Source of the DNA: an uncultured archaeon
Lineage (GTDB): Archaea > Thermoproteota > Nitrososphaeria > Nitrososphaerales > Gagatemarchaeaceae
Direction of reading: 5' to 3'
Assembly: GCA_963817525.1 (NCBI GenBank)
Contig: CAWFOU010000007.1
Location: 1,024,001-1,088,000, forward strand
Length of the DNA: 64,000 nt
The position numbers and the translations under genes were made by a program. Below are positions 1 through 64,000 of this stretch, piece by piece; within the stretch, counting starts at the first letter, position 1, and every line of letters begins with the position of its first letter. Under the pieces are notes generated by a model. The model was not told the DNA's origin and did no database searches. It saw only the letters and a program-made list of their open reading frames with translations.

Positions 1-2
1 CG

Positions 3-1007
3 GTGCCCGGGGGCTTCTATCAGCAGCAAGGGGTCAACCTGACAATCGACGCCCTCCAGTCGAGCGTGGTGATCCTCCAGGCACTCGAGTCAGGCTCAAT
101 CAACATCGCTGACATCTCAGCGACCGAAGCGTTCAAGACGAGCGCCCTCGGGCAAGCGAACTTCACGGCGATCATGGGCGATGAAGCTAACGACTGCTTC
201 ACCTGCGCGGGCGGGTTCTTCATCATCGGCAAGAGCTCCATAACGAACCTCTCCCAGCTCGCGGGTAAGAACGTCGGGGTCTCAGGGGTAGGGGGCGCGG
301 ATCAAGTGGCCGCGATTGCCGTCCTGAAGGCTCTCAACGTCACCTACAACCCCGCGACCGCCATAAACTGGGTCGCGGTGAGCACTACGCAGGCCCGCGT
401 CGCGGGATTGGCGCAGGGGTCGCTTGACGCCACCGTGACCACGGCCCAGAACCTGCCGGCGCTGGATACGATTCCCAACCTCACGATGATCGTGAACGCG
501 ACCACGTTCGCCAAGTACGAGCCTCCCGCCGTCCCTGGGATAGTCGTGAAGACGAGCTTCCTTCAAAGCCACGCCGCCCTTCTCCAGGAGTTCGTGAGAG
601 GGCTCATACTCGCCAACAGGGCGTTCGCGAGCAACATGACGCTGTGGCTCAACCTCGCGGAGACGGCTAGGCCAGACATGAACGCGTCGGAGCTGACCAC
701 CCTCTACAACGGATACACGCACGGATTCGCGATTAACGGCGGAATCAACATGCAAAGGGCCCAGGCGGGGGTCAACTATCTCTACACGACGACGGAGTTC
801 ACGAGCGAAAACGTCCCGGTGATAACCGCGGCGCAGTTCGTCAACACCACCCTCGTCGACAACGTGCTCCAGCAGTACGGGGTAATCTCCGCGTTCGACG
901 TCATCGGGAGGACGGTCTCGGGAGCCGCCACCAGCACCACCCTGGCCATGGCGATCCTGCCCCTGGAGTATCTGGAAGCACCGCAACAAGTATTAGGGAA
1001 GAGATAG
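3..1007 (+). CDS. NitT/TauT (SsuA/THI5-like) ABC substrate-binding protein, 5' partial
   Basis: LAGKNVGVSGVGG motif; directly upstream of TauB-like ATPase and permease. Confidence 0.8.
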   Translation: MPGGFYQQQGVNLTIDALQSSVVILQALESGSINIADISATEAFKTSALGQANFTAIMGDEANDCFTCAGGFFIIGKSSITNLSQLAGKNVGVSGVGGADQVAAIAVLKALNVTYNPATAINWVAVSTTQARVAGLAQGSLDATVTTAQNLPALDTIPNLTMIVNATTFAKYEPPAVPGIVVKTSFLQSHAALLQEFVRGLILANRAFASNMTLWLNLAETARPDMNASELTTLYNGYTHGFAINGGINMQRAQAGVNYLYTTTEFTSENVPVITAAQFVNTTLVDNVLQQYGVISAFDVIGRTVSGAATSTTLAMAILPLEYLEAPQQVLGKR

Positions 1008-1022
1008 TGCGAGAGGGCCGGG

Positions 1023-1895
1023 TTGGCTCCTAAGGTCATTGTCCGGGACCTTGCAAAGTCTTTCCCGCTTCGGCAAGGGAAGGGCTACGTCACCCTCAAC
1101 GTCATCGAAGACCTGTCGATGACCGTCGAGGAGAACGAATTCGTGGTCATAATCGGTCCCTCGGGGTCGGGGAAGACGACCCTTCTGAAGCTCATCGACG
1201 GGCTCATACCGCCGGACTCGGGCGAGATCCTTATCGACGGGACCGCACATCCGAAACCGGGCCCGAAGATGGGGTTCGTCTTCCAGTCCTTCAGGCTGAT
1301 GCCCTGGAAGACCGTCATGGGGAACGTTCTGTTCCCGTTGCAGCTGAACCACATCGACAAGCGGATCGCCTCCGATCGCGCCGTCAAGTACATAGGCCAA
1401 GTCGGGCTTACCGGCTTCGAGAACAGCTACCCTTCAGAGCTCTCGGGGGGGATGCAGCAGCGCGTCGGGCTCGCCAGGGCAATGGCCCTCGAACCCGAGA
1501 TATTGCTGATGGACGAGCCGTTCGGCTCGCTGGACGCCCAGACGAGCGAGCTCCTCCAGGTGGAGCTGCTCAAGCTTTGGCAGTCCAAGCAAAACACCGT
1601 CATCTTCGTGACCCACAACCTCGACGAGGCGCTCCTGCTCGCGGACAGAATCGTGCTGGTCGGGGCGAGGCCGACGAAGGTGGAGGAGGAGATCAAGGTC
1701 CCCTTCCGCAGGCCGCGATGGACCTACGACGTCCGATCCGAACCGGAATATCCCGTCCTGCGCCGTCATCTGTGGACCAGGCTCAGGGAGATGGTCACCA
1801 AGTCTGGCACTTTTCCGGAGGTGAATGTCGCTCCCACGACCACTGCCACGCTGGCAGGCGAGGAGTGGACGCCGAGAATGGCTGAGCGCAGTTGA
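1023..1895 (+). CDS. NitT/TauT ABC transporter ATP-binding protein
   Basis: Walker A GPSGSGKT, signature LSGGMQQR, Walker B LLMDEPF, VTH. Confidence 0.95.
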   Translation: MAPKVIVRDLAKSFPLRQGKGYVTLNVIEDLSMTVEENEFVVIIGPSGSGKTTLLKLIDGLIPPDSGEILIDGTAHPKPGPKMGFVFQSFRLMPWKTVMGNVLFPLQLNHIDKRIASDRAVKYIGQVGLTGFENSYPSELSGGMQQRVGLARAMALEPEILLMDEPFGSLDAQTSELLQVELLKLWQSKQNTVIFVTHNLDEALLLADRIVLVGARPTKVEEEIKVPFRRPRWTYDVRSEPEYPVLRRHLWTRLREMVTKSGTFPEVNVAPTTTATLAGEEWTPRMAERS

Positions 1896-2674
1896 GCGTC
1901 AAGGACGTAGTCGGAATCAGGAGGAAGAGGGTCGCGTGGGCGACGCGGATCATCATACTCGCCGCACTCATAGTAGTCTGGCAGATCGCCGCATTGACAC
2001 TGGGCACCCTTTTCCTCCCCCAACCCCTTGCCGTGGTGTTTGCGACTATCACCCTGTTCGGGAACGGGACCATCGAGCTGGCCCTGAAGCAGAGCATGAC
2101 CGTCTATTTGATCGCTTTCTCTATCTCCCTCGCCATCGGTATCCCCTTGGGGCTGGTCATGGGTGGCATCAGGGCGGTCGGGGATGCCGTCGACTCCTTC
2201 ATCAACCTCTTCAACTCGATGCCGAGGATCGCGCTCATCCCGCTGATGGTCGCTTGGTTTGGGCTCGGTGTGACGGCCAAGATAGCCATCGTCATCCTGC
2301 TCGCGTTCTTTCCGATAGTGATAAACACCTACAACGGGGTCTTGAACACGGACAAGGACCTGCTCGAGGCGGCCACATCCTTCGGCGCGAGCAGGGGGCA
2401 ACTGTTCACCGGAGTCATGCTCCGCGCCGCTCTCTCCAACATCGTCACCGGGATAAGGCTCGGCGCCTCCGTGGGGATCCTTGGCGTCGTGGTGGCAGAG
2501 CTCTTCACGGCCATCTCCGGGCTTGGAGGCCTGATAGTGACATACGGCAACCTATTCGAGCTCAACGACTATTTCGTCCCCGTCCTGGTGCTATCCGTCA
2601 TCGGGGTGAGTATCTCCGAGGGCCTGAAGTACGCGGAGAAGAGGCTCACTCCCTGGAAGCAGTTCCAAAGATGA
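1892..2674 (+). CDS. NitT/TauT ABC transporter permease
   Basis: Multi-TM; EAA loop (LLEAATSFGAS); overlaps ATPase stop. Confidence 0.92.
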   Translation: MSVKDVVGIRRKRVAWATRIIILAALIVVWQIAALTLGTLFLPQPLAVVFATITLFGNGTIELALKQSMTVYLIAFSISLAIGIPLGLVMGGIRAVGDAVDSFINLFNSMPRIALIPLMVAWFGLGVTAKIAIVILLAFFPIVINTYNGVLNTDKDLLEAATSFGASRGQLFTGVMLRAALSNIVTGIRLGASVGILGVVVAELFTAISGLGGLIVTYGNLFELNDYFVPVLVLSVIGVSISEGLKYAEKRLTPWKQFQR

Positions 2675-2690
2675 CGCTATAGGCGCGGTC

Positions 2691-3125
2691 TCACTTTGGG
2701 TCGACTGGCCGCGTGGTCACTTCGTCCTCGAGCTTGAGTCCGAGGTCCTTGCCGTTGACCAACTTCTTGCCTCGCACATAGATGTGGATGGCGACGGACT
2801 CGGGTGCCCTCAGCGCCGGGCACAGGTTGTATCCCACGATTGTGCCCACCTCCCTGCCCCCTGCTAGGACGTGGTCTCCCGCCCTCACGAACCCGCCCTC
2901 GTCCACCTCAAAATGCCCGACCAGCGAGAACCTGTTCACCTTCCCTCCCGGTTTCGCGTCAGGGTCGTCCGTGACAAAAATCTCGTATATCTCTCCCCGG
3001 TAAAGCGACCGAGGGACCACGTCCATCAGCTTGTGGTGCGCATCGTCGGGAGCCTTGGTCGTGCTCGTCGGGGCGACGGGGCGCTCGTTGACGTTGACAA
3101 GCTTTCCCTTGACTGGCCTCCTCAT
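2691..3125 (-). CDS. DUF6917-like hypothetical protein
   Basis: Likely start MRRPVKG at 3125; FEVDEGG..GD.V..GG..VGTIVG pattern recalled from DUF6917. Confidence 0.55.
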   Translation of the reverse strand: MRRPVKGKLVNVNERPVAPTSTTKAPDDAHHKLMDVVPRSLYRGEIYEIFVTDDPDAKPGGKVNRFSLVGHFEVDEGGFVRAGDHVLAGGREVGTIVGYNLCPALRAPESVAIHIYVRGKKLVNGKDLGLKLEDEVTTRPVDPK

Positions 3126-3297
3126 CGGCCCTCTCTCCTGGTCAGCATCGATTGTGTGGTCTGCGTGCTTTCCAAACCTCGGTGGTGTTGAGCAATCCAC
3201 GACTATATCATCGTTGGGTTGGAATGGCTCCAACTCGTTCGGCGGGCGTGAAGACTTATGTCTCCGCGACCCGTCCTTGGATTGCCGTGAAGCTGTC

Positions 3298-4299
3298 ATG
3301 ACCCCGCCCAAGCGCGGGCCGAAACTGGTCTGGGCGGAGCGGATTAAGCCGATGTCCCTCAATCCGGGCTCGGTGCCCATGCTCGCCTCCGACCTCGGGA
3401 TGTTCGGATCGGCGGGCGTCGACCTGATGGTCAAGGAGTACCTTGGATCGCCGGCGGCTATCGAGGCGATCAAATCGGGCGAGGCCGTCTTCGCCCAGGT
3501 GCCCACCCTGGAGGGCGCCAGGCTGATCGCCGAGCACGGCTGGCCGGGAAAGATCTTCTGGGTCAATCCGGCGGCGAAGACGTCGTCCTCGGTCGGCTTC
3601 GTGATGATGGCAGCCCCCTCGGTCAAGAAGCTCGCAGACCTGAAAGGAAGGAGGTTCGGAGTTGGGGCGGATGGGGACTACTGAACCCCTATCATAGCCA
3701 AGATGCTCCGCCTGAACGGGTTGAAACGTGAGGACATAATCTGGGTGAAGGACCTCGACCCCGTTCAGAAGGCCGACATGCTGCTTGACGGGAAGATCGA
3801 CGTCATGCTCACGAGCGTCCAGAACTACATCGGGAAGTTCGAGGGGGACCGCAGAGCGCACGTCTTGGCGCGAGGCGACGACCTGAACAAGTGGAGGGGC
3901 GGCGAGCCTCAAGGGCCGTCCTTCGTGGGGCTCGCGTCGGACAAGACGCTCGAGCAGCACAGCGACACCGTGGAGCTCGTCACCACCATGCTGCTGAAGG
4001 CCGCGAGGCTGTTTAGCGAGAACCGGGAGGTCTGGGTCGAAGCCGCTTCAAAGCGGAGGCCCGACGTGCCCGAGGAGAAGATCGGGAAGCTATGGGAGTT
4101 CTTCCAAGGGGACTGGCCCGTCAACGGCGGCGTCGAAGCCGCCCGCCCCGAAATTCTTGCGGACCTCGGGCGCAAGAATGGTCCCGGGTCGAACGGGAGG
4201 TCGTCGACCGGCAACCTGTTCGCCTCCGAGTTCGAATCGAAAGCCATCGAGAAGCTGGGGCTCTATCTGACTCCTGACACGCGAGAGCGGTCCCCATGA
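3298..4299 (+). pseudogene. Second NitT/TauT substrate-binding-like protein split by an in-frame TGA at 3682-3684
   Basis: LADLKGRRFGVG..GDY*TPIIAKMLRLNG continues in frame into ORF 3703-4299; C-terminal WPVNGG resembles FAINGG of the first SBP. Confidence 0.7.
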
Positions 4300-4365
4300 A
4301 CCGTCGCTGACGAGGTTTGTACTTTCGGCCAATCAGATTCTCATACGTTAAAGTATTCGCGAGCC

Positions 4366-4803
4366 TTGAGCCGTCGCGGAAGCGAGACTTTGCCCAAAGA
4401 CAAGCTGGCGCCTTGGAAGAAGGCCGCGAAGAAGCCGCAGCTACTGAGCTGGAGCGGCGTCAGGGAGGAGAAGATGAACGACAAGATAACCAGGAAGCTC
4501 GCCGTCGGCCAGAACGAGATGATCGGCCGCCTGCACCTCGCGAAGGGGGCCTTCGTCCCTCCGCACAAGCACGTGAGCGAGCAGATCACCATGGTGATGA
4601 GCGGCTCGCTCAAGTTCACCATCGGCGGCGAGGACATAATGATGAAAGCGGGCGATGTCCTCGTGATCCCGCCGAACGTCGTCCACTCTGCCCTGGCCCT
4701 CGAGGATTGCGACGACATCGACGCCTTCAGCCCACTGAGGCTCGACTGGCTCACCGGCGACGACGCCTACCTGAAGACGGGCAAGTCCACGCTCAAAAAG
4801 TGA
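4366..4803 (+). CDS. Cupin domain protein
   Basis: HKHVSEQ and GD..VIPPNVVH cupin motifs; IDAFSPLR tail. Confidence 0.9.
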   Translation: MSRRGSETLPKDKLAPWKKAAKKPQLLSWSGVREEKMNDKITRKLAVGQNEMIGRLHLAKGAFVPPHKHVSEQITMVMSGSLKFTIGGEDIMMKAGDVLVIPPNVVHSALALEDCDDIDAFSPLRLDWLTGDDAYLKTGKSTLKK

Positions 4804-4899
4804 GGCTCGGCCCAAGCCCCGCGGTTGGGGGCGCCCATCACCAACCCAGAGAACTGCGTGCCAGTTTTTAAGGGGCAGAGGGCCGCCGCCGCACGACGG

Positions 4900-5790
4900 A
4901 TGTCTAGCAAGCAGCTCTCCCAGACCGCCGTCGGCGAGGCGAAGGACGAGATGACCGACTACACCACCTACAAGCGGCTGGCTGAGTCGGAGAAGAGCGA
5001 GACCAATAGGGAGATGTTCGCGAAGCTCACCACGATGGAGCACAACCACTACGAGCTGTGGATGAAGTACGTCCCCAAGGGAACCTTGGCGGTGGGCCCG
5101 AAGAGGGCGACGGTCTTCCTGGTGCTCTTCCTCCGCCGGCTCCTCGGAGCCTCGTTCGCGATCAAGTTCCTGGAGCGCCGAGAGAAGAACACCGTCGCGA
5201 AGTACGAGGCCCTGAAGCCCTCCGTCCCCGCGGGGGACCAAGCCGCCTTCCAGTCGATGATCGAGGACGAGAAGGGGCACGAGACCGCCTTCGCTGACGT
5301 CGTGGCGGGGAGCTACGTCAAGTACATCTCGTTCATCGTCCTCGGCCTGGCCGACGCCCTGGTCGAGATCGCGGGCATCCACGCCGGGTCGCTAGGGATC
5401 TACAAGTCGACCGAGCTCACGGGCCTCGCGGGGATCGTCGCGGGAGCTGCCGCCTCGCTCGCGATGGCCTCAGCCGCGTACGCTCAGGCCAAACAGGGGT
5501 TCGAGGGGTCCTCCACTCTCGCGGCGGGTTACACCGGAGGGTCGTACTTCGTCGCGGCCGTCCTCCTGGCCCTGCCGTACTTCCTGACCAAGACGATGCT
5601 CGTCGCGATCACGGCCTCCGTGTTGGTGGGTCTCTCGATCATCGCGTTCGTGACCTGGTACAACTCCATAATCGTGGGGAGTCGCTTCGTGAGGGAGTTC
5701 TCGGAGCTCGCGGGCGTGATGCTCGGCGCCACTCTGGCGCTCTATGTCTTCGGTAGCATCATCCGGGTGCTGTTCGGGATCTCGATCTAG
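4900..5790 (+). CDS. Rubrerythrin/ferritin-like + VIT1/CCC1 membrane protein
   Basis: ExxH motifs (MEHNH, DEKGHE) then hydrophobic domain with VLGLADALVE. Confidence 0.85.
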   Translation: MSSKQLSQTAVGEAKDEMTDYTTYKRLAESEKSETNREMFAKLTTMEHNHYELWMKYVPKGTLAVGPKRATVFLVLFLRRLLGASFAIKFLERREKNTVAKYEALKPSVPAGDQAAFQSMIEDEKGHETAFADVVAGSYVKYISFIVLGLADALVEIAGIHAGSLGIYKSTELTGLAGIVAGAAASLAMASAAYAQAKQGFEGSSTLAAGYTGGSYFVAAVLLALPYFLTKTMLVAITASVLVGLSIIAFVTWYNSIIVGSRFVREFSELAGVMLGATLALYVFGSIIRVLFGISI

Positions 5791-5793
5791 GGG

Positions 5794-7437
5794 CTAGAAT
5801 ATCCCGCTGACGACGCCCTCGTCGCTGAGGGAGATCCTCTCCGCGGCGGGGGAAGAGGGCAGCCCGGGCATCCTCGATATCTCCCCCATCTCGACGATCA
5901 CGTACCCCGCGCCCGCAGCGAGCTCCACTGCGTGGACGGCCGCTACGAAGCCTCGCGGCCTCCCGACCAGCTTGGGGTCGTCTGAGAGTGAGTTGGACGT
6001 CTTGGCTATGCAGATCGGAAGGCCCCCGTAGCCCAGCTTGGTGATCTTCTCCAGCTCCGCCTCAGCCGCGTCCGTGTAGGAGACGCTCGACCCCCCGTAC
6101 ATCTCGTCCACGACTTTGCCCACCTTCGCGCGGATGGTGTCTCTCGCCTCGTAGACCGGAGTGCAGGCGCCGCCCTTCCCAGCCTCCTCGACGACGAGCC
6201 CGGCCAGCCTCTCTGACCCCTCGCCCCCCTCGGCGAAGGCAGAGGTTGCGGAGAAGGGGACACCCTCCTTCGCGCAAAAGCCAGAGACCTCCCGCACCTC
6301 CTCTTCCCCGTCCCCCTCGAAGAGGTTGAGGGCCACGACGGGCCTCAGCCCGAGGGTCCGCACGTTCTCTATGTGCTTGGCGAGGTTCTCCAGTCCCGCC
6401 CTGACCGCCTGGGGGTCAGGACCCTCGGGAGACGCGGGCGGGACACTCTCCCCTCCCCGCCCGTGGTGCCTCAGCGCCCTCACCGTGGCCACGATGACCG
6501 CCGCGTCGACCCCGACCCCCGCGACGCGGGTCACGATGTCGACGAACTTCTCGGCCCCCAGGTCGCTCCCGAACCCCGCCTCCACCACGGCATAGTCCGA
6601 GCATTGCAGGGCGAGTTGGATAGAGACGATGCTGCAGGTCCCGTGGGCTATGTTCCCGAAAGGCCCGCCGTGCACGAGCGCGGGCGTCCCCTCGGCGGTC
6701 TGGACGAGGTTGGGCTCGAGCGCCTCCTTCAGGAGCGCGGCCATGGCGCCCACCACCTTGAGGTCAGCTGCCGTGACCTGGCGCCCATCCCTAGCGTAGG
6801 CCACCACCATCCTGCCGAGCCTGGACTTTAGGTCCGCGTAGTCCCTGCTGAGGCAGAGTATCGCCATCACCTCGGACGCGGCCGTGATGATGAACTTCCC
6901 GTCGTGAGGCTCGCCGTCCTTCGCCCCCATCGCCACCCTCACATCGCGCAGCGCCCTGTCCTCCACGTCCAGCACCCTGGGCCAGAGTATCTCGTCGGGG
7001 TCGATCCCGAGGGCGTTGCCGTGGAAGACGTGGTTGTCTATTGCCGCGGCTAGGAGGTTGTGGGCTGCCGTTATCGCGTCGATGTCCCCGGTGAGCCGCA
7101 TGTTGACCTCCTCCATGGGCTCCAGCGTGGAGCTCCCCCCGCCCGCCCCTCCTCCCTTTATCCCGAAGACCGGCCCCAGCGAGGGCTGCCTGATGCACGC
7201 GACCGCCAGCTTCCCGAGCCTCCCCAGCCCCATGGCGAGGCCGATCGAGACGACCGTCTTGCCCTCGCCGTGGGGGGTCGGCGTGATCCCCGTGACCATG
7301 ACGAGCTTCCCTCTCGGAGCCCGGCCTGTCAGCGCGCGCAAGGAGATCTTGGCCTTGTACTTGCCATAGCGCGTCGCGAGGTCTTCGTCGAGCCCGAGCT
7401 CCGAGACGACCTCCTCGATCGGCCGCATGGGCCTCAC
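5794..7437 (-). CDS. fhs: Formate--tetrahydrofolate ligase
   Basis: TPTPHGEGKT, GIKGGGAGGG, HGGPFGNIAHG, EAGFGSDLGAEKF, MPGLP. Confidence 0.97.
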   Translation of the reverse strand: MRPMRPIEEVVSELGLDEDLATRYGKYKAKISLRALTGRAPRGKLVMVTGITPTPHGEGKTVVSIGLAMGLGRLGKLAVACIRQPSLGPVFGIKGGGAGGGSSTLEPMEEVNMRLTGDIDAITAAHNLLAAAIDNHVFHGNALGIDPDEILWPRVLDVEDRALRDVRVAMGAKDGEPHDGKFIITAASEVMAILCLSRDYADLKSRLGRMVVAYARDGRQVTAADLKVVGAMAALLKEALEPNLVQTAEGTPALVHGGPFGNIAHGTCSIVSIQLALQCSDYAVVEAGFGSDLGAEKFVDIVTRVAGVGVDAAVIVATVRALRHHGRGGESVPPASPEGPDPQAVRAGLENLAKHIENVRTLGLRPVVALNLFEGDGEEEVREVSGFCAKEGVPFSATSAFAEGGEGSERLAGLVVEEAGKGGACTPVYEARDTIRAKVGKVVDEMYGGSSVSYTDAAEAELEKITKLGYGGLPICIAKTSNSLSDDPKLVGRPRGFVAAVHAVELAAGAGYVIVEMGEISRMPGLPSSPAAERISLSDEGVVSGIF

Positions 7438-7461
7438 CCTGGCGCCTCGCGACCCGGCCCG

Positions 7462-7782
7462 CTACTTCGAGGTCGCGGCCAGAGGAGGGACGACGGTGGC
7501 CATGCCGAGCGCCGCCTCGCCCGGGTCGATGCCAGCGCTATAGAGGGACTCCATGATGGCGTGCACCAGCTCCATCGCCGACGACGGGCTAAGCTCCACC
7601 GCGACCCTGGCCCCTGGACCCTCCTTCTCGTTGAAGAACTCGACGTTCACTCCCTGGGGCGTGGACATGTGGTAGGTGCAGTCGTACATCACGCTGACCT
7701 CCTCGAGCTTGAACCACCCTTCGGGTCCCTTACCCGCACCCGCGACCCTTGCCTTTTGGACCAGCCCTGTGCACATGCCCAT
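7462..7782 (-). CDS. DUF6295-like protein
   Basis: MCT..GAGKGPEGWF..GPGARVAVELS pattern; co-oriented with the adjacent hydrolase. Confidence 0.65.
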   Translation of the reverse strand: MGMCTGLVQKARVAGAGKGPEGWFKLEEVSVMYDCTYHMSTPQGVNVEFFNEKEGPGARVAVELSPSSAMELVHAIMESLYSAGIDPGEAALGMATVVPPLAATSK

Positions 7783-7789
7783 CGCCTCC

Positions 7790-8569
7790 CTAGGCGCTCT
7801 CCGACGCCAGATACTTCTCCAGGAACGCGAAGATCTTCTTCCAGCCCTCGACGGCCTGCTCCTGCCTGTACATCGGCTTGTCGTAATAGAAGAAGCCGTG
7901 CCCCGCCTTCGGGAACATGTGGAACTCGTAGGTCTTGCCGAACTTCTTGAGCGCCTCCTCGTGCTGGGCGACCTGCTGGGGCGTGGGGTACTGGTCCTCC
8001 TCGCCGAATATGCCGAGCAGCGGGCATGAGAGGTCGACGGTGTAGTCGATGGGGGCGACGGGCGTCTTCGGGGTCAGCTCCGAGGGGGCCATGACGACGC
8101 GCCCTCCCCAGCAGTCCACCGCGGCGCTGAAGCCCTTGCTCCTGCAAGCGGCGAGGAACGCATGGCGGCCTCCCGAGCACGTCCCAAACACGCCGACCTT
8201 GCCGTTCGACGTGGGGTGGTCGGTGAGGTAGTCCCTCGCGCCCGCTGCGTCCCCGACCACCTGGTCGTCGGGAGCCCCTCCCGCGGTGCGGGCTTTGGCC
8301 GCGACGTCCTCGGGCGTCCCGTGGCCGAAGCGATAGAAGATGTTGGGGCTTATCGCCTGATATCCGTGGAGCGCGAACCTGTGCGTGGCCTCCCTATACC
8401 ACTCGTCCCAACCCGGCATGTGGTTGATCAAGACCATCCCGGGGTGAGGGCCTGGCCCGAGGGGTCGCGCGAGGTACGCGTTGATGGTCTCCCCGTTGAA
8501 CCCCTTCATGACGACCGTCTCTGCGAGGATCCCTTCATACATGTCAGTCCGATATTGCTTGTGCGGCAA
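7790..8569 (-). CDS. Dienelactone hydrolase family protein
   Basis: GTCSGG nucleophile, GEEDQ, AGHGF. Confidence 0.92.
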   Translation of the reverse strand: MPHKQYRTDMYEGILAETVVMKGFNGETINAYLARPLGPGPHPGMVLINHMPGWDEWYREATHRFALHGYQAISPNIFYRFGHGTPEDVAAKARTAGGAPDDQVVGDAAGARDYLTDHPTSNGKVGVFGTCSGGRHAFLAACRSKGFSAAVDCWGGRVVMAPSELTPKTPVAPIDYTVDLSCPLLGIFGEEDQYPTPQQVAQHEEALKKFGKTYEFHMFPKAGHGFFYYDKPMYRQEQAVEGWKKIFAFLEKYLASESA

Positions 8570-8622
8570 GGTGACGGAGGTTTGCTCGTCCGGCGCTTAA
8601 AGGGTTATGAGGCAGAGGGCGC

Positions 8623-9366
8623 CTAGACTTCCTTCCATCTCGCCTTCTTGGAGACCACGACGAGGAGGATGGCGGCGAGCGCCGCGATCACCGCCCAGTC
8701 GATTATCACGCTCCCTTCCCCGAGCTTGAGGTACCCGACGGTGTTCTGCATTATCTCCGCCACGTAGGTGGTCGGCGAGAGGTACGCGAGGTACCTGAAA
8801 GGCAGGGGGATGTACGTTATCGGGTAGTAAACGGGCGTTATCGCGGTGAAAATCGTTGTTAGGAGCCTCGACCAGGCGAAGCTCTGGACGATGTCGCTCG
8901 AGAGGGTCGCGAACATGAACCCTATCGTGATCGAGGTCAGGAACATAAGGAGCAGGGCGGCGGTCAGCTCGACGGCCTCCAGCGCGCCGGGATGGATGTA
9001 GACACCCGCCAGGATCACGAGAATCCCCAGCGCGGGGAGGTTGTAGGTAATCTCGGAGGTCGCCATCCCGAGGACGTAGATGGCGGGCGAGGCCGGAGAG
9101 CTCACCAGCATGTCCTGGACCTTGAAGTCGTTCTTGAGGTGGGAAAGGTCCCCCTGGAGCGACATCCCGCTCTGGAACATGCTCATGATGAGCCCTCCCT
9201 CTATCGCCTGCCCGATCAGGGCCCCCTTGCTCACAAAGTCGATCACGACGAGGAACGAGAGGGGCGAGAGCACCGTGTTGACGAGGTTGATCGGGTAGTT
9301 CTTCATCTCGTAGACCGCGTTGACGAGGATCGAGGCGAGCAGTTGGCTCGAGCGGCTCCTCCTCAC
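8623..9366 (-). CDS. ABC-2 type exporter permease
   Basis: About 6 TM, PVYYP..LSPTTY; GTG start overlapping the ATPase stop (GTGA). Confidence 0.85.
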   Translation of the reverse strand: MRRSRSSQLLASILVNAVYEMKNYPINLVNTVLSPLSFLVVIDFVSKGALIGQAIEGGLIMSMFQSGMSLQGDLSHLKNDFKVQDMLVSSPASPAIYVLGMATSEITYNLPALGILVILAGVYIHPGALEAVELTAALLLMFLTSITIGFMFATLSSDIVQSFAWSRLLTTIFTAITPVYYPITYIPLPFRYLAYLSPTTYVAEIMQNTVGYLKLGEGSVIIDWAVIAALAAILLVVVSKKARWKEV

Positions 9367-10307
9367 GCCGACCACCCCCCCTCCGTCCCCACGGTCGCGG
9401 CTTCCTGCTCCTGCTGCGTGGTCTCCCCGACGAGCTGGAAGAATATGTCGTCGAGCGAGACCGGGGCGATGGAGAACCTCGTCCCCGACGTCGAGAGCTT
9501 TCTCGACAGCGAGAAGGCCTCGTCCTCGTTGGTGAGTATCTGGACCTGCCCGTCTCTCCCAGTGGTGACCTCGCCCTGGGAGACGCTCGGGACGGGGGAG
9601 TTGGCGGGGAGCTTGATGCTGTACTGGTATCTCGTCCGCTCCCGGATGGAGGGGACCGTCCCCACCGCTACGAGGCGCCCGCCGCCGAGTATCGCCAGGG
9701 TGTCTGCGAGCTGCTCCGCCTCCTCGAGGTAGTGGGTCGTGAGGAAGATGAAACGGTCCTTCGCGAGCTCGCGCAGGATCCCCCAAAAGTCCCTCCTCGA
9801 AATCGGGTCGAGGCCGGTCGTCGGCTCGTCGAGGAAGATGATGTCGGCCTCCGAGGCGAGCACCATCGCTGCCAGGGCCTTCCTCTTGGTGCCCCCCGAG
9901 AGCTTGCGGTTGAGGGTGTCCGCGAACTTGTCGAGCTTCAGCCTCGCCAGCGACTCCTCCGCCCTCTTCTTCGCCTCGGAGTAGTCGAACCCTCTCCACA
10001 TCAGGTAGGTGAGGGTTGCCTGCTTCGGCGTCATCCACGATATCGTCCTCGCCTCCTGCGGGACTATGGCAATCCTCTCCCTGAGCCTCTTGTCCTCTCG
10101 CACCACGTCGATGCCGTTTATCCAGGCAGTGCCCGAGGTGGGCGCAAGCTCGGTGGCGAGTATCCTCACGAGCGTCGTCTTGCCCGCGCCGTTCCTGCCT
10201 ATGAGCGCGAATATCCCCGACGACGGGGCGGAGAGGCTGACGTCCTGGAGGGCCATCGACGGCCCGCCGTACGTCTTGCTCAGCCTTTCGGTGACAATCT
10301 GATCCAA
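9363..10307 (-). CDS. ABC-2 exporter ATP-binding protein
   Basis: GRNGAGKTT, LSGGTKRK, FLDEPTTGLD, TTHYLEEA. Confidence 0.95.
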   Translation of the reverse strand: MDQIVTERLSKTYGGPSMALQDVSLSAPSSGIFALIGRNGAGKTTLVRILATELAPTSGTAWINGIDVVREDKRLRERIAIVPQEARTISWMTPKQATLTYLMWRGFDYSEAKKRAEESLARLKLDKFADTLNRKLSGGTKRKALAAMVLASEADIIFLDEPTTGLDPISRRDFWGILRELAKDRFIFLTTHYLEEAEQLADTLAILGGGRLVAVGTVPSIRERTRYQYSIKLPANSPVPSVSQGEVTTGRDGQVQILTNEDEAFSLSRKLSTSGTRFSIAPVSLDDIFFQLVGETTQQEQEAATVGTEGGWSA

Positions 10308-10447
10308 GCGGTCTCTCTGAAATCCGCTCGCGTATCGAGTGCTATTTTAACTGGGGACCGCGCGTCCTGACCTGGCCGCGCCGGCGTCGTAGAGCACTCC
10401 TCTACAATCGTATTATACCGGGGCAGGCCGCGAACGACGACCGAGAT

Positions 10448-10924
10448 TTGAACGGGCTGCGAGCGGGGAAGTACGGTTTCAGGATCGCCTCGCTCATCGT
10501 GGAGATCCTCATCCTGCTGATAGTCGCGGGTCCGGCAGCGGGGGCCGTCTCTCCAGAGCTAGGGTCGCAGCACTACGGAGTGGGGATCGAGCTGTCGGCC
10601 ATCCAACCGCAGCTTCAAAGCGTCTTCTCGACCTCCAACATTATCGGGACACACGAGATATCGGTCCCCGCCTTTAACGAATGGCCCTTCTCAGCGAAGG
10701 CAGGCCTGACCCTCACGCTCGTCGACGGGAACCAGACCATCTACCAGAGCCAACCCGCGACTGTCCAGCTCGCCCCATTCCAGTCAGGCGACATCGACGT
10801 CTCGATGGTCTTCTCCCCCGCCCTGGTCTCTGAGATGGAGGGGCACAACGTCGGCGTGGGAGGCTCCATGACGCTCTCTGAAGTCCCGTTCTGGACGGTC
10901 ACGGTGAACCTGGCCGAGTCGTGA
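10448..10924 (+). CDS. Membrane-anchored hypothetical protein
   Basis: N-terminal TM then beta-rich domain; host-like codon usage. Confidence 0.6.
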   Translation: MNGLRAGKYGFRIASLIVEILILLIVAGPAAGAVSPELGSQHYGVGIELSAIQPQLQSVFSTSNIIGTHEISVPAFNEWPFSAKAGLTLTLVDGNQTIYQSQPATVQLAPFQSGDIDVSMVFSPALVSEMEGHNVGVGGSMTLSEVPFWTVTVNLAES

Positions 10925-10929
10925 TGTGA

Positions 10930-11379
10930 TTGGCGAGCATTGCGAACGGCCTCTCTAGAGCCGCCCTGAACTTCATCGTGGTCGGGGTCGCGCTCCCCTA
11001 CGTGATAGAGTCGCTCTCGTCGAAGATCTCCACCTACGTGTCGCTGCCGCCGGCAGGCGAGGTCTGGGCGGTCTTCGTCGCGATAGGGGCAGCTTTCGCG
11101 GTGACCGGGTTTCTCCAGCACGCATACTCCAAGGGCGAATACCCCTGGCTCGCCGGCAAGCTCTCGAGCGGCATCGTGGACATCGCGCTCTTCACCTACG
11201 CCTACTCACTCCTCCCGCAATCCGTAGGCTCAGCCTCCGGAGGGATCCAGGCCTCCGACCTGCTATACCTCATCTATCTCGCGATTGCCCTGCCCTACGG
11301 CTATCTGGTCCTCGACTTTTTCGATGCCAGACGAACCAAGAGCAGCGCCATATCGCAACCCTCCGCGGTGAGCGCGTAG
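10930..11379 (+). CDS. Small membrane protein (~4 TM)
   Basis: Hydrophobic segments; co-oriented with previous gene. Confidence 0.65.
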   Translation: MASIANGLSRAALNFIVVGVALPYVIESLSSKISTYVSLPPAGEVWAVFVAIGAAFAVTGFLQHAYSKGEYPWLAGKLSSGIVDIALFTYAYSLLPQSVGSASGGIQASDLLYLIYLAIALPYGYLVLDFFDARRTKSSAISQPSAVSA

Positions 11380-11382
11380 CCC

Positions 11383-12654
11383 CTATCTGCCCTTCGAGAC
11401 CTCATCGACCAGCTCCTTCGCCCTGTCGAAGCGGATCTTCTTCTCGGCTATCATCTTCTCCGCCACCTGGTCCACCGCCGTCCCTTTGGCACCGGCGCTC
11501 ATCGCGAGGGACCGCGCGTGGAGCTTCATGTGGCCCTTCTGGATCCCCTCCGAGGCAAGGGCCCGCAGGGCCGCGAAGTTCTGCGCCAGCCCGACCGCGC
11601 CCATCACTTCCGCCAGCTCGATCGCCGTCTTGATCCCGAGTATCTTGATGTTGGCCTTCGCCTCAGGGTGGACCCTCGCCGCGCCCCCCACCAGGCCCAC
11701 GGCCATCGGCATCTCCAGCGTCCCGACGAGGTCCCCGTCCTTGTTCTTCTTCCACGCAGTGAGGGGCTTGTACGCCCCCGAGCGCGCGGCGTAGCTGTGG
11801 GCGCCAGCTTCCAGGGCCCTTGTGTCCTGCCCGCACGCAAGCGCGACTGCTATCACGCCGTTCATGATGCCCTTGTTGTGGGTGGCACACCTGTACGGGT
11901 CGCCCTCCGCAAACGCGTAGGCGTAGACTATCCCCTCGACGACCTCCTTGCCCCCGAGCGCCTCCCTCTCGAAGACCGCGGTGGCCTTTACGAGCCTCTT
12001 GTCCGCGAGGTTCGAGATTATCCTGAGGTAGACCTTGCCACCACTGATCTCCTCGACCAGGGGAGCAACCGCCTCCGCCATGGTGTTGACCGCGTTTGCG
12101 CCCATGGCGTCGCCGGTGTTCACGAGGAGCTCGACTATCACCATGGGCCCCTTGAGCGTCTTGATGACCTTCACTCTGATGTCCTTCGCCCCGCCGCCCA
12201 GCGAGACCAGCATGGGGTCCTGCTCGTTGGCTCTGGCGAGGAGCACCCTCTTCTTCACGAGCAGCCTCTTGGCCGCCGCCTGCGGCTTTGGCACCCCCAC
12301 CGTCTGGATCTGCCCGATCATCACCGGGCCTGTGTTCGTGACATTGAAGCCTCCCTTCACCCTAGCGATCTTCGCGGCGTTGCTCGCCGCGGCGACCACC
12401 GAGGGCTCTTCGAGCGCCATGGGCACGACGTAGTCCCTGCCGTTGACGAGGAAGTTGGTGGCCATCCCCAGCGGAAGGGTCATCCCGCCCACGACGTTCT
12501 CTATCATCCTGCTGGCGACGTCCGCGGATAGCCCGCCAGTGTTCCCGATCGCCTTCGCCTCCTCCTCGGTGAGCCCAGCAAGCTTCCTGACGAGCTCGAG
12601 CCTCTCCTGGACGCTGAGCTTGTAGAAACCCGGAAGCTCCGAAGTTCCCTCCAT
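11383..12654 (-). CDS. hmgA: HMG-CoA reductase, class II
   Basis: EEPSVVAA, DAMGANAVNT, THNKGIMNG, GIQKGHM. Confidence 0.97.
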   Translation of the reverse strand: MEGTSELPGFYKLSVQERLELVRKLAGLTEEEAKAIGNTGGLSADVASRMIENVVGGMTLPLGMATNFLVNGRDYVVPMALEEPSVVAAASNAAKIARVKGGFNVTNTGPVMIGQIQTVGVPKPQAAAKRLLVKKRVLLARANEQDPMLVSLGGGAKDIRVKVIKTLKGPMVIVELLVNTGDAMGANAVNTMAEAVAPLVEEISGGKVYLRIISNLADKRLVKATAVFEREALGGKEVVEGIVYAYAFAEGDPYRCATHNKGIMNGVIAVALACGQDTRALEAGAHSYAARSGAYKPLTAWKKNKDGDLVGTLEMPMAVGLVGGAARVHPEAKANIKILGIKTAIELAEVMGAVGLAQNFAALRALASEGIQKGHMKLHARSLAMSAGAKGTAVDQVAEKMIAEKKIRFDRAKELVDEVSKGR

Positions 12655-12712
12655 CTGTCTCCAGGCGCGCTTCGCCCGACCCCGTATTAAATCTGAGACC
12701 GCAGGCCGGGCC

Positions 12713-13654
12713 TCAGCCCTTGCTCGGCTTCAGCCGCTTCTCGGGGGCACCAACGATGCCGCGGACGGCGAGCTCCCTCAGGATTTCCTTGGAGTCGCTC
12801 CCCCTCCCTACAGCGCTCCTGAGCATGGCCTCCCCGGCCTTGGACTCCCCGTTCCTCAGCATCCCCAGGGCGAACCAGAGCCTGAGCTCCGCGCTCTCCG
12901 GGGACAGGGAGATCGCCTTGGAGAACTCCCTCCCTCCCTTCGCGAGGTCCCCCCTGGCGAGAAGCTCCTCCCCGCTCGCGGCGTGGCCGTAGGCCTCCTG
13001 GACCTTGAGCATGGCCTTCAGCTCCCTGAGCGGGCTGTCGCTGCTATCCACGCGCAGGTCCAGCAGCCTCCCCTCCCAAGGCGTGTTCGTGGGCAAGGCC
13101 GCGACCACCATCACCGCCGCGGACCTCACTGCGCCCCTTGTGGCCTGCCCCCCCGCCTCGAGGGCTGCCACCATCCTCCCCGCCAGGCCCGCCTTGGCGC
13201 CGCGATATGCCGCAGCCACCGACCTCCAGGCCCTCTTCGCGCCCACGAAGTTCGCCTGGACGCAGAACCCCCTGCCCGCCAGGTGGCCTGACTCTGGAAG
13301 GCAGCCCTTCCCTGTGTGTGCCGCAGTCCGCCCCTTCGAGTCCATCATCATCACCTGTCTCACACCCGGTCTGGGGTCGGTGGCGAGCAGGGACTTTAGC
13401 GCCTGGGGCGGGGTCTTCCCTCCCTTCAGGAGGGCCAGCCCCAGGGGGCCGTACGTCGGCTCCACTGTCCCCTGCGCGACGACCACGCCCACCCCTGGCT
13501 CGGTCCAGATGGTCCTCGAGCCGACCGAGAAGGACTGCGAGAGCACCGCGGCGCCCATCTCGCCCGTCCTCCTGTCGAGCGCGACTATCGAAAGTGCCCC
13601 CCCGAGGGGCGTCAGGGTCATCGTGAACTCGGCGCCAACATCGGATAAAAGCAC
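12713..13654 (-). CDS. DUF1028 (Ntn-hydrolase-like) protein with TPR-like tail; start uncertain
   Basis: SIVALD..TGEMGAAV.S..FSVGS, AAHTG..C, LDLRVD. Confidence 0.8.
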   Translation of the reverse strand: MLLSDVGAEFTMTLTPLGGALSIVALDRRTGEMGAAVLSQSFSVGSRTIWTEPGVGVVVAQGTVEPTYGPLGLALLKGGKTPPQALKSLLATDPRPGVRQVMMMDSKGRTAAHTGKGCLPESGHLAGRGFCVQANFVGAKRAWRSVAAAYRGAKAGLAGRMVAALEAGGQATRGAVRSAAVMVVAALPTNTPWEGRLLDLRVDSSDSPLRELKAMLKVQEAYGHAASGEELLARGDLAKGGREFSKAISLSPESAELRLWFALGMLRNGESKAGEAMLRSAVGRGSDSKEILRELAVRGIVGAPEKRLKPSKG

Positions 13655-13709
13655 TCGCCCCGCATTCGGGTAAGGATAAAAACTGCAGTTTGCCGGCAGC
13701 CAATTCGGC

Positions 13710-13787
13710 GGGCCGGTCGTCTAGCTTGGTTTGGACATCGCTCTGACACGGCGAAGGTCGAGTGTTCAAATCACTCCCGGCCCACCA
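13710..13787 (+). tRNA. tRNA-Val(GAC), CCA encoded
   Basis: GGGCCGG/CCGGCCC acceptor stem; anticodon arm TCGCT-CTGACAC-GGCGA; TTCAAAT T-loop. Confidence 0.95.
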
Positions 13788-13847
13788 CCTCCTCCTTTTC
13801 CATCCATCCGATTACGGTTAAAGCGGCGAGGCATCGGAGCCCCATCG

Positions 13848-15245
13848 TTGGACAAGGTAGGCGTGCTCGTGGTCTCAAAGTGCCTGAGCGCCTCGGCGAT
13901 GATCGACACCCTCGCGAGGAGCGACAGGTACCTCCCCGAGTTCTACGTCGCGGAGAGGCAGGTCAACCCATTCAACTTCTCAAAGGCGAAGGTCCACAGG
14001 GTGATCCCGGACCTCAACGTCGGGGACATCGCGAAGTTCGCCAGCAGGTACGAGAAGCAGATCGCCTTCGGCCTCACCGACACGGAGGACTTTGTCACGG
14101 CCGGGGGGCGGGACATAGTGGAAAGGGAGACCGGAATCCAGATGCTCTGCGTCACGAAGGAGTTCGCGGTCGAGGCGAGCAAGGCCGACCAGCGCCTGCT
14201 CTTCGAGAGGCTGTGCCCGGAGGCGAACCCGCGCTACAAGGTCTTCGACCCCGCCAAGTACCAATCCGCGGACGCGGCCGTCGCCGAGCTCAGGAGCTTC
14301 TCGAAGGAGCTCGAGGGCGGGTTCGCGATAAAGCCCGACGCGCCCACGAGGGGCGCCGGGGTCGGGGTCTGGGGGAAGGACTTTCTGACCGAGGAAGAGG
14401 CCGTTGGCTTCTTCCGAAACGTCTACTCGAAGGGGCGGATCGTGGTCGAGGAGCGCATCGAGGGGGAGGAGTCGAGCTTCCACGCGTTCAGCGACGGGCG
14501 GCACTTCGTCCCCGCCCCGCTGACCCGCGACTACAAGCGCGCCCTCGACGGGGACAAGGGGAAGCTCACCGGAGGGATGGGGAGCTACAGGGGCCCGGAG
14601 GACCGCCTCCCCTTCCTCCCACCGTCGGAGTGGGACTCGGTGGTCCGCCTCGAGCAGGGCGCGTTCGAGAAGTGGAAGGGCAGGGGCTCGAACCCTGGCC
14701 TCAGGGGGATTGTCCTCTACGACGCCCTCATGCACACGCGCGGGGGGTTCAAGATACTCGAGAGAAACAGCAGGGGAGGGAACACCGAGCAGATGTGCCT
14801 CCTCACCACCATGCTCGACGACTATATCGACGTCTGCTACCGAATGGTCGACGGGAGCCTGAAGGGGATCAGGTTCTCGAACAAGGCCTCCGTGGTGACC
14901 TGCGCCGTCCCCCTCAACTACGGGACGGGCGGGCCCCAAGGCCCCGCCGAGGAGGCCGTGAACCTCGACCACGCGCTCGCGCTCGAGGGCGGGAAGCACG
15001 ACCTCAGGGTCTTCCCCATGGACCTAAGGCTCGACGATACCGGGATGACGCTGATGGGCACCTCGCGCTCCGTGGCGGTCGCGGGCGTGGCCGCGTCGGT
15101 CGAGGACGCCCACGACATCTCGGTGGAGGGGGCGAAGGCCCTGGGCCGCAAGTTCCGCTTCCGGGAGGACGTGGGGAGCGGGGCGGATATCGCGAAGAGC
15201 AGGGAGCACCTGCAGGCGGTCAGGAAGGCCGGAAGCGGGAAGTAG
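13848..15245 (+). CDS. purD: Phosphoribosylamine--glycine ligase-like ATP-grasp enzyme (divergent)
   Basis: E.SK, IKPD....GAGV, EERIEGEESS, RDYKRALDGDKG.LTGGMGSY, ILERNSRGG. Confidence 0.75.
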   Translation: MDKVGVLVVSKCLSASAMIDTLARSDRYLPEFYVAERQVNPFNFSKAKVHRVIPDLNVGDIAKFASRYEKQIAFGLTDTEDFVTAGGRDIVERETGIQMLCVTKEFAVEASKADQRLLFERLCPEANPRYKVFDPAKYQSADAAVAELRSFSKELEGGFAIKPDAPTRGAGVGVWGKDFLTEEEAVGFFRNVYSKGRIVVEERIEGEESSFHAFSDGRHFVPAPLTRDYKRALDGDKGKLTGGMGSYRGPEDRLPFLPPSEWDSVVRLEQGAFEKWKGRGSNPGLRGIVLYDALMHTRGGFKILERNSRGGNTEQMCLLTTMLDDYIDVCYRMVDGSLKGIRFSNKASVVTCAVPLNYGTGGPQGPAEEAVNLDHALALEGGKHDLRVFPMDLRLDDTGMTLMGTSRSVAVAGVAASVEDAHDISVEGAKALGRKFRFREDVGSGADIAKSREHLQAVRKAGSGK

Positions 15246-15254
15246 GGCGCGGCC

Positions 15255-15345
15255 CTACTGGACGTAGACGGCCATCTGCTGCTCGATCTTCCGGAGCCTC
15301 TCGACCCTGTGCGGGAGGGACGGAGGTGTCGAGAGAGCTCGAGCC
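15255..15345 (-). pseudogene. Probable 3' remnant of an HtpX/M48 peptidase gene
   Basis: Reads STPPSLPHRVERLRKIEQQM*, like the M48 C-terminal STHPxxxxRIxxL motif; host-like GC that ends abruptly at the low-GC cassette. Confidence 0.45.
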
Positions 15346-15351
15346 GGCATC

Positions 15352-15399
15352 ATGGCGCCATAATAGTTATTTAGGGCGCCATAAAGAGTGTGGCGCCAT
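15352..15399 (+). promoter_or_regulatory. Promoter with three GGCGCCAT operator-like boxes flanking the TATA box
   Basis: GGCGCCAT at 15354, 15375 and 15392; TTATTTAG at 15367-15374. Confidence 0.65.
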
Positions 15400-15607
15400 G
15401 GTGAAACTGCAGAAACACAAGGCATACACGTATCAGGCCAACGACGGAGAGAAAATCGACCATTACAAGTATTCAATCAACATTCCAGAGAGTGCCATAG
15501 CAGAGCTTGGTTGGGCGGAGGGGCAGGAAATCAATTTGCGAATTGACCAGCATGCGTTGGCGCTTAAAGCCGGCAAGGGCCCTAAGGGGGAGGCGAAAGA
15601 GAAATGA
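15398..15607 (+). CDS. AbrB/MazE-family DNA-binding protein (69 aa)
   Basis: YSINIPESAIAELGWAEGQEINL swapped-hairpin motif; ATGA overlap with next gene. Confidence 0.8.
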   Translation: MVKLQKHKAYTYQANDGEKIDHYKYSINIPESAIAELGWAEGQEINLRIDQHALALKAGKGPKGEAKEK

Positions 15608-16320
15608 CGTTGACGGTGTGCCTTACGGGTAAGGATGGGATTGTGATAGGGTCGGACAGTCGTGGGACCTTTGGCGACCCGCGAGGAGTTACCGCACAAA
15701 ATGATACCATCAAGAAGACGTATCTGGTGGGCGACGTTGGAATCCTGATGGCAGGCGCAACAAATGGCAACATGATAGTTGAAGAGGTTGCGAAAGCAGT
15801 TACGGCAGAGAAAATCCAAGGTGTAACTAAGACGATGGAGAAGGTGCGAGAGATAAGCATGAAGAAATTTGATGAGTGGTTTCCGGGATTTCCATACTTC
15901 GCTGAGCAGGGACAGAATCCTGCATTTCAACGGCCCAACATGCAGTTGACAATCGCAGGATATGATACTGATGATGGTAAGCGGGTTCCACGACTCTACA
16001 GCATGGTAAGCAACTACGCTTTCGCGCCGAACTTGCATGATTTCGGATCTGCTTTGGGTGGCGTTGCCCAATACGCGTTGTACCTGCTGAATCGTCTGCA
16101 TGCTCCTGAAATGGGGGTTGCGAGTCTCAAGCACTTGGCTGCCTACGTGATAACTGAGACCGCCTCCCAAGATGGGAAGGTCGGCGGTCCAGTTCAGTTG
16201 GGAGTAATTCTTCCACAAGGCGGAGCCTACATGCTCACCAAAGAGCAAATAGAAGCAATACTCGTCGAGAACGAGAAAAGCAGCAAAGGCCTTAAGAGTC
16301 TGTTCAACAAGGTAGGATAA
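15604..16320 (+). CDS. Proteasome-subunit-like Ntn hydrolase
   Basis: N-terminal Thr, GIVIGSDSR, KK, ILMAG, IAGYD, DGKVGG. Confidence 0.8.
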   Translation: MTLTVCLTGKDGIVIGSDSRGTFGDPRGVTAQNDTIKKTYLVGDVGILMAGATNGNMIVEEVAKAVTAEKIQGVTKTMEKVREISMKKFDEWFPGFPYFAEQGQNPAFQRPNMQLTIAGYDTDDGKRVPRLYSMVSNYAFAPNLHDFGSALGGVAQYALYLLNRLHAPEMGVASLKHLAAYVITETASQDGKVGGPVQLGVILPQGGAYMLTKEQIEAILVENEKSSKGLKSLFNKVG

Positions 16321-16322
16321 CC

Positions 16323-16508
16323 ATGGAAGTCAGGGTAGTCAAGTCCCCGTTGCCCTACGGCATAGAGAATTTGCCAGAATCCACACAGATGGGGTTTGTG
16401 ACTACGAATATTACACTAGAGAGTGGAATAGTGATTACTAATTCCAACCAGTTTTCCTCCGACGACGACTTTGAAAAGGAAGCCACTGACTACGAAACGG
16501 ATTCCTAA
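16323..16508 (+). CDS. 61-aa protein with acidic C-terminal tail
   Basis: Starts 2 bp after the upstream stop; ends SSDDDFEKEATDYETDS. Confidence 0.55.
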   Translation: MEVRVVKSPLPYGIENLPESTQMGFVTTNITLESGIVITNSNQFSSDDDFEKEATDYETDS

Positions 16509-16699
16509 ATAGTGCGGAATCATCCTATTTTATTCGTAGCTTCGGAAATCCGCGGATGGGAATTGCGACAACCAATCCCGTCGCCGTGCTTGGGATACTC
16601 AGGCAGCCTTCAGCGACCGTTAGTGGTCTCGGCTACTACAGTCATTCTCTACACCAAACCTTTCCAAAAAGGTTAAAGAAATCCTGATGGGGTTTCTCT

Positions 16700-17302
16700 T
16701 TGGCGATTCAGTTGTCGTCCGCAGACGAGTGGTTCAAGCGGTGGGGGAAGACGATGCCGTTCGGGCCTTGGTCCTACGCCGACGTCGACGAGATGATGAA
16801 GGAGATGGAGAAGGAGTTCATGGAGCTGTCTGACATCGAGAGCCACGTCCCGAAGGAGCTGGTGAGGGAGAAGCGGGCCGAGGACGGGAGCGTGACCAGG
16901 GAGATCGGCCCCATCGTCTACGGCTACTCGATGACGATCGGCCCCGACGGCAAGCCTGTCATCCGCGAGTTCGGGAACGTGAAGCGCAGCCCCAGCAAGG
17001 AGTGGAGGGAGGCCATAAGCGACACGCGCGAGCCGCTGGTCGACGTCGTGGAGGGGGACAAGGAGGTGCGGGTGCTCGCCGAGCTGCCAGGCGCGAAGAA
17101 GGAGGACATCGAGCTGACCACGGAGGGCAGGACCCTGGTGATTTCCGCGGAGACCTCCATGAGGAAGTACCGGAAGGAGCTGGAGCTGCCCTACTCGGCG
17201 GAGCTCAAGGGGTCCAAGTCCAACTTCAACAACGGCATACTCGAGATAACGATACCGAAGCGAAAGGGCAGGTCGTCGGGCGTCAGGATAAAGGTCGACT
17301 GA
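16700..17302 (+). CDS. hsp20: Archaeal Hsp20 small heat-shock protein
   Basis: GPIVYGYSMTIGPDGKPVIREFGN, REPLVDV, NNGILEI, IKVD tail. Confidence 0.95.
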   Translation: MAIQLSSADEWFKRWGKTMPFGPWSYADVDEMMKEMEKEFMELSDIESHVPKELVREKRAEDGSVTREIGPIVYGYSMTIGPDGKPVIREFGNVKRSPSKEWREAISDTREPLVDVVEGDKEVRVLAELPGAKKEDIELTTEGRTLVISAETSMRKYRKELELPYSAELKGSKSNFNNGILEITIPKRKGRSSGVRIKVD

Positions 17303-17308
17303 GCGCTC

Positions 17309-17761
17309 TCAGCGGTAGGGTCCGCCTTCTTCCTCCTTGAGCCTTGCCAGCGCGTTGAGCGCCGGGTCCTGAAAGTCGTTCCTCTTGGCCAGCCACCTCG
17401 CCAGCTCGAGCGACGTGATGACACCCGCCAGCTCCCCCGACTCGTCGACCACTGGGAGTTTCCGCACGCCGTAGTCGCTCATGATCCCCGCCGCCTCCGT
17501 CACCGTCGCCTTCACTTTCACTGTGATGACCGGCGAGGACATGATGTCCCTGAGGAGGACCTCGCCGGGGTTCGCCCCCACGGCGATGACCTTCTCGATC
17601 ATGTCAGTCGAGGTGACTATCCCGACGACGAGCTCGTCCTTCGCGACCACGAGGCACTGCTCGCTCCTCTTCGCGATAAGGCCCGCCGCGGCGGTGACGG
17701 TCATGTCCGGGTCGACCGCCTCGGGCTTCTTCCGCATCATGGAGTCGACGAGCGCTTCCAC
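17309..17761 (-). CDS. CBS-domain protein
   Basis: Tandem CBS repeats (VGIVTSTD, RKLPVVD, GVIT). Confidence 0.9.
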   Translation of the reverse strand: MEALVDSMMRKKPEAVDPDMTVTAAAGLIAKRSEQCLVVAKDELVVGIVTSTDMIEKVIAVGANPGEVLLRDIMSSPVITVKVKATVTEAAGIMSDYGVRKLPVVDESGELAGVITSLELARWLAKRNDFQDPALNALARLKEEEGGPYR

Positions 17762-17805
17762 AGCCCCTCCCCGGCAAGGGGGAGCATTAAACGCGTTTCA
17801 GCCTT

Positions 17806-19023
17806 GGGTTCTGGTGGGGTCTTCGGGAGATGGGCGCTTATATCTCGAAATCGCCTTTCAAGGGATGGAGTCGGTCAGGGCGATCCGCTTCAGGTACGAG
17901 GCCTCCGAGGAGCTGTCCTCCCTTTTCGAGGAGTTCCGCCTCATGTGCAACGACGCCATCAGGATAGCCTTGAAGGAAGCCCAAGAGCAGGTTCAGGCTC
18001 ATCGAGCTAGCCTACCCCAGGCTCAAGAGTTACGGCCTCCACACCCACTGCATCCTCTCCGCTTGCGAGGTCGCCTATTCCGCCTGCAAGAACCGGAAGA
18101 GAAAGCCCATACCCCGCATCACGAGGCCGTTCATCAAGCTCGACAGCAAGACATACACCCTGAACCACTTAATCGTCAGGATCCCGACGCGGCCAAGGCA
18201 CTTCATCTATCTGACCCTTCACGCGTCCAACTACCACCTTTCCTTCGTCGACGACCCTGCTCTGAAGCGGGGTTCGATCACCCTCACCGACACAGCGCTC
18301 GCGATAGCTTTCACCAAAAAGACCGCCGAGAACAAGCCCCGCGGGAGGATGGGGATAGACGTGAACGAGAGGAATGTGACATGGGCCGACTCGGCAGGGA
18401 CGGTGCGGAAGGAAGACACGTCTGCGGTCGCCGAGCTCAAGGAGAGATACAAGGCGCTCAGGGCGAAGATCGCCGAACGGACGAGCAAGGACAGGCGTAT
18501 ACAGCGCCGGCTCCTCTCGAAGTATGGAAGGCGCGAGAGAGACAGGACTACCCAGGCCCTCCACCGCGTCACAAAGAGGGTCGTCGGGCACGCGAAGGCG
18601 AACGGCCAGGCGATCGTCATGGAGAACCTCAAGGGGATAAGGAAGCTCTATCGCAGAGGGAACGGACAATGACCGTCCTTCAGGGGAAGGATGAACTCGT
18701 GGACGTTCCGCGAGATCCAGCGGCAGATCGAGTACAAGGCGCGATGGGAGGGCGTCCCCGTCCACCACGTCGACCCCAGAGGCACGTCCCGAAAATGCCC
18801 GAAGTGTGGCTCCTCGCTAATGGAAATCGAAGGGCGCCGGCTGATGTGCCCTTCGTGCAAGCTGGTCGAGGATAGGGACGATATAGCCGCGATGAACCTG
18901 ATGGCCTGCGAGGTTCCGCAGGCTCGGCCTGGCGGGTGAAGCTGTGATGGGGAACGAGACGTCGACTCCAATCCTCGGAGCAGATGCCAGGAAGGCGCGT
19001 CTCACGGAGGCGCACCAGAACCC
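17806..19023 (+). mobile_element. TnpB-only (IS200/605/607-related) element
   Basis: tnpB with no tnpA; GGGTTCTGGTG (17806-17816) and CACCAGAACCC (19013-19023) inverted repeat. Confidence 0.7.
17865..18939 (+). pseudogene. tnpB: RNA-guided endonuclease TnpB, disrupted
   Basis: RuvC GIDVN, IVMENL, DRDDIAAMNL; Zn finger CPKC..CPSC; frameshifts near the 5' end and in-frame TGA at 18670-18672. Confidence 0.9.
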
Positions 19024-19029
19024 GCGGGC

Positions 19030-19824
19030 CTACCTTGGGAACGCCGCGTCAAGCTGCTTCCTCTCCTCCGGGCTCAGCTCCCAGCCGCTGGCGCCGAGGT
19101 TCTCCCGCACGTGCTCCGCCCTCGAGGCCCGGGGGATCGCGAAGACGTTCCTCCCCGAGACGAGCCAGTTCAGCGCGACCTGCGCGGGGGTCTTCGAGTG
19201 CGCGTTGCACACCGCGCCCATCTTCGCCCTCGCGCCCGGACCTGTGAGCTTGCCGTGGCCCAGAGGGTAGTAGGCGATTATCGTTATCTTGTTGCTCTCG
19301 CAGTAGGGCAGGAGGTCCGCCTCTATCTCCCTGTTCGCCAGCGAGTAGTCGACCTGGTTGGAGGCCAGCTGGGACTTTTTGAGCGCGGCGTTGGCGTCGA
19401 TGGTCTGCTTGAGCGAGAAGTTGCTCACGCCGATCGAGAGGAGCTTCCCCTTGTCCTTCATCTCCTCCATCGCGCCCATCGTCTCTGCGATAGGGACCTT
19501 CGTGTTCGGGAAGTGGACCTGGTATAGGTCAACGTACGGGGTCCCGAGCCTCTTGAGGCTCTTCTCGAGGGCCTTCACCAGCGCGTCCCTCCTCAGGTGG
19601 TTGGACCAGACCTTCGTCGCGATGAAAAGGTCCTCCCTCTTCCTCCCGACCATGGCCTTCGCGACGAGCTCCTCGGACCCGTAGATCTCCGCCGTGTCGA
19701 TGAAGTTGATCCCGCCGTCAAGGCCCGCCTTCAGCGCCTCGACCTTGGAGGCCGCCCCCCTCCTCCACCCTAGGGTCTTCGCCGTCGCTATCCACTGGGG
19801 GTCGTAATAGGTCCCCATCCCCAC
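19030..19824 (-). CDS. Aldo/keto reductase (homology extends ~40 bp upstream)
   Basis: IDTAEIY, ATKVW, DLYQVH, IGVSNFS, AYYPL, IPRAS. Confidence 0.93.
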   Translation of the reverse strand: MGMGTYYDPQWIATAKTLGWRRGAASKVEALKAGLDGGINFIDTAEIYGSEELVAKAMVGRKREDLFIATKVWSNHLRRDALVKALEKSLKRLGTPYVDLYQVHFPNTKVPIAETMGAMEEMKDKGKLLSIGVSNFSLKQTIDANAALKKSQLASNQVDYSLANREIEADLLPYCESNKITIIAYYPLGHGKLTGPGARAKMGAVCNAHSKTPAQVALNWLVSGRNVFAIPRASRAEHVRENLGASGWELSPEERKQLDAAFPR

Positions 19825-19890
19825 CTCGGTGACCCGCGTCGCGTTCCCCAGGGGCTTGGACGTGATGCCGGTCTGGGGCTGCGAGGCCGT

Positions 19891-20337
19891 CTAGACTACC
19901 TTCCTTGACTTGGCCATGGTGATGACCTCCCTGTGGTCCTCCCTGAGTTCAGCGGGCAGGGAGGCCAGGTCGAAATATTCGGCCTTGTCGAAGTCTCCGC
20001 TGAGCTTCCCAACTCCTGAGATGTCTGCATGGAAGAGGAAGCACATGTCCCAGTGCTTGTCCCCATACGACTGGACGTCGAGGAGCCTCAGCGCGGTGGC
20101 AGTGGCGCCGAGCTGCTCCCGGACGATCCTAAGGGCCGCGGCCCCGGGGTCCTCCGCGTAGTTTATGATCGCGCCCGGGATGCACCATTTACCGGCCCAC
20201 CGCTCTGGCTTCACCCTCTTTGCCAGGAGCACCTGCGGTCCCTTCATGACGAATACAAAAGAGGAGATGTGCATGACCTCCTCGGGCTGGGTGCCCTCGG
20301 GCTGGGGGACGAGTCTTGCGGTCTTGGGGGAGCTCAT
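19891..20337 (-). CDS. NUDIX-fold protein
   Basis: WCIPGA....EDP..AALRIVREQLG (degenerate Nudix box). Confidence 0.75.
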   Translation of the reverse strand: MSSPKTARLVPQPEGTQPEEVMHISSFVFVMKGPQVLLAKRVKPERWAGKWCIPGAIINYAEDPGAAALRIVREQLGATATALRLLDVQSYGDKHWDMCFLFHADISGVGKLSGDFDKAEYFDLASLPAELREDHREVITMAKSRKVV

Positions 20338-20375
20338 GGCCCCGTGTGCCGCCGTGCGCGATATAAGGTTGAGAG

Positions 20376-21047
20376 CTACTTCACGAGCTTCGATACCTGC
20401 TGCGGGGCGTCGGCGGAGGTGAACGGGTCTCCGTGCCCCGGGAGCACCGTCTCGAACCTCAGGCCTGAGATCTTTACCACCGACCTCATCGCCTCCGGCA
20501 TGTCCATGGTGAAGGCCTTGTTCGGGCCCATCAGCCCGTTCTTCCCTGAGACCACCGTGTCGCCGGTGAGCACGGTCTTGGTCTCCTCGTCGACGAGGAC
20601 CAGGCTTCCGGGGGTGTGCCCAGGAGAGTGGACCACTCCTAGCCTCCCCACCTTGTCGCCCTCCTTCAGCTTGACGTCGACGTCGGCGGGGGCGACCCTC
20701 ACGAACAGGCCCATGATCAGGCTCATCACGCCCATCGCACCCTTGGCACGTGGGAACTTGGAGGTCTGCGTGACATACCCCACCTCGGCCTCGTGGGCGG
20801 CGAGCTTCGCCCCGGTGGCGGTCTTCATCTTCTGGGCTCCCCTCGCGTGGTCGATGTGGGCGTGCGTGAGGACTATCGTGGTGACGTCGCCGGGCTTGCG
20901 CCCCATGGCCGTGAGCTCCGCCAGTATCTTCCCCCCTCCGGGCTGGAACCCGCAGTCAACCAGCGTCAGCTTGCCGTCGGGCTGCTCCACGATGTAGCAG
21001 TTCGAGAAGCCCGTCACCCTGCGGATCCCCTTTGCGACTTCAGACAA
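20376..21047 (-). CDS. MBL-fold metallo-hydrolase
   Basis: THAHIDH, PGHTPG, GD, PGHG. Confidence 0.93.
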   Translation of the reverse strand: MSEVAKGIRRVTGFSNCYIVEQPDGKLTLVDCGFQPGGGKILAELTAMGRKPGDVTTIVLTHAHIDHARGAQKMKTATGAKLAAHEAEVGYVTQTSKFPRAKGAMGVMSLIMGLFVRVAPADVDVKLKEGDKVGRLGVVHSPGHTPGSLVLVDEETKTVLTGDTVVSGKNGLMGPNKAFTMDMPEAMRSVVKISGLRFETVLPGHGDPFTSADAPQQVSKLVK

Positions 21048-21104
21048 CGGAGCCTTCCGCGCCGGGCCTGGTCTTAACCGTTCTCCACCGTCGGAAGGGG
21101 GTTG

Positions 21105-21179
21105 TGGTGGACCGGAAGGGATTTGAACCCTTGGCCTCTCGCGTGCAAGGCGAGCGTTCTACCGCTGAACTACCGGCCC
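21105..21179 (-). tRNA. tRNA-Ala(TGC), CCA encoded
   Basis: Anticodon arm CTCGC-CTTGCAC-GCGAG; G3:U70 identity pair. Confidence 0.96.
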
Positions 21180-21220
21180 ACAAAAGAAGGGACGTGGGGT
21201 CGCTTCTTATGCTCTTCTCA

Positions 21221-21706
21221 TTATTCTGACGAGGGCCTAACATGGCTCCGCTGGGCGAGCTCTTTGCCATCCTTACGCGTGTAGGGAGGGGCGCCGGGCC
21301 TCACTTTGCCAGTTCTCTCTCCCATGCGGACGAACTCGTTGATCTCCTCTACGAACTCTTCTGCGGTTATTTCGTTCTTTAGGTAGCGAAGAACGGCTAA
21401 TAGCTCTCCTCGCTTTTTCACGGTGTAGTTCACCATTTCTTCAGCCATTCGAATTACAGATGGACTTTGCGAAATGACCAGGTGCCAAGTATTGAAGCTC
21501 TCTTTCTTCCTCACCGCTCCACACATGATGCCTCTTTGAATCAGAAATTTCCGAATCATTTCAAGGTGCGGCTTCCAATTCTCATCGAAGGCGATTCTGA
21601 TTTCGATTGTGAATACATGTACGTTCACTTCGACCGTGCCGTCTCCGTCGAAGTATCCTGCGAGTTCCCTCCACCCCTTGTATGCGCGGTCAGCATTCCC
21701 GTGAAT
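21221..21706 (-). CDS. Single-motif LAGLIDADG homing-endonuclease-like protein; start uncertain
   Basis: Frame of ORF 21221-21628 stays open upstream and reads YKGWRELAGYFDGDGTVEV; TVKKRGEL motif downstream. Confidence 0.75.
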   Translation of the reverse strand: MHGNADRAYKGWRELAGYFDGDGTVEVNVHVFTIEIRIAFDENWKPHLEMIRKFLIQRGIMCGAVRKKESFNTWHLVISQSPSVIRMAEEMVNYTVKKRGELLAVLRYLKNEITAEEFVEEINEFVRMGERTGKVRPGAPPYTRKDGKELAQRSHVRPSSE

Positions 21707-21842
21707 CGATGATTCCTTATTGGCTTCCGTACTCTAACAGTTCGTCGCCCCTAATAACCGCCTCCGTGAAGTCCATGTCGAAAATCGGCATCCTTCGTAC
21801 TCCTTACATTTATAGAAGCATGAATATTTCGGGTGGCCTTGC

Positions 21843-21917
21843 GGGCCGGTAGCTCAGCTTGGCTAGAGCACTCGACTGATAATCGAGAGGTCGAGGGTTC
21901 GAATCCCTTCCGGCCCA
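21843..21917 (+). tRNA. tRNA-Ile(GAT)
   Basis: Anticodon arm CTCGA-CTGATAA-TCGAG; GGTTCGAATCC T-arm. Confidence 0.96.
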
Positions 21918-21987
21918 TCATATTATCCAGATGGAACCTCCCCCTGTTAAAGCCGAATTCTGACTTTTCGGGAGGTGACAACGACAA

Positions 21988-22290
21988 TTGAGGAGGCTCA
22001 GCCTGGTTCAATCGCCCTACTACCACTACCTTCAGGAGGATGACAACTTCCGGAGGTGGGTCGAGTCTCTCGAAAGGGGGTCGATCACCACAGCGGCAGT
22101 CTACTTCCGAAGGATCGGGTTCCTCTCCTCGAAGCTCAAGGTCGAGCCGAGACAGATTGCGGCAATGAACACTAGGGAGGCAAGAGACTTCATCCACGAC
22201 ACAATCTCCTATCTCGAGACATCGGGCAACGTCGGCTCTTCGATAGAGAGCTACATCAAGGCGGTCAAGAGCTGGATGACTTGGAACGAC
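21988..22290 (+). pseudogene. N-terminal fragment of a tyrosine recombinase/integrase
   Basis: FRRWVESLERGS.TTA.VY.R ... YIKAVKSW core-binding-domain pattern next to the tRNA; no catalytic domain. Confidence 0.7.
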
Positions 22291-23381
22291 TCGAGGACTT
22301 CGCAATGAACTCGACTCAGTACGCCTTGGCTGTCGCTGGTCTAAATTCAAGTTTTCAGGGATTCAATAACGATTGGACGCTTAGTGAGGCTACCTGCACA
22401 ATTTCGTGGCATGATGCCACCGCCAGCTTTCTCGTCACGAATGCGCACGACGTCAAATACATCCTAACCGTGGCAGAGAATCCTTTGGAAGGCATCATCT
22501 ACAATGTGGCCTTGGACGGAGTCTTCGTTGCCAGTATCGCGCAGACCAACTCTGAGACATATTCGGGATACGCAGTTGCTGACAGCTCTACTCCCACTTC
22601 AAATCCGGTTGACTACGCAAGTTCCACTTGGTACGCACCTTCGGTCGAAGTTCCCTCGGATCCATCGCCTTATTCGAGTCCCAGCTGCAAGTGGACTGGT
22701 AGCGATAGTAGCACAGAGTGCATTGTAGAATTTTGGACAGGACTACAGAATAGTACTTACGATGGACCCAATCATATCCCCGCTCATACTGGCGAAGTTG
22801 TTCAGACCGGAACATTCGGCAATGAAACATGTGGGTACCAGGTTGGTGGGGCCTATGGCTGCACTAGTGTGTACAAAGACTGGAGCGAGTACGTAAGAGG
22901 ATATTCAAACGGAAACGCAAGCCCCGATGGGCCGTACTACTGTTACCCATCTCCGGGAGAAGGAGATGAAGTCGTAGGCCAGGTCGGCTCCAAGTTGTAT
23001 TTTAACGACACCTCAAGCAACTACACCTACACAATACTAACTGACTACGGTTCTCCTAATACCACGATCTGCTCGCACTTCTATAACAATGGAGAAGTGC
23101 ATACCGAGTATTACGCCGACTACTTCGCCGAGACACCGCAATATGGTTCTTCCTTCTTCACTCTGCCAGAGTTCACCAGCCCGACTACATTCTACGATTG
23201 CGGCATGGCTACAGGCCAGACCGAATTTGGAGCCTACCCCAACTATAGCAATGGCTATGGATTCGGATCTTACATATACAACAGCGATACAACAAACACA
23301 GATACAGGTACGATGTATGAAAATAGCGGAAGTACATACGGGTATTTCGGTGTCACTTGGGTCAACAGTTACGGCACCTGA
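22281..23381 (+). CDS. G1 (glutamic) peptidase-like protein, 5'-truncated
   Basis: YSGY, WYAPSV, FWTGL, VVQTGT, GEGDEV, FAETP, LPEF; no signal peptide. Confidence 0.65.
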   Translation: MERLEDFAMNSTQYALAVAGLNSSFQGFNNDWTLSEATCTISWHDATASFLVTNAHDVKYILTVAENPLEGIIYNVALDGVFVASIAQTNSETYSGYAVADSSTPTSNPVDYASSTWYAPSVEVPSDPSPYSSPSCKWTGSDSSTECIVEFWTGLQNSTYDGPNHIPAHTGEVVQTGTFGNETCGYQVGGAYGCTSVYKDWSEYVRGYSNGNASPDGPYYCYPSPGEGDEVVGQVGSKLYFNDTSSNYTYTILTDYGSPNTTICSHFYNNGEVHTEYYADYFAETPQYGSSFFTLPEFTSPTTFYDCGMATGQTEFGAYPNYSNGYGFGSYIYNSDTTNTDTGTMYENSGSTYGYFGVTWVNSYGT

Positions 23382-23476
23382 TGTCATCGTTTAGCGAGGG
23401 TCGCCACCGGCTTCGAAACGAGAACAATTATCCCAAAGGATGATATTATACTCTCCCCTAGCAACTCAACCTCGGT

Positions 23477-23995
23477 GTGAACATGGATGACAGCGGAGGT
23501 CGGACCCGTGTCCTAATCACTATGGGTGCGGGCCTTGTCATTGTGGTGCTCTTGCTTGTTCAGGGAATCGGTGGAACAGGTGCCTACGGCCAGAGAACGT
23601 CCATCGCAGCTAGTCCAACGAACGCGACGAGCAGCAACGTGACACCGAACCCAGAACGCATGTACAACGTGACTTTCTATGATGCTTCACATCCCCCGGG
23701 GTGCTACTACGCGCAGTGGGCTGTTGAAATGGCTAACCTGAACAAGACAGAATCAACAATGTCTCCGTCTGGCGCCTCACGGGACGAAGGGGGAAGTTCA
23801 GCAAATGCCTCCGTTCCAGAGAGCGTAACGTTCTCCGTACCGAGCGGCGTCTACAACTTCACCCTATACCCAACTGCCTGGATACGATACGTTAGCGTCC
23901 CCGGCTCTGATTTTGCTGCGGGCCCTACAGGAGGAGTAACGGTAACGAATTCCGACGTGACAATTGACGTGCTCACGGGCGGCATTTGCGGATAG
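23477..23995 (+). CDS. Membrane-anchored extracellular protein
   Basis: N-terminal TM, Ser/Thr linker, YNVTF ... FSVPSGVYNFT beta domain. Confidence 0.7.
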   Translation: MNMDDSGGRTRVLITMGAGLVIVVLLLVQGIGGTGAYGQRTSIAASPTNATSSNVTPNPERMYNVTFYDASHPPGCYYAQWAVEMANLNKTESTMSPSGASRDEGGSSANASVPESVTFSVPSGVYNFTLYPTAWIRYVSVPGSDFAAGPTGGVTVTNSDVTIDVLTGGICG

Positions 23996-24034
23996 TCAAT
24001 AGTCGGCCTAGGTGGGGGCTGCGCTAAACGTTGG

Positions 24035-24831
24035 TGCGGACCCCTGCTCTTTAGAGACACTCCGTAACAGCATAATATCGGGGCAGGAGGTGAGCCCCTA
24101 GCATGCCCGGGAGGAGCCGCTGGACCAGCGAGGAGAAGATACTCATCGTGATGGAGTCGCTGAACACCAACATCTCGCTGGCGGAGCTGTGCCGCAAGTA
24201 CAACCTGAACCCGGGCGTCTTCCGCTACTGGAAGGAGAGGTTCGTCCACTCGGGCAAGCTCGGCCTCTCCGGCTCGTCGGCCAAGGACCCGGTCAGGGAC
24301 AAGGAGGCGGAGATCAACCGGCTCAAGAAGCTCATCGGGAGCTCACCATCGCCAACGAGGCGATGAAGGAGGTCCTGAGGGGGGAGGGGAAAAAATGAGC
24401 GTGACGATCATGATGCGCAAGGGGTTGAGCCTGAGGAAGAGCCTCTCCATCGTAGGAGCCTCTCGAGGCTCGTACTACTACAAGGCCAGACGTGCGCGGA
24501 GCGACAGGGGCAGGCTACGCGACCCGTCGATGCTCACGCCGATCAAGGAGCTCGCGATGAGGAAGCCGGTGTATGGCTCGAGGATGCTAGCGGCCAGGCT
24601 CTCGAAGGAGCTGGGCAGGCCGGTGAACAGGAAGCTGGTCCAGCACGCGTTCCGGATGATGGGCTGGACGATCCCGCAGATGACAAAGAAGCAGCTCATC
24701 GGAGCGGCCCACAAGAAGCCGAAGCCCACCGCGATAGACCAGGACTGGGAGGCAGACTTCACCTACGTCTGGTGCGGCGTCGACAGGTGGTGCTACCTGT
24801 TCAACGTGCTGGACATCTTCTCGAGGGAGTG
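24035..24831 (+). mobile_element. Truncated IS3-family element (orfA + partial orfB)
   Basis: Left end TGCGGACCCCTG..AGACAC; orfA HTH (WTSEEK..ELCRKY); G4A6 slippery run at 24386-24395; orfB YGSRML, WEADFTY, LDIFSRE then break. Confidence 0.85.
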
Positions 24832-24835
24832 TCGG

Positions 24836-25303
24836 ATGGAAAGAGAAGCGAAGCGTCGGCACGTCACGCTGAATTCTCTCATCAACGCGATTCTCGCAAA
24901 ATACGACTCATTCGACAAGATTTTGGAAGGGACGAAAGCAATCCCGTTGAGCGGGGCGTTCGTCGCAGAACTCCTGGAGATCGCCTCGATAGAGCAGATG
25001 GAGAACATCGCAAAGAAGCTGGGCGCGAAGGTAGTGAGACAGAGCTTCGCCTCTCAAGGCATAGAATTCAACCTTGACAATCTGATAGAGTCCTACTTCG
25101 AGCCTCTTTCAGAGTATTCGGGCTGGTACCAGTTCGATTGGCGCCTTGCAGGCACGAGTCGCAAGCTGATCTTCACGCACTCGCACGGCGCGAAGTGGAC
25201 GGCGTTCTTGAGACGGTACTATGCCGCCATAATACGCTCGGCCACGGGAGTCGAGCCTGACGTCACATTTGAGGACGGGGTACTCACTTTCACGTGCAGA
25301 TAG
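24836..25303 (+). CDS. RHH-like regulator remnant fused in frame to IS3 orfB
   Basis: EAKRRHVTLNSLINAIL helix pair and HSHGAKWTAFL; abrupt switch from transposase sequence. Confidence 0.55.
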   Translation: MEREAKRRHVTLNSLINAILAKYDSFDKILEGTKAIPLSGAFVAELLEIASIEQMENIAKKLGAKVVRQSFASQGIEFNLDNLIESYFEPLSEYSGWYQFDWRLAGTSRKLIFTHSHGAKWTAFLRRYYAAIIRSATGVEPDVTFEDGVLTFTCR

Positions 25304-25457
25304 GGGAAATCCAAACACTCCGGACCCGATTGCGACGGCGAGAGTGGCGACGTACTTGCGTTCTAGATAAAGAGGACGCTACAAAATATCCAAAATACTA
25401 TCTTGTATCGTCTTGTGGCACACCAGGATAAATACATGAGTTCTCCATGATTAATTC

Positions 25458-26687
25458 ATGCGCATTCGAGGATCGGAAGGTCTGGCACAAAGAAGGATAC
25501 TGCGTGTTCTCGAAGTTTCACTGCTTTTATTTGTGCTTGTTATTGCGTCACCACTGCTAGTGGTGACAAATGCTCAACCTGCTCCGCAGAGCGGGAGCCA
25601 AGCCTGCGCGAATCAAATTGCATCACAGGAACATACAATGCTCGCGGGGGTAAATTCGACAGAAGCTGAGGAAGTAGCGGAACAGTCGCCGCAGTTTCAT
25701 TCAAGCATAGCAGGGCAGAGTTATCAATTCAGGACTGTTTCAGCAGATTTTTCTCTCAACGCTGCTACATGTAGCGTTGCGAAGATTGGTGAACTATCGG
25801 TAGATTTCAGTCTGCCTGGAGTAACCATCAAGAATGGGAACTACACCGTTCCAGAAGGAGTACAGGTGTGGGAAAATCCTACAATGAGTCAGGTTCTGGG
25901 TACTAACGTATCCGATACCATAGCAGGAATTAGCACTTGGTCAGGTTACGAGGTGTACTATCCGGTCAGTGGGGTTAAGCAGGCTCTGCTGGACAGCCAA
26001 GTTTACTACTATCAGCCATCGATTAGTTCCAACTCTCTTTGTACTTATACACCCTACACGTGCAGCTTGCTAATTTGGAGTGGCTTGTCTAACGGTGCGG
26101 GCGGCAGCGGAGGCCTTCTCCAATCAGGAACTGCTGCCAACATAGATTGTCCAAGCGGTACATGCGGCTCAGCAACATATGTCGCGTTTTGGGAATTTCT
26201 CCTTCCTGGCCCCACCCAGCCTTACCCCTATTATCCCTGTTCCACGAGCTCCTACAAGGTCAGCACGGGCGACGAAATCACCCCTGTGGAAGAGAATGGG
26301 TTATACTGGAGCGGCGGGACTGGCAGTCAGTGGGAATCCTATATAATTGACTGGACAGCCAATGGGGGAAGCGGCTGGTCATGCGCAAGCGGTGTTCTGA
26401 CCTACGCTTCAACGGCGTACTATTCACAGACAATGCTCGAGGATCCAACCGTTGGTTCTACAGCAAACACTCTCGCAGTATTCTACAACGTTGGGGCTAT
26501 CGATTCCGAAATCTGCATATCGACTTCCAGCTGCTACTTCGACGGTACACCGTATGGTAACGGTGACTACAATCCGTACCCCATGGTAAACAATTGCAGC
26601 AATGTTCCTACTACGGACATAACCCTTGGTACCATGAACAGTGTTGGTGACTTTACATCCACATACGTGACCAATTGCGGGACCTAG
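25458..26687 (+). CDS. Secreted G1 (glutamic) peptidase-like protein with prodomain
   Basis: Signal/TM; WSGY, IWSGL, LLQSGT, AFWEF, VSTGDEI, MLEDP; many Cys. Confidence 0.7.
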   Translation: MRIRGSEGLAQRRILRVLEVSLLLFVLVIASPLLVVTNAQPAPQSGSQACANQIASQEHTMLAGVNSTEAEEVAEQSPQFHSSIAGQSYQFRTVSADFSLNAATCSVAKIGELSVDFSLPGVTIKNGNYTVPEGVQVWENPTMSQVLGTNVSDTIAGISTWSGYEVYYPVSGVKQALLDSQVYYYQPSISSNSLCTYTPYTCSLLIWSGLSNGAGGSGGLLQSGTAANIDCPSGTCGSATYVAFWEFLLPGPTQPYPYYPCSTSSYKVSTGDEITPVEENGLYWSGGTGSQWESYIIDWTANGGSGWSCASGVLTYASTAYYSQTMLEDPTVGSTANTLAVFYNVGAIDSEICISTSSCYFDGTPYGNGDYNPYPMVNNCSNVPTTDITLGTMNSVGDFTSTYVTNCGT

Positions 26688-26752
26688 CATCATAGAGCAT
26701 CGGGCAAAACTTTTTTTATCCGGAATAGCTCTCATAAATTGAGGGCTTCTCC

Positions 26753-27490
26753 TTGACAATGAAGACCGAGACTAGGAGAATCGCAATCGTCATAACGGTG
26801 GTTGTCGTGATTTTGATTGCGGCGGTCGCCTTCTCTAGGCTAAGTTCTACTACTGGCAGCTCTTCATCGACTTATATTTCGTCAAACTCGGAACTCTACT
26901 CAACATCCTCGTCGACCACTTCGCAACTAGGTCTCCAACTCATTGCGTCCATAAACTCTTCTTCAATCACAGTGGGTAAGAATCTGAGCGTTTCGATCTC
27001 ACTCTTGAATACTCTTCCGACTGTCAACGCTGTTCCAGCATCCAATACCTGGGCATTCCAAGGAGTGGCCGTTAACCTGTGGGGCGTGTGCTTCGGTGAA
27101 TATCCAGTGGAGGTCGCGGTACTCAAAGGCAACTACACGGCCCAAGAACTCCCATCAGTCGCTAATTCAACATTCGCATATACGTGCGCAGCATTCATCC
27201 AACTCAACCAGGTTATCTTTCACCCGAGCAGCGAAGAAGCGAACGTCACGGGGGTGGGCCCAGGACCTGGGGTGGATCAGACTCTCGGACCTTTTCACCT
27301 TGCGCTTAATTTCACGACTAGCGGTTACTGGGACCTGCAGAGCCTTTCGGAGCAACAGAACTTACCGCTCTTGTCGCCTGGAGGAGCCCTAAACCTAACG
27401 AGTACCAAGTTCGTTCCCGGGACATACACCGTCGCCGTTGCTGATGAGTGGGGACAGATGCAAATACTCCACTTTACCGTGACGGCTTGA
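26753..27490 (+). CDS. Membrane-anchored extracellular protein
   Basis: N-terminal TM, Ser/Thr linker, PGTYTVAVADEWGQ C-terminal motif. Confidence 0.75.
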   Translation: MTMKTETRRIAIVITVVVVILIAAVAFSRLSSTTGSSSSTYISSNSELYSTSSSTTSQLGLQLIASINSSSITVGKNLSVSISLLNTLPTVNAVPASNTWAFQGVAVNLWGVCFGEYPVEVAVLKGNYTAQELPSVANSTFAYTCAAFIQLNQVIFHPSSEEANVTGVGPGPGVDQTLGPFHLALNFTTSGYWDLQSLSEQQNLPLLSPGGALNLTSTKFVPGTYTVAVADEWGQMQILHFTVTA

Positions 27491-28108
27491 CCTGATGAAC
27501 CATCTGTCATTCCTAGCAGGCTTGCGTCTTTCTTTCTATGATAGCGGACCACTCGAGAAGGATATTCGAGCTCACCCCACGGGGCATTTGCCTAAGCTCG
27601 CGGTAAAGCCAGCCGCTGCCTCCGCCGAACGACATTGTATGGATCTCAGGGAGGCGCGCCTAAAACCATCTGGCAAATAGGCGGTTTTTACAACCCTCCC
27701 ATTGGATTCGCTTAAAACATCAATTGCATCCCTTCCGGCCCATTCCTAGCAAGGTCAGAATATGTTGCGTTTGACTAATGAAGCTAGAAACGCGCTAATC
27801 TGGGTCAGCATTCCCCGCCACACGGGGCCTATATTTTTGGGCAGACGGTAACGATGAGCGGGCCCGACGGGGTCAGTTTGGCTTATTTTCTCAGCCTGGC
27901 ATTGAATTGCAACAATTGGTTGGGTGGCGAGCTTCGACCAGGATACTTTCGTCTTGAGGATTTGAATTGAGGCTGCCAAAGGAACCTCTCAGCAAAATCA
28001 CGGGGAATCAGCTCCGTTGACTCGCTATAGGGAATTGCTCGCAACGACCAGCACGCCTCAGCTCCTGGAGCGCCAAGGCACCGAGGCTTGACGCTGTCGA
28101 TGAAAGTC

Positions 28109-30067
28109 TCAGGCAGATGGTAGCTTGGGGAGGCCTATGGCCTTCCGGAGAGCGATGAACCTCGGATCGTCCCGGACTCCCTTCAGCTCATGATCGGCGT
28201 TTATCCAGATCATCCCGCCGTCGTGGGTGTCGTAGGCGACCTGTAACCAGCGAAACCCTTCGTCGACGTCCCCGAGGGCGAAACGGACCGGCGCTATCTG
28301 GTAAGGGCTGACTTGCTGCTGGACGTACTCTGACTCGACCTTTCTCAGGACCGCGCGAGCCTCTTCCGACCTCTTCATCCCAGCCAGCAGGTATGCCCTC
28401 ATAAGTTCCAACGAGCGCACCTTCCTCGGCAGCCTCCCCAGTTTCTCAAGCTCCTTCGCTGCATCGTCGATTCTCCCGCTGAGGACGTACGCCAGGATGA
28501 TGTTCGTCGCACCCCACGAAGCGAGCATAAGGGAAGGGTCCAGGTCGTTCGCCCGCTTGAACCACTCGATCGCCTTGTCGAAGTCGCCCTGGTAGTAGTA
28601 TGCCGCACCCATGTTGTGGTTCATTATCACTGAGAGAGGGTCGAGCTGGATCGCGATAGCCATCTCATTTTCCGCGTCCCGGAGGCGGTGCTGAGCTCCC
28701 AGGAAGTGAGAATACCACTGGTGGGCGGCCGAATAGTTAGGTTTCAGTTCGATTGCTCTCCTGAACTCGGCCTCCGCCCCGTCCCAGTCGTGCGAATAGT
28801 AATTGGGCACACCCGCTAGCGCGGTGTGGGCCTCGGCGAGGCTTTCGTCCAGCTTTAGGGCCTTCATGGCGAACTCCTTCGCTTTCTCAAAGTTCGGAGC
28901 AGGTTCACCCGGCCCGTTCCTCCCCATCACATTGTAGCAGTCGGCCAGCCCGGAGTAACCCAGCGCGAAGTCCTTGTCCATCTCGACGGCTTTTTCGAAA
29001 TAGGCGACCGCCTTCAGGAGTCCTTCGTCACTCCTCTCGTTCCAATAGTGCCTACCCTTCAGGTAGAGCATGTATGCCTCGGTATCCTCGGTCGGCTTTC
29101 TCTCGAGCCTGGCCCTCTCAGAACTCACTAATTTGACAGACAGATCTCCGGCTACCTTTTCGGCGATCTCGCTCTGGATCGCGAATATGTCATCCAGCTG
29201 CCTGTCATAGTTCCGTGCCCAGATGTGGCCTTCTGTGGCCGCGTCAATGAGCTGCACCGTTATCCTGACCCTGTTTCCGGCCTTTCTCACGCTTCCCTGG
29301 ACAAGGCTGCCTACGTTGAGTTCCCTTGCGATCTCCGAGATTCCCTTCTGCGTCGACCTGTACTTCATGACGGACGTCCTGGCTATCACCATGAGCCCCC
29401 GGATTCCGGAAAGCGAAGTGATGAGCTCCTCCGTCATTCCGTCCGAGAGGTACACATCTGCCGAGTCAGGGCTCATGTTGGCGAAAGGTAGGACCGCGAT
29501 GCGCTTCACGTCCAGACGAACCGGCTCGGGCTTTTCCGAGAGGCCCCACGGCATCACAGCCCTGAAAACCTCCACGGGTGTGGTGACGTTCTTCAGCTGT
29601 TTCGACCCAAGGCTCTCCAGTCGAATCTCGAACTTGTTGTCGACTTGATCATAGACCTGCCGTGTGACGCAGACTCCCCCGTTCTCAGCTAGGGATTCGA
29701 TCCTTGAAGCGATATTCACGGCGTCTCCGGAGATGTCCCCTTCAGAGGAGACCACGTCACCCAGATGAACACCGATTCGAAGGACAATCCTCCGTTCCTC
29801 GGGCACCGCAGTGTTGAGCTCCCGGACCGTCCTCTGTATGTCGTATGCGCACCTGACCGCATCGAGGGCGCTGGCAAACTCCACCATGAAGGCGTCCCCG
29901 ATGGTCTTGACCTCTCTTCCTCTGTGCCTGGCAAGAATGGGCCTCACGAGCTTTCTTTGCTCCTCGACAAGAGCGAGCGAGAGGGCCTCATTTCTTTGTG
30001 TCATCAATGTGTAGCCCACCATGTCGGTGAACATGATGGCGGCCAATCTCCTCTCCCCCAGTGACAT
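28109..30067 (-). CDS. Class III adenylate/guanylate cyclase with TolB-like and TPR domains
   Basis: AIMFTDMVGYT, KTIGDAF, GDAVNIASR, IAVLPFANMS, TPR repeats. Confidence 0.93.
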   Translation of the reverse strand: MSLGERRLAAIMFTDMVGYTLMTQRNEALSLALVEEQRKLVRPILARHRGREVKTIGDAFMVEFASALDAVRCAYDIQRTVRELNTAVPEERRIVLRIGVHLGDVVSSEGDISGDAVNIASRIESLAENGGVCVTRQVYDQVDNKFEIRLESLGSKQLKNVTTPVEVFRAVMPWGLSEKPEPVRLDVKRIAVLPFANMSPDSADVYLSDGMTEELITSLSGIRGLMVIARTSVMKYRSTQKGISEIARELNVGSLVQGSVRKAGNRVRITVQLIDAATEGHIWARNYDRQLDDIFAIQSEIAEKVAGDLSVKLVSSERARLERKPTEDTEAYMLYLKGRHYWNERSDEGLLKAVAYFEKAVEMDKDFALGYSGLADCYNVMGRNGPGEPAPNFEKAKEFAMKALKLDESLAEAHTALAGVPNYYSHDWDGAEAEFRRAIELKPNYSAAHQWYSHFLGAQHRLRDAENEMAIAIQLDPLSVIMNHNMGAAYYYQGDFDKAIEWFKRANDLDPSLMLASWGATNIILAYVLSGRIDDAAKELEKLGRLPRKVRSLELMRAYLLAGMKRSEEARAVLRKVESEYVQQQVSPYQIAPVRFALGDVDEGFRWLQVAYDTHDGGMIWINADHELKGVRDDPRFIALRKAIGLPKLPSA

Positions 30068-30199
30068 GAGCTGAGAACCAAACGGCCCCAGTGGCGATAA
30101 ATCCGTTTCGGGTCCTGACGCTTTGTGTTGGTCGCCCTTCCATCATCAGCTTCCGATCTGAACCCTAAGGTGGTCGGTTCCCTTCCGGTCCGCTCCAAT

Positions 30200-31102
30200 T
30201 CAAAGTGAGGTCTTTGCGTCTGTGTCCAAGAACTCGAGAGATGCCCAATCGTTGATTTCCTGACCGGTCTTACCAGGGTCCAACGAGAGTCCGAGCTGAT
30301 ACGACATGCCCGGGTCGTCCGCGATCACGAAATCGTCCATCTCTCTTCCACCCGCATAGTCGCGAAAGCCCGCAAACAGCGATCTGCTGACGTGCGCACC
30401 GAGCGCCTCCAGCAGATCCTTCAGCGGACCCCTTTGAGAGGGCAAGCCAGAAGAGGAGAAGATCCAGAGCACCTCCAAACCATCGCGGTTGACGGGGGCC
30501 CAGCTGGCGTCCTTGTATCCGTCGACTCCGCCGGTCAGCACCGCCAGGTCTTCCTGGATCGAGTCTTGCAGAGAGCCCTTTCCTATGGCGCGGTCCAAAA
30601 CCAGGGCGACCCGTTTGTAGTCGGTCCCGTCCGACGTCAAACTTGCTAGGATCTTCGGAGGGCTCCCGTCCACGGCGTTGATGGTGGCGGTCGCGGACGT
30701 AGAGCCGTGGGCCACGGCAAGGGATTCTTTTTCACACCTGACGCGGTAGCTCCGACTCCCGTCGGTCTCGAAGTACAGGAAGAAGGCCCAAACCTCCTTG
30801 CCCATCATCTTCGAACGGAGGGCCGGGGCTCTTACGGTCCCCTGAAGGTCTCCTCGCACAAATCCGGAGCATGCAAAAAGGCGTGATCGTTCTCCCAAGG
30901 TGATCTGCACGGACTCCCCGCCGGAGCCGAATTCGGTCGTCGACCATCGCGCCGGAGAGCCCCCGACGAGGGACGTCTTCGCCTCCCAGCGATTTTGTTG
31001 CCCGGGGGCCGGCTGCATCAAGAAAAAGTACTGGGCAAAGCCCTCGCCCGCAGATGCCTGCTTCAGCTTGAGACTATCCTTTTGATTCTTGAGAGTGATC
31101 AA
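30200..31102 (-). CDS. Hypothetical protein; start uncertain
   Basis: 300-codon ORF with a TATA-like box upstream (~31203-31209); no motif recognised. Confidence 0.55.
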   Translation of the reverse strand: MITLKNQKDSLKLKQASAGEGFAQYFFLMQPAPGQQNRWEAKTSLVGGSPARWSTTEFGSGGESVQITLGERSRLFACSGFVRGDLQGTVRAPALRSKMMGKEVWAFFLYFETDGSRSYRVRCEKESLAVAHGSTSATATINAVDGSPPKILASLTSDGTDYKRVALVLDRAIGKGSLQDSIQEDLAVLTGGVDGYKDASWAPVNRDGLEVLWIFSSSGLPSQRGPLKDLLEALGAHVSRSLFAGFRDYAGGREMDDFVIADDPGMSYQLGLSLDPGKTGQEINDWASLEFLDTDAKTSL

Positions 31103-31372
31103 GCATCCCTTGGTCCCGTCGGCTTGGGGGAATAACTGGTATTCCGCTTCGATGCCGTCGACCGAGCAGACAACTGGCGTATCGCCGCAAACTGGGAGAC
31201 AAATATAACAGGTTTTGCCTCGCAGGCGAACGAAGTCTCGGCTGCTGAATCTGGCCGCGAAGAGTCCTTATCGAAAGCCTTCCGCCATCGCCACTGCCAA
31301 CATCATAAACCTGTCCGACCGGAAAGGGCCTGTTTGGGGGCGAGCCTCGCCAGCCCCCGAGGAGCCACCCTC

Positions 31373-31528
31373 TTACATCATCTTCATTTCCTTCATCATC
31401 TGGCCGCAGCCGTCACACGTCATCATCATCGACTTCATGGACATCGGTCCCATCTTCATCTCGTGACAGGTTGGGCACATCATCACTGCCTCTTCCATCA
31501 TCAACATTTTCTTATCGCTCATGGTCAT
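31373..31528 (-). CDS. 51-aa Met-rich CxxC/CxxC mini-protein (not in the ORF track)
   Basis: MTMSDKKMLMMEEAVMMCPTCHEMKMGPMSMKSMMMTCDGCGQMMKEMKMM*; SD GGGGGTGA at 31538-31545; TATA (TTATATAG) at ~31578-31585. Confidence 0.8.
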   Translation of the reverse strand: MTMSDKKMLMMEEAVMMCPTCHEMKMGPMSMKSMMMTCDGCGQMMKEMKMM

Positions 31529-31706
31529 TTTTTCACTTCACCCCCGCAGATATCCGAGCTTCCTATTCCTTGGAGACTATATAATTCCTCTTGACGATAA
31601 AATCCGAAAATTTATTCCTTGGTTATTATGATTATGAGTAAGATTTCGGCCGACTGGTTATTTCTCCGGGGAATGAGCGACGACTCGGGCCGAAAAGTGA
31701 GCCCCG

Positions 31707-32378
31707 TCAGAGAACGAGCGCGATGGCCCTGCAGGGGCTCGCGCTCCCGCCCACCAGCGCCAGCGGGGCGCCGACGAAGACGAACCTCTTGCCCATCACC
31801 TTCTCCAGGTTCGCCAGGTTCTCGAAGATCACGACCTTCTTCGGGAGGAGCGTCTTGTGGGCCACGAACGGGGGCCTGTCCGGGCTGGGGGAGTCCATCC
31901 CGACCGCCTCGAAGCCCCTCTCGATTATCAGGTTGCACGCATCCTTCGTAAGGTCCGGGTAGTCCAGCCAGTCCGGGGTCTTGCTCTTCGCGGTGTAGCC
32001 CGTGCGGAGGAGCAGGATCCAGCCCTTCCCGTCGAGGCTCCCCTGGCCGGCCTTCGCGAGCGCCTCCTCGATGTCGTCGGCGCTTATCTGGTGGCGCTTC
32101 GGCTTTTTGGCAAAGTCGAGCACAAGGCCGTTCCCGACGAAGTGAGTCAGGGGCACCTTGTCGACCGCCTCCCCGCCGCCGACCATGTGGGCAGGCGCGT
32201 CCACGTGAGTGGCCGTGTGCTCCGAGAACGTCCACAGGAAGGAGAGGTACCCATCCTGCTCCATCGTCTGGATGGCCGCCCTGAGCGGCTGGGGCGCCCC
32301 AGGGAAGACCGGCGTGTCCATGCTCTTGAGGTCCATCGAAAGGTCGACCACCTGCTTGAAGACCCTCTCGTCCTTCAA
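31707..32378 (-). CDS. Cyclase family / kynurenine-formamidase-like protein
   Basis: HTATHVDAPAH, GMDSPS, H..LL, ENL, GGSASPCRA. Confidence 0.92.
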   Translation of the reverse strand: MKDERVFKQVVDLSMDLKSMDTPVFPGAPQPLRAAIQTMEQDGYLSFLWTFSEHTATHVDAPAHMVGGGEAVDKVPLTHFVGNGLVLDFAKKPKRHQISADDIEEALAKAGQGSLDGKGWILLLRTGYTAKSKTPDWLDYPDLTKDACNLIIERGFEAVGMDSPSPDRPPFVAHKTLLPKKVVIFENLANLEKVMGKRFVFVGAPLALVGGSASPCRAIALVL

Positions 32379-32522
32379 TATCTACCCCAGCACCGCGAAC
32401 CGGAGGGCGCGCTTTCTAAATATCTTTCCCACCGCCTCGGGGACATTCGTTAACGCATTGGCATCAATAGGAGGCATCCGTGCGCAAAAAGACGCGCTAA
32501 GTTAATATATTCAAAGCATCTA

Positions 32523-34163
32523 TTGAAGAAACCCGAATTGCAGCCCAAGCAATTCGTCCGGGAGGCCACTGGTTTTGTGCGGGAATACGGTGCTCTTGAT
32601 ACTCTCCTCTTCGCGTCGGTCTTCGTATTCGCGCTGGTCTTCACCATCACGCAGTTCCCGTGGTTCTACGGGAACACCCGCGGCGCGAACCTGGCGGACA
32701 CGCTCCTCGTCGCAGCCATCCCGTTCATCTTCCTGATGCTCACGTACTCGGTGATAGGCGTCCTCATGCCGAGGACCGGGAGCGACTACGTCTGGATAGG
32801 GCGCATCCTGAGCCCGCCGATCGGCTTCGTTTGGGGCCTGGTGTACGTCCTCATCGTATTCATCGCCGCATTCATCGGGGCGGGTACTGGTCCGCTCGCC
32901 TTCGCTCTCTCTTCTATATTCTCCATCTACGGCCTGATAGGAAACTCCACTTCCTTGACCAGCCTAGGGACCTACTTCGGGGGCGCGACTGGGACGCTCG
33001 AAATCTCGATCCTCCTTACCCTGCTCGTCGCCGCCTTCACCATCTTCGGCTCGAAGTTCGTGAAGGCCTTCCTCTACGCCACTTGGATATTCGCCATAGC
33101 GGGCATGATCGTCATGTGGTACATCCTCTCCACGACCAGCAACGCCACCTTCATCAGCCACTGGAACAGCCTGATCGCAGCCGGCAACTCCTCGTACACC
33201 TACCAGGCCCTCGAGGCGACCGCGTCGAGCAAGGCCGGCTTTCCAGGATTCGCGACCGGCTTTGGGGGAATACTCCTCGCGCTGCCCTTCGCGTTCCTAT
33301 TCCTGTTCGGGGGGAACTACGCGAACTCCTTCGCGGGCGAGATAAAGAACGTCAAGAGGTCCCTCCCGATCGCCCTATTCCTGTCTTTGATCCTGGGATT
33401 GGGATACTGGATAGTGACGTCGTCGCTGACCACCCACACGGTAGGGTTCAACTGGGTCACCACGGTCGGGTTCGGTTGGATACAAGGCGGGTCAGTCCCC
33501 GGCACGACGAGCTACCCGCTCCCCTACCAGCCCACGCAGCCGCTCTTCTTGGCCGTCGCGGCCTACGGTAACAACACCCTCATCACGCTGATGGTCATCA
33601 CCTACTTCATAGGCTCCCTAGGGCCGGTGTTCGCCTACTTCTGGATACCCACCAAGTACCTCTTCGCATGGGCGTTCGACAGGGTGATACCCACGAAGTT
33701 CGCCGACGTCAGCGCCAAGTACCACACAGCCTGGATCGCCGTGCTCGCGACCGTGGTCATCGCCATAGTCGCCGAGTTCCTCTATTCCTACCTCGGCTAT
33801 TCATCATACTTCACAATGGGGACGGTCCTGTGGGGCATCTCCTACACGATACCGGGGCTGGCGCTGATGCTCTTCCCGTGGCTGAGGAAGGACCTCTTCG
33901 CCCAGGCACCCGGATGGCTCGGGAAGAAGGTCGTGGGCATCCCCATCGTCTCGATAATAGGGGCCGCCACGCTCGTGGGCTTCGCGTACGTGGGCTACAT
34001 CGCGTTCACGAGCCCAGCGGTCACCGTAGTCAACGCCGACAGCCTGGAGCTGCTCGTCGGCCTGATCGTCGCGGGATTCGTGATCTACTTTGCGAGCAAG
34101 GCGTACCACAAGAGGAAGGGCCTAGACATCTCCATGGCGCTGAAGGAGATACCTCCGGAGTAG
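32523..34163 (+). CDS. APC-family amino acid permease
   Basis: FVREATGFVRE, MPRTGSDYVW, GEIKN, FAWAFDR, KEIPPE. Confidence 0.92.
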   Translation: MKKPELQPKQFVREATGFVREYGALDTLLFASVFVFALVFTITQFPWFYGNTRGANLADTLLVAAIPFIFLMLTYSVIGVLMPRTGSDYVWIGRILSPPIGFVWGLVYVLIVFIAAFIGAGTGPLAFALSSIFSIYGLIGNSTSLTSLGTYFGGATGTLEISILLTLLVAAFTIFGSKFVKAFLYATWIFAIAGMIVMWYILSTTSNATFISHWNSLIAAGNSSYTYQALEATASSKAGFPGFATGFGGILLALPFAFLFLFGGNYANSFAGEIKNVKRSLPIALFLSLILGLGYWIVTSSLTTHTVGFNWVTTVGFGWIQGGSVPGTTSYPLPYQPTQPLFLAVAAYGNNTLITLMVITYFIGSLGPVFAYFWIPTKYLFAWAFDRVIPTKFADVSAKYHTAWIAVLATVVIAIVAEFLYSYLGYSSYFTMGTVLWGISYTIPGLALMLFPWLRKDLFAQAPGWLGKKVVGIPIVSIIGAATLVGFAYVGYIAFTSPAVTVVNADSLELLVGLIVAGFVIYFASKAYHKRKGLDISMALKEIPPE

Positions 34164-34212
34164 CGGCGGTCTCGCAAGTCTTTTCGTTTCGTGGACGAGC
34201 GCTGTCGCTACC

Positions 34213-35115
34213 ATGACAGGACCGAGGAGGGATTTCATCGGCTACGGACGGGACAAGCCCAGCTTTCTCTGGCCGGACGGCAAGCGGCTCGCCCTTTCGA
34301 TCGTCGTCAACTACGAGGAGGGCTCCGAGCACTCCCAGGCCGTCGACAGGATAGTCGAAGGGATGGGGGAGTTTCTCCCCATCGATATCCGCGCAAGGGA
34401 CGTGGGGAACGAGAGCGTCTACGAGTACGGCCCGAGAGTCGCCATATGGAGGGTCCTGGAGACGCTGGCGAAGTTCAAGACCAAGGCGACCTTCTTCGCG
34501 ACCGCCGAGGCGCTCCGCGTGAACACCCGGGCGGCCAAGGCGATAGTCGGGGGCGGGCACGAGATATGCGACCACGGCCTGCGTTGGACAGAGCACTACA
34601 GGTACAAGCGAGCGCAGGAGAAGAAGGCGATCAAGCGCTCCGTGGAGCTCATCGAAGAGGTGACAGGGAGAAAGCCCGTCGGGTTCTACGCCAGGGAGCC
34701 CAGCATCAACACCGTCGAGATAGTCCAGGAGCTCGGGAACTTCATCTACGACTCCGACTCCTACAACGACGACTTGCCATACAGGTACGAGGGCGACGGC
34801 ATCCTGATTCTGCCCTACACGCCCGACGCGAACGACTTTTACTTCATGTCGCCCATCAACAGGTTCGCGACCTCGACCGACTTCTATTCCTATCTCAAGG
34901 ACACGCTGGACGTCCTCCGCGGGGAGGCGGAGACGTCCCCGAAGATGATGTCAGTGGGACTCCACTGCAGGGTCATCGGGAGGCCTGGGAGGATAGTCGC
35001 CCTGCGCAAGCTCCTCGAGTACGTCTCGGGATTCGACGACGTCTGGGTCGCCACGAGGGAGGAGATAGCCAGGCACTGGATCGAGAAGGTGGAACCTGGC
35101 CTGGTGTTCCGCTAG
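34213..35115 (+). CDS. Polysaccharide deacetylase family, allantoinase PuuE-like
   Basis: RDFIGYG, VNYEEG, ESVYEYG.R, YDSDSYNDDLPY, GLHCRVIGRPGR. Confidence 0.88.
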   Translation: MTGPRRDFIGYGRDKPSFLWPDGKRLALSIVVNYEEGSEHSQAVDRIVEGMGEFLPIDIRARDVGNESVYEYGPRVAIWRVLETLAKFKTKATFFATAEALRVNTRAAKAIVGGGHEICDHGLRWTEHYRYKRAQEKKAIKRSVELIEEVTGRKPVGFYAREPSINTVEIVQELGNFIYDSDSYNDDLPYRYEGDGILILPYTPDANDFYFMSPINRFATSTDFYSYLKDTLDVLRGEAETSPKMMSVGLHCRVIGRPGRIVALRKLLEYVSGFDDVWVATREEIARHWIEKVEPGLVFR

Positions 35116-35182
35116 TGCCGTCGCGCCGGCGGTCACAGCCGATAAACGCTAAAGAGCCCGCGGGCATCTGGAGACTGATGAG

Positions 35183-35953
35183 TTGACGCCTCTCCCCGGG
35201 CTCCTGGACGAAGCCAAGAGGCTGCTCCAGGCCGCGTCCGACAAGAAGGTGGTGCTCAAGCTAGTCGGCGGATTGGCGATAGCGATGAGGTGCCCGTCCG
35301 CCAGCCGGGAGGGCCTGAAGCGGAACTACGTCGACGCTGACTTTGTCGGCCATGAGAAGCAGTCGAGGGCGATAGGGGATTTCTTCGTCGAGATGGGATA
35401 CCAGCCGCGGATGAGGTTCAACGCCCTGATGGGGCGCAAGAGGCTGATCTTCAACGACCTCACGAACGAGCGGCGGGTCGACATATTCCTCGACGTCTTC
35501 GAGATGTGCCACAAGTTCAACTTCAGCGAGCGGCTAGGCCTGGAGCCCTTCACCCTCCCGCTCGCGGACCTGCTGGCGACGAAGCTCCAGATAGTCCAGG
35601 TGAACGACAAAGACTTCAGGGATCTCACCACCCTCTTCCTGGACCACGACGTGGGGGCCGCGGACGGCGAGACGATAAACGGGGCATACCTCGCCAAGAT
35701 CTGCGCCAGCGACTGGGGCATCTACAAGACGTTCACAATGAACCTCTCGAAGCTTGAGAACTCGGTGGACATCTACGGCCTGAGCTCGTCGGAAGCGGAC
35801 GAGGTCAAGGGGAGGATAAGGAAGCTGGCCGACATGATCGAGAAGGCGCCGAAGAGCTTTGCCTGGAAGATGAGGGCGCGGGTGGGAGAGAACAAGTCCT
35901 GGTACGAGCTGCCAGAGGCGGACAAGCCCTTCGTCGTCGGCGCCACGGACTGA
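35183..35953 (+). CDS. Putative nucleotidyltransferase-fold protein
   Basis: GGLAI, R.YVDADF, VDIF, LLATKL, KD..D. Confidence 0.6.
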   Translation: MTPLPGLLDEAKRLLQAASDKKVVLKLVGGLAIAMRCPSASREGLKRNYVDADFVGHEKQSRAIGDFFVEMGYQPRMRFNALMGRKRLIFNDLTNERRVDIFLDVFEMCHKFNFSERLGLEPFTLPLADLLATKLQIVQVNDKDFRDLTTLFLDHDVGAADGETINGAYLAKICASDWGIYKTFTMNLSKLENSVDIYGLSSSEADEVKGRIRKLADMIEKAPKSFAWKMRARVGENKSWYELPEADKPFVVGATD

Positions 35954-35954
35954 C

Positions 35955-36905
35955 TCAGCCCGACGTCAGAAGATAGGACTTTATCTTGTCCCCGTCTAGG
36001 TCAGCGAGGAAGCCCCGGAGGATGCCCTCCGTGTACTCGCTCCCGGGGTTGGCGCACATCGTCTTGCCCAGCTTGACTATCCCGCGCGACTCGTGGATGT
36101 GCCCGTGCAGCCCGAGCATCGGCTGATACTTCATGATGGCAGCCCTGCACGCCGTGCTGCCCGCAGATATCATCTCGACGTTCCCTGCCTTCACGACTAC
36201 CCTGAAGTTCGCGTCGATGCGCGGGGCCTTGTCGATGGGCGTGTCTATCGGTGGGACATGGATGTTGAATATCGATGACTTCATGCCCTTGACCTGGTCG
36301 GCCATGGCGGAGAACTTCTTCGCGAGGACGTCCTCGTCGACCTCCCTGGGGGAGTTCCAGGGGGTGTGGTTTGTGGTGCCCGAAGTGATCATCTCGTGGC
36401 CGGAGTCGATGTCCACGACCCTCTCCTCGGGGTTGACGACGTAGCTGGACGAGTTGAGCGCGGCGTCTATCTCGTAGATGTCGTCGTTGCCTGGCGAGAT
36501 GTAGCACCTGACCGACGTCTTCCCCAGCCTCTCCTCCGCGAGCAAGAGCCACTCGCGAACCCTCTCCACCATCAGCTTGCTGAAAAGGTCCTTGACCTTG
36601 GCGGGGTCAGCCGCCAGCTCGCCAAACTCGGATGGGCTGACCACCTTCGTGTAGGTGCCTGACTCCGCGGCCTTCTTCCTGAACTCCTCCACCTCGCTCA
36701 TGTTGGTCATGGCCAGCTCCGCCCCCTGGTATGAGCAGGTGTACTTCCCGCCGCCTTCCACTATGGGGGTCATCACCTTGCCCGTGATGTCTCCGCCGAG
36801 GATCAGGACGTCCGCCTTGTAGAACTTGGCGGCGTTGAGGAACTTCCTGAAGCACTTGCTGGACCCGTGGACGTCCGTGATGAAGTAGATCCTGGAGCGC
36901 GCCAC
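35955..36905 (-). CDS. Icc-related metallophosphoesterase
   Basis: DVHG, GGDITG, PGNDD, HVPP, HGHIHES, NPGS. Confidence 0.9.
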   Translation of the reverse strand: MARSRIYFITDVHGSSKCFRKFLNAAKFYKADVLILGGDITGKVMTPIVEGGGKYTCSYQGAELAMTNMSEVEEFRKKAAESGTYTKVVSPSEFGELAADPAKVKDLFSKLMVERVREWLLLAEERLGKTSVRCYISPGNDDIYEIDAALNSSSYVVNPEERVVDIDSGHEMITSGTTNHTPWNSPREVDEDVLAKKFSAMADQVKGMKSSIFNIHVPPIDTPIDKAPRIDANFRVVVKAGNVEMISAGSTACRAAIMKYQPMLGLHGHIHESRGIVKLGKTMCANPGSEYTEGILRGFLADLDGDKIKSYLLTSG

Positions 36906-36954
36906 GGTCGGCCCGTCCGCCGGGGAAGCTAATTAACGTGAATCAGGTGATAGC

Positions 36955-38031
36955 GTGTGCCGCGGACACTCTGCAGGTTACTTGTCAGATTTATATTGTC
37001 GGCCGCCCCACTGGCATGCCACGAAGAACAGAGGGGTATTGTCGGTAGCTCTTGTGCTGACCGCAGTTCTCATTGTTTATTCGCTTCACGGGGCATTGCC
37101 TGCCAACCTGCCTGTCAGCTCAGCTAGTTCGGCGGGCCATTCGAGTGGACCGACGCACACGACACATCCGATGGTGCCGGTCCCTCCATCAACCGTGACG
37201 GCTGAGGTAGCGACATCGTCGGCAATGGGTTCGATTTGTCCCTTGCCCGCCTCCCAATGCCTCGCGTCCTATAATTGGGGGGGTTATGCAGTCACGTCAG
37301 CCTCTGGTCAGGTAACTAACATCCAAGGGTCGTGGGTGGTTCCAGCGATAGTCGGCTCTTCTGATTCCCTTGGTTATGGTTATCCTGGCACGTCATGCTC
37401 AGACAATGAGAATACCTGGTACGATATGTCAGATTGGGTCGGAATTGACGGCTTCAGCAGCGCGACTGTCGAACAGACTGGCACTTCCTCAGATTGCTAT
37501 TACGGTCAGGCATACTACTACGCTTGGTACGAGTTCTACCCAGCCGCTTCGGCGATAATCACCTCCATCACGGTCCATCCGGGCGACACGATGACGGCCG
37601 ATGTGAATTGCGTCCCGGGCGTCTTGTCTGCAACATGCACGACAACGATCACTGATGAGAGAACCCATCAGAGCTACACGGTCTCCCCGACTGTCGTCCC
37701 CGGCGCCGAAACGGATTCGGCTGAGTGGATCGCGGAGTCGGCAGCTTACAGCATATGCTCTTCATGCATTGGCTTCCTGGCGCTCACTCAAACCACCCCG
37801 GTCCAATTTAGCGACGCTACCGCTACGATTGGCGGCGTCACGCATCCCATATCAGGCTGGGGCAGCAATGTCTACTGGCTGTTGATGGTCAACCTCAATT
37901 TTGGGACTAACCAGGAGACCAGCGTACCAACACCCTCGACCGAGACTCTGGCCAATGCAAAGGCCGACCCGACCCCGCTTGGACGGGGCGGCGGTAGCTT
38001 CAACGTCGACTGGCTGAGCAGTGGCCCTTGA
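36955..38031 (+). CDS. Secreted G1 family glutamic endopeptidase
   Basis: NWGGY, WVVP, WVGIDG, VEQTGT, AWYEFYP, PGD, SAEWIAE; lower GC. Confidence 0.88.
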   Translation: MCRGHSAGYLSDLYCRPPHWHATKNRGVLSVALVLTAVLIVYSLHGALPANLPVSSASSAGHSSGPTHTTHPMVPVPPSTVTAEVATSSAMGSICPLPASQCLASYNWGGYAVTSASGQVTNIQGSWVVPAIVGSSDSLGYGYPGTSCSDNENTWYDMSDWVGIDGFSSATVEQTGTSSDCYYGQAYYYAWYEFYPAASAIITSITVHPGDTMTADVNCVPGVLSATCTTTITDERTHQSYTVSPTVVPGAETDSAEWIAESAAYSICSSCIGFLALTQTTPVQFSDATATIGGVTHPISGWGSNVYWLLMVNLNFGTNQETSVPTPSTETLANAKADPTPLGRGGGSFNVDWLSSGP

Positions 38032-38088
38032 CACCGGCGCGCGGTAACCCAAAGGCCAGATGACCTGGGTAGCGGGCAGGCGCGCCAC

Positions 38089-39012
38089 ATGCCATCACAC
38101 GCCAGGATAGGGCTGGACACCTTCCACTACAAGTGGAGCAGGTCCCACAAGCCCGTGCTGTCGATAGCGGACGGCGACACGGTCACCTTCAAGATAAACG
38201 ACGTCGCCTCCTGGCAGCTGACCAAGGACTCGACCTCCGATGACCTCAACGACCTCGACGCCTCGAAGCTCTACCCTCTCGCCGGCCCGGTCCTCGTGGA
38301 GGGGGCGACGCCGGGAGACGCCCTCGTAGTGGAGACCGTGAGCGTCAAGACCGCGGACTTTGGATGGTCGGCGATCATCCCGGGCCTTGGGCTACTGGAG
38401 GAGTTCAAGAAGCCCTACCTCTACAAGTGGAGCCTGAGGAACAAGAGGTTCGCCTCCTTCAAGAAGGGGATCAAGATCCCGATGCGACCCTTCTGCGGCG
38501 TCCTCGGGGTCGCACCTCCCGAAAGGGGGTCCTTCGACGTGATGCCTCCCGGGAAGCACGGCGGGAACATGGACATCCGGCACCTCACCGCGGGGAGCAG
38601 GATCAAGATACCCGTTTGGGTGGACGGGGCCCTATTCTCCGTGGGGGACGTCCACGCCGCGATGGGCGACGGAGAGGTATGCGTCTGCGCGATCGAGTGC
38701 GCGGGCGAGGCCACCCTGAGGTTCACGCTCGAGCGCAAGTCGGGCCTGCGCTGGCCGCAGTACCTCGCCGAGGGCGACGCGAGGCCGAAGAAGGGCTACT
38801 ACGCGGCCACGGGCATAGCGTCCGACCTGATGCTGGCAGTGAAAGAGTCGGTGCGGAACATGCTCGACCACCTCACGCGCAGCTACGGCCTCACGAGGGA
38901 GGAAGCCTACGTCCTCTGCAGCGTGGCGGCCGACGTCAGGGTGCACGAGGTCGTCGACCAGCCGAACTGGGTGGTCGGGACGATGATCTCGCGCGACATC
39001 TTCCCAGACTGA
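38089..39012 (+). CDS. Acetamidase/formamidase family protein
   Basis: LAGPVLVEGATPGD, HGGNMD, GDVHAAMGDGEV, AYVLCSVA. Confidence 0.93.
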   Translation: MPSHARIGLDTFHYKWSRSHKPVLSIADGDTVTFKINDVASWQLTKDSTSDDLNDLDASKLYPLAGPVLVEGATPGDALVVETVSVKTADFGWSAIIPGLGLLEEFKKPYLYKWSLRNKRFASFKKGIKIPMRPFCGVLGVAPPERGSFDVMPPGKHGGNMDIRHLTAGSRIKIPVWVDGALFSVGDVHAAMGDGEVCVCAIECAGEATLRFTLERKSGLRWPQYLAEGDARPKKGYYAATGIASDLMLAVKESVRNMLDHLTRSYGLTREEAYVLCSVAADVRVHEVVDQPNWVVGTMISRDIFPD

Positions 39013-39024
39013 GCGGCTCTTCGC

Positions 39025-39765
39025 CTACGTCGTTCGGGCGACCCTTCCCTTCGCGAACCCCGCCACGACCGAGGCAAAGCCGAGGACCTTGGAGACCGCG
39101 TTGAGGCCGAAGGAGACGGGGTCCGCGGGAGGGGCGTACCCTGTGAGCAGCGCCCAGGCCGCGAAGACGATGAGCATCCCGCCCAGCAGGTACAGCGAGT
39201 ACCGGGTGACCGCGAACCTGGAGGAGAAGAACGGCAGGGCGAGCGTCGCGAGGATGACGACGAGGAAGTCGAAGAAGGAGAAGAGGGGGTGCGGGACCTT
39301 GGTGGTGACCATCGGGGTGATTATCAAGAGGAACGGGAGCTCGAAGACCATCGGTCCGGCGACGGCCCCAGCGAAGCCGTTGCCCAGCGCCGCCAGCGCC
39401 CCGCCGCCACGGGTCAGGTACGCGACCGTGACGAAAGCACACACCGCGGAGGCGAGCGTTATCGGGAAGACGGGGCCGAGGCCGAGGCTGGACTGGTCAG
39501 TCGTCGCAGCTACCTGGTTGAAGACGCCATGGATCAGGAAGATGGTGACCGCCCATACGACCACGGTCGCCACTCTAAGCGCCCGCCCAGGCACGGCGGG
39601 CCGTATCCCATCCCTCACTCTCGTCCCAAGGAGGACGACCCCCAGACCAACCAAGAGCAGGACGACCCCGAGCGTAACCGCGGCCAAGCCGGAGTACGCG
39701 CGCCAGTCGATGAGGGCGACAGAGGAGTTGGCCGTCGCGAGGAGCGCAAGTAGCACGCCGTGCAT
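39025..39765 (-). CDS. Membrane protein (~7 TM), divergent from marR
   Basis: Hydrophobic; GPMVFELPF motif. Confidence 0.65.
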   Translation of the reverse strand: MHGVLLALLATANSSVALIDWRAYSGLAAVTLGVVLLLVGLGVVLLGTRVRDGIRPAVPGRALRVATVVVWAVTIFLIHGVFNQVAATTDQSSLGLGPVFPITLASAVCAFVTVAYLTRGGGALAALGNGFAGAVAGPMVFELPFLLIITPMVTTKVPHPLFSFFDFLVVILATLALPFFSSRFAVTRYSLYLLGGMLIVFAAWALLTGYAPPADPVSFGLNAVSKVLGFASVVAGFAKGRVARTT

Positions 39766-39779
39766 ATCAGTTCTTGCGA

Positions 39780-39799
39780 TTAATGGTTAATGCCATTAA
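39780..39799. promoter_or_regulatory. Palindromic operator candidate for MarR
   Basis: TTAATGG-N6-CCATTAA in the AT-rich divergent intergenic region. Confidence 0.6.
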
Positions 39800-39845
39800 G
39801 TATATATGGTTGACTATGCTAATGATTTTCCAGCGGGTGTCTGGA

Positions 39846-40358
39846 ATGAGCTCTGCGAACGACTGGGGCCTGAGGTCCAAGGCGCTTCTTACAATCCTCA
39901 GCTCTCAGAGGGTCATCCGGGGAGCGATGGCGGCCAGCGCCGAGAAGGAGGGCCTCACCCTCCAGCAGTTCTCGCTCATGGGGGTCCTCTCCCGAAGGGG
40001 GCGGGTGCCGATGAACGCCCTAAGCAAGGAGCTCCGCGTGACCCCGCCCAACATCACCGGCGTGGTCGACAGGCTGGAGGCGAAGGGCCTCGTGAAGAGG
40101 GTCGCCGACCCCGCGGATAGGAGGAGGAAGGGGATCCAGATGACGGAAAGGGGGACGGTCCAGTACGAGAAGGTGCGCACCGGCTACAGCGGGCCGCTCC
40201 AGGAGTCGCTGGACACGCTGACCCCCGAAGAGCAGGAGATTCTGGTCAATCTCCTCAGGAAGTTCGTCGGGGCGATAGCCCAGAGTGAGGGAGAGGGCCG
40301 CCCGAGCGCCGACGGCTCTCGCGTCAAGCCGAGACGCGGAGCTGGCCGTACTCCATGA
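39846..40358 (+). CDS. MarR-family regulator
   Basis: LTLQQF, VTPPNITGVVDRLEAKGLV, DPADRR. Confidence 0.93.
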   Translation: MSSANDWGLRSKALLTILSSQRVIRGAMAASAEKEGLTLQQFSLMGVLSRRGRVPMNALSKELRVTPPNITGVVDRLEAKGLVKRVADPADRRRKGIQMTERGTVQYEKVRTGYSGPLQESLDTLTPEEQEILVNLLRKFVGAIAQSEGEGRPSADGSRVKPRRGAGRTP

Positions 40359-40806
40359 AGAGGTGTATGGCGCAGAAGATGGCGCAGTAGATGGGGAACG
40401 TCCCCGACTTGTCCGCGACGAAGGAGACTTTCACGACCTGCCCCGGGGCGATGGACTCCACCGTCTTGTCGAAGTAAGTGCCGACCTGGAACCCGTGGGA
40501 CTCGATGGTGTCCACGTTGCAGACTGTGATCTCGACGGTCTGCCCCTCGGCTACAGATATCACCGGCCACGCCTTGGTCGGGCCCGCCCCCTCGAGGACG
40601 CTGTCGTTGTACCCGTACTGGCTGGCTATTATGAGGAAGCCCCCCGCTGGCCTCAAGCAGCCCGCAGGCAGCTTGGCGGTGGGGAGAGGCCCCTCGGCGG
40701 TCTGGCTAGCGTGCAGGCCACCGACCAGGACCGCTGACGAGGCGACCAGCCCGGCGACCGTCAGGATGGCCAGTGTGAGGCTCGTCATGCTCGTCATGCT
40801 CGTCAT
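40324..40806 (-). CDS. Membrane-anchored cupredoxin with CuA-like site
   Basis: N-terminal TM; HGF ... GTFPIYCAIFCAIHLFM. Confidence 0.85.
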   Translation of the reverse strand: MTSMTSMTSLTLAILTVAGLVASSAVLVGGLHASQTAEGPLPTAKLPAGCLRPAGGFLIIASQYGYNDSVLEGAGPTKAWPVISVAEGQTVEITVCNVDTIESHGFQVGTYFDKTVESIAPGQVVKVSFVADKSGTFPIYCAIFCAIHLFMEYGQLRVSA

Positions 40807-40919
40807 GGCAGAGACACTCGCGACAGCCTAGGCGTGATAAATCCTTCTAGCCCTGCAGACCCGAAAGCGCCCCCTCCGCGGAAAAGGTTTATGGCCAATC
40901 GGGAGTTCGCAAAAAGACG

Positions 40920-41711
40920 ATGAACGGACGCAGCGGGGGCTTCGGGAGGAGCCTGGCAGTCCCCCTCCACGGGGTCTCCTTCATCGGCCTGGCAGTCCTG
41001 ACCTCCTTCTTCGCCTACCTGTGGGGCTCGACCTCCCCCAACCCCGCGGAGCTCCTAGCGCCCGCCCTGTTCTGGTACGCGGTCGCCTTCCTTCTCTTCG
41101 CGTACCCCCTCCGGGGGGCCTTCGAGCTGTTCACCAGGTACATCAGGACGGCCTTCGGGGCCGGGGTCTTCGCCCTCTATCTCGTCGCGCACGTCCTCCT
41201 CTACGGTTTCATGCTGGAGAGCATACTCGTCTCGTTCTTCGACCGCCCGTTCGTCTCGGCCACGACCAGCGTCTATGTGACGACGTCGGTCTTCGCCCCG
41301 CCGTCGCTCCTGAACTCTCTCGCCGGCCTCTGGTTCAACCCATGGGTCACCCTGACCGTCCCTCCGCTCTTCAGCGACGCGCTCAGCCTGTACAGCGTGG
41401 TGGTCGCAGTCATCATCGCGGTCCTCATCGTCGCGAACATCGGCAAGACCCGCGAGCTGGGCAAGGCCTGTTCGACGCGGCTAAGATCGCGGACCATGGT
41501 CGTCTTCCCCGCCCTCGGCATAGCCCTGGGCGCGTCGTGCTGCCTGAGCGTCCCGATACTCTTCACCATCGCGGCGCCCTCCGCGATCGCCCTGAGCTCC
41601 TCCCTGTGGCTCTACGACGCCACCTACTTCCTCTTCCCTCCGTTCGCCATCGTCCTGCTGTACCTCAACCTCTACTCCGTCGACAAGATAGTTGCCAGGG
41701 TGGCGCAGTAG
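40920..41711 (+). CDS. Membrane protein with GASCCLS motif (paralog A)
   Basis: About 6 TM; ANIGKTRELG and LGASCCLSV. Confidence 0.75.
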   Translation: MNGRSGGFGRSLAVPLHGVSFIGLAVLTSFFAYLWGSTSPNPAELLAPALFWYAVAFLLFAYPLRGAFELFTRYIRTAFGAGVFALYLVAHVLLYGFMLESILVSFFDRPFVSATTSVYVTTSVFAPPSLLNSLAGLWFNPWVTLTVPPLFSDALSLYSVVVAVIIAVLIVANIGKTRELGKACSTRLRSRTMVVFPALGIALGASCCLSVPILFTIAAPSAIALSSSLWLYDATYFLFPPFAIVLLYLNLYSVDKIVARVAQ

Positions 41712-41715
41712 GACC

Positions 41716-42646
41716 CTAGGCGCGGAAGGTCTCGCCGAGGCCCGCGCCCGTGAGCACGGCGTCGAAGTAGATTAGGGTCTCAGCGACGAGGGAGAGCGCC
41801 AGCAAGAGGTAGTCCCCGTCGACGAGCCAGACCAGGAACCCGACCATCATCACGGCGTTCGCGATGATGAACACCCCGAGGTAGCTCAGCAGCGGCCTGT
41901 CGCGCTCCGTCCTGGTGCGCAGGTAGTAGAGGGCGAAGACGACCAGCCCGGTCATCACCGCCGCCTCGAGGTAGACCGTATAGGTCTCCCAGACCCGCGA
42001 CTCGACGGCCGTGGGGGTGAGGAGCATCACGAGCGCCTGGATCGCCAGGACCTTGAGGAGGTCGCTCCGCAGAGACCTGCGCAGGGCGAGCAGGGTGAAC
42101 CCCATCTCGCCGACCATCGTGAAGACGAACCAGTATGAAGTGATGCTGTACTCGAGCTCCTTCGCGACGTCCACGGCCGAGTACCCTGCCGTCAGCCCTA
42201 TCAGGCCGGCCGCGAGGTTGAACGTCCAGCCCATGAAGAGCTCGCTCAGGAGCAGAAGGACTACGTAGGCCGCCCTAAGCTGCGAGGTGTGGCTCAGGAG
42301 GAAGGAGAAGGGCTCCGGTCCGGTCCTGCCGGGCTCTGTCTGTATCACGACCTGAGCGACGTAGAGCCCCGCTATGGGCATCATCCCCACGGCCATGAAC
42401 ACGGCGATCTCCCAGATGACGACGTCGCTGATCCCAAAGCTGAGCGCGGTGAGGTAGAGGTAGGCCGGTCCGACGAGCATGGCCACCATCATGCCGAGCA
42501 GGATGAGCATGATCGACGCGTCTATCCCGGTCTTCGCCTTGACCGCCTTGGTCAAGACCCAGCTGATGAACGCCACCATCAAGAGCGCGACAGGCGCCAG
42601 GTAGCGGTCGGTGTCGGCCTGCGCGAGGGAGACTAGCGAGCCGCAT
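41716..42646 (-). CDS. Membrane protein paralogous to the N-terminal half of the adjacent polyferredoxin (probable 5' frameshift)
   Basis: SELFMGWTF, SYWFVFTMVGEM and VMLLTPTA match motifs in 43287-44699; SD GGAGGTG upstream. Confidence 0.7.
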
Positions 42647-42758
42647 CACCTCCCAGCGTGGCGCGGAGCGGAATAGCTCTCGCCTTTAGCTCAGACAACT
42701 GGGAAGACCGCCACTCCTACCGATAGATAACTGGACGGTCGGCGCCGCCCCGACGGGC

Positions 42759-44805
42759 CTAGCCGCTTCCCTCTCCCGTGAACCGGAAGTCTATCGGGCT
42801 CTCGGAGGGGCCTTGGCCCGAGGGGTGGGCGAGCGGTGGCAGGGGCATGTTGAGCTTCATCCTGATCCAGTTCCTCACGTCGAAGAAGAAGACGTTGTTG
42901 TAGGGGCAGGCAGAGACGCAGTCCCCGACGCCTATGCACTTGAAGCTCCTGAACTCCCCCTTCTCGATGAACGCGCCGGGCATGTCCGTGAGGCCGACGG
43001 GGCAGACCTTGGCGCAGTCCTTGGTCTTGCAGTCCATGCACGTGTCGCTACTCTTCACCTTTATCCTGAAGAGGCCCACCCGAGAGATGAGCTGGTTGAA
43101 GGCGCCCCAGCCGCAAACCCCCGTGGTTGCGCACCCATACGTCCCGACGAACGGGGTCATTATCCAGACGACGTACCAGAGGAAGCTGAAGTAGAACGCG
43201 TAGAGGAAGTAGCTCGGTGTCCTGGCCGAAGAACGTGATGTTCGAGGACCCCACCGATGTCAGGTAGGAGATGGCGGCCGTCGCAATCAGGGAGCCCCAA
43301 ACCAGCGTGATCGACTATCTTGTAGGCGGAGGGGATCCTGCTCGTGAGGTACTTCCTGCCGAGCTTGGATGTCCTGTTGAACTTGCTCATCGCGTCGAGG
43401 GTTGTTCCCTGGTACATCAGCGCGGCAGTGCAGAACAGAGAGCAGACCTGCCTGCTTCCGAAGAGGAACGAGAGCCCCCCGGAGATCAGGTAAGTCCCAA
43501 CCAGTGCGAGGATGACCGCTGGGGCGAGCGCCCCGGCGGTGCCCAGCCCCATGCTCCAGCCTATCCAGGGTATCGAGGGGAGCACCGCCCCGAGGACGAA
43601 GACCGGCAGGAAAAGGCTGTAGAGTCGCATAGGCGACTATCACAAGCACGAGCCTGATCTTGGTCTCGGTCTCTCTGGCGTATCTTATCTTGAAGACGAC
43701 GAGGGAGCCCATCTCTATCCCCATCATGGCCAGGAAGAGGAAGGACGCCGTGATGCTTGCGACGAACACGATAAAGTCGTAGAGCGCCGCGCCCACCACG
43801 GTCGTTGCCGAGCCAGCGAGCGAGGCGAAGGGAAGGCCGGTGAAATAAGAGGTCCCGTTCGCCTGGATGTCCAGGACCCCGCCCATGAAGAATTCGGCGA
43901 CGAAGACCGAGAGGAGGAGTGCGAAGGCCCAGTTAGGCATCGACAGCCATCCCTGCAGTGGAGGCGCGGAGAGCCTCTTTTCGTCCAGGACAATGGAGAA
44001 GTAGACGACCATCTCAGCTACGATCGAAGCTACGAACACAGTGGCGTCGCCATAGAGGAGCCACACGAACAATCCCGCCATCATCAGGGCGTAGGCGCCC
44101 AGCAAGCGGACGACGTAACTCAGCGCCCCTGCGGCCACCGTCTGGTTCTTGTAGAGGTACTCGAAGATGAAGATGATCGCGACTATCATCGCTCCGCTGT
44201 TTCCCCACAGCGCCCAGTACGCCCAAGATGAGTTGCTTATCGCGGTCGGGGAGAGGACCATTATGACGGTCTGCACCGCCACGAGCCAGCGGAAGTTCCT
44301 GGGGAACCTCCTCCCCACCAGGTAGAGGGTGACGGCCATCTCCGAGGCCATAGTGAAGATGAACCAGTACGAACTCATGGAGTCGACGAGCGAAGAGAGG
44401 ACGCTCTGCGTGGTGGTGGAGGCAACGCCAGAAACGAGCGCGAAGGTCCACCCCATGAACGCCTCCGAGAGCATCGCGAGGACGATCACCGCTGCAAACA
44501 CCAGCGACGTCGACGAGATGGAGCTCCCCTTCCGAGTCTCGTCGAGCGGCCTGTCTCCCCTGAAGAGCGCAGCCAGGATAGGAATCAGCCCGATGCTCAT
44601 GGAGATCATGTTGAGGGCCACAAGCTCGAATAGCGTGACGAAGCTCGGGAAATACTGGTAGATCACCGCGCTCAAGAACATCGAGGCCATCATCACCATC
44701 AGGAAGAGGACCAGTCCCGGCGTCAGTCAACGTCTTGACTGTGGAGCCTCTCTTGAGCAGCCACGCGGTGAGCAGCGCCATCAGCGCGGCTATCGCCCAG
44801 AGCAC
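42759..44805 (-). CDS. Multi-pass membrane 4Fe-4S polyferredoxin (CcoG/NapH/SoxI-like), broken by several frameshifts
   Basis: Joined from several frames; VCSLFC, GCATTGVC, CMDCKTKDCAKVCP, CIGVGDCVSACP. Confidence 0.75.
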
Positions 44806-45028
44806 GAACGAGTCCAGCCTAGAAGGCCTCCATCGGACGTCCTACCATCTGCGTCCCTCGACGCGATCTAGAGCCAAAGCTGCGTGCGCGAGCGCGACCC
44901 CCATCCTCGCCGGGAGGACACTCCTGGCAAACACGTCTCGAGAACGCTCAGAATGCACTTTAACCGTTATGGCTCAAAGGGCGAAATCGCGCCAAGGTTA
45001 AATCGACGGTCGAGCATCTTCCTGGCCG

Positions 45029-45397
45029 TTGCTGACGATCGCCCTCTACTACGGCGACCTCGTGGAGGTTGCCCTGGCCGTCATCTCGGCTGCCCTCACG
45101 GTCGTCTCGATAGGCTCGTATAGGAAAAGGTCGGGGGCAAGGTTTCTGCTGCTCGCGCTCGCCTTCGTCCTTCTGTGCGTCGTCTCGGTCAGCACGGCAC
45201 TCTTGGAGCTCCTCGTGGATCTGGGGCCTGCGGCTATCCGGTTCGTGGAGGTGTACCTTAACCCCTCGCTGGAGCTCATGATGGCAGTTTGCCTCCTCCT
45301 CGCAGTGACGTGGTCCACCAAGTCGCGAAACCCACTGACAATAGCGGTCTCAGCGGCGCAATCGCAATCAGATAGGACGCGTAGAGAGCCCGAGTAG
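45029..45397 (+). CDS. Small 3-TM membrane protein
   Basis: SYRKRSGARFLLLALAF pattern; TATA at ~44997. Confidence 0.65.
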   Translation: MLTIALYYGDLVEVALAVISAALTVVSIGSYRKRSGARFLLLALAFVLLCVVSVSTALLELLVDLGPAAIRFVEVYLNPSLELMMAVCLLLAVTWSTKSRNPLTIAVSAAQSQSDRTRREPE

Positions 45398-45404
45398 CCG
45401 TCGC

Positions 45405-46190
45405 TCAGACGTTCGCAGGGAGCCTGCGCATGGAGCGCAGGTTCAGGTATAGCACCGCCACAGCGATGCACGGGAAGAGGAAGTAGGTGACGTAGTAGAT
45501 CCAGGGCGAGGAAGTCAACACCGCGGCCGCCGGCGCGGCGAGGCTGATGAGCCCCGCCACGGACAGGCAGCACGAAGCGCCCAAGACGATGCCCACTGCA
45601 GGGAGCACGACGAACGCCCTCGCCTTGTTCGTCCCCGTCCGGAGCTTGCCGAGTTCCCTGGTCCTGCCGATGTTGGCGACGACGAGGACGGCGATGACGA
45701 GAGCGACGGCGATGCTGTAGAAGCTCAGCGCCGCAGAGAATATGGGCGGCGCGGTCAGCACGATTATCGGGTTGTACGCGATGTCGAACGCGACGCTCAC
45801 AGGGGACGGCGGGCTGAAGAGGTTCGTCGTGACGAACAATCCGGCCGTGGCCGCGAAGGCGCCTATCCCGTAGTAGGAGGCGAGGATGACGTCGAAGAGG
45901 AAGCCGTAGAGCAACAGGTGTATCGATATGTAGACGACGAACGCCGCCGCGCCGAGGGTGGTCCGGATGGACTTTGCGAACTCCCGGGCGGCGTCGCGAA
46001 ACGGGATGGCGAGCAGGAAGAAGACCGCGGCGACCCAGAAGACGGCCGGGCCGGCGACCTCGTCCACGTTGAGGGAGACCTCTCCGAGGGAATAGCCTAG
46101 GCCTACCAGCGCCGTGCCCATCACGGCGACGACGAGCGCGGAGATGGCCGGGCCGCGCCTGCTGGCCCTCAGGTGGCTCGCTTCGTCCAT
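45405..46190 (-). CDS. Membrane protein with GASCCLS motif (paralog B)
   Basis: ANIGRTRELG and LGASCCLSV; colinear with 40920-41711. Confidence 0.75.
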   Translation of the reverse strand: MDEASHLRASRRGPAISALVVAVMGTALVGLGYSLGEVSLNVDEVAGPAVFWVAAVFFLLAIPFRDAAREFAKSIRTTLGAAAFVVYISIHLLLYGFLFDVILASYYGIGAFAATAGLFVTTNLFSPPSPVSVAFDIAYNPIIVLTAPPIFSAALSFYSIAVALVIAVLVVANIGRTRELGKLRTGTNKARAFVVLPAVGIVLGASCCLSVAGLISLAAPAAAVLTSSPWIYYVTYFLFPCIAVAVLYLNLRSMRRLPANV

Positions 46191-46382
46191 GTCTATCGAA
46201 ACCCTTACCGTGTAGACATAAGGCTTTGCGGGCGCCGCGGGCCGAGCGCGACATCGAGGTCTCCCCTGAAATCGATTAAATACGAACGCGCCTGGGAATC
46301 CGACGTGTCTCGGCACGCGGGCGCGTCGTTTGGGAGGGGGCAGAACAGCGTCATCGCCGCCGAGACAAGGAGAGCGTAATCG

Positions 46383-46832
46383 ATGTCATCATCGTCGCTG
46401 GGCACGAGAGGCTTCACCAGGATCATCGTGGCCGTGGATGGCTCAGAGGTCTCCCTCAGGGCCGCCGAGCACGCGACGCGAATCGCCAAGCAGGACGGCG
46501 CTGAGCTGGTCGCCCTCCACGTCGTGCCGGTCCCTCCCTTCGAGGTGAAGGGGGACCTCGCCGATATCTACGCGAGCGCAAGAAGGGACGCGAAGAAGTG
46601 GATGAAGGACGTGGAGGATATTGCGACGAGGAGCGGGATCGGCGTAAAGACAGAGGTAGTCGTCGGCGCGTACTCCGTGGTCGACGCGATTCTGGGATAT
46701 GCGGAGACGGTCAAGGCTGACCTCATCGTCACGGGGACTCGGGGGACGACTCCCTCGAGGAGGATGCTCGTCGGGAGCGTGGCCGACGGATTGGTCGAGT
46801 ACGCCGCATGCGCCGTCCTCGTCATACGCTGA
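46383..46832 (+). CDS. Universal stress protein
   Basis: IIVAVDGSE, DLIVTGTRG, LVGSVA..LV..A.CAVLVIR. Confidence 0.95.
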   Translation: MSSSSLGTRGFTRIIVAVDGSEVSLRAAEHATRIAKQDGAELVALHVVPVPPFEVKGDLADIYASARRDAKKWMKDVEDIATRSGIGVKTEVVVGAYSVVDAILGYAETVKADLIVTGTRGTTPSRRMLVGSVADGLVEYAACAVLVIR

Positions 46833-46856
46833 GCAGGGTCCGGATAGCGCTCCAAC

Positions 46857-48475
46857 TTGGCAGTAGCTAGGCTAGTCAGGGTGAGGCTGGAAGCGCCCAG
46901 GGGCGATGTGGGGGTGCTCCTCGCGGAGCTCATAAAATTCGCGGAGTTCCACCCCTCGAGGAGCCAGGGGATGGTGCAGGACATCGGCATACTCCTCCTG
47001 GCCTCGGAGGCCCAGGACATCTACACCAAGGCCGGCGACCTGCTCAGCAGCAAGAGCGGGGTGAGGACCGCGGAGGGCAAGAAGAAGGAGGTGGAGAGGT
47101 TCGAAGCCCACGACATCGAAGGCCTGCTAAAAGTGCTGGAGGAATACCTCGGCACGATCGAGGGGAACCTGTCGCTCTTCAAGGAAGAGAAGGACAAGCT
47201 CGGGGTCACCGAGGTACTCCTCGCCATCCAAGAGGCCTCGCTGATGGTGTTCACCGACCTGCAGAGGATATTCGTCTACCCCCTCGACGGAGGGAGGCTG
47301 AGGCTCGAGGGGTTCGTCCCCGCGCACTCTCTCGGGTCGTTCAGAAACTCCCTGGGCAGCTACCTGGTCTCCGAGGAGCCGGTCAAGACGCAGGGCAAGG
47401 AGGTGGCCTACGTCCCGACCCTCCTCGTGAACCCTCGGCTCGTCTCGGTGTTCGAGAGCATAACCCTCATGCGAGGCCTCCCTCGATACGGGGAGGTCGA
47501 CCCAACGCCCATCCTCGCGTTCGTCTTCCCCTTCTTCTTCGGAATAATGTTCGCCGACGTGGGCCACGGGATTGCCCTCCTCGCCCTCGGCCTGTACCTG
47601 GTCTACCGGACCGCCTACAAGTCTTGGGGGAAGCAGATCATCGTCTTGAGCTTCTCCACGGCCCTTTTCGGCTTCATCAGGGGGTCGTTCTTCGGCGTCG
47701 TGTTCACCTCGCCCCTGGAAGAGTTTCGTCAAGCTCCCGCAAGGCCATCACCGCGGGTTTCACTCTCTCCTCGATCCCGTTCCTCTTGGAGGTCGCGATA
47801 GCGATAGGCACCTTCCACCTCGCGAGCGCGTACGCCATCGCCTTCGTCAACCAGGAGAGGGCCGGAAACTACCTGGACGCCTTCCTCGACAGGCTGCCTA
47901 CCGTCGTGCTGTACTGCTTCCTCGTGCCGCTCGGCCTCGCCGCGGCCGGGACCATCCTCGACCTCGGCGCCCTCTTCACGAGCAGCGCGCCCACGCCCCT
48001 CTTCAACGACCTTCTCGGGCTGGACATCCCGGTCTCCGCGACCGCGCGCCTCTGCGTCCCTGTCGTCTTGGGCGCGCTGCTAGTGCTCGTCGCGGGGGAG
48101 CCCATTCGCGAATACCTGCCCACCCGGAAGTGGAGGAGCGCGGTCAGGGGGCTGGGCGCGGGACTTCTGCAAGGGGTGGCGAAGCCCTTCGAGTTCTTCG
48201 TGAACACCCTGAGCTATGTCAGGCTCGGAGTCCTGCTGATCACGACCACGCTGCTGGGGAGCCTGGTCGCGGGCGTCCTGTCGTACGGCGTCGTCGGCAT
48301 AGTCCTGGCGGTCTTCCTCAACATAGCCGTGATGAGCCTGGAGGGCCTGATCGTCTACCTGCAAGACATGAGGCTGCAGCTCTACGAGTGGCTCTCGCAG
48401 TTCTACGCAGGGACGGGTACGCCGTTCACGCCCCTCGTCTCCGGCGGAAGCCACTTCAGCGCAAGCTGGACTTGA
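46857..48475 (+). CDS. A/V-type ATPase subunit I-like protein, frameshifted near 47719-47743
   Basis: PRYGEVDPT, FFGIMFADVGHG, NTLSYVRL, MRLQLYEW; two single-base insertions relative to copy 2. Confidence 0.85.
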
Positions 48476-48485
48476 CTCCCCGACG

Positions 48486-48521
48486 CTCTTAGTTCTGGGA
48501 ATCGTGTTCCCCGTTTAAGTA
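48486..48521 (+). promoter_or_regulatory. Regulon site A + TATA upstream of SDR
   Basis: CTCTTA-gttc-TGGGAATC, 10 bp, TTTAAGTA. Confidence 0.6.
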
Positions 48522-48552
48522 GAAGGGGGCGTCCGAAGGTGCGAAGCTCGCG

Positions 48553-49344
48553 TTGCAATCAACCAGAGGCTCACAGAGTGGCGAGAAGGCGCTGGACGGC
48601 AAGGTCGCCCTGATAACCGGGGCGGGTTCGGGTGTGGGCAGGGCGACTGCCAACCTCTTCGCCAAGAACGGGAGCTCCGTGATCGTGGTCGACCTCCTCC
48701 CCGACAGGGTCAACCAGGTCGTCGCCGAGATAAAGTCTGCCGGAGGCAGCGCGACGGGGGTGGTGATCGACCTCTCTATAGGCACGGAGGTCGACCGGAT
48801 GGTCGACGAGGCCTTGAGGTCCTCCGGGAGGGTGGACATACTGCACAACAACGCGGGCATAATGGACGGCGTCAGGCCCGTGGCCGACACGCCCGACGAG
48901 GTCTGGGAGAAGGTGATGAACATCAACATCAACGCCCCCTTCCGGGCGAGCAGGCGGGTCATCCCCTCTATGCTCAAGCAGGGGGGAGGGGTGATAGTCA
49001 ACACCGCCTCGGTGGCGGGTCTCTTCGGGGGAGTGGCGGGCGCCGCGTACACGGTCTCGAAGCACGCGCTCATCGGGCTGACCCGAAACACGGCCGCCTT
49101 CTACGGCTCAAAGGGGATCAGGTGCAACGCCATGGTGCTGGGAGCGGTGAACACGAACATAGGGGTCGGGAGCGCGCAGCCCAACCCGCTCGGGATGGAG
49201 CAGCTCGGCAAGGTAGCTTCCCTTGTCCCCAGGGTTGCCGAGCCCAGCGAGATAGCCGAGCTAGCGCTGTTCCTGGCCTCGTCCAGGTCGAGCTACGTCA
49301 ACGGCTCGTGCATAGTGATCGACGGCGGCTGGACGGTCTTCTAG
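48553..49344 (+). CDS. SDR-family oxidoreductase
   Basis: TGAGSGVG, NNAG, YTVSK, IDGGW. Confidence 0.95.
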   Translation: MQSTRGSQSGEKALDGKVALITGAGSGVGRATANLFAKNGSSVIVVDLLPDRVNQVVAEIKSAGGSATGVVIDLSIGTEVDRMVDEALRSSGRVDILHNNAGIMDGVRPVADTPDEVWEKVMNININAPFRASRRVIPSMLKQGGGVIVNTASVAGLFGGVAGAAYTVSKHALIGLTRNTAAFYGSKGIRCNAMVLGAVNTNIGVGSAQPNPLGMEQLGKVASLVPRVAEPSEIAELALFLASSRSSYVNGSCIVIDGGWTVF

Positions 49345-49417
49345 CAGAGTGCGCCTTCTGAAGAAGGCGTCCGGTCGCCGCAGATCGTAAGATGGCATCG
49401 ATGCCGGTGACGTTGGA

Positions 49418-50095
49418 ATGACCAAAATGGGAGCTGACCTCGACGGGATGTCCGTCCGCGAGGTGGAGGTCGAGTCCTACTCGGTCACTCTTCCGGGAAT
49501 ACTGACGCTGCCGAAAAGGAAACCGAAGGCGGTCGTCGTCTTTGCTCACGGGAGCGGCAGCAGCCGCCTAAGTCCGAGAAACGCCTACGTCTCGACGGCG
49601 CTCAACGAGGCTGGCTTCGGAACCCTGCTCTTTGACCTGCTCACGAGCAAGGAGGACGCGGTCTACGACAACCGCTTCGATATCGACCTCCTCGCGGAGC
49701 GCTTGACCGCCGCGACAGCATGGCTGCGCGACCAGCAGGGCGTGGCGGGTCTCGACGTGGGGTACTTTGGCGCCAGCACGGGCGCGGCGGCTGCTCTCCA
49801 GGCATCGGTCAGACGAAAGGAGGTCAGAGCGGTGGTCTGTCGGGGTGGGAGGCCCGACCTCGCTTGGGACTACCTCGACCGCGTGGAGGCTCCCACGCTC
49901 CTCATAGTCGGAGGGAGCGACGACAAGGCCGTCCTAGAGTTCAACCAGCGGGCCCTCGGACGGCTGAATCTCGGTGGCGAAAAGAGGCACAACGACCTCG
50001 TCATAATCCCAGGTGCGACCCACCTCTTCGAAGAGCCGGGAGCGCTCGAGGAGGTGGCAAGGGTGGCCACAAACTGGTTCCTGAAGTTCCTCTGA
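49418..50095 (+). CDS. Dienelactone-hydrolase-like alpha/beta hydrolase
   Basis: FAHGSGSSR.SPRN, GASTGA, RGGRPDL, GATHLFEE. Confidence 0.9.
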   Translation: MTKMGADLDGMSVREVEVESYSVTLPGILTLPKRKPKAVVVFAHGSGSSRLSPRNAYVSTALNEAGFGTLLFDLLTSKEDAVYDNRFDIDLLAERLTAATAWLRDQQGVAGLDVGYFGASTGAAAALQASVRRKEVRAVVCRGGRPDLAWDYLDRVEAPTLLIVGGSDDKAVLEFNQRALGRLNLGGEKRHNDLVIIPGATHLFEEPGALEEVARVATNWFLKFL

Positions 50096-50140
50096 GAGGG
50101 ACCACGAGCCCCGTCTCCCTCCCCGCACTATCCGTCAGGG

Positions 50141-50176
50141 TTGCCAAGACTGAGAATCGTAGCCCTGGTTTTTAAG
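50141..50176 (+). promoter_or_regulatory. Regulon site B + TATA upstream of CBS-radical SAM
   Basis: TTGCCA-agac-TGAGAATC, 10 bp, TTTTTAAG. Confidence 0.6.
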
Positions 50177-50207
50177 AGCGCGAGTAATCAAGGCGTCGCA
50201 GAGCCAG

Positions 50208-50723
50208 ATGTCACTTATCGATGCTCCCGTGAGAGGCGTCATGACCAAGGATGTGAAGACGATTGAGGCGACCAAGCCGCTTGCAGACTGCGTCAAGATC
50301 ATGGGGGACGCCAACATCGGGAGCGTGGTGGTAGTGGGGAAGGACAAGACGCCCGTCGGGATATTCACGGAGAGGGATCTGGTGAGGAAGATGGCCGAGA
50401 AAGGCCACGGAATCCTCGCACTCCCTATGGCGCAGACCATGAGCAAACCCTTGACGATCATCTCCCCGGTCGCGACGATCTGGGACGCGCTCACCCTCAT
50501 GGGGAGGGCTGGCATAAGGCGGCTCCCCGTCGTGGAGAACGGCCGCCTGGTCGGGATACTTACCGAGAGGGACGTCTTCCACCTCATTCTGGCTCGCCAG
50601 AGCCTCCTGCTCGAGTCCGTGTCCGAGTCTCTCCCGACGGCCACGAGGGAGCAGCTGAAGGACATGACCCAACGGTTCGGACTCGGGAGCCCTCCCGGCC
50701 GGGCGAGCGGAGCCGGCGAGTAA
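50208..50723 (+). CDS. CBS-domain protein
   Basis: VGIFTERD, RRLPVV, VGILTERD. Confidence 0.92.
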   Translation: MSLIDAPVRGVMTKDVKTIEATKPLADCVKIMGDANIGSVVVVGKDKTPVGIFTERDLVRKMAEKGHGILALPMAQTMSKPLTIISPVATIWDALTLMGRAGIRRLPVVENGRLVGILTERDVFHLILARQSLLLESVSESLPTATREQLKDMTQRFGLGSPPGRASGAGE

Positions 50724-50766
50724 TCTCATCTAGAGGCCCGGGTCTGCCCATAGCGGGGATTCAGGA

Positions 50767-52623
50767 ATGGGGTTGGGCAGCGTCTTCCATACGGACCTTA
50801 CGCTCCTCCACGCGCCCTCGGTGTACGACTTTAGGAAGAGGACCATCCTGCAAGGCCCCATCGCCGACGCCGTCCCTTCCACCGACGAGTTCGAGATGTA
50901 CCCGGTCGGGCTGACCAGCATCGCGTCCTACCTCGGCAAGAACCAGTACAACGTCCGGATCGTGAACCTGGCCTACAGGATGCTCCACGACCCGTCCTAC
51001 GACGTGGAGAGGAGGCTCGGGAAACTGCACTCCACGGTCTTCGGCATCGACCTCCACTGGCTCCCCCACGCGAACGGCGCCCTGGCGATAGCCGAGCTGA
51101 CCAAGCGGCTTCATCCCGAGAGCTACGTGCTCATGGGTGGCCTCTCGTCGAGCTACTACCACGAGGAGCTGGTCAGGTACCCCTACGTCGACTTTGTCCT
51201 CCGCGGCGACTCCACCGAGGAGCCCTGCCGGCAGCTCCTCCAGGCCCTCCGGGAGAACAAGCCGCTCGGGTCGGTCGAGAACCTCACCTGGAAGCGGCCC
51301 GACGGGCAGGTGGTGGTCAACCCGCTCACCTTCGTCCCTGGCGACCTCGACTACGTCGACGTCCCGGACTACCTCTACGCGATCAAGACGATGCTGAAGT
51401 ACCGGAGCCTTGACGACCTGGCCCCCTACCTGAGGTGGCTGAAGTACCCGACGACCATGCTCCTCAACTCGAGGGGGTGCACGCTCGACTGCTCGACCTG
51501 CGGAGGCTCCCGCTCGGCCTACAAGGAGATCTGCGAGAGGTCTTGGCCCGCCTTCCGGTCACCGGAGAAGCTTGTCTCGGACATAAGGTCGATCCGGTCC
51601 TTCTCGAACAGCCCCATCATGATGATCCACGACCCGCGGCTGGGTGGACTCTCGCGCGCCGAGAGGTTCTTCGCGCTGCTGAAGAAGGAGAGGGTGCCGA
51701 ACGAGCTGGTCTTCGAGCTCTTCTATCCCGCGGGGGACGAGTACTTCCAGATGGTCAGGGAGAGCGTCAAGAGGTGGAGCGTGGAGGTCACGATCGAGAC
51801 GCCCGAGGAGAGGCTGCGCAAGCTCGACTGCCTCAAGTTCCCCGTCCCCAACAGCAGGATCGAGGAGACCATAGGGAGCGCGCTCTCCCACGGGTGCGAC
51901 AAGCTGGACCTGTTCTTCATGGTGGGCATCCCGCACCAGACCTACGCGGACGTCATGGCCACCATCCCCTACTGCGAGCACCTGATCGAGCGGTTCGACA
52001 AGGACAAGCGGCTCGAGTTCTTCATATCCCCGATGGGGCCGTTCCTCGACCCGGGCTGCGGGGCGTTCGAGGACCCGAAGTACGGGTACAAGCACTTCTA
52101 CACCACTCTCGAGGAGCACAGGCAGGCGCTCCTCCAGCCCACGTGGAAATCCATCCTTTCATACGAGACCGACGCGATGACGAGGCAGCAGATCATCGAC
52201 GCGAGCTACGACGTGGCCTCGGCCATGAACGAGCTGAAGCACAGGTACGGGCTGATCGACGAAGAGACGTACGCGCACGTGAGCCAGCACCAGAAGGCGG
52301 CGAGGGAGGCGATGGAGGGGATCGAGCAGGCCCTCCTCCTCCCCGAGGACCAGAGGCAGGGCGCCCTGCTGGCGATCCAGGAGAAGGTGCGGGAGGCGAA
52401 CGCCGACACGCTCTTCAGCAAGAAGGAGCTCGACTGGCACGCCAACAACGGCCTCCGGACCAGCGCGACGCTGCTGCGGACGGCCGCACTAGGCCTCGGG
52501 GAGGAGGTCGACCACAGCGTCCACCGTCTCTTCGGGAGATACGACACCGACGTCTACAAGGGGGAGCGGATACCCCTTCAGGCGATGACCATGGACGCCT
52601 TCAAGCAGCTGAACGCCTCGTGA
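50767..52623 (+). CDS. B12-binding-domain radical SAM protein (resembles TIGR04190/Ta0216 family)
   Basis: LLHAPSVYDFR..FEMYPVG, GIDLHWLPH, RGCTLDCSTCGGS (CxxxCxxC), PFLDPG. Confidence 0.88.
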   Translation: MGLGSVFHTDLTLLHAPSVYDFRKRTILQGPIADAVPSTDEFEMYPVGLTSIASYLGKNQYNVRIVNLAYRMLHDPSYDVERRLGKLHSTVFGIDLHWLPHANGALAIAELTKRLHPESYVLMGGLSSSYYHEELVRYPYVDFVLRGDSTEEPCRQLLQALRENKPLGSVENLTWKRPDGQVVVNPLTFVPGDLDYVDVPDYLYAIKTMLKYRSLDDLAPYLRWLKYPTTMLLNSRGCTLDCSTCGGSRSAYKEICERSWPAFRSPEKLVSDIRSIRSFSNSPIMMIHDPRLGGLSRAERFFALLKKERVPNELVFELFYPAGDEYFQMVRESVKRWSVEVTIETPEERLRKLDCLKFPVPNSRIEETIGSALSHGCDKLDLFFMVGIPHQTYADVMATIPYCEHLIERFDKDKRLEFFISPMGPFLDPGCGAFEDPKYGYKHFYTTLEEHRQALLQPTWKSILSYETDAMTRQQIIDASYDVASAMNELKHRYGLIDEETYAHVSQHQKAAREAMEGIEQALLLPEDQRQGALLAIQEKVREANADTLFSKKELDWHANNGLRTSATLLRTAALGLGEEVDHSVHRLFGRYDTDVYKGERIPLQAMTMDAFKQLNAS

Positions 52624-52660
52624 CTCGTCCGGGCTCACCCTCAGGTTCGCGTCCGGGCAG

Positions 52661-52696
52661 TTCTCAGGCCTGGGAATCAGCTTCACATTTTTAAGC
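52661..52696 (+). promoter_or_regulatory. Regulon site C + TATA upstream of Ni permease
   Basis: TTCTCA-ggcc-TGGGAATC, 10 bp, TTTTAAGC. Confidence 0.72.
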
Positions 52697-52724
52697 GGCG
52701 CCCGACTTTCTCGGCCGACCCGAT

Positions 52725-53780
52725 GTGGGGCGAGCCACTGACTCGGCGGCAGGGTTCTCGGGCGGGGAGAAGGCAAGGATCGCCCTGCTATACGGCGCCA
52801 TAATCGTCGTCACGGCGTTCGGGTTTCTGGCCTCCTTCGCCATCGGGCGCGTCGCCATCGTGCTGGCCGGGCTCGGGCTCATCTCCTACGTCCTGGGCCT
52901 CCGGCACGCGGTCGACGCCGACCACATAGCGGCCATCGACAACACCACCCGGAAGCTGCTGCAGGAGAAGAAGCGGCCCCTCGCGGTCGGAACATGGTTC
53001 TCACTCGGCCACTCCACCATAGTCGTCGGGCTCATCGTCGCCTTCGTGCTCGCCGCGCGCGCCTTCAGCTCGAGCGTCCCCACCCTCCAGGCCGACGGCA
53101 ACATAATCGGGACCCTGATATCCGGAGGCTTCCTCTGGATCATAGGCCTAGTAAACGTCGTCATAGTGGTCGGGGTCTACCAGGTCTTCAGGAAGATGAG
53201 GGAAGGGAAGCTCGACCAGAGCGAGCTCGACGACCTCATGGAAAGACGGGGCTTCATGAACCGCTACTTCCACAGGTTCTTCAAGATAGTGAACGAGCCC
53301 TGGCAGATCTACCCGATAGGGGTGCTGTTCGGCCTCGGCTTCGACACCGCCACGGAGGTGGCGCTGATTGCGATAAGCGTGGGCGTCGGGGTCTCGGCCA
53401 ACGTGCCGCTGTATTACGTGCTCGTGCTGCCGCTGATGTTCACCTGCGGGATGGTCCTAGTGGACACGACGGACGGGGTCGCCATGAGGATGGCCTACGG
53501 CTGGGCTTTCCTCAATCCCCTCAGGAAGGTCTACTACAACCTCACGGTGACGATAATATCGATAATGGTGGCTTGGGCCATCGGGTCGATAGAGCTCCTC
53601 CAAGTCCTCTCTTCGGAGCTCAATCTCTCCGGAGGGTTCTGGTTGTGGGTGGACGCCCTTAACTTCGAGACCATCGGCTACGGCATCGTGGGGCTCTTCG
53701 TCGTCTCGTGGATGGCTTCGATGGCTTATTGGCGGCTCGGCAGGTTCGAGCAGAAGTATTCTGGCGTCATTGCGGGCTAG
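52725..53780 (+). CDS. hoxN: High-affinity Ni/Co permease (HoxN/NixA, NiCoT)
   Basis: RHAVDADHIAAID, FSLGHST, LFGLGFDTATE, DTTDG. Confidence 0.95.
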   Translation: MGRATDSAAGFSGGEKARIALLYGAIIVVTAFGFLASFAIGRVAIVLAGLGLISYVLGLRHAVDADHIAAIDNTTRKLLQEKKRPLAVGTWFSLGHSTIVVGLIVAFVLAARAFSSSVPTLQADGNIIGTLISGGFLWIIGLVNVVIVVGVYQVFRKMREGKLDQSELDDLMERRGFMNRYFHRFFKIVNEPWQIYPIGVLFGLGFDTATEVALIAISVGVGVSANVPLYYVLVLPLMFTCGMVLVDTTDGVAMRMAYGWAFLNPLRKVYYNLTVTIISIMVAWAIGSIELLQVLSSELNLSGGFWLWVDALNFETIGYGIVGLFVVSWMASMAYWRLGRFEQKYSGVIAG

Positions 53781-53798
53781 GCCGCGGCGCTGACGCCT

Positions 53799-54230
53799 CT
53801 AGCCTTCTTTCAATCGCGTGACCTGACCCTGATGGCCCAGCCTCTCGGCGACGACCGGATTCGCCAAGACGTAGACAGACACCTCTCCGTCCTTCATCTC
53901 GACGCGGAGGCTGCTGAAGACGCTCCTGTACACCGCGTGCCCCTTCCCCTTGCCCGTGGCGACCTTCCGCTCGACGGTCAGCACCCCTTGGCTCACCAGC
54001 TGCTTGACCTTCCTGTAGCATGTGCTTACCGGGATTCGCTGGTCGGAGCAGATTTCTTCGACCGTCCTTCCGACCGAGACCGTCGAGCTCACTATCTTCC
54101 TCGAACACTCATCAGTGAGCGCGTCCATCAGCGCGGTCGCTGACCCGACGCTGTCGACTGGAACGGCGGCCCCTGCGTCCTTGGGTTCGGACGGTCTCCC
54201 CGTCGTGATCACGCTAGGCTGGACCGTCAC
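53799..54230 (-). CDS. ArsR-like winged-helix regulator
   Basis: ALTDECSRKI, TVEEIC...IPVSTCYRKVKQL. Confidence 0.8.
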   Translation of the reverse strand: MTVQPSVITTGRPSEPKDAGAAVPVDSVGSATALMDALTDECSRKIVSSTVSVGRTVEEICSDQRIPVSTCYRKVKQLVSQGVLTVERKVATGKGKGHAVYRSVFSSLRVEMKDGEVSVYVLANPVVAERLGHQGQVTRLKEG

Positions 54231-54380
54231 TCGAGCTTCCCCGGCCCAACCGGTTCGATGCCGAAACCAATCCGCGAGACGTTGTGCGCGACAATCCTAG
54301 TGGGATTCCAGAAGCTCCCCACGTGATATCAGGGTTCTACCGGACATATCCGGCATCCCGTAAATACGGTCGCTTCCCGC

Positions 54381-55067
54381 GTGCGAGGCATGCGCCGTGT
54401 CGTCATGGAGCTTTCTGAGCAGGGGATGGAGAAGATGGCGGGCTTCACGCTGGAGCTCTCGAGGGATATCGAGTCATTGGAGGTCTTGCACCGCCTCAGG
54501 CACGGGACCGAAGGGTCGGCCATCGTCTGCAGGATCAAGCCGAAGGACAAAGCGGCTAAGATGGGCGAGCTGAAGTTCAAGTTCAAGAAGTTCGAGGTGC
54601 TCTCTGAGGAGGCGGACGGGTTTCTCGTCTACCTAGAGGCGGAGGCCGCTCGTCTGCCCCCGCTAGGCCCGAACCCTCCAAAAATCTTCCTCAACCTGCC
54701 CATCGAGGTCAGAGGAGGGAGTCGGAGGGTGACCATCCTCGGCGACTCTGCGGAGTTGAGGAAGCTGTTCCGATGGCTCGGTAAGAGGGGTGTCAACTTC
54801 GAAGTCCTATCGAACTCTGATGCCAGGTCCTCCCCCGAGTCTGCCCTCGGGGGCCTCTCGGGGCAGCAAAAGAAGGCGTTGTTGGCGGCCTACGCCCACG
54901 GGTACTACGAAATTCCCAGAAGGTCCCACCTGGACGAGATAGCCAGGGAGCAGAAGGTGAACAAGTCCACCTTCGCGGAGCACCTGCTGAAAGCGGAGAA
55001 CCGCCTCATAGGGAGCATCCTGGCGGAAGAGCTCAATCACCCGAACCCGGAAGGCCGCAAGGTCTAG
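54381..55067 (+). CDS. Bat-like HTH_10 transcription regulator
   Basis: LSGQQKKAL.AAY..GYYEIPRR..LDEIA....V.KSTF.EHL.KAE. Confidence 0.88.
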   Translation: MRGMRRVVMELSEQGMEKMAGFTLELSRDIESLEVLHRLRHGTEGSAIVCRIKPKDKAAKMGELKFKFKKFEVLSEEADGFLVYLEAEAARLPPLGPNPPKIFLNLPIEVRGGSRRVTILGDSAELRKLFRWLGKRGVNFEVLSNSDARSSPESALGGLSGQQKKALLAAYAHGYYEIPRRSHLDEIAREQKVNKSTFAEHLLKAENRLIGSILAEELNHPNPEGRKV

Positions 55068-55077
55068 AGCTTGGGGC

Positions 55078-56691
55078 TCAAGTCCACTTGGCGCTGAAGT
55101 GGGCGCCGCCGGAGATGAGGGGCATGAACGGCGTCCCTGTCCCGGCGTAGAACTGTGGAAGCCACTCGTATAGCTGCAGCCTCATGTCCTGCAGGTAGAC
55201 GATCAGGCCCTCCAGGCTCATCACGGCGACGTTGAGGAAGACCGCCAGGATTATGCCGACGACGCCATACGACATCACGCCCGCGACGAGGCTCCCCAGG
55301 AGGGTCGTCGTTATCAACAGGACCCCGAGCCTGACGTAGCTGAGGGTGTTGGTGAAGAACTCGAACGGCTTCGCCACCCCTCCGAGGAGGCCCGCGCCGA
55401 GCCCCCTGACGGCGCTCTTCCACTTGCGGGTCGACAGGTAGTCGCGTATCGGCTCCCCCACGATGAGGACGGCCAGCGCGACCAGGACGACCGGAAGGGA
55501 GACGCGCGCGGTCTCGTAGACGGGGATGTCAATCCCGAGGAGGCCGTTGAAAAGGGGCGTAGGCGCGCTGCTGGTAAAGAGCACGCCAAAGTCGAGGGCC
55601 GTCCCGGCCACGGCGAGCCCCAGGGGCACCAGGAACACGTAGAGCACCACCGTGGGCAGCCTGTCCAGGAGTGCATCCAGATAGTTTCCGGCCCTCTCCT
55701 GGTTGATGAAGCCTATGGCGTAGGCGCTCGCGAGGTGGAAGGCGCCTATGGCTATCGCGACCTCGAGCAGGAACGGGATGGAAGAGAGGGTGAATGCCGC
55801 CGTGATCTCTTGGGGGAGCTTGACGACGCTCTCCAGGGGCGAGGTGAACACCACCCCGAAGATCAACCCCCTGACGAAGCCGAAGAGGGCCGCCGAGAAG
55901 CTCAGGACGAGGAGCTGCTTGCCCCACGACTTGTAGGCCGTCCGATAGATGAGGTACAGGCCCACCGCGAGGAGCGCGATCCCGTGCCCCACGTCGGCGA
56001 ACATTATGCCGAAGAAGAACGGGAAGACGAACGCGAGGATGGGGGTGGGGTCGACCTCCCCATACCGGGGGAGGCCCCGCATGAGGGTTATGCTCTCGAA
56101 GACGGAGACCAGCCGGGGGTTCACCAGGAGCGTCGGGATGTACGCCACCTCTTTGCCCTGCGTCTTGACGGGCTCGGCCGAGACAACGTAGCTGCCCAGG
56201 GATGCCCTGAACGACTCGAGTGAGTGCGCGGGGAGGAACCCCTCGAACGCCAGCCTCCCTCCATCGAGAGGGTACACGAAGATCCTCTGCAGGTCAGTGA
56301 ACACCATCAGCGACGCCTCCGGGATTGCCAGCAGGACCTCGGTGACCCCCAGCTTGTCCTTCTCCTGCTTGAAGAGCGACAGGTTCCTCTCTATGGTGCC
56401 GAGGTAGTCCTGCAGCCCTTTGAGCAGCCCTTCGATGTCGTGGGCCTCGAACCTCTCCACCTCCTTCTTCTTGCCCTCTGCGGCCCTCACTCCCCCCTTG
56501 CTCAGCAGGTCGCCGGCCCTGGTGTAGATGTCCTGCGCCTCCGACGCAAGCAGGAGTATCCCTATGTCCTGCACCATTCCCTTGCTCCTCGAGGGATGGA
56601 ACTCGGTGAACTTGATGAGCTTCGCGAGCATCACGCCGACCTCCGTCCTGGGCGCTTCCAGCCTCGCCCTGACGAGTCTAGCTACTGCCAA
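55078..56691 (-). CDS. A/V-type ATPase subunit I-like protein (intact, 537 aa)
   Basis: PRYGEVDPT, FFGIMFADVGHG, NTLSYVRL (essential Arg), FYAGTGTPF. Confidence 0.88.
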   Translation of the reverse strand: MAVARLVRARLEAPRTEVGVMLAKLIKFTEFHPSRSKGMVQDIGILLLASEAQDIYTRAGDLLSKGGVRAAEGKKKEVERFEAHDIEGLLKGLQDYLGTIERNLSLFKQEKDKLGVTEVLLAIPEASLMVFTDLQRIFVYPLDGGRLAFEGFLPAHSLESFRASLGSYVVSAEPVKTQGKEVAYIPTLLVNPRLVSVFESITLMRGLPRYGEVDPTPILAFVFPFFFGIMFADVGHGIALLAVGLYLIYRTAYKSWGKQLLVLSFSAALFGFVRGLIFGVVFTSPLESVVKLPQEITAAFTLSSIPFLLEVAIAIGAFHLASAYAIGFINQERAGNYLDALLDRLPTVVLYVFLVPLGLAVAGTALDFGVLFTSSAPTPLFNGLLGIDIPVYETARVSLPVVLVALAVLIVGEPIRDYLSTRKWKSAVRGLGAGLLGGVAKPFEFFTNTLSYVRLGVLLITTTLLGSLVAGVMSYGVVGIILAVFLNVAVMSLEGLIVYLQDMRLQLYEWLPQFYAGTGTPFMPLISGGAHFSAKWT

Positions 56692-56710
56692 GTTGGAGCG
56701 CTATCCGGAC

Positions 56711-57160
56711 TCAGCGTATCACAAGGACCGCGCAGGCCGCGTACTCGACGAGGCCGGCCGCCACGCTCCCCACGAGCATCCTCCTCGAGGGGGTCGTCCC
56801 CCGGGTCCCCGTCACAATTAGGTCGGCCTTCACCGTCTCCGCGTAGCCGAGTATCGCGTCGACGACGGAGTAGGCGCCCACGACGACCTCGGTCTTCACC
56901 CCGATCCCGCTCCTCGTCGCTATCTCCTCGACGTCCTTCATCCACTTCTTCGCGTCCCTCCTCGCGCTCGCGTAGATCTCTGCAAGGTCGCCCTTCACCT
57001 CGAACGGAGGGACGGGCACGACGTGGAGCGCGACCAGCTCCGCCCCGTCCTGCCTTGCGATGCGCGCCGCGTGCTCGGCCGCCCGAAGAGAGACCTCCGA
57101 CCCGTCCACGGCCACGATTAGTCTGGTGAAGCCTCTCTTGGTCGACGAGGACGATGACAT
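56711..57160 (-). CDS. Universal stress protein (copy 2)
   Basis: Nearly identical protein to 46383-46832. Confidence 0.95.
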   Translation of the reverse strand: MSSSSSTKRGFTRLIVAVDGSEVSLRAAEHAARIARQDGAELVALHVVPVPPFEVKGDLAEIYASARRDAKKWMKDVEEIATRSGIGVKTEVVVGAYSVVDAILGYAETVKADLIVTGTRGTTPSRRMLVGSVAAGLVEYAACAVLVIR

Positions 57161-57274
57161 GGAGCTACTCCTGCCGTCTCGCGGCGTCGACCGCGCTGGT
57201 CGATCGTCTTTCTTCCCGCGCCCACACCTGCGCAGACACGTCCGGTTCTCTGGCGCTTTCGTATTTAATCAATT

Positions 57275-58434
57275 GAGGCATGGGCATAATTCTATCGTTG
57301 ATTGACGCGTTAGCAAAATCTGATTGAGATAGGATGCTAAGGGTCTCCGTCCCGGGAGACCTGTTGGCACAATGAATCCCGGTAGGAGACTTCCTAGCAC
57401 GATGCTACTCTCTGAGTCGTTCCTTATTGGGATTCTACGTCTAATCGGTTTGATTCCTTGGCCAACACATTCCAAGAGACGTGCTGGGAGGCCATACATC
57501 TACCCGCCTCTCGTGATGCTCAGATGCTTCATCGTGAGGGTATGGATGAGGATACCGAGCAACAACGCGCTCCACTCGTTCTTCCTCCTCTCCACAGAGA
57601 ACCCGTACAACGCGAGGATCATGATGGCGTGTGGTCTCGATAGGATTCCAGACAGGAGGACGTTCGACAGGAGGCTCAAGAACATCTCAGCCGATGGGAG
57701 CGACGAGGACCTCAGGCCGCGGATAGATGCGATGGGTCGCCTGTTCGTCGCAGAGGAGTTGATCGACCCATACATCGCGTCAGTGGACAGCACGCTCCTC
57801 AAGGCCAAGGGCCACGTATGGCACAGGAGCAGCATGGAGAAGGGTTTCGTTTACTCCGGGACAGACACGGACGCGCGGTGGGGCAAGAGCAGGACAAAGG
57901 GATGGGTCTTCGGATACAAGCTTCACATCGTGAGCAGCACGGGCTCGCTCATCGTTCCTATCTCAGCCGATTTCACCACAGCCAATATCCCTGACAGCAA
58001 GGTCTACGGGAGGGTGACCGCGTCCCTGCGCGGCGTCAGGTATGTGGATGGCGACCAGGGCTACGACGTCGACGACCTCTACGAGCTGAGCAGGGAGAGA
58101 GGGTTCGACCTCGTCTGTCCCATAGCGAGGTATGAGAACACGCATCCAGATAGGGTCGAGCTCGTGTTCTTCTACGAGTCTGAGCTCGGGCAGCTGGTAT
58201 ACTCGTGGAGGAGCAAATCGGTAGAGCCTCTCTTCGAGCAAATCAAAGATGTCTTCGGGATCGACCCTCTCCCGGTGAGAGGATTCGACAAGACGAAGAT
58301 GTCTGTCCTTCTATCGGTTCTGCTGTATCAGACGATGGTATACTACAATCATCTGACAGGGAGATCGCTGAGGGCGCTCAAACACATGCTCGGGAGTTGA
58401 GAGACCCTACACGGGACAATTATGCCCATGCCTC
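57275..58434 (+). mobile_element. Intact 1160-bp DDE insertion sequence (IS4/IS5/IS982-like superfamily)
   Basis: 17-bp perfect TIR GAGGCATGGGCATAATT; 8-bp TSD AATCAATT at 57267-57274 and 58435-58442. Confidence 0.93.
57372..58400 (+). CDS. DDE transposase
   Basis: SVDST, DTDARWG, FGYKLH, GDQGYD, R..SVEPLFEQIK. Confidence 0.92.
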   Translation: MNPGRRLPSTMLLSESFLIGILRLIGLIPWPTHSKRRAGRPYIYPPLVMLRCFIVRVWMRIPSNNALHSFFLLSTENPYNARIMMACGLDRIPDRRTFDRRLKNISADGSDEDLRPRIDAMGRLFVAEELIDPYIASVDSTLLKAKGHVWHRSSMEKGFVYSGTDTDARWGKSRTKGWVFGYKLHIVSSTGSLIVPISADFTTANIPDSKVYGRVTASLRGVRYVDGDQGYDVDDLYELSRERGFDLVCPIARYENTHPDRVELVFFYESELGQLVYSWRSKSVEPLFEQIKDVFGIDPLPVRGFDKTKMSVLLSVLLYQTMVYYNHLTGRSLRALKHMLGS

Positions 58435-58449
58435 AATCAATTAAGGGAC

Positions 58450-58485
58450 TTCTCAGAGTTGAGAATCACCAGCGCGCATAAATAG
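58450..58485 (+). promoter_or_regulatory. Regulon site D + TATA upstream of hydrogenase operon
   Basis: Perfect TTCTCA-gagt-TGAGAA(TC), 10 bp, ATAAATAG. Confidence 0.75.
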
Positions 58486-58574
58486 GAAGGCCGACTCAAT
58501 TGACCTTGGGAAGCCTTCAATCCTGAGAGCCCGCGAAAGAAGGTCTCTGTGCGCAGAGCGAGTGGACGACAGCG

Positions 58575-59741
58575 ATGCAAGTAACTAGGCGCGACTTTCT
58601 AAAGCTGGCAGGGGTCCTCGGCGCGGGCTTTGTCATAACAGCATATTCTCCAGGCATAAAGAAGGTCTTCGCCCAGGTGCAGTCCCAGAACGTGCACCTC
58701 ATTTGGATTCACCTCGGGTCCGACTCTGGTTGCTCGATATCGATGCTCCAGGCCTACAACCCTGACCTCATATCCTCCGTGGTCGATCTGGGACTTCAAG
58801 TGGACTTTTGGCAGGTTCTGATGACTCCCGACTACCAGATTGGGGACCTGGGGTGGATCACCGCCGGATACACGACGGAGGACACTTCGGAGCTCCCGAT
58901 CATCAACGCCGCGTTCGGGAGCGCACCGGTGGACGTGCTCGTCGTCGAGGGTACGCCGCAAGTCGCCACTCCGCCCGGCGGCGTGGCCGGAGGCTACTGC
59001 ACGGTCGGGCAGTACAACGGCCAGGACGTCACGGGGTACGAGCTGCTCCAGAAGCTCGCGGCCAAGGCCAGCTATGTGGTCGCGGTGGGCCAGTGCTCCT
59101 CATTCGGCGGCATCCCCGCGGGCAAGGGGAACCTCACGGGCGGCACCTCCGTGGTCAACGCCTTGAAGATGGCAGGGGTGAGCACGGCCAACCCTGTGAT
59201 CAACATGCCCGGATGTCCCGCCAATCCCGACTGGACCCTCGTCACGCTGGCGTCGGTCATCCAGGGCTTCAAACCCGACCTCGACAGCCTGGGACGCCCC
59301 ACCGCGTTCTACAGCGAGACCATCCACGACCATTGTCCGCGGAGGGGAGCCTACGACAAGGGCGACTTTGCGACGGTCTTCGACGACCCTTACGGCTGCC
59401 TATGGAAGCTGGGGTGCAAGGGGCCCATTACGTACGGGGCCTGCTCGCTGACCCACTGGAACTCGGGGACGGGGACGTGCACCCTCGCCGGCCCGATGTG
59501 CTGGGGGTGCATGAACGAGAGCTTTCCCGACCCGCCGACTAGCCCGTTCTTCGACGAGATCGAGCTCACGCCAGCCTTCTTCGGGGTCAACGTCAACGAC
59601 ATAGCGATAGGCGCCGCGGCGGCCACGGCCGGGGTCATAGCGGTCCACGCGGTAGCGCGGGAGCTGCGGGGGGACCGCAAGAAGGAGGACGCGGGCGCCC
59701 CGGCGGGCCACCAGGGGCAGAGCGAGGGCGGTGGCAGTTGA
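58575..59741 (+). CDS. [NiFe]-hydrogenase small subunit (Tat-exported, C-terminal anchor)
   Basis: TRRDFLK; VEG, GQCSSFGGIP, PGCP, HDHCPRR, CL.KLGCKGP, CWGC. Confidence 0.93.
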   Translation: MQVTRRDFLKLAGVLGAGFVITAYSPGIKKVFAQVQSQNVHLIWIHLGSDSGCSISMLQAYNPDLISSVVDLGLQVDFWQVLMTPDYQIGDLGWITAGYTTEDTSELPIINAAFGSAPVDVLVVEGTPQVATPPGGVAGGYCTVGQYNGQDVTGYELLQKLAAKASYVVAVGQCSSFGGIPAGKGNLTGGTSVVNALKMAGVSTANPVINMPGCPANPDWTLVTLASVIQGFKPDLDSLGRPTAFYSETIHDHCPRRGAYDKGDFATVFDDPYGCLWKLGCKGPITYGACSLTHWNSGTGTCTLAGPMCWGCMNESFPDPPTSPFFDEIELTPAFFGVNVNDIAIGAAAATAGVIAVHAVARELRGDRKKEDAGAPAGHQGQSEGGGS

Positions 59742-61329
59742 CCAGGATAGTCGTCGACCCCGTCGCTAGGATAGAGGGGCACATGAAGGTGGAGGTCGAG
59801 GTGGACGACACAACCAACCTCGTGACCTCGGGCAAGTGCAGCGCCGTCCTCTACAGGGGTTTCGAGAACATAGTCCTGGGGAGGGACCCGAGGGACGCGG
59901 CTCCGATACTCTCAGCGATATGCGGGGTCTGCCACAGCGACCACCACATAAACTCCGTCAGGGCGGTCGAGAACGCGGCCGGGATGCTCTCCTACCCGAG
60001 CAGCTACAGCACGGAGCAGACGAGCATCCCAAAGAACGCCGTCCTGAGCAGGAACGTGATACTGGGAGCGGACTGGGCGTATTCGCACGCAGCGCACCTT
60101 CTGGTCCTCGCGGGGCCTGACTATGCGCTCTACAACCTCCTCCAGGTCCTGAGCCAGTCCGTGGTAATCACCGACTATGCGAGCCTCCTAAAATGGGCCG
60201 TGATACCCGCGCAGGCGTACATGCATCAGCTCATCACCCTCTGGGGCGGGAAGACCCCCACCAGAGGGGGTCGATCCCGGGAGGGAACCCGGTCAGGCCT
60301 ACGGCCGACGTCATCGAGCAGTCGAAGAACAAGGTCTCGAACCTCAGGACCATCACCGACGTCGTCGCCCCCGTGATCTGGAACTTCCTCACCGCGGACG
60401 CCATCCAGCTCTCCCAGCTCGGGCCAGGCCCCGGAAACTTCATCTCGCTCGGGGCCTTCCCCGACCCGACCACCTCCTCAGGAACGTCGAGCATGCCTTT
60501 GACCCTCCCGAGGGGAGTCCTGGTCTATCCGAGCACGACGCCCATCCCATTCGACCCGACCCAGATCACCGAGACCGTCCCCTACTCTTGGTACAACCAG
60601 CCGCTCTCCGTCCCCGTGATCGGAGAGCAGCCGCCCGTCCCCGACCAGACGAACCCGAACGCCTACTCGTGGGCCAAGTCGCCGCGATACGCAGGCAACC
60701 CGACCGAGAGCGGCCCGCTCGCGCGCGAATACGTCTCCGGCATATACCCGAAGCTGGGGCAGATAGTGAACAGCATAGTCCCCTCAGTGCCGGGGTTTCC
60801 CCTCAACCCCAAGGGGTCGGTCTTCGACAGGCTCGTGACGAGGGCGATAGAGCTGGTGGCTCTCGTGGGCTCGAACAACACGACGAAGAACCTCATGGCG
60901 CTAGGACAGCCGCTCAACCTCTCCCTCGTGGACGTCCTGACCGCCCTCGGCCTGCCGACGAACGGCCTCATCGAGACCTGGCTGGACGGGATGGACGTCG
61001 GTGAACCGGCCTACACTCCCTACACCGAACCCACGTCGGGCCAGGGGATGGGGCTCTGGGAGGCTCCACGCGGATCTTTGTTCCACTGGCTGAGCATAGA
61101 CTCTAGCAAAGTGAGCGACTACCAGGTCGTGGCGCCCACGACGTGGAACGTCTCCCCCAACGGCCCTCTCGAGGGCGCGCTGGTGGGGACCCCGGTCGGG
61201 ACAACGGGGACCAACCAGGACCTGAGGCAGACCGCGTGGGTGGTGAGGTCGTTCGACCTGTGCCTTGCGTGCACCGTCCACACCATCGACGCACGCGGGA
61301 ACGAGCGCTACGTCAAGATCAGGCCGTGA
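59738..61329 (+). CDS. [NiFe]-hydrogenase large subunit (frameshift in C-run 60255-60259)
   Basis: DPVARIEGH, RGFE, ICGVC, GGKTPH, YSWAKSPRY, EAPRG, PTTWN, RSFDLCLACTVH + cleavable tail. Confidence 0.93.
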
Positions 61330-61339
61330 TCGTGCGCCC

Positions 61340-62092
61340 ATGCCCGAGAAGACCGTAAGGACGATGCGGCACGACCTTGCGGTGAGGCTCGTCCATTGGG
61401 CGATAGTCGTCGAGGGCGCCTTCCTGCTCCTGAGCGGGGCCCAGCTCAACGGCCTCCTCCCGTTCATCACGTGGGATCTCTACTCGTACCACATCATCGT
61501 GGGGTTCGCGTTCATAGGGACCGCGGTCATATTCTTCTACGTCGTCCTCGCCGAGCACGACTACCACTGGTTCGGGCTGCGACGGATCCCGTACTCGATC
61601 CGCTTCATTCTCGCGGAGGCTGGGTACTGGTTCAGGCTCAGGCCGAAGGTAGACGAGGCCAAGATAAAGTTCGACGCGCAGAAGGGCCAATACGTAGAGA
61701 AGCTCATACCGAGCGTCATCGTGGTCTGGTGGCTCTACATTGCGATGGGTGTCATCCTCACGCTGACCGGCCTCGCGGACGCCTTCCCGAAGACCTTCGC
61801 CTGGGAATACACGCTCTTGAACCCCATAGGCCTTGCGCTCACCGGGGTCGACGGCCTGCCGTGGATACTCGCGGTGCACAGGCTGGTCGCCGTGCTGCTG
61901 GTCTGCACCGTGGCGCTGCACCTCTACGCGTCGATCTTGTACAGGCTCGTCGGCTCCATCTTCATAGGATACAGGAACGAGCCAGTCGCGGAGAGTGAAA
62001 AGCCCCCTGCAGGACCTCCGCTCGTCGCGGCCTTTCACGCCCCCAAGGAACCCCTGGCCAAGACCCCAGACGACGAAGGACGTCACGCCTGA
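61340..62092 (+). CDS. Hydrogenase-associated cytochrome b subunit
   Basis: VRLVHW, YHIIVG, VHRL, LHLY: four TM His. Confidence 0.85.
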   Translation: MPEKTVRTMRHDLAVRLVHWAIVVEGAFLLLSGAQLNGLLPFITWDLYSYHIIVGFAFIGTAVIFFYVVLAEHDYHWFGLRRIPYSIRFILAEAGYWFRLRPKVDEAKIKFDAQKGQYVEKLIPSVIVVWWLYIAMGVILTLTGLADAFPKTFAWEYTLLNPIGLALTGVDGLPWILAVHRLVAVLLVCTVALHLYASILYRLVGSIFIGYRNEPVAESEKPPAGPPLVAAFHAPKEPLAKTPDDEGRHA

Positions 62093-62121
62093 CGACGCAT
62101 GACCGCGGATCTACGAGGCGG

Positions 62122-62619
62122 GTGGGAGAGTTGCAAAGGGGGGTCGTGATAATAGGTCTCGGCAACGTGTTCCTGCACGACGACGCGGTAGGCGTCAGGG
62201 TCGCCGAGGCGCTGACTGATGTGGCGCCGAACCTGAAAGCCTCCCAAAGCGTCCATGTCGAGAAATACGAGGAGATGGACCTGTCCATCCTGCAGGAGAT
62301 GAAGGACGCGTCCAGGCTGATAATCATAGACTCGATCAAGTCGGGAACGGACCCGGGAACTGTCTCGTTATTCCAACTCGGAGAAAGGCCAGGCGAACTG
62401 GAGAGCATCCCCAGCCTCCACGAGCTCGACCTCTCCGACATGGTGTACCTGGCACAAACGCTCGGGATGCTGCACTGTCCGGTCCTCATAGTGGGAGTCG
62501 AGCCGGAAGACCTCAGCATCGGGGAGGGGCTCTCGGCAAGGGTTGAAGCGGCAATACCTCGCGCCGTGACGGCCGTCCTCTCGAGCCTGGGCGAACAAGG
62601 AGGCAGATGCGGAGAATGA
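62122..62619 (+). CDS. Hydrogenase maturation protease
   Basis: GLGNVFLHDDAVG, IIDS, SLH, GVEP, GLS..V. Confidence 0.93.
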   Translation: MGELQRGVVIIGLGNVFLHDDAVGVRVAEALTDVAPNLKASQSVHVEKYEEMDLSILQEMKDASRLIIIDSIKSGTDPGTVSLFQLGERPGELESIPSLHELDLSDMVYLAQTLGMLHCPVLIVGVEPEDLSIGEGLSARVEAAIPRAVTAVLSSLGEQGGRCGE

Positions 62620-62635
62620 GGAGGGCGCGACGGCG

Positions 62636-63490
62636 ATGAGCAATAGCGAGGACGGCCCGGTCATCGCGTCTGCCGCTGAATCGGCGGACTCCGTCGCGTC
62701 AGGCCCTAGGCTGACCGTTCTCTTGGTCAACCAGTCCTCGTCGATGGACTCGCCGTTCGGGGCGTACGGGATATCGATGTCCGAGGGCATCGCGGACGCG
62801 CTGAACCTCTACCTCCAGAGGATCGCGGAAAGAAGGAAGGGCGCAGGCGCTAGCGAGTTCGAGAGCGGGAACTTCGGGGTCTCCATCATCGGCTACGGCT
62901 TCGAGGCGGGCGCGGCTGACAAGATCTTCTCCATGGAGTCGGACAGCGTCTGGGCGGACGAGAGGCGCACGCACTCAGACAAGTCGACCCCGAGCTCAGA
63001 CGACACCCTGTCTAGCTTCTCGACTTGGGTAGACCCCGCCGCGGGGTCGGCCGACGCCCCTCTCTGCAAGGCGCTCTCCACGGCTTCGTCCGTCATAGAG
63101 CCCTGGGTCTCGAAGCACAGGCTGGCCCCTCCCCCGAGGGTGGTCAACATCACCGACGGCGGGATGACCGACGGCGACCCTTCCGAGCCCGCCGAACGGC
63201 TTTGCAGCCTTTCGACCTTGAATGGCGCGACCTCCCTATGGACCTGTCACGTCTGCGGGGACCCGGAGCCGGGAACCCTGCTCTTCCCCAACAACGCGGC
63301 GCTGCTCGCGCCGGAGCTCTCGCCCCTCTTCGCGTCGACGAGCTTCCTGCCCCACGACGGCCTCTCGAACCTTCTGATGGAGTTCCCCGAGGTCTCGAAG
63401 ATATCGGGAGCCAAGGCTTCTGTCTTTTACGCGGACCTCCGGACCCTGGTGAGGTTCCTGGCGTTCGTCACCAGGGTCCCGATGCCCTGA
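62636..63490 (+). CDS. vWA-domain protein (degenerate MIDAS)
   Basis: LLVNQSSSM, IIGYG, NITDGGMTDGDP, LFASTS.LP. Confidence 0.7.
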   Translation: MSNSEDGPVIASAAESADSVASGPRLTVLLVNQSSSMDSPFGAYGISMSEGIADALNLYLQRIAERRKGAGASEFESGNFGVSIIGYGFEAGAADKIFSMESDSVWADERRTHSDKSTPSSDDTLSSFSTWVDPAAGSADAPLCKALSTASSVIEPWVSKHRLAPPPRVVNITDGGMTDGDPSEPAERLCSLSTLNGATSLWTCHVCGDPEPGTLLFPNNAALLAPELSPLFASTSFLPHDGLSNLLMEFPEVSKISGAKASVFYADLRTLVRFLAFVTRVPMP

Positions 63491-63509
63491 CGCGGATCTC
63501 TTTTCCGCG

Positions 63510-63896
63510 TCACCCGACTATCTTGGTGATATCCTTCGCTATCCCTTTTTCTACCTGGGTGGTCCAAAGCGCCTCGGGGACGTCCACGGCGAGGAACAAC
63601 GTGGATAGGAGCAAGGTCTCCACCGCGGCGACCGCCAGACCCTGCACGAACTTGCCTATTCCAAGGTGGATGGTGAAGTCGTTTGGCTCGCCCGTGATCA
63701 TGATTGTGAACGCTCTGTCCGCAAGGACGATGTCGCGAAGAAATCCCGCCTTTTGGACCTGGATTACCCTGCCGAGGGGAGGGTTCGCGTACTGAATCTT
63801 GTATCCCTGCGACTTCAACTGCGCCTGGATTTGCGAAGCGAGCTCGTCCAGGTCCTTGTTCTTGTTCTGAAAGTGCATTACCTTCTCTGAAACCAT
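63510..63896 (-). CDS. Hypothetical protein
   Basis: 128-aa ORF with ATG start and upstream TATA-like box; no motif recognised. Confidence 0.6.
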   Translation of the reverse strand: MVSEKVMHFQNKNKDLDELASQIQAQLKSQGYKIQYANPPLGRVIQVQKAGFLRDIVLADRAFTIMITGEPNDFTIHLGIGKFVQGLAVAAVETLLLSTLFLAVDVPEALWTTQVEKGIAKDITKIVG

Positions 63897-64000
63897 GTCT
63901 TATCTCGGGCCTTAGAGATGCCAAGAGTTAATACGGGTTTCTGCAGTGAACCCTATTGTCTCCTTCGGCTGGACCCACCGGCGACGGAGGCTCCGAGCCT

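Follow-up and report, generated by a model that had tools for sequence, protein, structure and literature searches.

A proteasome-family enzyme and its conserved microprotein partner on horizontally spread DNA of archaea and bacteria

Introduction

Between a purD-like gene and an archaeal hsp20 gene, the stretch of archaeal DNA analysed here (64 kb in full, referred to below as the window) carries three small, closely packed genes, the middle one of which encodes a stand-alone protein of the proteasome family. What does such an enzyme do there, and which of its two neighbors belongs with it? An initial annotation read the genes as a mobile, toxin–antitoxin (TA)-like cassette made of an AbrB regulator, a proteasome-fold protein and a small protein serving as its substrate, tag or inhibitor.

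Stand-alone relatives of the proteasome have been surveyed before. In 2021, Fuchs, Alva and Lupas catalogued 22 further proteasome homologues, and the available text of their paper gives the partners and functions of these proteins as not known and mentions that nothing suggestive turned up in their genomic context (PMC8665760). One of the 22, the Widespread Proteasome Homolog (WPH), is described in that text as propeptide-less, with a predicted coiled-coil helix H5 and similarity to both alpha and beta subunits, and as having a mixed distribution in bacteria and archaea without Firmicutes, Bacteroidetes and cyanobacteria (PMC8665760).

Results

The three-gene unit

The unit, which lies on the plus strand, consists of ORF1 (15398–15607, 69 aa), encoding a probable AbrB/MazE-type autorepressor that appears to be an accessory part; ORF2 (15604–16320, 238 aa), encoding a propeptide-less Ntn enzyme of the proteasome family that is WPH- or group II-like; and ORF3 (16323–16508, 61 aa), which belongs to a conserved, unnamed family of microproteins. 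ORF1 and ORF2 overlap in an ATGA at 15604–15607, and a gap of 2 bp separates ORF2 from ORF3. The GC content of the unit is 49.5% compared to 61.3% for the window, and GC3 is 0.54–0.61 in the three ORFs compared to 0.93–0.94 in the flanking purD-like and hsp20 genes, the latter encoding an archaeal Hsp20 that scores above cut-off and makes the host look archaeal. ORF1–ORF3 are therefore foreign to the host genome. The earlier description of a low-GC, tightly coupled three-gene unit is verified in its ORFs, overlap, gap, GC and GC3. It was correct as to low GC and not as to the boundary, which it placed at 15255: the fall in GC begins near 15340, and the insert extends approximately from 15340 to 16690. 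At its edges no integrase, att site or target duplication was found, nor was there a common repeat of 7 nt or longer between the two flanks. Sigma-70 and terminator scans gave counts at chance level. By eye, a promoter-like sequence stands directly before the enzyme gene at several related loci.

The enzyme

ORF2 scores 34.1 bits against the Pfam Proteasome model PF00227, above the cut-off of 22.4, and its top sequence matches are archaeal beta subunits. These matches would suit an ordinary or decaying extra beta subunit, with ORF3 a chance ORF. However, ORF2 reaches only 24.5 bits against the archaeal PsmB model TIGR03634, for which the cut-off is 224, and it belongs to a tight family of its own, with 801 matches at E<=0.001 among 1351 candidates, 944 relatives among 50% representatives and closest relatives of 57–85% identity. 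As this family is also present in bacterial phyla, and as ORF3 is conserved and, by codon comparison, under selection (see below), a spare beta subunit is a very improbable explanation, and the initial annotation was right to set ORF2 apart from ordinary PsmB. Finally, a scan of GTDB genomes gave 44 ORF2-related loci at 28–52% identity, one of which (L044) is a doubtful partial match.

The active site retains the first catalytic triad. Thr2, Asp18, Lys38 and Gly51 of ORF2 align with Thr1, Asp17, Lys33 and Gly47 of beta subunits. Of 269 fetched homologues, 206 are near full length, and in these position 2 is Thr or Ser in 196 (Thr in 176, Ser in 20), while Asp18 is present in 205, Lys38 in 206 and Gly51 in 204. 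There is no propeptide: the protein opens Met-Thr-strand, and where homologues seem to have an N-terminal extension, the start was in most cases probably called too early, ahead of Met-Thr-Leu. Asp166 is retained as Asp190 in 180 of the 206 proteins. Both beta-subunit serines, as noted earlier, are replaced: the position of Ser129 is occupied by Gly153 in a gapless register or by Val154 in a gapped one, and that of Ser169 by Val193 in 203 of the 206. Anbu is likewise not known to have Ser129 and Ser169. Efficient proteolysis by proteasomes depends on Ser129 and Asp166, which protonate the Thr1 amine (PMC4792962). Since this second triad is required and both serines are lost, a general degrading protease is unlikely.

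An AlphaFold model of ORF2 (pLDDT 93.6) has the full beta-type fold including H1–H2. Helices 55–68 and 74–92 are present and are followed by a non-helical, 20-residue loop (residues 93–112), which separates ORF2 from PHI as well as PMI-3 and PMI-4, where a long helical insertion follows H2. In structural alignments of the model, beta subunits and Anbu give Z scores of 22–23, HslV 18.4, BPH 16–17 and connectase 12.9. The C-terminal helix spans residues 213–235, and its heptad positions 216, 219/220, 223, 230 and 234 are conserved as hydrophobic residues or Asn, a pattern that may reflect a coiled coil. This helix had been read as alpha-subunit-like. That assignment is rejected, as residues 213–220 align with the helix at the C terminus of archaeal beta subunits, beyond which the helix of ORF2 extends to residue 235.

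The microprotein and its pairing with the enzyme

A small ORF lies directly behind the enzyme gene in 26 of the 44 related loci (profile search, E<1e-3, 343 candidate frames). The profile was seeded on six loci with the window left out, and it recovers ORF3 at E=1e-7 among the 343 candidates. A protein search added 39 more members, one of which is 69% identical to ORF3, and the family comprises proteins of 55–85 aa from many phyla. When copies with curated starts are considered, 19 of 21 overlap the stop codon of the enzyme and the other two start within 16 nt after it. Synonymous exceeds non-synonymous divergence in all eight close pairs, with dN/dS of 0.27–0.34 in the four that are unsaturated, so that the family is, on codon evidence, under purifying selection. 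The suggestion that the small ORF is a partner of the enzyme has thus been borne out: it is real, conserved and coupled. In the literature listings searched, which included few subscription papers, no proteasome homologue was linked to a microprotein, TA or phage defense, and the pairing is apparently new.

An enzyme tree was built from 37 sequences, leaving out eight broken or partial loci. In it the partner is confined to one clade (starred in the tree), where the profile finds it in 24 of 29 rows, compared to none of the eight outer rows. Four more rows of the starred clade (L010, L021, L026 and L029) carry a divergent version of the small ORF, recognised by eye or in a motif scan, and one member, L023, is without partner. 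G21, F23, A31 and Q32 are among the residues typical of the clade with the partner, and they would lie in the hairpin that lines the substrate cleft in beta subunits. In addition, enzyme and partner distances co-vary (rho 0.36, exceeded in 0 of 5000 permutations), a covariation that kinship alone can produce. The enzyme copies without partner are the eight outer rows and L023. Those from Omnitrophota and Planctomycetota sit in a conserved, ordinary-looking operon, which indicates that the free fold is not always harmful. At L027, L032 and L038 the enzyme is frameshifted and the small ORF intact, an arrangement that fits toxin decay or else an assembly error.

Members of the ORF3 family share a layout of motif A, a hairpin, a second similar Pro element and a variable tail. 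Motif A consists of two hydrophobic residues, any residue, a small residue and Pro9, and the stretch before Pro9 is short and variable. Across 56 members Pro9 and Gly35, the latter within the hairpin, are invariant; Leu32 is found in 55, Phe44 in 54, the second Pro in 51 and Thr/Ser39 in all 56. In the ORF3 of the window, Ser replaces the second Pro and Thr a conserved Tyr. The 56 members gave no Pfam identity at a useful E value, and for ORF3 there was nothing under E 0.24 in the PDB and no match in the atlas. The idea that ORF3 is a fragment of the enzyme was rejected, as the two have no profile similarity. Modelled alone by AlphaFold, ORF3 yields just a short hairpin (pTM 0.33), of too low quality for a structure search.

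Because the genes are coupled, binding of ORF3 to ORF2 was likely beforehand. The complex check proposed earlier gives this weak support. When ORF3 was predicted together with three copies of ORF2 the score was 0.53, compared to 0.00 for the best of three controls, with at least 34% of contacts in agreement between runs and a partner pLDDT of at least 38. In the calibration, from which the ORF2–ORF3 job differs, 116 of 157 solved complexes attain the mark applied, as do 2 of 215 mismatches; only 18 of the 157 solved complexes, and both mismatches, do so at 0.60 or less. Taken with the coupling, the prediction makes it quite likely that ORF3 binds ORF2. As the run yielded no interface, the placement of ORF3 in the substrate cleft, as proposed below, is one that we infer.

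Coupling, co-divergence and the binding score would serve equally well an ORF3 that is an assembly or activating cofactor, that is, a propeptide in trans or a small structural subunit, which makes the ring or the active site complete and is needed for the activity of a stress or defense peptidase. The enzyme has no propeptide, and beta propeptides assist assembly (PMC8665760). The functions lost with Ser129 and Ser169 could come from the partner, whose hairpin keeps Thr/Ser39 in every member, and the partner-less L023 is on a long branch with F23 and L159 changed, although this is a single case. Outer-clade enzymes, however, do without an ORF3-type partner, and whereas a split propeptide might be expected to be fused to the enzyme in some members, no such fusion occurs among the 269 fetched homologues; a weak search for the microprotein within other, longer proteins also found none. 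A cofactor role is accordingly a real but lesser prospect, ranking second among the explanations considered.

Placement among proteasome homologues

ORF2 shares with PsmB the fold, the equivalents of Thr1, Asp17, Lys33, Gly47 and Asp166, and the start of the C-terminal helix. It differs in the loss of Ser129 and Ser169, in its horizontal spread and in having no recurring alpha or ATPase gene as a neighbor. Unlike proteasome alpha subunits, which have no catalytic Thr1, it is without the N-terminal H0 extension, Thr following directly upon Met. The group I proteins HslV and BPH are compact, lack S12 and H5 and are found in bacteria only, whereas ORF2 has H5 and archaeal relatives, and its Z scores with them are 16–18.

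The likeness to Anbu is greater. Both are propeptide-less, with removal of Met expected to expose Thr1, and both have a long C-terminal helix, the heptad pattern of ORF2 recalling the Anbu coiled coil (PMC5666114). The ORF2 model aligns with Anbu over 207 residues (Z 22.4, rmsd 3.4), which is no closer than its alignment with beta subunits. Unlike Anbu, ORF2 has a microprotein partner, and the 44 loci show no recurring operon of transglutaminase, ATP-grasp and alpha-E genes, a transglutaminase-like neighbor being present in one locus only (L024). Anbu itself is described, in the available text, as inactive on standard substrates (PMC5666114).

The features shared with WPH, as the available text defines it, are the retained first triad, the absence of a propeptide and a predicted C-terminal coiled-coil helix (PMC8665760). 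A broad profile of the ORF2 family, like WPH, matches both archaeal beta (E 3e-17) and archaeal alpha (E 4e-13), with Anbu at 8e-12. The spread is similarly patchy, over Actinomycetota, PVC, further bacterial groups and archaea, and the record titles of the 44 related loci name no Bacillota, Bacteroidota or cyanobacteria. All 44 are MAGs, whereas the WPH representative carries a RefSeq accession; and unlike WPH as published in that text, the ORF2 family is paired with a conserved microprotein and often has phage or restriction genes nearby. Judged from such features rather than from sequence clustering, ORF2 is somewhat more apt to be a member of WPH than not, and would otherwise represent a sister group. 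The proposal that the module was undescribed therefore holds for the pairing of enzyme and microprotein and not for the enzyme, which probably lies in or beside the published WPH/group II proteins (PMC8665760), in a family already catalogued though uncharacterised.

Connectase, as a stand-alone, propeptide-less Ntn homologue, suggests a further explanation. Here, ORF2 would be a transpeptidase that cuts ORF3 at its small-Pro step, keeps the N-terminal part bound to Thr1 as an amide and passes this tag to a target or recombines it with one, resulting in a minimal conjugation system. Connectase works at an Asp-Pro bond by way of a Thr1 amide (PMC7980362), and the partner motif of ORF2 contains a Pro, the small-Pro step being invariant in the family. 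Moreover, the Thr1 amine becomes more nucleophilic when the Ser129/Asp166 relay is weakened (PMC4792962), and ORF2 has lost Ser129 and Ser169, but it retains Asp166. Connectase lacks H1–H2 and has a two-helix insertion, whereas ORF2 keeps H1–H2 and has no such insertion; the two align over 145 residues at rmsd 3.0 and a Z score of only 12.9, well below that for beta subunits or Anbu. The partner of connectase is MtrA, that of ORF2 a co-encoded microprotein, whose segment preceding Pro9 is short and variable, and no third gene that could be the target is conserved in the 44 loci. A tagging function is thus rather unlikely and stands just behind that of a cofactor.

Horizontal spread and genomic neighborhoods

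Grouping in one clade was rejected for four Chloroflexota copies (p-AU 0.001) and for seven archaeal copies (p-AU 0.008), both groups having been named after the tree was seen. In 32 of 41 loci the GC content of the enzyme gene is below that of its flanks. Of the heuristically called neighboring ORFs, 273 of 312, together with one added by hand, were compared with Pfam; those skipped were five partner copies, one shadow ORF and the 33 ORFs of L037, L039, L042, L043 and L044. Subsets of 27 and 46 neighbors were compared with PHROGs and PADLOC, respectively.

Genes of phage, integrase/recombinase or restriction/HEPN type lie within 6 kb at 13 of the 26 loci that have the partner, a raw count uncorrected for genome background. 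Terminase, portal, capsid, head-tail, lysin, replisome, integrase or recombinase genes are found at ten (one of these, L013, by synteny with L009), and restriction-modification, Mrr, AIPR or HEPN-type genes at six. For example, L010 is flanked by a Shedu gene and an integrase, and L014 and L021 adjoin type I-like restriction-modification genes. At four further loci the sole marker is an IS, a TA pair or P63C, and the IS matches mean little because the window itself contains three. The remaining nine have no mobile or defense marker, six of them being on less than 9 kb of DNA. tRNA genes, looked for as a sign of element ends, occur at only 5 of 43 related loci. ORF2 had no match in 50,697 phage and 72,556 plasmid records, and ORF1–ORF3 had none at E<=1e-5 in the 2023 library of PADLOC 2.0. 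The rejected monophyly and the neighbors at half of the partner-bearing loci support the earlier view of the module as mobile.

The regulator gene and its operator-like boxes

The initial annotation placed an AbrB regulator and three boxes around a TATA element at the head of the unit, and the boxes are as described. The repeat GGCGCCAT is found at 15354, 15375 and 15392. Operator-like box 1 (15352–15361) is inside a perfect palindrome, ATGGCGCCAT, and would be bound by ORF1; box 2 (15375–15382) consists of GGCGCCAT; and box 3 (15392–15399) terminates in, and so overlaps, the ORF1 start codon. The TATA-like TTATTTA (15367–15373, plus strand) is placed between boxes 1 and 2, approximately 28 nt 5' of the ORF1 start, and a TATA-like element at that distance fits a leaderless archaeal transcript. 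One further plus-strand copy of the repeat is in the window, at 52794. An 8-mer present three times within 50 nt occurs at just two sites in the 64 kb, the other being a 9-nt tandem at 40780. On sequence grounds, boxes around a TATA element and over the start of ORF1 would be the layout of an autorepressed leaderless promoter.

ORF1 itself is probably AbrB-like, although the label is weakly supported. It matches phrog_661 in PHROGs at E=2e-4, whereas against Pfam MazE (PF04014) it reaches 12.7 bits (E=0.13), below the gathering cut-off of 24.7. There was no match in the PDB or in plasmid records, and phage records gave matches at E 0.7–0.9 only.

The annotation further took AbrB gene, enzyme and microprotein as one unit, and an obligatory three-gene TA system, in which the AbrB protein is a core part and possibly the antitoxin, would explain the ATGA overlap, the common low GC3 and the three boxes in the window. 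AbrB/MazE proteins partner several toxin families (PMC2701414). Of this triad the link between enzyme and microprotein held and that to ORF1 did not: an ORF1 homologue is present in 0 of the 44 loci (phmmer over 3287 ORFs, and tblastn), and the box GGCGCCAT in 0 of 44 within 600 nt upstream of the enzyme. The count covers loci of 28–52% identity, and the relatives of 57–85% identity are outside this set, which leaves room for a three-gene archaeal subtype. The sole Pfam MazE match among the 274 scanned neighbors, in L001, is part of a PIN pair that is separate, and in several loci the enzyme appears to have a promoter-like sequence of its own. An obligatory triad is therefore improbable. ORF1 and its boxes look like a local addition, and the conserved unit is one of two genes, enzyme and microprotein.

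Discussion

Among the explanations weighed here, we tentatively favor one in which ORF2 is a narrow-specificity Thr peptidase held off by its microprotein, a Pro-containing pseudosubstrate, the pair being TA-like defense cargo. A cofactor comes next, followed by a tag, the obligatory triad and, far behind, an ordinary beta subunit. In the favored explanation, ORF2 and ORF3 would form a mobile two-gene module. Loss of Met1 from ORF2 would expose Thr1, resulting in a proteasome-family peptidase of narrow specificity that, like Anbu, is probably dimerised or stacked by way of its long C-terminal helix. ORF3, produced at approximately 1:1 by translational coupling and having little fold of its own, would bind ORF2. 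Its hydrophobic-hydrophobic-x-small-Pro elements would occupy the substrate cleft with the Pro after the would-be scissile bond, and this would make ORF3 a poorly cleavable pseudosubstrate. When the microprotein is lost or displaced, for example upon virus infection or loss of the element, the enzyme would be free to cleave a particular protein of the host or virus, leading to cell arrest. Prophages and islands would thus carry the module as TA-like cargo for defense or addiction. Since the microprotein lacks a DNA-binding part, the archaeon studied here may have gained the AbrB-type gene and its three operator boxes upstream to provide an autorepressor. Most weight against this explanation comes from the outer enzymes that have no partner; the loss of Ser129 and Ser169, the inactivity of Anbu on standard substrates and the lack of matches in phage, plasmid and PADLOC records also speak against it.

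There is a precedent for the inhibitory logic. In PI31, a Pro at P1' in the beta2 site resists cleavage (PMC10319324). ORF3 resembles PI31/Fub1 by functional analogy, as a poorly folded protein whose Pro elements could sit in active sites (PMC10319324). PI31 and Fub1, however, are eukaryotic and much larger, and ORF3 shows no sequence relation to them, so that the logic may be PI31-like while the ancestry is not.

The organisation also resembles that of type II TA systems: two coupled genes, one of them small, are co-inherited and horizontally spread. A conserved enzyme on mobile DNA followed by a coupled, small, poorly folded and faster-evolving partner is, by analogy, arranged as a toxin and antitoxin are. 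Type II systems of three components with a separate regulator are known, such as omega-epsilon-zeta and paaR-paaA-parE. The locus in the window could be compared with these, as a regulator, a toxin and a small neutralising partner in one presumably autoregulated operon; here, unlike in those systems, the regulator is not conserved. In the literature searched, no proteasome-fold toxin was found.

The pairing of enzyme and microprotein is conserved and real, it has spread horizontally and the enzyme keeps its first catalytic triad. What it amounts to may be, although this is put forward with some doubt, a minimal, ATP-independent, proteasome-fold immune or addiction module of bacteria and archaea, in which the microprotein is the prokaryotic counterpart of a PI31-type inhibitor or a transferable tag. 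If true, it would add a new toxin chemistry to TA and defense systems and, Anbu aside, be the first function for a proteasome homologue of group II. If borne out, it would bear on the origin of regulation in proteasome-like enzymes and could provide a second sequence-specific ligase after connectase. The module consists of two small genes and is directly testable in a laboratory strain. For a widespread lineage of enzymes, a microprotein missed by annotation supplies a candidate for a binding partner and one for a substrate motif, together with a biological setting, that of prophage and defense cargo.

Genomic surroundings of the cassette

A gene for a DUF1028 protein lies on the minus strand (window 12713–13654), 2 kb from the three-gene cassette. 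DUF1028 is another Ntn-fold family and the placement of this gene so close to the cassette is probably a coincidence. A fragmented, TnpB-like gene is found on the plus strand (17800–18940). This is followed by a further low-GC region (21105–28000), which surrounds tRNA-Ala and tRNA-Ile and contains an IS3 remnant. Its ORFs are unassigned: those at 21221–21628, 21988–22308, 22281–23381 and 26972–27490 have no Pfam matches, and the second of these looks, by eye, like the front part of an integrase.

In addition, the window carries an inverted, 2.2-kb duplication (46270–48475 and 55078–57274, 84.5% identity). It includes genes for a Usp protein and for a V-ATPase subunit I-like protein, the latter gene being split in one copy. 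A paralogous, 0.3-kb stretch is also inverted, with 70% identity between 41379–41671 and 45439–45731.

Variation among the enzyme loci

The propeptide-less proteasome-family enzyme is broken by a stop, frameshifts or 5′ loss in 6 of the 44 copies found in the genome scan (L024, L027, L032, L034, L038 and L041), which reflects either decay or assembly error. The microprotein ORF is intact beside the broken enzyme at L027, L032 and L038. Immediately 5′ of the broken copy at L024 is a transglutaminase-like gene (4646–5938), the sole echo among the 44 loci of the Anbu operon, with its transglutaminase, ATP-grasp ligase and alpha-E genes. IS1595-family transposases or their typical small passenger genes are found near the Acidobacteriota copies L008, L031 and L040 (also L030 and L038), hinting at these elements as carriers of the Acidobacteriota enzyme.

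In two Patescibacteria copies, the enzyme is followed by a 60–63 aa ORF unlike the microprotein (L014, 6752–6934; L024, 6771–6962). The two ORFs resemble one another on sequence comparison, the one searched has no Pfam match, and they are possibly a second partner family, unrelated to the microprotein. The Omnitrophota/Planctomycetota copies L037, L039, L042 and L043, which fall outside the partner-bearing clade, share a conserved operon in which the enzyme gene is accompanied by a ParA-like gene and by small ORFs that are themselves conserved. The microprotein is absent from this operon, whose enzyme is possibly a domesticated form. A subgroup of enzymes, comprising L023 (6001–6879) and the homologues P0130, P0191, P0197 and P0213, has a C-terminal extension of 50–70 aa with a terminal Trp. 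The microprotein has been lost at L023, and this extension might stand in for it.

Follow-up and report, generated by a model that had tools for sequence, protein, structure and literature searches.

A 51-residue, methionine-loaded microprotein with a predicted zinc-ribbon fold in acid-soil archaea

CusF, CopC/PcoC, SilE/PcoE and the Ctr1 ectodomain are Met-motif Cu(I)/Ag(I) proteins of the periplasm or the extracellular space. The Met-rich surfaces of the SRP54 M domain and of calmodulin bind protein partners, and C(P)XCG microproteins have a regulatory role. Proteins with more than 30% Met are very rare. [quoted passage not shown] (2012; PMC3514235), those studied there having 21–33%. MrpX of Azospira suillum is described as a periplasmic protein of 20% Met and 44% charged residues which is oxidized by hypochlorite and regenerated by Met sulfoxide reductase (PMC4436054). 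For Cu(I), the table in PMC7558416 lists a Kd of 5e-11 M for the thioether-type CusF, 6e-22 M for CopZ and about 1e-17 M for Csp.

The terms 'methionine-rich' and 'zinc ribbon' were not found paired in a literature search, which likewise returned no description of a Met-rich protein in Thaumarchaeota, the co-mention concerning SRP. What appears to be new in the gene presented here is a probable zinc-ribbon microprotein with an unprecedented and, to judge from comparison of its relatives, evidently selected Met load.

The gene lies on the minus strand of the window, by which we mean the whole 64,000-nucleotide stretch of archaeal DNA that was analysed (Table 1). Its direct translation agrees letter for letter with the 51-residue sequence given in the preliminary description and contains 19 Met and 4 Cys, so that 23 of the 51 residues carry sulfur. 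The two CxxC motifs are CPTC (residues 18–21) and CDGC (38–41); HxMxM occurs at residue 22, MxCxxC at residues 16 and 36, MxM six times and MxxM five times. All ORFs of 30 aa or more that start with ATG, in the six frames of the 2.82-Mb genome, were ranked by Met content (n=14,094); the value here is 37%, against 18% for the next-best ORF. The binomial expectation of at least 19 ATG in 51 codons is about 1e-23, and the Met content is beyond chance. Lys, Glu and Asp together make up 24% of the residues, with a net charge of 0. Kyte–Doolittle maxima are 0.43 (19-residue mean) and 0.79 (15-residue mean), and in this analysis no segment was hydrophobic enough for a membrane helix, nor was there a hydrophobic N-terminal segment as in a signal peptide. 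The product is read as a soluble, cytoplasmic, single-domain protein, probably without an export signal.

Table 1. Features of the gene and its surrounding cassette in the window.
Feature	Position	Strand	Remarks
Met-rich Cys4 microprotein CDS, 51 aa	31373..31528	minus	ATG 31528-31526, TAA 31375-31373; direct translation
TATA-box-like TTATATA, preceded by purine-rich AGAGGAA	31578..31584	minus	56 nt upstream of ATG; putative archaeal promoter
Shine-Dalgarno-like GGGGGTGA	31538..31545	minus	9 nt ahead of ATG
GC-rich hairpin	31336..31358	minus	14 nt past stop codon
Small GAGG..CCTC stem preceding the GC hairpin	31359-31372	minus	
Conserved cassette (promoter, ORF, hairpin)	31308..31678	minus	about 360 bp; recurs within unrelated flanks

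Homologues in 17 protein clusters (42–61 aa, E from 2e-19 to 5e-8) were retrieved from 5.8 billion proteins by a word-indexed search; all are annotated as 'hypothetical' save for a 'DUF983 family' source label on two. Among the relatives as a whole, one source gives this label to P0010, P0016, P0033 and P0034. Membership of DUF983 was rejected, the window protein having no DUF983 Pfam match at E up to 1. In an alignment of 18 proteins, 21 columns are invariant (12 Met, 3 Cys, P19, H22, K25, G27, P28, D39, K46 and E47) and C21 is nearly so; homologues that conserve Met and Cys, whose absence would have told against the preliminary description, do exist. DNA copies were taken from four genome contigs, 16 metagenome contigs and one further genome. 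Over a 37-codon core, 14 distinct DNA copies use 2–4 synonymous codons at the invariant Cys, Pro, His, Gly, Lys and Asp positions. For 15 distinct copies (105 pairs, Nei–Gojobori), dN/dS was 0.09 in the sense frame at a dS of 0.81 and 1.14 in the in-register antisense frame, and the remaining frames mostly contain stops. To judge from these substitution patterns, the gene is under strong purifying selection and the ORF is a genuine protein gene.

More distant relatives were sought with a profile against 1.84 billion representatives, which gave 14 proteins at E up to 1e-3. Six matches were left out as not belonging to the family (CxxC-repeat proteins of 321–2118 aa and a 186-aa protein matching only in its first 32 residues), and the short matches P0024 and P0028, which cover only the C-terminal half, were not aligned either. 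The remaining matches include short relatives with far fewer Met; one Met-poor cluster includes a 'hypothetical protein' of the DPANN archaeon Candidatus Iainarchaeum, and relatives overall span 41–61 aa. Across the 28 aligned members the Met share ranges from 11 to 42%, while the sum of Met and LIVFWYA stays roughly constant, near 18–22: it is 5+13 and 6+14 in the Met-poorest members and 19+3 in the window protein. Where Met-poor members have Tyr, Phe, Ile or Leu, the Met-rich members have Met, and the latter contain no or almost no Arg, aromatic residues, Ile and Phe. The N-terminal tails vary in length and sequence and always consist of Met plus Lys, Glu, Asn or Asp, with no His. By genus, the Met versions have 31–37% Met in that of the window (three genomes) and 20–25% in a second genus (two genomes). 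Nearly all ordinary hydrophobic residues have given way to Met within this small family, and variable tails of Met plus charged residues have been added, which brings the share to 30–42% Met.

An AF2 model built on the 28 aligned sequences has a mean pLDDT of 75.8 and consists of a short N-terminal helix, a helix at residues 29–35, strands at 13–17, 24–28 and 46–48 and β-hairpins around both CxxC motifs. The prediction is that the two knuckles, 16 residues apart, make up a single Cys4 site of zinc-ribbon (rubredoxin-like) type, AF2 itself being unable to predict metal binding, as PMC11241148 warns. Structural matches were all weak and none was significant (best Foldseek E 0.3, best VIA-align Z 4.1). 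Zinc-ribbon or rubredoxin-type modules filled almost all top Foldseek rows and many VIA rows, among them MCM, PolD, Trm1, Sirt2, HypA, TFIIE-alpha, desulforedoxin and small zinc-ribbon ribosomal proteins. The model and these fold matches agree with the zinc-ribbon reading of the CxxC pair proposed in the preliminary description. A Pfam search with the protein gave sub-threshold zinc-ribbon-type matches only; NCBIfam and PADLOC gave no match, PDB sequences nothing meaningful and the ESM Atlas a best score of 0.79 with no lead, so that no sequence relationship to a named family was found in Pfam, NCBIfam or PDB sequences. Identity as an HMA (CopZ/Atx1) metallochaperone was rejected: PF00403 is not among the Pfam matches at E up to 1, and that domain has about 70 aa with one MxCxxC, against 51 aa, a ribbon model and two MxCxxC here. 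A homodimer prediction with zinc scored 0.24 against a mark of 0.42, which gives no call either way on self-association.

The Shine–Dalgarno site and TATA box, the AT-rich upstream region and the GC hairpin that the preliminary description had assigned to the gene were all recovered. The motif (A/G)AATTATATAG(T/C)C lies at an equal distance from the start in most Met-rich loci (the window, L034, L035, L038–L042 and L049–L052), and the TTATATA element is regarded as a putative archaeal promoter. In the Met-rich loci the start codon is preceded by GGGGGTGA, which we take to be complementary to the 16S 3' end, or by GGAGGTGA, at matching distances in most. The GC content of the upstream stretch 31529–31650 is 36.9%, compared with 61.3% window-wide. 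A GC hairpin follows the stop by about 14 nt in all 11 homologous loci folded, with differing stem sequences; this recurrence is the stronger evidence, the folding energy of the 62-nt 3' stretch of the window being in itself unremarkable and no better than that of shuffled sequences (z=0.07). Taken together, the gene presents itself as a monocistronic cassette with an apparent TATA box, Shine–Dalgarno site, 51 codons and a 3' hairpin.

The cassette recurs as a unit. In L050 the match to the window is confined to 31678–31322 (89% identity) and the flanks differ; in L052 it runs from the upstream cyclase gene to 31308, where a tRNA-Ile gene follows; in seven relatives that lack the 51-aa gene the DNA match to the window is limited to the cyclase gene. 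The tRNA-Ile of L052 (993–1061, minus) starts about 90 nt after the stop of the 51-aa gene, and in L051 a tRNA-Arg (1626–1700, minus) lies about 600 nt downstream of it. The cassette may sit at integration-prone sites, as hinted by these tRNA neighbours. No flanking terminal inverted repeats of a MITE-like element were found around it. Two copies look decayed: L042 (about 880–1016) has in-frame stops ahead of the first Cys pair, possibly from a 1-nt insertion or an assembly error, and L053 (721–844) lacks the first CxxC and has Tyr in place of one Cys.

Peat RNA libraries from two studies contributed one short contig each (178 and 151 nt, 95–99% identity). They span 31322/31346 to 31495/31496, that is, the 3' two-thirds of the ORF and the hairpin, and the contig of library X14 ends at 31322, just beyond the hairpin. 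The region is also present in one soil DNA run and one peat DNA run. Four of 20 listed runs were compared with the window in this way, and the small word shares of the other 16 do not enter the view of habitat. The contigs lend weak support to transcription of the gene, because they show neither strand nor ends and DNA may contaminate RNA libraries.

The gene is carried by five of 97 genomes of a Nitrososphaerales family (G000, G013, G002, G465 and G477; completeness 80–95%), with two copies in one of them, and was not found in 400 other genomes sampled from the class. Since only these five of the family's genomes carry it, it must be dispensable. The carriers are acid-soil and peat archaea. 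Acidic-subsoil genomes of Gagatemarchaeaceae and related lineages have been described, with a GC content of 54–62% given for the family (Sheridan et al., 2023), and we infer that the window genome belongs to Gagatemarchaeaceae. No match to amoA (PF12942) was obtained in the five carriers, but the control likewise matched nowhere.

No neighbour is conserved across the compared loci, and the surroundings of the gene always differ. In the second genus it adjoins a pyruvoyl arginine decarboxylase gene and is near a DUF1404/CtaG–cupredoxin fusion; it is 45 nt downstream of the fusion in G477, and in G465 the two are 1.7 kb apart on the same strand. Of the 97 genomes, 31 have an orthologue of the CtaG–cupredoxin. 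About 500 nt downstream of this orthologue, four genomes of the window's genus have another small Cys4 ORF (CPCCG ... CPAC; L113, L114, L115 and L117). A further conserved ORF, about 64 aa long (LLVLGVTE...EARNLKEFLDET...WVEIY), lies on the same strand 200–300 nt upstream of the gene in L034 (5327–5518, plus), L039, L041, L042, L049 and L051; it is not found at the window locus and matches no Pfam family, and homologues occur elsewhere in G000 (C7:1141916 and C7:779907). A class III nucleotide cyclase fused to TPR repeats is near the gene in the window (28109–30067, minus) and in both second-genus genomes (L036, 6886–8751; L060, 1902–2249); its similarity to Pycsar cyclases is weak (E 7e-6). 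F420-dependent LLM oxidoreductases recur nearby (L034, L037 and L049), in line with the multi-copy family in PMC10640624. An integrase-core/HTH_21 ORF below the Pfam cut-offs (24209–25300, plus) and a LAGLIDADG-like ORF (21224–21733, minus) lie 6–10 kb from the gene, in a region with many ORFs that have no family.

All functional readings considered here are drawn from composition, conservation and analogy. The one that we tentatively favour is that of a cytoplasmic scavenger whose Met residues would be sacrificed to reactive oxygen and chlorine species. Selection would then act on the number of thioethers per molecule; the exposed Met and the Zn–thiolate site would be oxidized first, and Met sulfoxide would be re-reduced by MsrA and MsrB, encoded elsewhere in the genome. 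The zinc ribbon would hold a protein dominated by Met, Lys and Glu folded and soluble, so that its action would be like that of MrpX, yet intracellular and on a structured scaffold. The replacement of every hydrophobic position by Met, together with tails of Met plus charged residues devoid of His, has the appearance of selection for the number of Met. The 12 invariant Met positions would also fit defined metal sites or a partner surface.

MsrA is encoded in four and MsrB in five of the five carrier genomes. G000 has one msrA (C1:738932) and three msrB genes (C7:162655, 448878 and 542658), none of them linked to the 51-aa gene (C7:1055373); both genes are common in the control genomes too, so their presence does not discriminate. 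The oxidation of Met by H2O2 is slow, and a Met sink would therefore matter mainly for hypochlorite-type oxidants, whose relevance in these soils is assumed. An oxidant sink had been named as an alternative to copper in the preliminary description; it now stands as at least as likely, by compositional likeness to MrpX, with the missing linkage to msr genes counting against it. The evidence for a role in copper handling is no stronger than that for oxidant scavenging.

A doubtful but possible alternative is a buffer or chaperone for Cu(I), Ag(I) or possibly Hg, in which the Cys4 set and thioethers would bind one or several soft metal ions. The protein has soft-metal motifs (H22-x-M24-x-M26, MxCxxC twice, MxM and MxxM), which presumably resemble the sites of CusF, Ctr1 and Atx1/CopZ, and the invariance of H22, D39 and 12 Met fits. 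HMA domains (PF00403) were found in 13 of 14 control genomes, whereas the five carriers together gave one weak match and four of them none; this near absence would leave room for a non-canonical cytosolic copper handler and, with the invariant HxMxM and MxCxxC motifs, lends the reading real support. The nearby CtaG–cupredoxin fusion of G477 and G465 points the same way, but the 51-aa gene is adjacent to an orthologue of it in only one of 30 loci scanned, and the copper theme drawn from this neighbour was rejected for that reason. Further points against the copper reading are the variable Met-rich tails without His, the presence of Met in core hydrophobic positions too, which suits capacity over site geometry, and the lack of any match to a metal family in Pfam or NCBIfam. 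To our knowledge the known Met-motif copper proteins act outside the cytoplasm, whereas this one carries no export signal. Judged by the tabulated constants (PMC7558416), a CusF-type Kd is far weaker than those of cytosolic thiolate proteins, and Met sites would thus be poor buffers in the cytosol.

The copper-type cluster that the preliminary description placed about 9 kb away reduces to one 160-aa ORF (40327–40806, minus) that falls short of the Cupredoxin_1 threshold, scoring 19.7 bits where 27 are required (E 9e-4); the ORF adjoins a MarR gene, and the genome has at least nine other cupredoxin-domain matches. With this neighbour below threshold, no export signal and adjacency to the CtaG–cupredoxin in 1 of 30 loci, the Met-based copper buffer proposed there received no copper-specific support. 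A broader form of the idea, which we consider unlikely, is a cytosolic 'methionine metallothionein': a zinc ribbon with its hydrophobic residues recoded to Met that would combine, in a single 5-kDa molecule, the thiolate site with many thioether sites and hold several Cu(I) or Ag(I) ions, or serve as a capacitor for metal and oxidant alike, in archaea nearly without HMA chaperones.

Rather improbable, too, is a regulatory or adaptor zinc-ribbon microprotein whose flexible, Met-lined surface would bind a partner, perhaps an APC-type permease or another abundant paralogous family. The 12 invariant Met positions would fit such a surface, archaeal C(P)XCG microproteins form a known class (PMC11241148), and small proteins that modulate transporters are described in the literature. 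Four loci (the window, L035, L037 and L047) have an APC permease (PF13520) no more than about 3.5 kb from the gene, and these four permeases are just 26–29% identical to each other, so that the association is not merely synteny carried along. Against this, PF13520 is expanded in the window's genus, with 22, 15 and 6 matches in G013, G002 and G000. About 20 genomes have an orthologue of the window permease (60–80% identity), but the 51-aa gene is present in just three of them, on other contigs, and nine genomes of the genus keep the cyclase–permease pair with no copy of the gene next to it. Such multi-copy permeases, gene-less orthologues and gene-less pairs weaken a permease partnership. The lack of a neighbour conserved across loci also speaks against a partner, and a single interface leaves the graded rise in Met unexplained.

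Very unlikely is a methionine or sulfur reserve, in which a costly amino acid would be stored in compact, protease-resistant form. The 23 sulfur atoms per 51 residues and the replacement of other hydrophobic residues by Met suit a store, and at one locus, L047, the gene is flanked by DsrE2, TusA and ComA-like genes. For the wider neighbourhood, a sulfur-metabolism theme was rejected, the other candidates from the NCBIfam scan being the F420-dependent LLM oxidoreductases and a YiiM-like MOSC protein. MetE-type methionine synthase genes in four of the five carriers give no sign of Met auxotrophy (a search for the MetH-type PF02574 was negative in all five), and the strict conservation of H22, K25, G27, P28, D39, K46 and E47 exceeds what a store needs. 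The sulfur-storage alternative of the preliminary description thus finds no support, with sulfur-related neighbours at a single locus and MetE in most carriers.

That there is no protein gene at all, the real feature being a His-rich antisense ORF or else a small RNA, for instance of the C/D-box kind, can practically be dismissed: an 86-aa antisense ORF (31334..31594, plus) does stay open and Rfam sR30 (RF01134) matches weakly at 31382–31433 (minus; 17.1 bits, E 0.15), but that score is far under Rfam's gathering threshold of 38 bits, Pfam gave no match for the antisense ORF, the antisense dN/dS is 1.14 against 0.09 in the sense frame, synonymous changes gather at sense third positions of invariant residues, and the His richness is a mirror effect of ATG codons, which read CAT in reverse. 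The repeated ATGATGA of the Met–Met codons mimics the C box of a C/D-box sRNA.

The graded replacement of hydrophobic residues by Met on a fixed fold offers a clean natural case of what thioether density may gain a cell, be it a redox buffer, a means of handling soft metals or a malleable surface for binding. With only 51 residues, synthesis is feasible and the rival readings are directly testable. The host group is abundant yet uncultured in acid soils, and in it a conserved microprotein that has its own promoter-like signals and is seen in peat RNA libraries is either overlooked by automatic annotation or left without a name.

Compared with the Met-motif Cu(I)/Ag(I) proteins, the window protein is alike in its MxM and MxxM motifs and in an HxMxM on a predicted β-strand, but no homology was found in Pfam and Met here also fills core hydrophobic positions. 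With the metallothioneins and Csp, as presented in PMC7558416, it shares small size, richness in sulfur ligands, potentially multiple sites and a logic of 'capacity'; theirs are many-Cys thiolate clusters, in Csp on a four-helix bundle, whereas here there are four Cys (8%) on a β-ribbon model. The account of MrpX (PMC4436054) likewise depicts a small protein composed largely of Met and charged residues with a proposed cycle of oxidation and re-reduction; it gives MrpX its own signal peptide, a yedYZ–mrpX operon with the reductase and SigF control, and no zinc site features in that description. The window protein, set beside MrpX by composition alone, has 37% Met, a Cys4 ribbon, no export signal and a monocistronic gene unlinked to msr.

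It also shares the rare class of proteins above 20% Met, where its 37% (family maximum 42%) exceeds the values of the proteins characterized by Liang et al. (2012; PMC3514235); the survey reported there chose Cys-poor proteins of more than 50 aa. The closest known kind, as we read it, are the archaeal C(P)XCG zinc-finger micro-proteins, the class described from Haloferax volcanii (PMC11241148). As set out there, these have fewer than 70 aa and two Cys pairs (CPxC ... CxxCG), and they are alike as well in a predicted single zinc-ribbon domain and a stand-alone gene. The second motif of the window protein, CDGCG, fits the class, while the first, CPTC, ends in an invariant His and not in Gly. What sets the present family apart from the C(P)XCG class is its 30–42% Met, with aromatic residues, Arg, Ile and Phe absent.

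Follow-up and report, generated by a model that had tools for sequence, protein, structure and literature searches.

Four promoters of this locus share a palindrome just ahead of the TATA box, which raises the question of whether one transcription factor controls them, which other genes it reaches and which protein it is. We read the palindromes directly in the window, by which we mean the whole stretch of 64,000 nucleotides that was analysed. A first-pass annotation had described a palindrome common to the SDR, CBS/B12-radical-SAM, NicO and hydrogenase promoters, and all four sites were confirmed at their positions (Table 1). Each carries TGRGAATC, 10 bases and then a TATA box, so that the exact 10-bp gap it had claimed holds at 4 of 4. 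It had also been right to set the motif apart from the SurR box, since GTT-N3-AAC is absent from all four window palindromes.

The full element is (G/A)ATTCTCA-N4-TGAGAATCG, a 20-base palindrome ten bases 5' of the TATA box, and 60 oriented sites gave the consensus rATTCTCA-N4-TGAGAATCGt-N8-cTTTAAATA. Its dyad symmetry, GATTCTCA-N4-TGAGAATC with half-sites 10 bp apart, is of a size that suits a dimer. The SDR site is weak, with three core mismatches (two of them in the left half), and agrees with the consensus in the right half and the TCGT flank; at the CBS site the left half is degenerate, with two mismatches. Counted from the start of the element, start codons in this genome follow at 57-127 nt (57-72 nt to the ATG; 127 nt for the hydrogenase).

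Table 1. Element sites, target genes and regulator genes (positions without a contig name are those of the window; C7 and C8 are contigs of this genome, G000).
Feature	Position	Strand	Remarks
Site, promoter of SDR - dienelactone-hydrolase-like pair	48486..48521	+	core 48486-48503 CTCTTA-gttc-TGGGAATC, 10 nt, TATA TTTAAGTA at 48514
SDR oxidoreductase (48553-49344); alpha/beta hydrolase, DLH-like (49418-50095)	48553..50095	+	target pair
Site, promoter of CBS - B12/radical-SAM operon	50141..50176	+	core 50141-50158 TTGCCA-agac-TGAGAATC, 10 nt, TATA TTTTTAAG at 50169
CBS-pair protein (50208-50723); TIGR04190-family B12-binding radical SAM protein (50767-52623)	50208..52623	+	target operon; TIGR04190 635 bits, cut-off 500
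Site, promoter of NicO nickel/cobalt transporter	52661..52695	+	core 52661-52678 TTCTCA-ggcc-TGGGAATC, 10 nt, TATA TTTTAAG at 52689
HoxN/HupN/NixA-family nickel/cobalt transporter (NicO)	52725..53780	+	TIGR00802 345.7 bits, cut-off 333
wHTH (HTH_20/TrmB-like) regulator gene	53799..54230	-	candidate or secondary regulator
Separate conserved palindrome	54340..54368	+	CCGGACATATCCGG, 6 nt, TATA GTAAATA; divergent wHTH/HTH_10 promoter; not the element studied
HTH_10 regulator gene, clade II	54381..55067	+	no Cys cluster
Site, promoter of NiFe hydrogenase operon	58450..58485	+	core 58450-58467 TTCTCA-gagt-TGAGAATC (exact), 10 nt, TATA ATAAATAG at 58478
Hydrogenase operon	58575..62619	+	TAT-signal NiFe small subunit 58575-59741; IS transposase adjoins the promoter
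Hydrogenase large subunit, two frames	59738-60376, 60193-61329	+	within the hydrogenase operon
Cytochrome b; HyaD/HycI-type maturation protease	61265-62092; 62122-62619	+	within the hydrogenase operon
Site	C7 1096178		DsrE-TusA-SQR-like-HypA-Mrp
Site	C7 1096615	bidirectional	TatA on one side; DUF6390 - 432 aa - wHTH on the other
Sites	C7 1100114, C7 1102105		TAT-signal flavocytochrome-c-like flavoproteins; tandem paralogues
Site	C7 1105489		181-aa membrane protein
Site	C7 1148367		TAT metallophosphoesterase
Site	C8 82803		~590 aa protein, no assigned family
Site	C8 87095		455 aa - Rieske - cytochrome b
Clade I HTH_10 gene, the only one of this genome	G000:C7:229660-230328		outside the window

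The exact core TTCTCA-N4-TGAGAA occurs 5 times in the genome, against a mean of 0.22 and a maximum of 2 for 59 palindromes of the same composition; other gaps of 0 to 10 between the half-sites give 0-1 genome occurrences each. A composite, consisting of the core with a mismatch limit and a W-rich heptamer at a fixed offset, was found 8 times with at most one core mismatch (control mean 0.39, maximum 4) and 24 times with at most two (control mean 5.64, maximum 15). The octamer alone was not significantly enriched in the window, with 8 matches against 4.46 expected and 8 reached in 9 of 100 shuffles. The expectation of the first-pass annotation that the motif exceeds background near TATA boxes is borne out genome-wide by the composite. 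Spacing was tested on 78 distinct exact sites from same-genus and same-family loci, scoring the offset after the 16-mer of heptamers in which six or more of the 7 bases are A/T. Such a heptamer stood at offset 11-14 in 62 of the 78; the profile peaked at offsets 12-13 (56-57 of 78) and reached at most 7 beyond offset 16. The 10-bp gap keeps the BRE/TATA region free in ~74 of these sites.

From its sequence, the element is very probably a genuine transcription-factor site. The similarity might instead reflect chance, duplicated promoter cassettes or a small mobile repeat: the octamer is unenriched in the window, two targets are tandem paralogues (C7 1100114 and 1102105), one site is duplicated on contig C15, and the IS transposase lies beside the hydrogenase promoter. 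However, the enrichment holds against the 59 composition-matched controls and all other gaps, and the element is kept at orthologous promoters of diverged genomes. Nor are the sites copies of one repeat, because their N4 spacers, N10 gaps and flanks differ. We regard an origin by chance or repetition as barely credible.

A dimeric transcription factor would bind the full element. The centres of the two half-sites are separated by 10 bp, which places them on one helix face; the site ends 10 bp upstream of TATA, and its centre is therefore ~20 bp upstream of the TATA start, putatively at about -50 from the transcription start. A protein bound there would adjoin TFB/TBP and leave BRE and TATA uncovered, which is the position of an archaeal activator, and the geometry makes an activator the probable occupant. 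The same site could be a repressor operator, at which the bound protein blocks TFB recruitment until a signal derepresses the regulon. The site end is only ~3-4 bp from the start of a 6-7-bp BRE, and some archaeal regulators repress from positions near BRE. Moreover, single TGAGAAT half-sites occupy a repressor-like position 1-3 nt from the TATA box of clade I regulator genes (see below) in G013 and G009, and in G000 a GATTCTA half lies just downstream of the TATA box. Occlusion, however, has no need of a strict 10-bp gap, which is expected for a face-specific contact with the pre-initiation complex, and the unequal conservation of the flanks, with TCG kept on the TATA-proximal side, suggests an oriented contact. 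We consider repression an unlikely mode of action.

A genome scan yielded ~9 further promoters near the window (contig C7 1096-1148 kb; contig C8 82-87 kb), each of which has a TATA box at about N10 and, 57-127 nt beyond the element, a start codon. The putative regulon in this genome comprises ~13 promoters, mostly within one or two genomic regions, some of them in front of genes for uncharacterised membrane proteins. Taken with the targets in relatives, the regulon is wider than the hydrogenase and extends to TAT-exported flavoproteins, DsrE-TusA-SQR, TatA, Rieske/cytochrome b, Usp and Hcp. Contigs in one peat metatranscriptome matched stretches of the hydrogenase and radical-SAM genes at full identity; they are possibly DNA-derived and cannot reveal transcription start, level or induction.

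A search of 22 same-genus genomes gave 102 copies of the exact core and 3 of the reversed control, and TATA was nearly always equally spaced from the core; counts across these genomes are not independent because the relatives are kin. Twenty of the 22 have the exact element (G003 and G005 are without it), whereas the hydrogenase is present in 8 of 23 genomes, and the element stands most often before genes for TAT-signal FAD_binding_2 flavoproteins (13 promoters). The label "hydrogenase regulon" given in the first pass is therefore too narrow. Targets in relatives further include Hcp/prismane, an EB_dh haem subunit, Usp, Hsp20, CBS proteins, ferredoxins, DsrE and HypC; some are aerobic (the haem A synthase CtaA and a COX1-like protein). 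Conservation at orthologous promoters, which had been put forward as a check, was observed for the radical-SAM operon (8 of 10 in the genus) and the hydrogenase operon (4 full and 1 partial of 7 assessable; full in G008, G010 and G002, partial in G015, none in G001 and G011). It was lacking for NicO, with the element at 2 of 12 assessable promoters and among relatives only in G008; control of NicO is lineage-specific. Outside the family the element barely exceeds the control (15 versus 5 in 16 genomes). The element would define a regulon conserved across an uncultured Group I.1c (Gagatemarchaeaceae) Thaumarchaeota genus; for this explanation as a whole, with its regulator and signal, we put the chance at about even.

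Which protein binds the element? In G018, G019, G020, G023, G024 and G021 the element is directly followed by an HTH_10 gene; in G002 and G040 such a gene follows a two-mismatch site. The element-linked genes of these eight relatives form one clade, clade I (support 97/93), with the shared recognition helix PSTLsEiLRrAEkK, and autoregulation through the element is the more likely reading of this arrangement. It is patchy by clade I subgroup (5/5, 2/8, 1/3 and 0/5). Clade I proteins have 3-5 Cys each, one Cys column being invariant across 16 sequences. The candidate regulators are 214-261 aa long with PF04967 as the sole Pfam match and without PAS/GAF; an AlphaFold model had a pLDDT of 72.9 and uninformative PDB matches (TM at most 0.23), and a database search with the P0003 query returned close thaumarchaeal relatives only. 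Full-length clade I genes were found in 16 of 23 genus genomes; the other 7, which yielded none, include G003 and G005. G004, G006, G012, G016 and G017 (57-79% complete) carry the element, and a full-length clade I gene was not found in them. In G000, the full element was not found upstream of the clade I gene, and the seven HTH_10 paralogue loci showed no site with at most two mismatches. We regard a clade I protein as the likeliest regulator, with about even odds that it is the binder; if so, it would drive ~13 promoters, including that of the TAT-exported group-1-type NiFe hydrogenase with cytochrome b.

The first-pass annotation had looked to the two regulators encoded in the window, the wHTH and the HTH_10 protein. 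Their shared promoter is without the element and has another palindrome, and the HTH_10 protein falls outside the autoregulated clade I, from which it also differs in recognition helix. That this protein activates the four local promoters is suggested by its location between the NicO and hydrogenase promoters, by its 64%-identical orthologue inside an element cluster of G021, also paired with a wHTH gene, and by the Pfam family that it shares with the autoregulated regulators. Yet the protein is a member of clade II, which is split at support 97/93 from the clade with autoregulation; it lacks a Cys cluster, and its recognition helix reads KSTFAEHLLKAENRL where that of the other clade reads PSTLSEILRRAEKK. 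Close orthologues are confined to G021, whereas the element is genus-wide, and the distinct palindrome at its promoter is conserved in G021 with a symmetric double substitution. We judge a role for this protein at the four promoters quite improbable.

The island wHTH family, comprising the window gene and its paralogues, could also supply the element's binding protein. Of its four paralogues in the genome three lie inside element-bearing regions, within 5 kb of a site (window 53799, C7 1099229 and C8 91685); they co-localise with these regions no less than HTH_10 genes do, and one is the third gene of the element-driven operon DUF6390 - 432 aa - wHTH. Homologues also occur within ~5 kb of sites in G004, G006, G008 (two), G013 (two), G015, G017, G020 and G021, and a winged-helix dimer would fit the 10-bp half-site spacing. 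However, such a location is expected of any island gene, and the promoter of the window copy is without the element. Among Pfam-scanned first genes after element-plus-TATA sites there was no wHTH, while HTH_10 came first in 8 cases, and wHTH homologues are also found in the element-less G003 and G005 and in ammonia oxidisers without element enrichment. The wHTH family is thus a less likely binder than clade I, and on balance an improbable one.

Two haloarchaeal reports describe a CGAA-N4-TTCG semi-palindrome 66-79 nt upstream of the ATG at anaerobically induced denitrification promoters, and NarO and DmsR as bacterio-opsin-activator-like (HTH_10) regulators of anaerobic respiration (PMC10062603, PMC11218638). 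The protein binding CGAA-N4-TTCG in Haloferax is reported as not established (PMC10062603). Both motifs are dyads with a 4-nt spacer at a similar distance from the ATG (57-72, and 127, nt here) and are common to several respiratory-enzyme promoters, induced without oxygen in haloarchaea; compared by domain type, our candidates may resemble NarO and DmsR as short HTH_10 proteins without PAS/GAF. The systems differ in half-site (TTCTCA here versus CGAA), phylum (Thaumarchaeota versus Halobacteria) and targets, which here are hydrogenase, TAT flavoproteins and sulfur-relay genes and not nar/nir/nor/nos. NarO reportedly has conserved N-terminal cysteines.

SurR of the Thermococcales, a winged-helix protein with a CxxC switch and the box GTT-N3-AAC, is redox-linked and controls hydrogenase and electron-transport operons via a short palindrome near BRE/TATA. 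Putative redox-linked control of hydrogenase from a similar position would be a likeness, but motif and spacer are different, and the best candidate here is an HTH_10 and not a winged-helix CxxC protein. The centre of the bacterial FNR/ANR box TTGAT-N4-ATCAA keeps a constant distance from the core promoter downstream, and the box is bound by a Cys-liganded oxygen sensor; the N4-spaced dyad at fixed promoter distance may be analogous. The mycobacterial DosR hypoxia regulon (Usp, alpha-crystallin/Hsp20, a CBS protein, ferredoxin, anaerobic reductases, hydrogenase and Hcp) appears to overlap with the present one in gene content. FNR/ANR and DosR, in contrast, belong to protein families unrelated to our candidates and work with bacterial transcription machinery, and any oxygen response of the present regulon is hypothetical.

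Group I.1c soil and peat Thaumarchaeota have so far been described as aerobic heterotrophs. To our knowledge, almost nothing is known of gene regulation in non-ammonia-oxidising Thaumarchaeota, and none is cultured. The word hydrogenase has 0 occurrences in the paper on the family (PMC10640624), and the limited collection of literature searched contained no published description of the element. Judged by the genes concerned, a low-O2/H2 signal is plausible. The likeliest signal would be low oxygen or cellular redox state, with a probability that we place slightly short of even; it need not be anoxia, because targets such as CtaA and the COX1-like protein are aerobic functions.

A more ambitious and rather doubtful proposal is a genus-wide single-regulator switch, in which an FNR-like, Cys-sensing HTH_10 activator beyond the haloarchaea would induce an extracytoplasmic respiratory module upon oxygen or redox limitation. 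The module would comprise H2 uptake by the group-1 NiFe hydrogenase, sulfide handling and the B12-radical-SAM enzyme, and the TAT-exported enoate/fumarate-reductase-like flavoproteins would be terminal reductases for organic acceptors. If true, a facultatively anaerobic, H2-oxidising lifestyle of this uncultured lineage would become directly testable with the element as marker. One response would link H2 oxidation, nickel supply, TAT export, flavoprotein reductases, sulfur-relay proteins and a B12-radical-SAM family; the element suggests that these archaea, which are abundant in acid soil and peat, are able to change their mode of respiration. A genus-wide promoter element makes the regulon computable and offers a handle for DAP-seq, metatranscriptomes and reporter assays. 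Beside one of the element sites lies an arginine-deiminase operon.

The first-pass annotation had placed the palindrome at four promoters in the window, and direct reading found it at each of these coordinates, with an A/T-rich, TATA-like box starting after a gap of exactly 10 nt in every case (see table). The octamer TGRGAATC by itself was not significant in the window (8 matches versus 4.46 expected), and the case therefore depends on the full architecture. A further copy of the TGGGAATC octamer, upstream of a Usp gene (46293-46300), has neither an N4 partner half-site nor a TATA box at N10 and was rejected as an element.

We counted the element across the whole assembly (2.82 Mb, 61% GC, 15 contigs), of which the window covers G000:C7:1024001-1088000. 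The exact core TTCTCA-N4-TGAGAA occurred 5 times, whereas 59 other palindromes obtained by permuting the same hexamer averaged 0.22 occurrences and never exceeded 2, and the same half-sites at every other gap from 0 to 10 gave 0-1 occurrences. A composite of the element plus a W-rich heptamer at offset 11-14 was found 8 times with up to one mismatch (control mean 0.39, maximum 4) and 24 times with up to two (5.64, maximum 15), while at three mismatches the signal was swamped (115 versus 61, maximum 113). The element is thus more frequent near TATA boxes than background, the comparison that the first-pass annotation had proposed. Because the signal is lost at three mismatches, the site at 48486, with three core mismatches, is a weak member, for which the main evidence is the right half, the TCGT flank and the TATA spacing.

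Genome scans with the 20-mer GATTCTCA-N4-TGAGAATC (mismatches allowed) and with the core plus TATA at fixed offset revealed further sites of the same layout just beyond the window. All convincing sites lie within 1072-1148 kb of contig C7 and 82-87 kb of contig C8, indicating that the regulon is physically clustered. The element starts 57-72 nt upstream of the start codon (127 nt for the hydrogenase), which, with the TATA box at +30, implies short or absent leaders. The two TAT-signal flavoproteins on C7 are nearest to flavocytochrome c and 3-ketosteroid-dehydrogenase-type enzymes, with scores below the curated cut-offs. Note that the duplicated stretch on contig C15 caused one site to be counted twice in raw scans. 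Near-copies of GCTTCTCACCGATGAGGATC on contig C1 (485857, 937391 and 1150091) are located inside a longer repeat without TATA box, also present in two relatives (G009 and G022; stretches L090 and L091); they look like part of a repeated gene rather than promoters and slightly inflate the raw motif counts.

Element sites and other features in the genome under study (G000); plain coordinates refer to the window, C to contigs, and window sites were read directly
Position	Site (half-sites, spacing, TATA-like box)	Genes behind the site, or feature
48486-48503	CTCTTA-gttc-TGGGAATC, 10 nt, TTTAAGTA	SDR oxidoreductase, dienelactone-hydrolase-like protein
50141-50158	TTGCCA-agac-TGAGAATC, 10 nt, TTTTTAAG	CBS protein, B12-binding radical SAM protein (50767-52623)
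52661-52678	TTCTCA-ggcc-TGGGAATC, 10 nt, TTTTAAG	NicO nickel/cobalt transporter
58450-58467	TTCTCA-gagt-TGAGAATC, 10 nt, ATAAATAG	NiFe hydrogenase operon: TAT-signal small subunit, large subunit (59738-61329), cytochrome b, maturation protease
C7 1096178		DsrE, TusA, SQR-like flavoprotein, HypA, Mrp/ApbC-like ATPase
C7 1096615	TATA equally spaced on the plus side	Minus side: TatA; plus side: DUF6390, 432-aa protein, wHTH paralogue
C7 1100114 and 1102105		Two TAT-signal FAD_binding_2 flavoproteins; first gene at C7 1100179-1101874 (stretch L001, 12179-13874)
C7 1105489		181-aa membrane protein; duplicate copy on C15
C7 1148367		TAT-signal metallophosphoesterase
C8 82803		Unknown protein, ~590 aa
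C8 87095		455-aa unknown protein, Rieske protein, cytochrome b
C8 87192-92125 (stretch L004, 13192-18125)		Operon of wHTH paralogue, Usp, amino-acid permease, arginine deiminase and carbamate kinase; directly upstream of the 455-aa protein promoter, itself without full element
C15 1-1900		Duplicate of the C7 stretch 1105400-1105600 with the membrane-protein promoter
53799		Window wHTH gene
54381		Window HTH_10 gene
54340-54368	CCGGACATATCCGG, 6 nt, GTAAATA	Divergent promoter 53799/54381
C7 229660-230328		Clade I HTH_10 gene
57372-58400		IS-type DDE transposase gene
46857-48475 and 55078-56691		Three ORFs with partial V_ATPase_I-like matches

We then compared related genomes. The same-genus genomes are MAGs named Thaumarchaeota archaeon palsa_1368, Nitrososphaeria archaeon or Nitrososphaerota archaeon; palsa-1368 is placed in Gagatemarchaeaceae (Group I.1c, f_UBA183), a non-ammonia-oxidising family with 54-62% GC (PMC10640624). 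The exact core occurred 102 times in the 22 same-genus genomes versus 3 for the reversed control, with at least one copy in 20 of them. Two same-family genomes had 1 and 2 occurrences, and a further 16 members of the order, among them ammonia oxidisers, gave 15 versus 5, hardly over control. The sites cluster in the relatives as well (e.g. 5 in G015:C8:309-321 kb and 6 in G021:C3:122-186 kb). Among 78 distinct exact sites from same-genus and same-family stretches, 62 had a heptamer with at least 6/7 A/T at offset 11-14 on one side. The other 16 mostly showed a weaker box (CTTAAAG, TTTAAG etc.) at the same place; ~4 had no box, two of these in a repeated coding-like context. Element-to-TATA spacing is constant within ~1 bp in ~74 of the 78 sites. 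The consensus of 60 oriented sites, rATTCTCA-N4-TGAGAATCGt-N8-cTTTAAATA, has a conserved TATA-proximal flank (TCG) and no conserved distal flank, suggesting that the element is used in an oriented way. The element is a genuine promoter feature, sharply delimited and conserved.

Conservation in orthologous promoters, the absence of which the first-pass annotation had named as refuting its proposal, held for the radical-SAM and hydrogenase operons but not for NicO. The B12-radical-SAM gene was matched in 11 of 23 genomes. With one locus per genome in 10 genomes (fragment loci of G011 and G021 left out), the element was found upstream of the operon, one or two genes ahead, in 8, making this the best-conserved target; G002 lacks the element, as does G021, whose copy of the gene is interrupted by stop codons. 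The hydrogenase small-subunit gene is present in 8 of the 23 genus genomes. Element and TATA box precede it in G000, G008, G010 and G002, while in G015 the right half and the TATA box are intact but the left half is imperfect and separated by 5 nt. No element was detected at the hydrogenase promoters of G001 and G011, and that of G013, at a contig edge, was left out. For NicO (14 loci in 13 genomes, 12 assessable), only G000 and G008 carry the element. NicO is a lineage-specific recruit to the regulon.

The first genes after element-plus-TATA sites were tabulated to define regulon content. TAT-signal FAD_binding_2 flavoproteins accounted for 13 promoters (two in G000, two in G011, four in G015, and one each in G001, G007, G010, G013 and G021), followed by HTH_10 regulators (5 identified with Pfam and 3 further ones), DsrE (3; G000, G014 and G021), Usp (3, all in G013), a ferredoxin with RHH-like N-terminus (2) and AllG (2). 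Single cases were HypC, Rieske, Hcp/prismane, an EB_dh-type haem subunit, VKOR, V4R, GYD, CtaA, Hsp20, CBS, P-type ATPase and Bmp, and several conserved unknown proteins of 290-500 aa were also found. The theme is extracytoplasmic and membrane redox machinery plus stress proteins, and the element belongs to a clustered redox regulon of an uncultured soil/peat thaumarchaeal genus. Thus, the proposed hydrogenase regulon was right in outline but too narrow, since flavoproteins, DsrE, Usp, Rieske and other proteins are also targets. Comparable gene sets in bacteria are controlled by FNR/ANR or DosR, and from this resemblance we infer that the signal may be low oxygen or redox. The CtaA and COX1-like targets do not fit strict anoxia, and sulfide/persulfide or H2 could also serve as the signal.

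Half-sites 10 bp apart would set a dimer along a single face of the DNA helix, and an element ending 10 bp before the TATA box would abut the BRE without covering it. Constant spacing, a conserved TATA-proximal flank, a position abutting the BRE and a dimer on one face are what a factor recruiting or stabilising TFB/TBP would require. Judged from this promoter layout, a bound factor would probably activate transcription; repression is unlikely.

As to the regulator, an HTH_10 protein (217-261 aa) is encoded directly behind the element in G018, G019, G020, G023 and G024. The HTH_10 homologues of G002 and G040 have a 2-mismatch site plus TATA in their promoters. In G021, the nearest of the relatives that have an element cluster, a frame-shifted homologue follows an exact site. 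A tree of 22 HTH_10 proteins resolved two clades (support 97/93 each). Clade I includes every putatively autoregulated HTH_10 gene and is characterized by the recognition helix PSTLsEiLRrAEkK and an N-terminal domain with 3-5 cysteines, one column being invariant. Clade II, with a helix of the type STxxxHxxKAExR, contains the window gene 54381, four of its paralogues and C7:401k. G000 has a single clade I gene; no full element was found upstream of it, no site with up to two mismatches near the 7 HTH_10 paralogues of G000, and none with up to three in stretch L035. Full-length clade I genes are present in 16 of the 23 genus genomes. The 7 genomes in which none was found include both that lack an exact element (G003 and G005), but also five with the element; the hand-calculated P of 0.083 (21/253) for this co-occurrence was not used as a test, because the genomes are kin and not independent. 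A sequence search with a putatively autoregulated regulator returned close relatives only, annotated as "predicted DNA binding protein", and its structure model (pLDDT 72.9) gave no meaningful fold match against the PDB (TM ≤0.23), with no sensor fold matched.

The wHTH family, represented by 53799, is the rival candidate to the clade I HTH_10 proteins. Three of four wHTH paralogues of G000, and many in relatives, are located inside element-bearing regions. However, among the genes scanned with Pfam no wHTH gene was the first behind a site, and the family also occurs in genomes that lack the exact element or show no enrichment of it. The element is absent from the divergent promoter between 53799 and 54381, which contains the palindrome CCGGACATATCCGG instead. 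The G021 counterpart at this place is CCAGACATGTCTGG, in which two symmetric substitutions preserve the dyad; at least one local regulator therefore probably recognises this other sequence. A genome scan for CCGGACATATCCGG gave a single exact match and 4 one-mismatch matches (3 in the reversed control); this palindrome, unrelated to the element, probably serves one of the two local regulators as operator. The first-pass suggestion of a local regulator gene is probably wrong, whereas its observation of the element is confirmed and its interpretation right in outline.

Among described systems, the haloarchaeal semi-palindrome CGAA-N4-TTCG comes nearest. It lies 66-79 nt upstream of start codons in anaerobically induced nir, nor and nos promoters and is associated with NarO and DmsR, bacterio-opsin-activator-like regulators of anaerobic respiration (PMC10062603, PMC11218638). 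Layout and candidate regulator family match those of the element, whereas sequence, phylum and targets differ, and the likeness to NarO is at family level. SurR of Thermococcales offers a functional parallel in hydrogenase control, but the SurR box is absent at the element. Our search of a limited literature collection found no description of the element or of any Group I.1c regulon.

The radical SAM target is a full TIGR04190 (Ta0216) member (635 bits, cut-off 500), a family mentioned by no paper in our literature search. No support was found for a role as GDGT ring synthase: the only name in NCBIfam and the database entries is "TIGR04190 family", and a Bacillota MAG encodes ~60%-identical proteins. 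In one peat metatranscriptome, contigs matched parts of the genes for both hydrogenase subunits (small and large) and of the radical-SAM gene with full identity. Read as contigs, without starts, strand, level or induction, and possibly containing DNA, this RNA library gives a weak hint of their expression in peat. Two further sequencing runs of unstated kind, available as contigs only, had contig ends at 58449, 58486 and 58491.

The hydrogenase promoter borders a mobile element, with the transposase gene ending ~50 nt before the palindrome. The hydrogenase large subunit lies in two frames: the intact G008 orthologue aligns to 59820-60251 and then, in another frame, to 60284-61318, with the switch between ~60252 and 60284, which may be a true frameshift or stem from misassembly. 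Within this gene, at 60232, ends a contig of the RNA library that is identical to the window. In the first TAT flavoprotein gene, the 79-aa TAT-signal N-terminus is out of frame with the 561-aa body. The first two V_ATPase_I-like ORFs (46857-47801 and 47624-48475) use different frames where they overlap, which points to another frame change or a split gene. Together, the flavoprotein, hydrogenase and V_ATPase_I-like frame breaks suggest assembly indel errors or several pseudogenes in this region.
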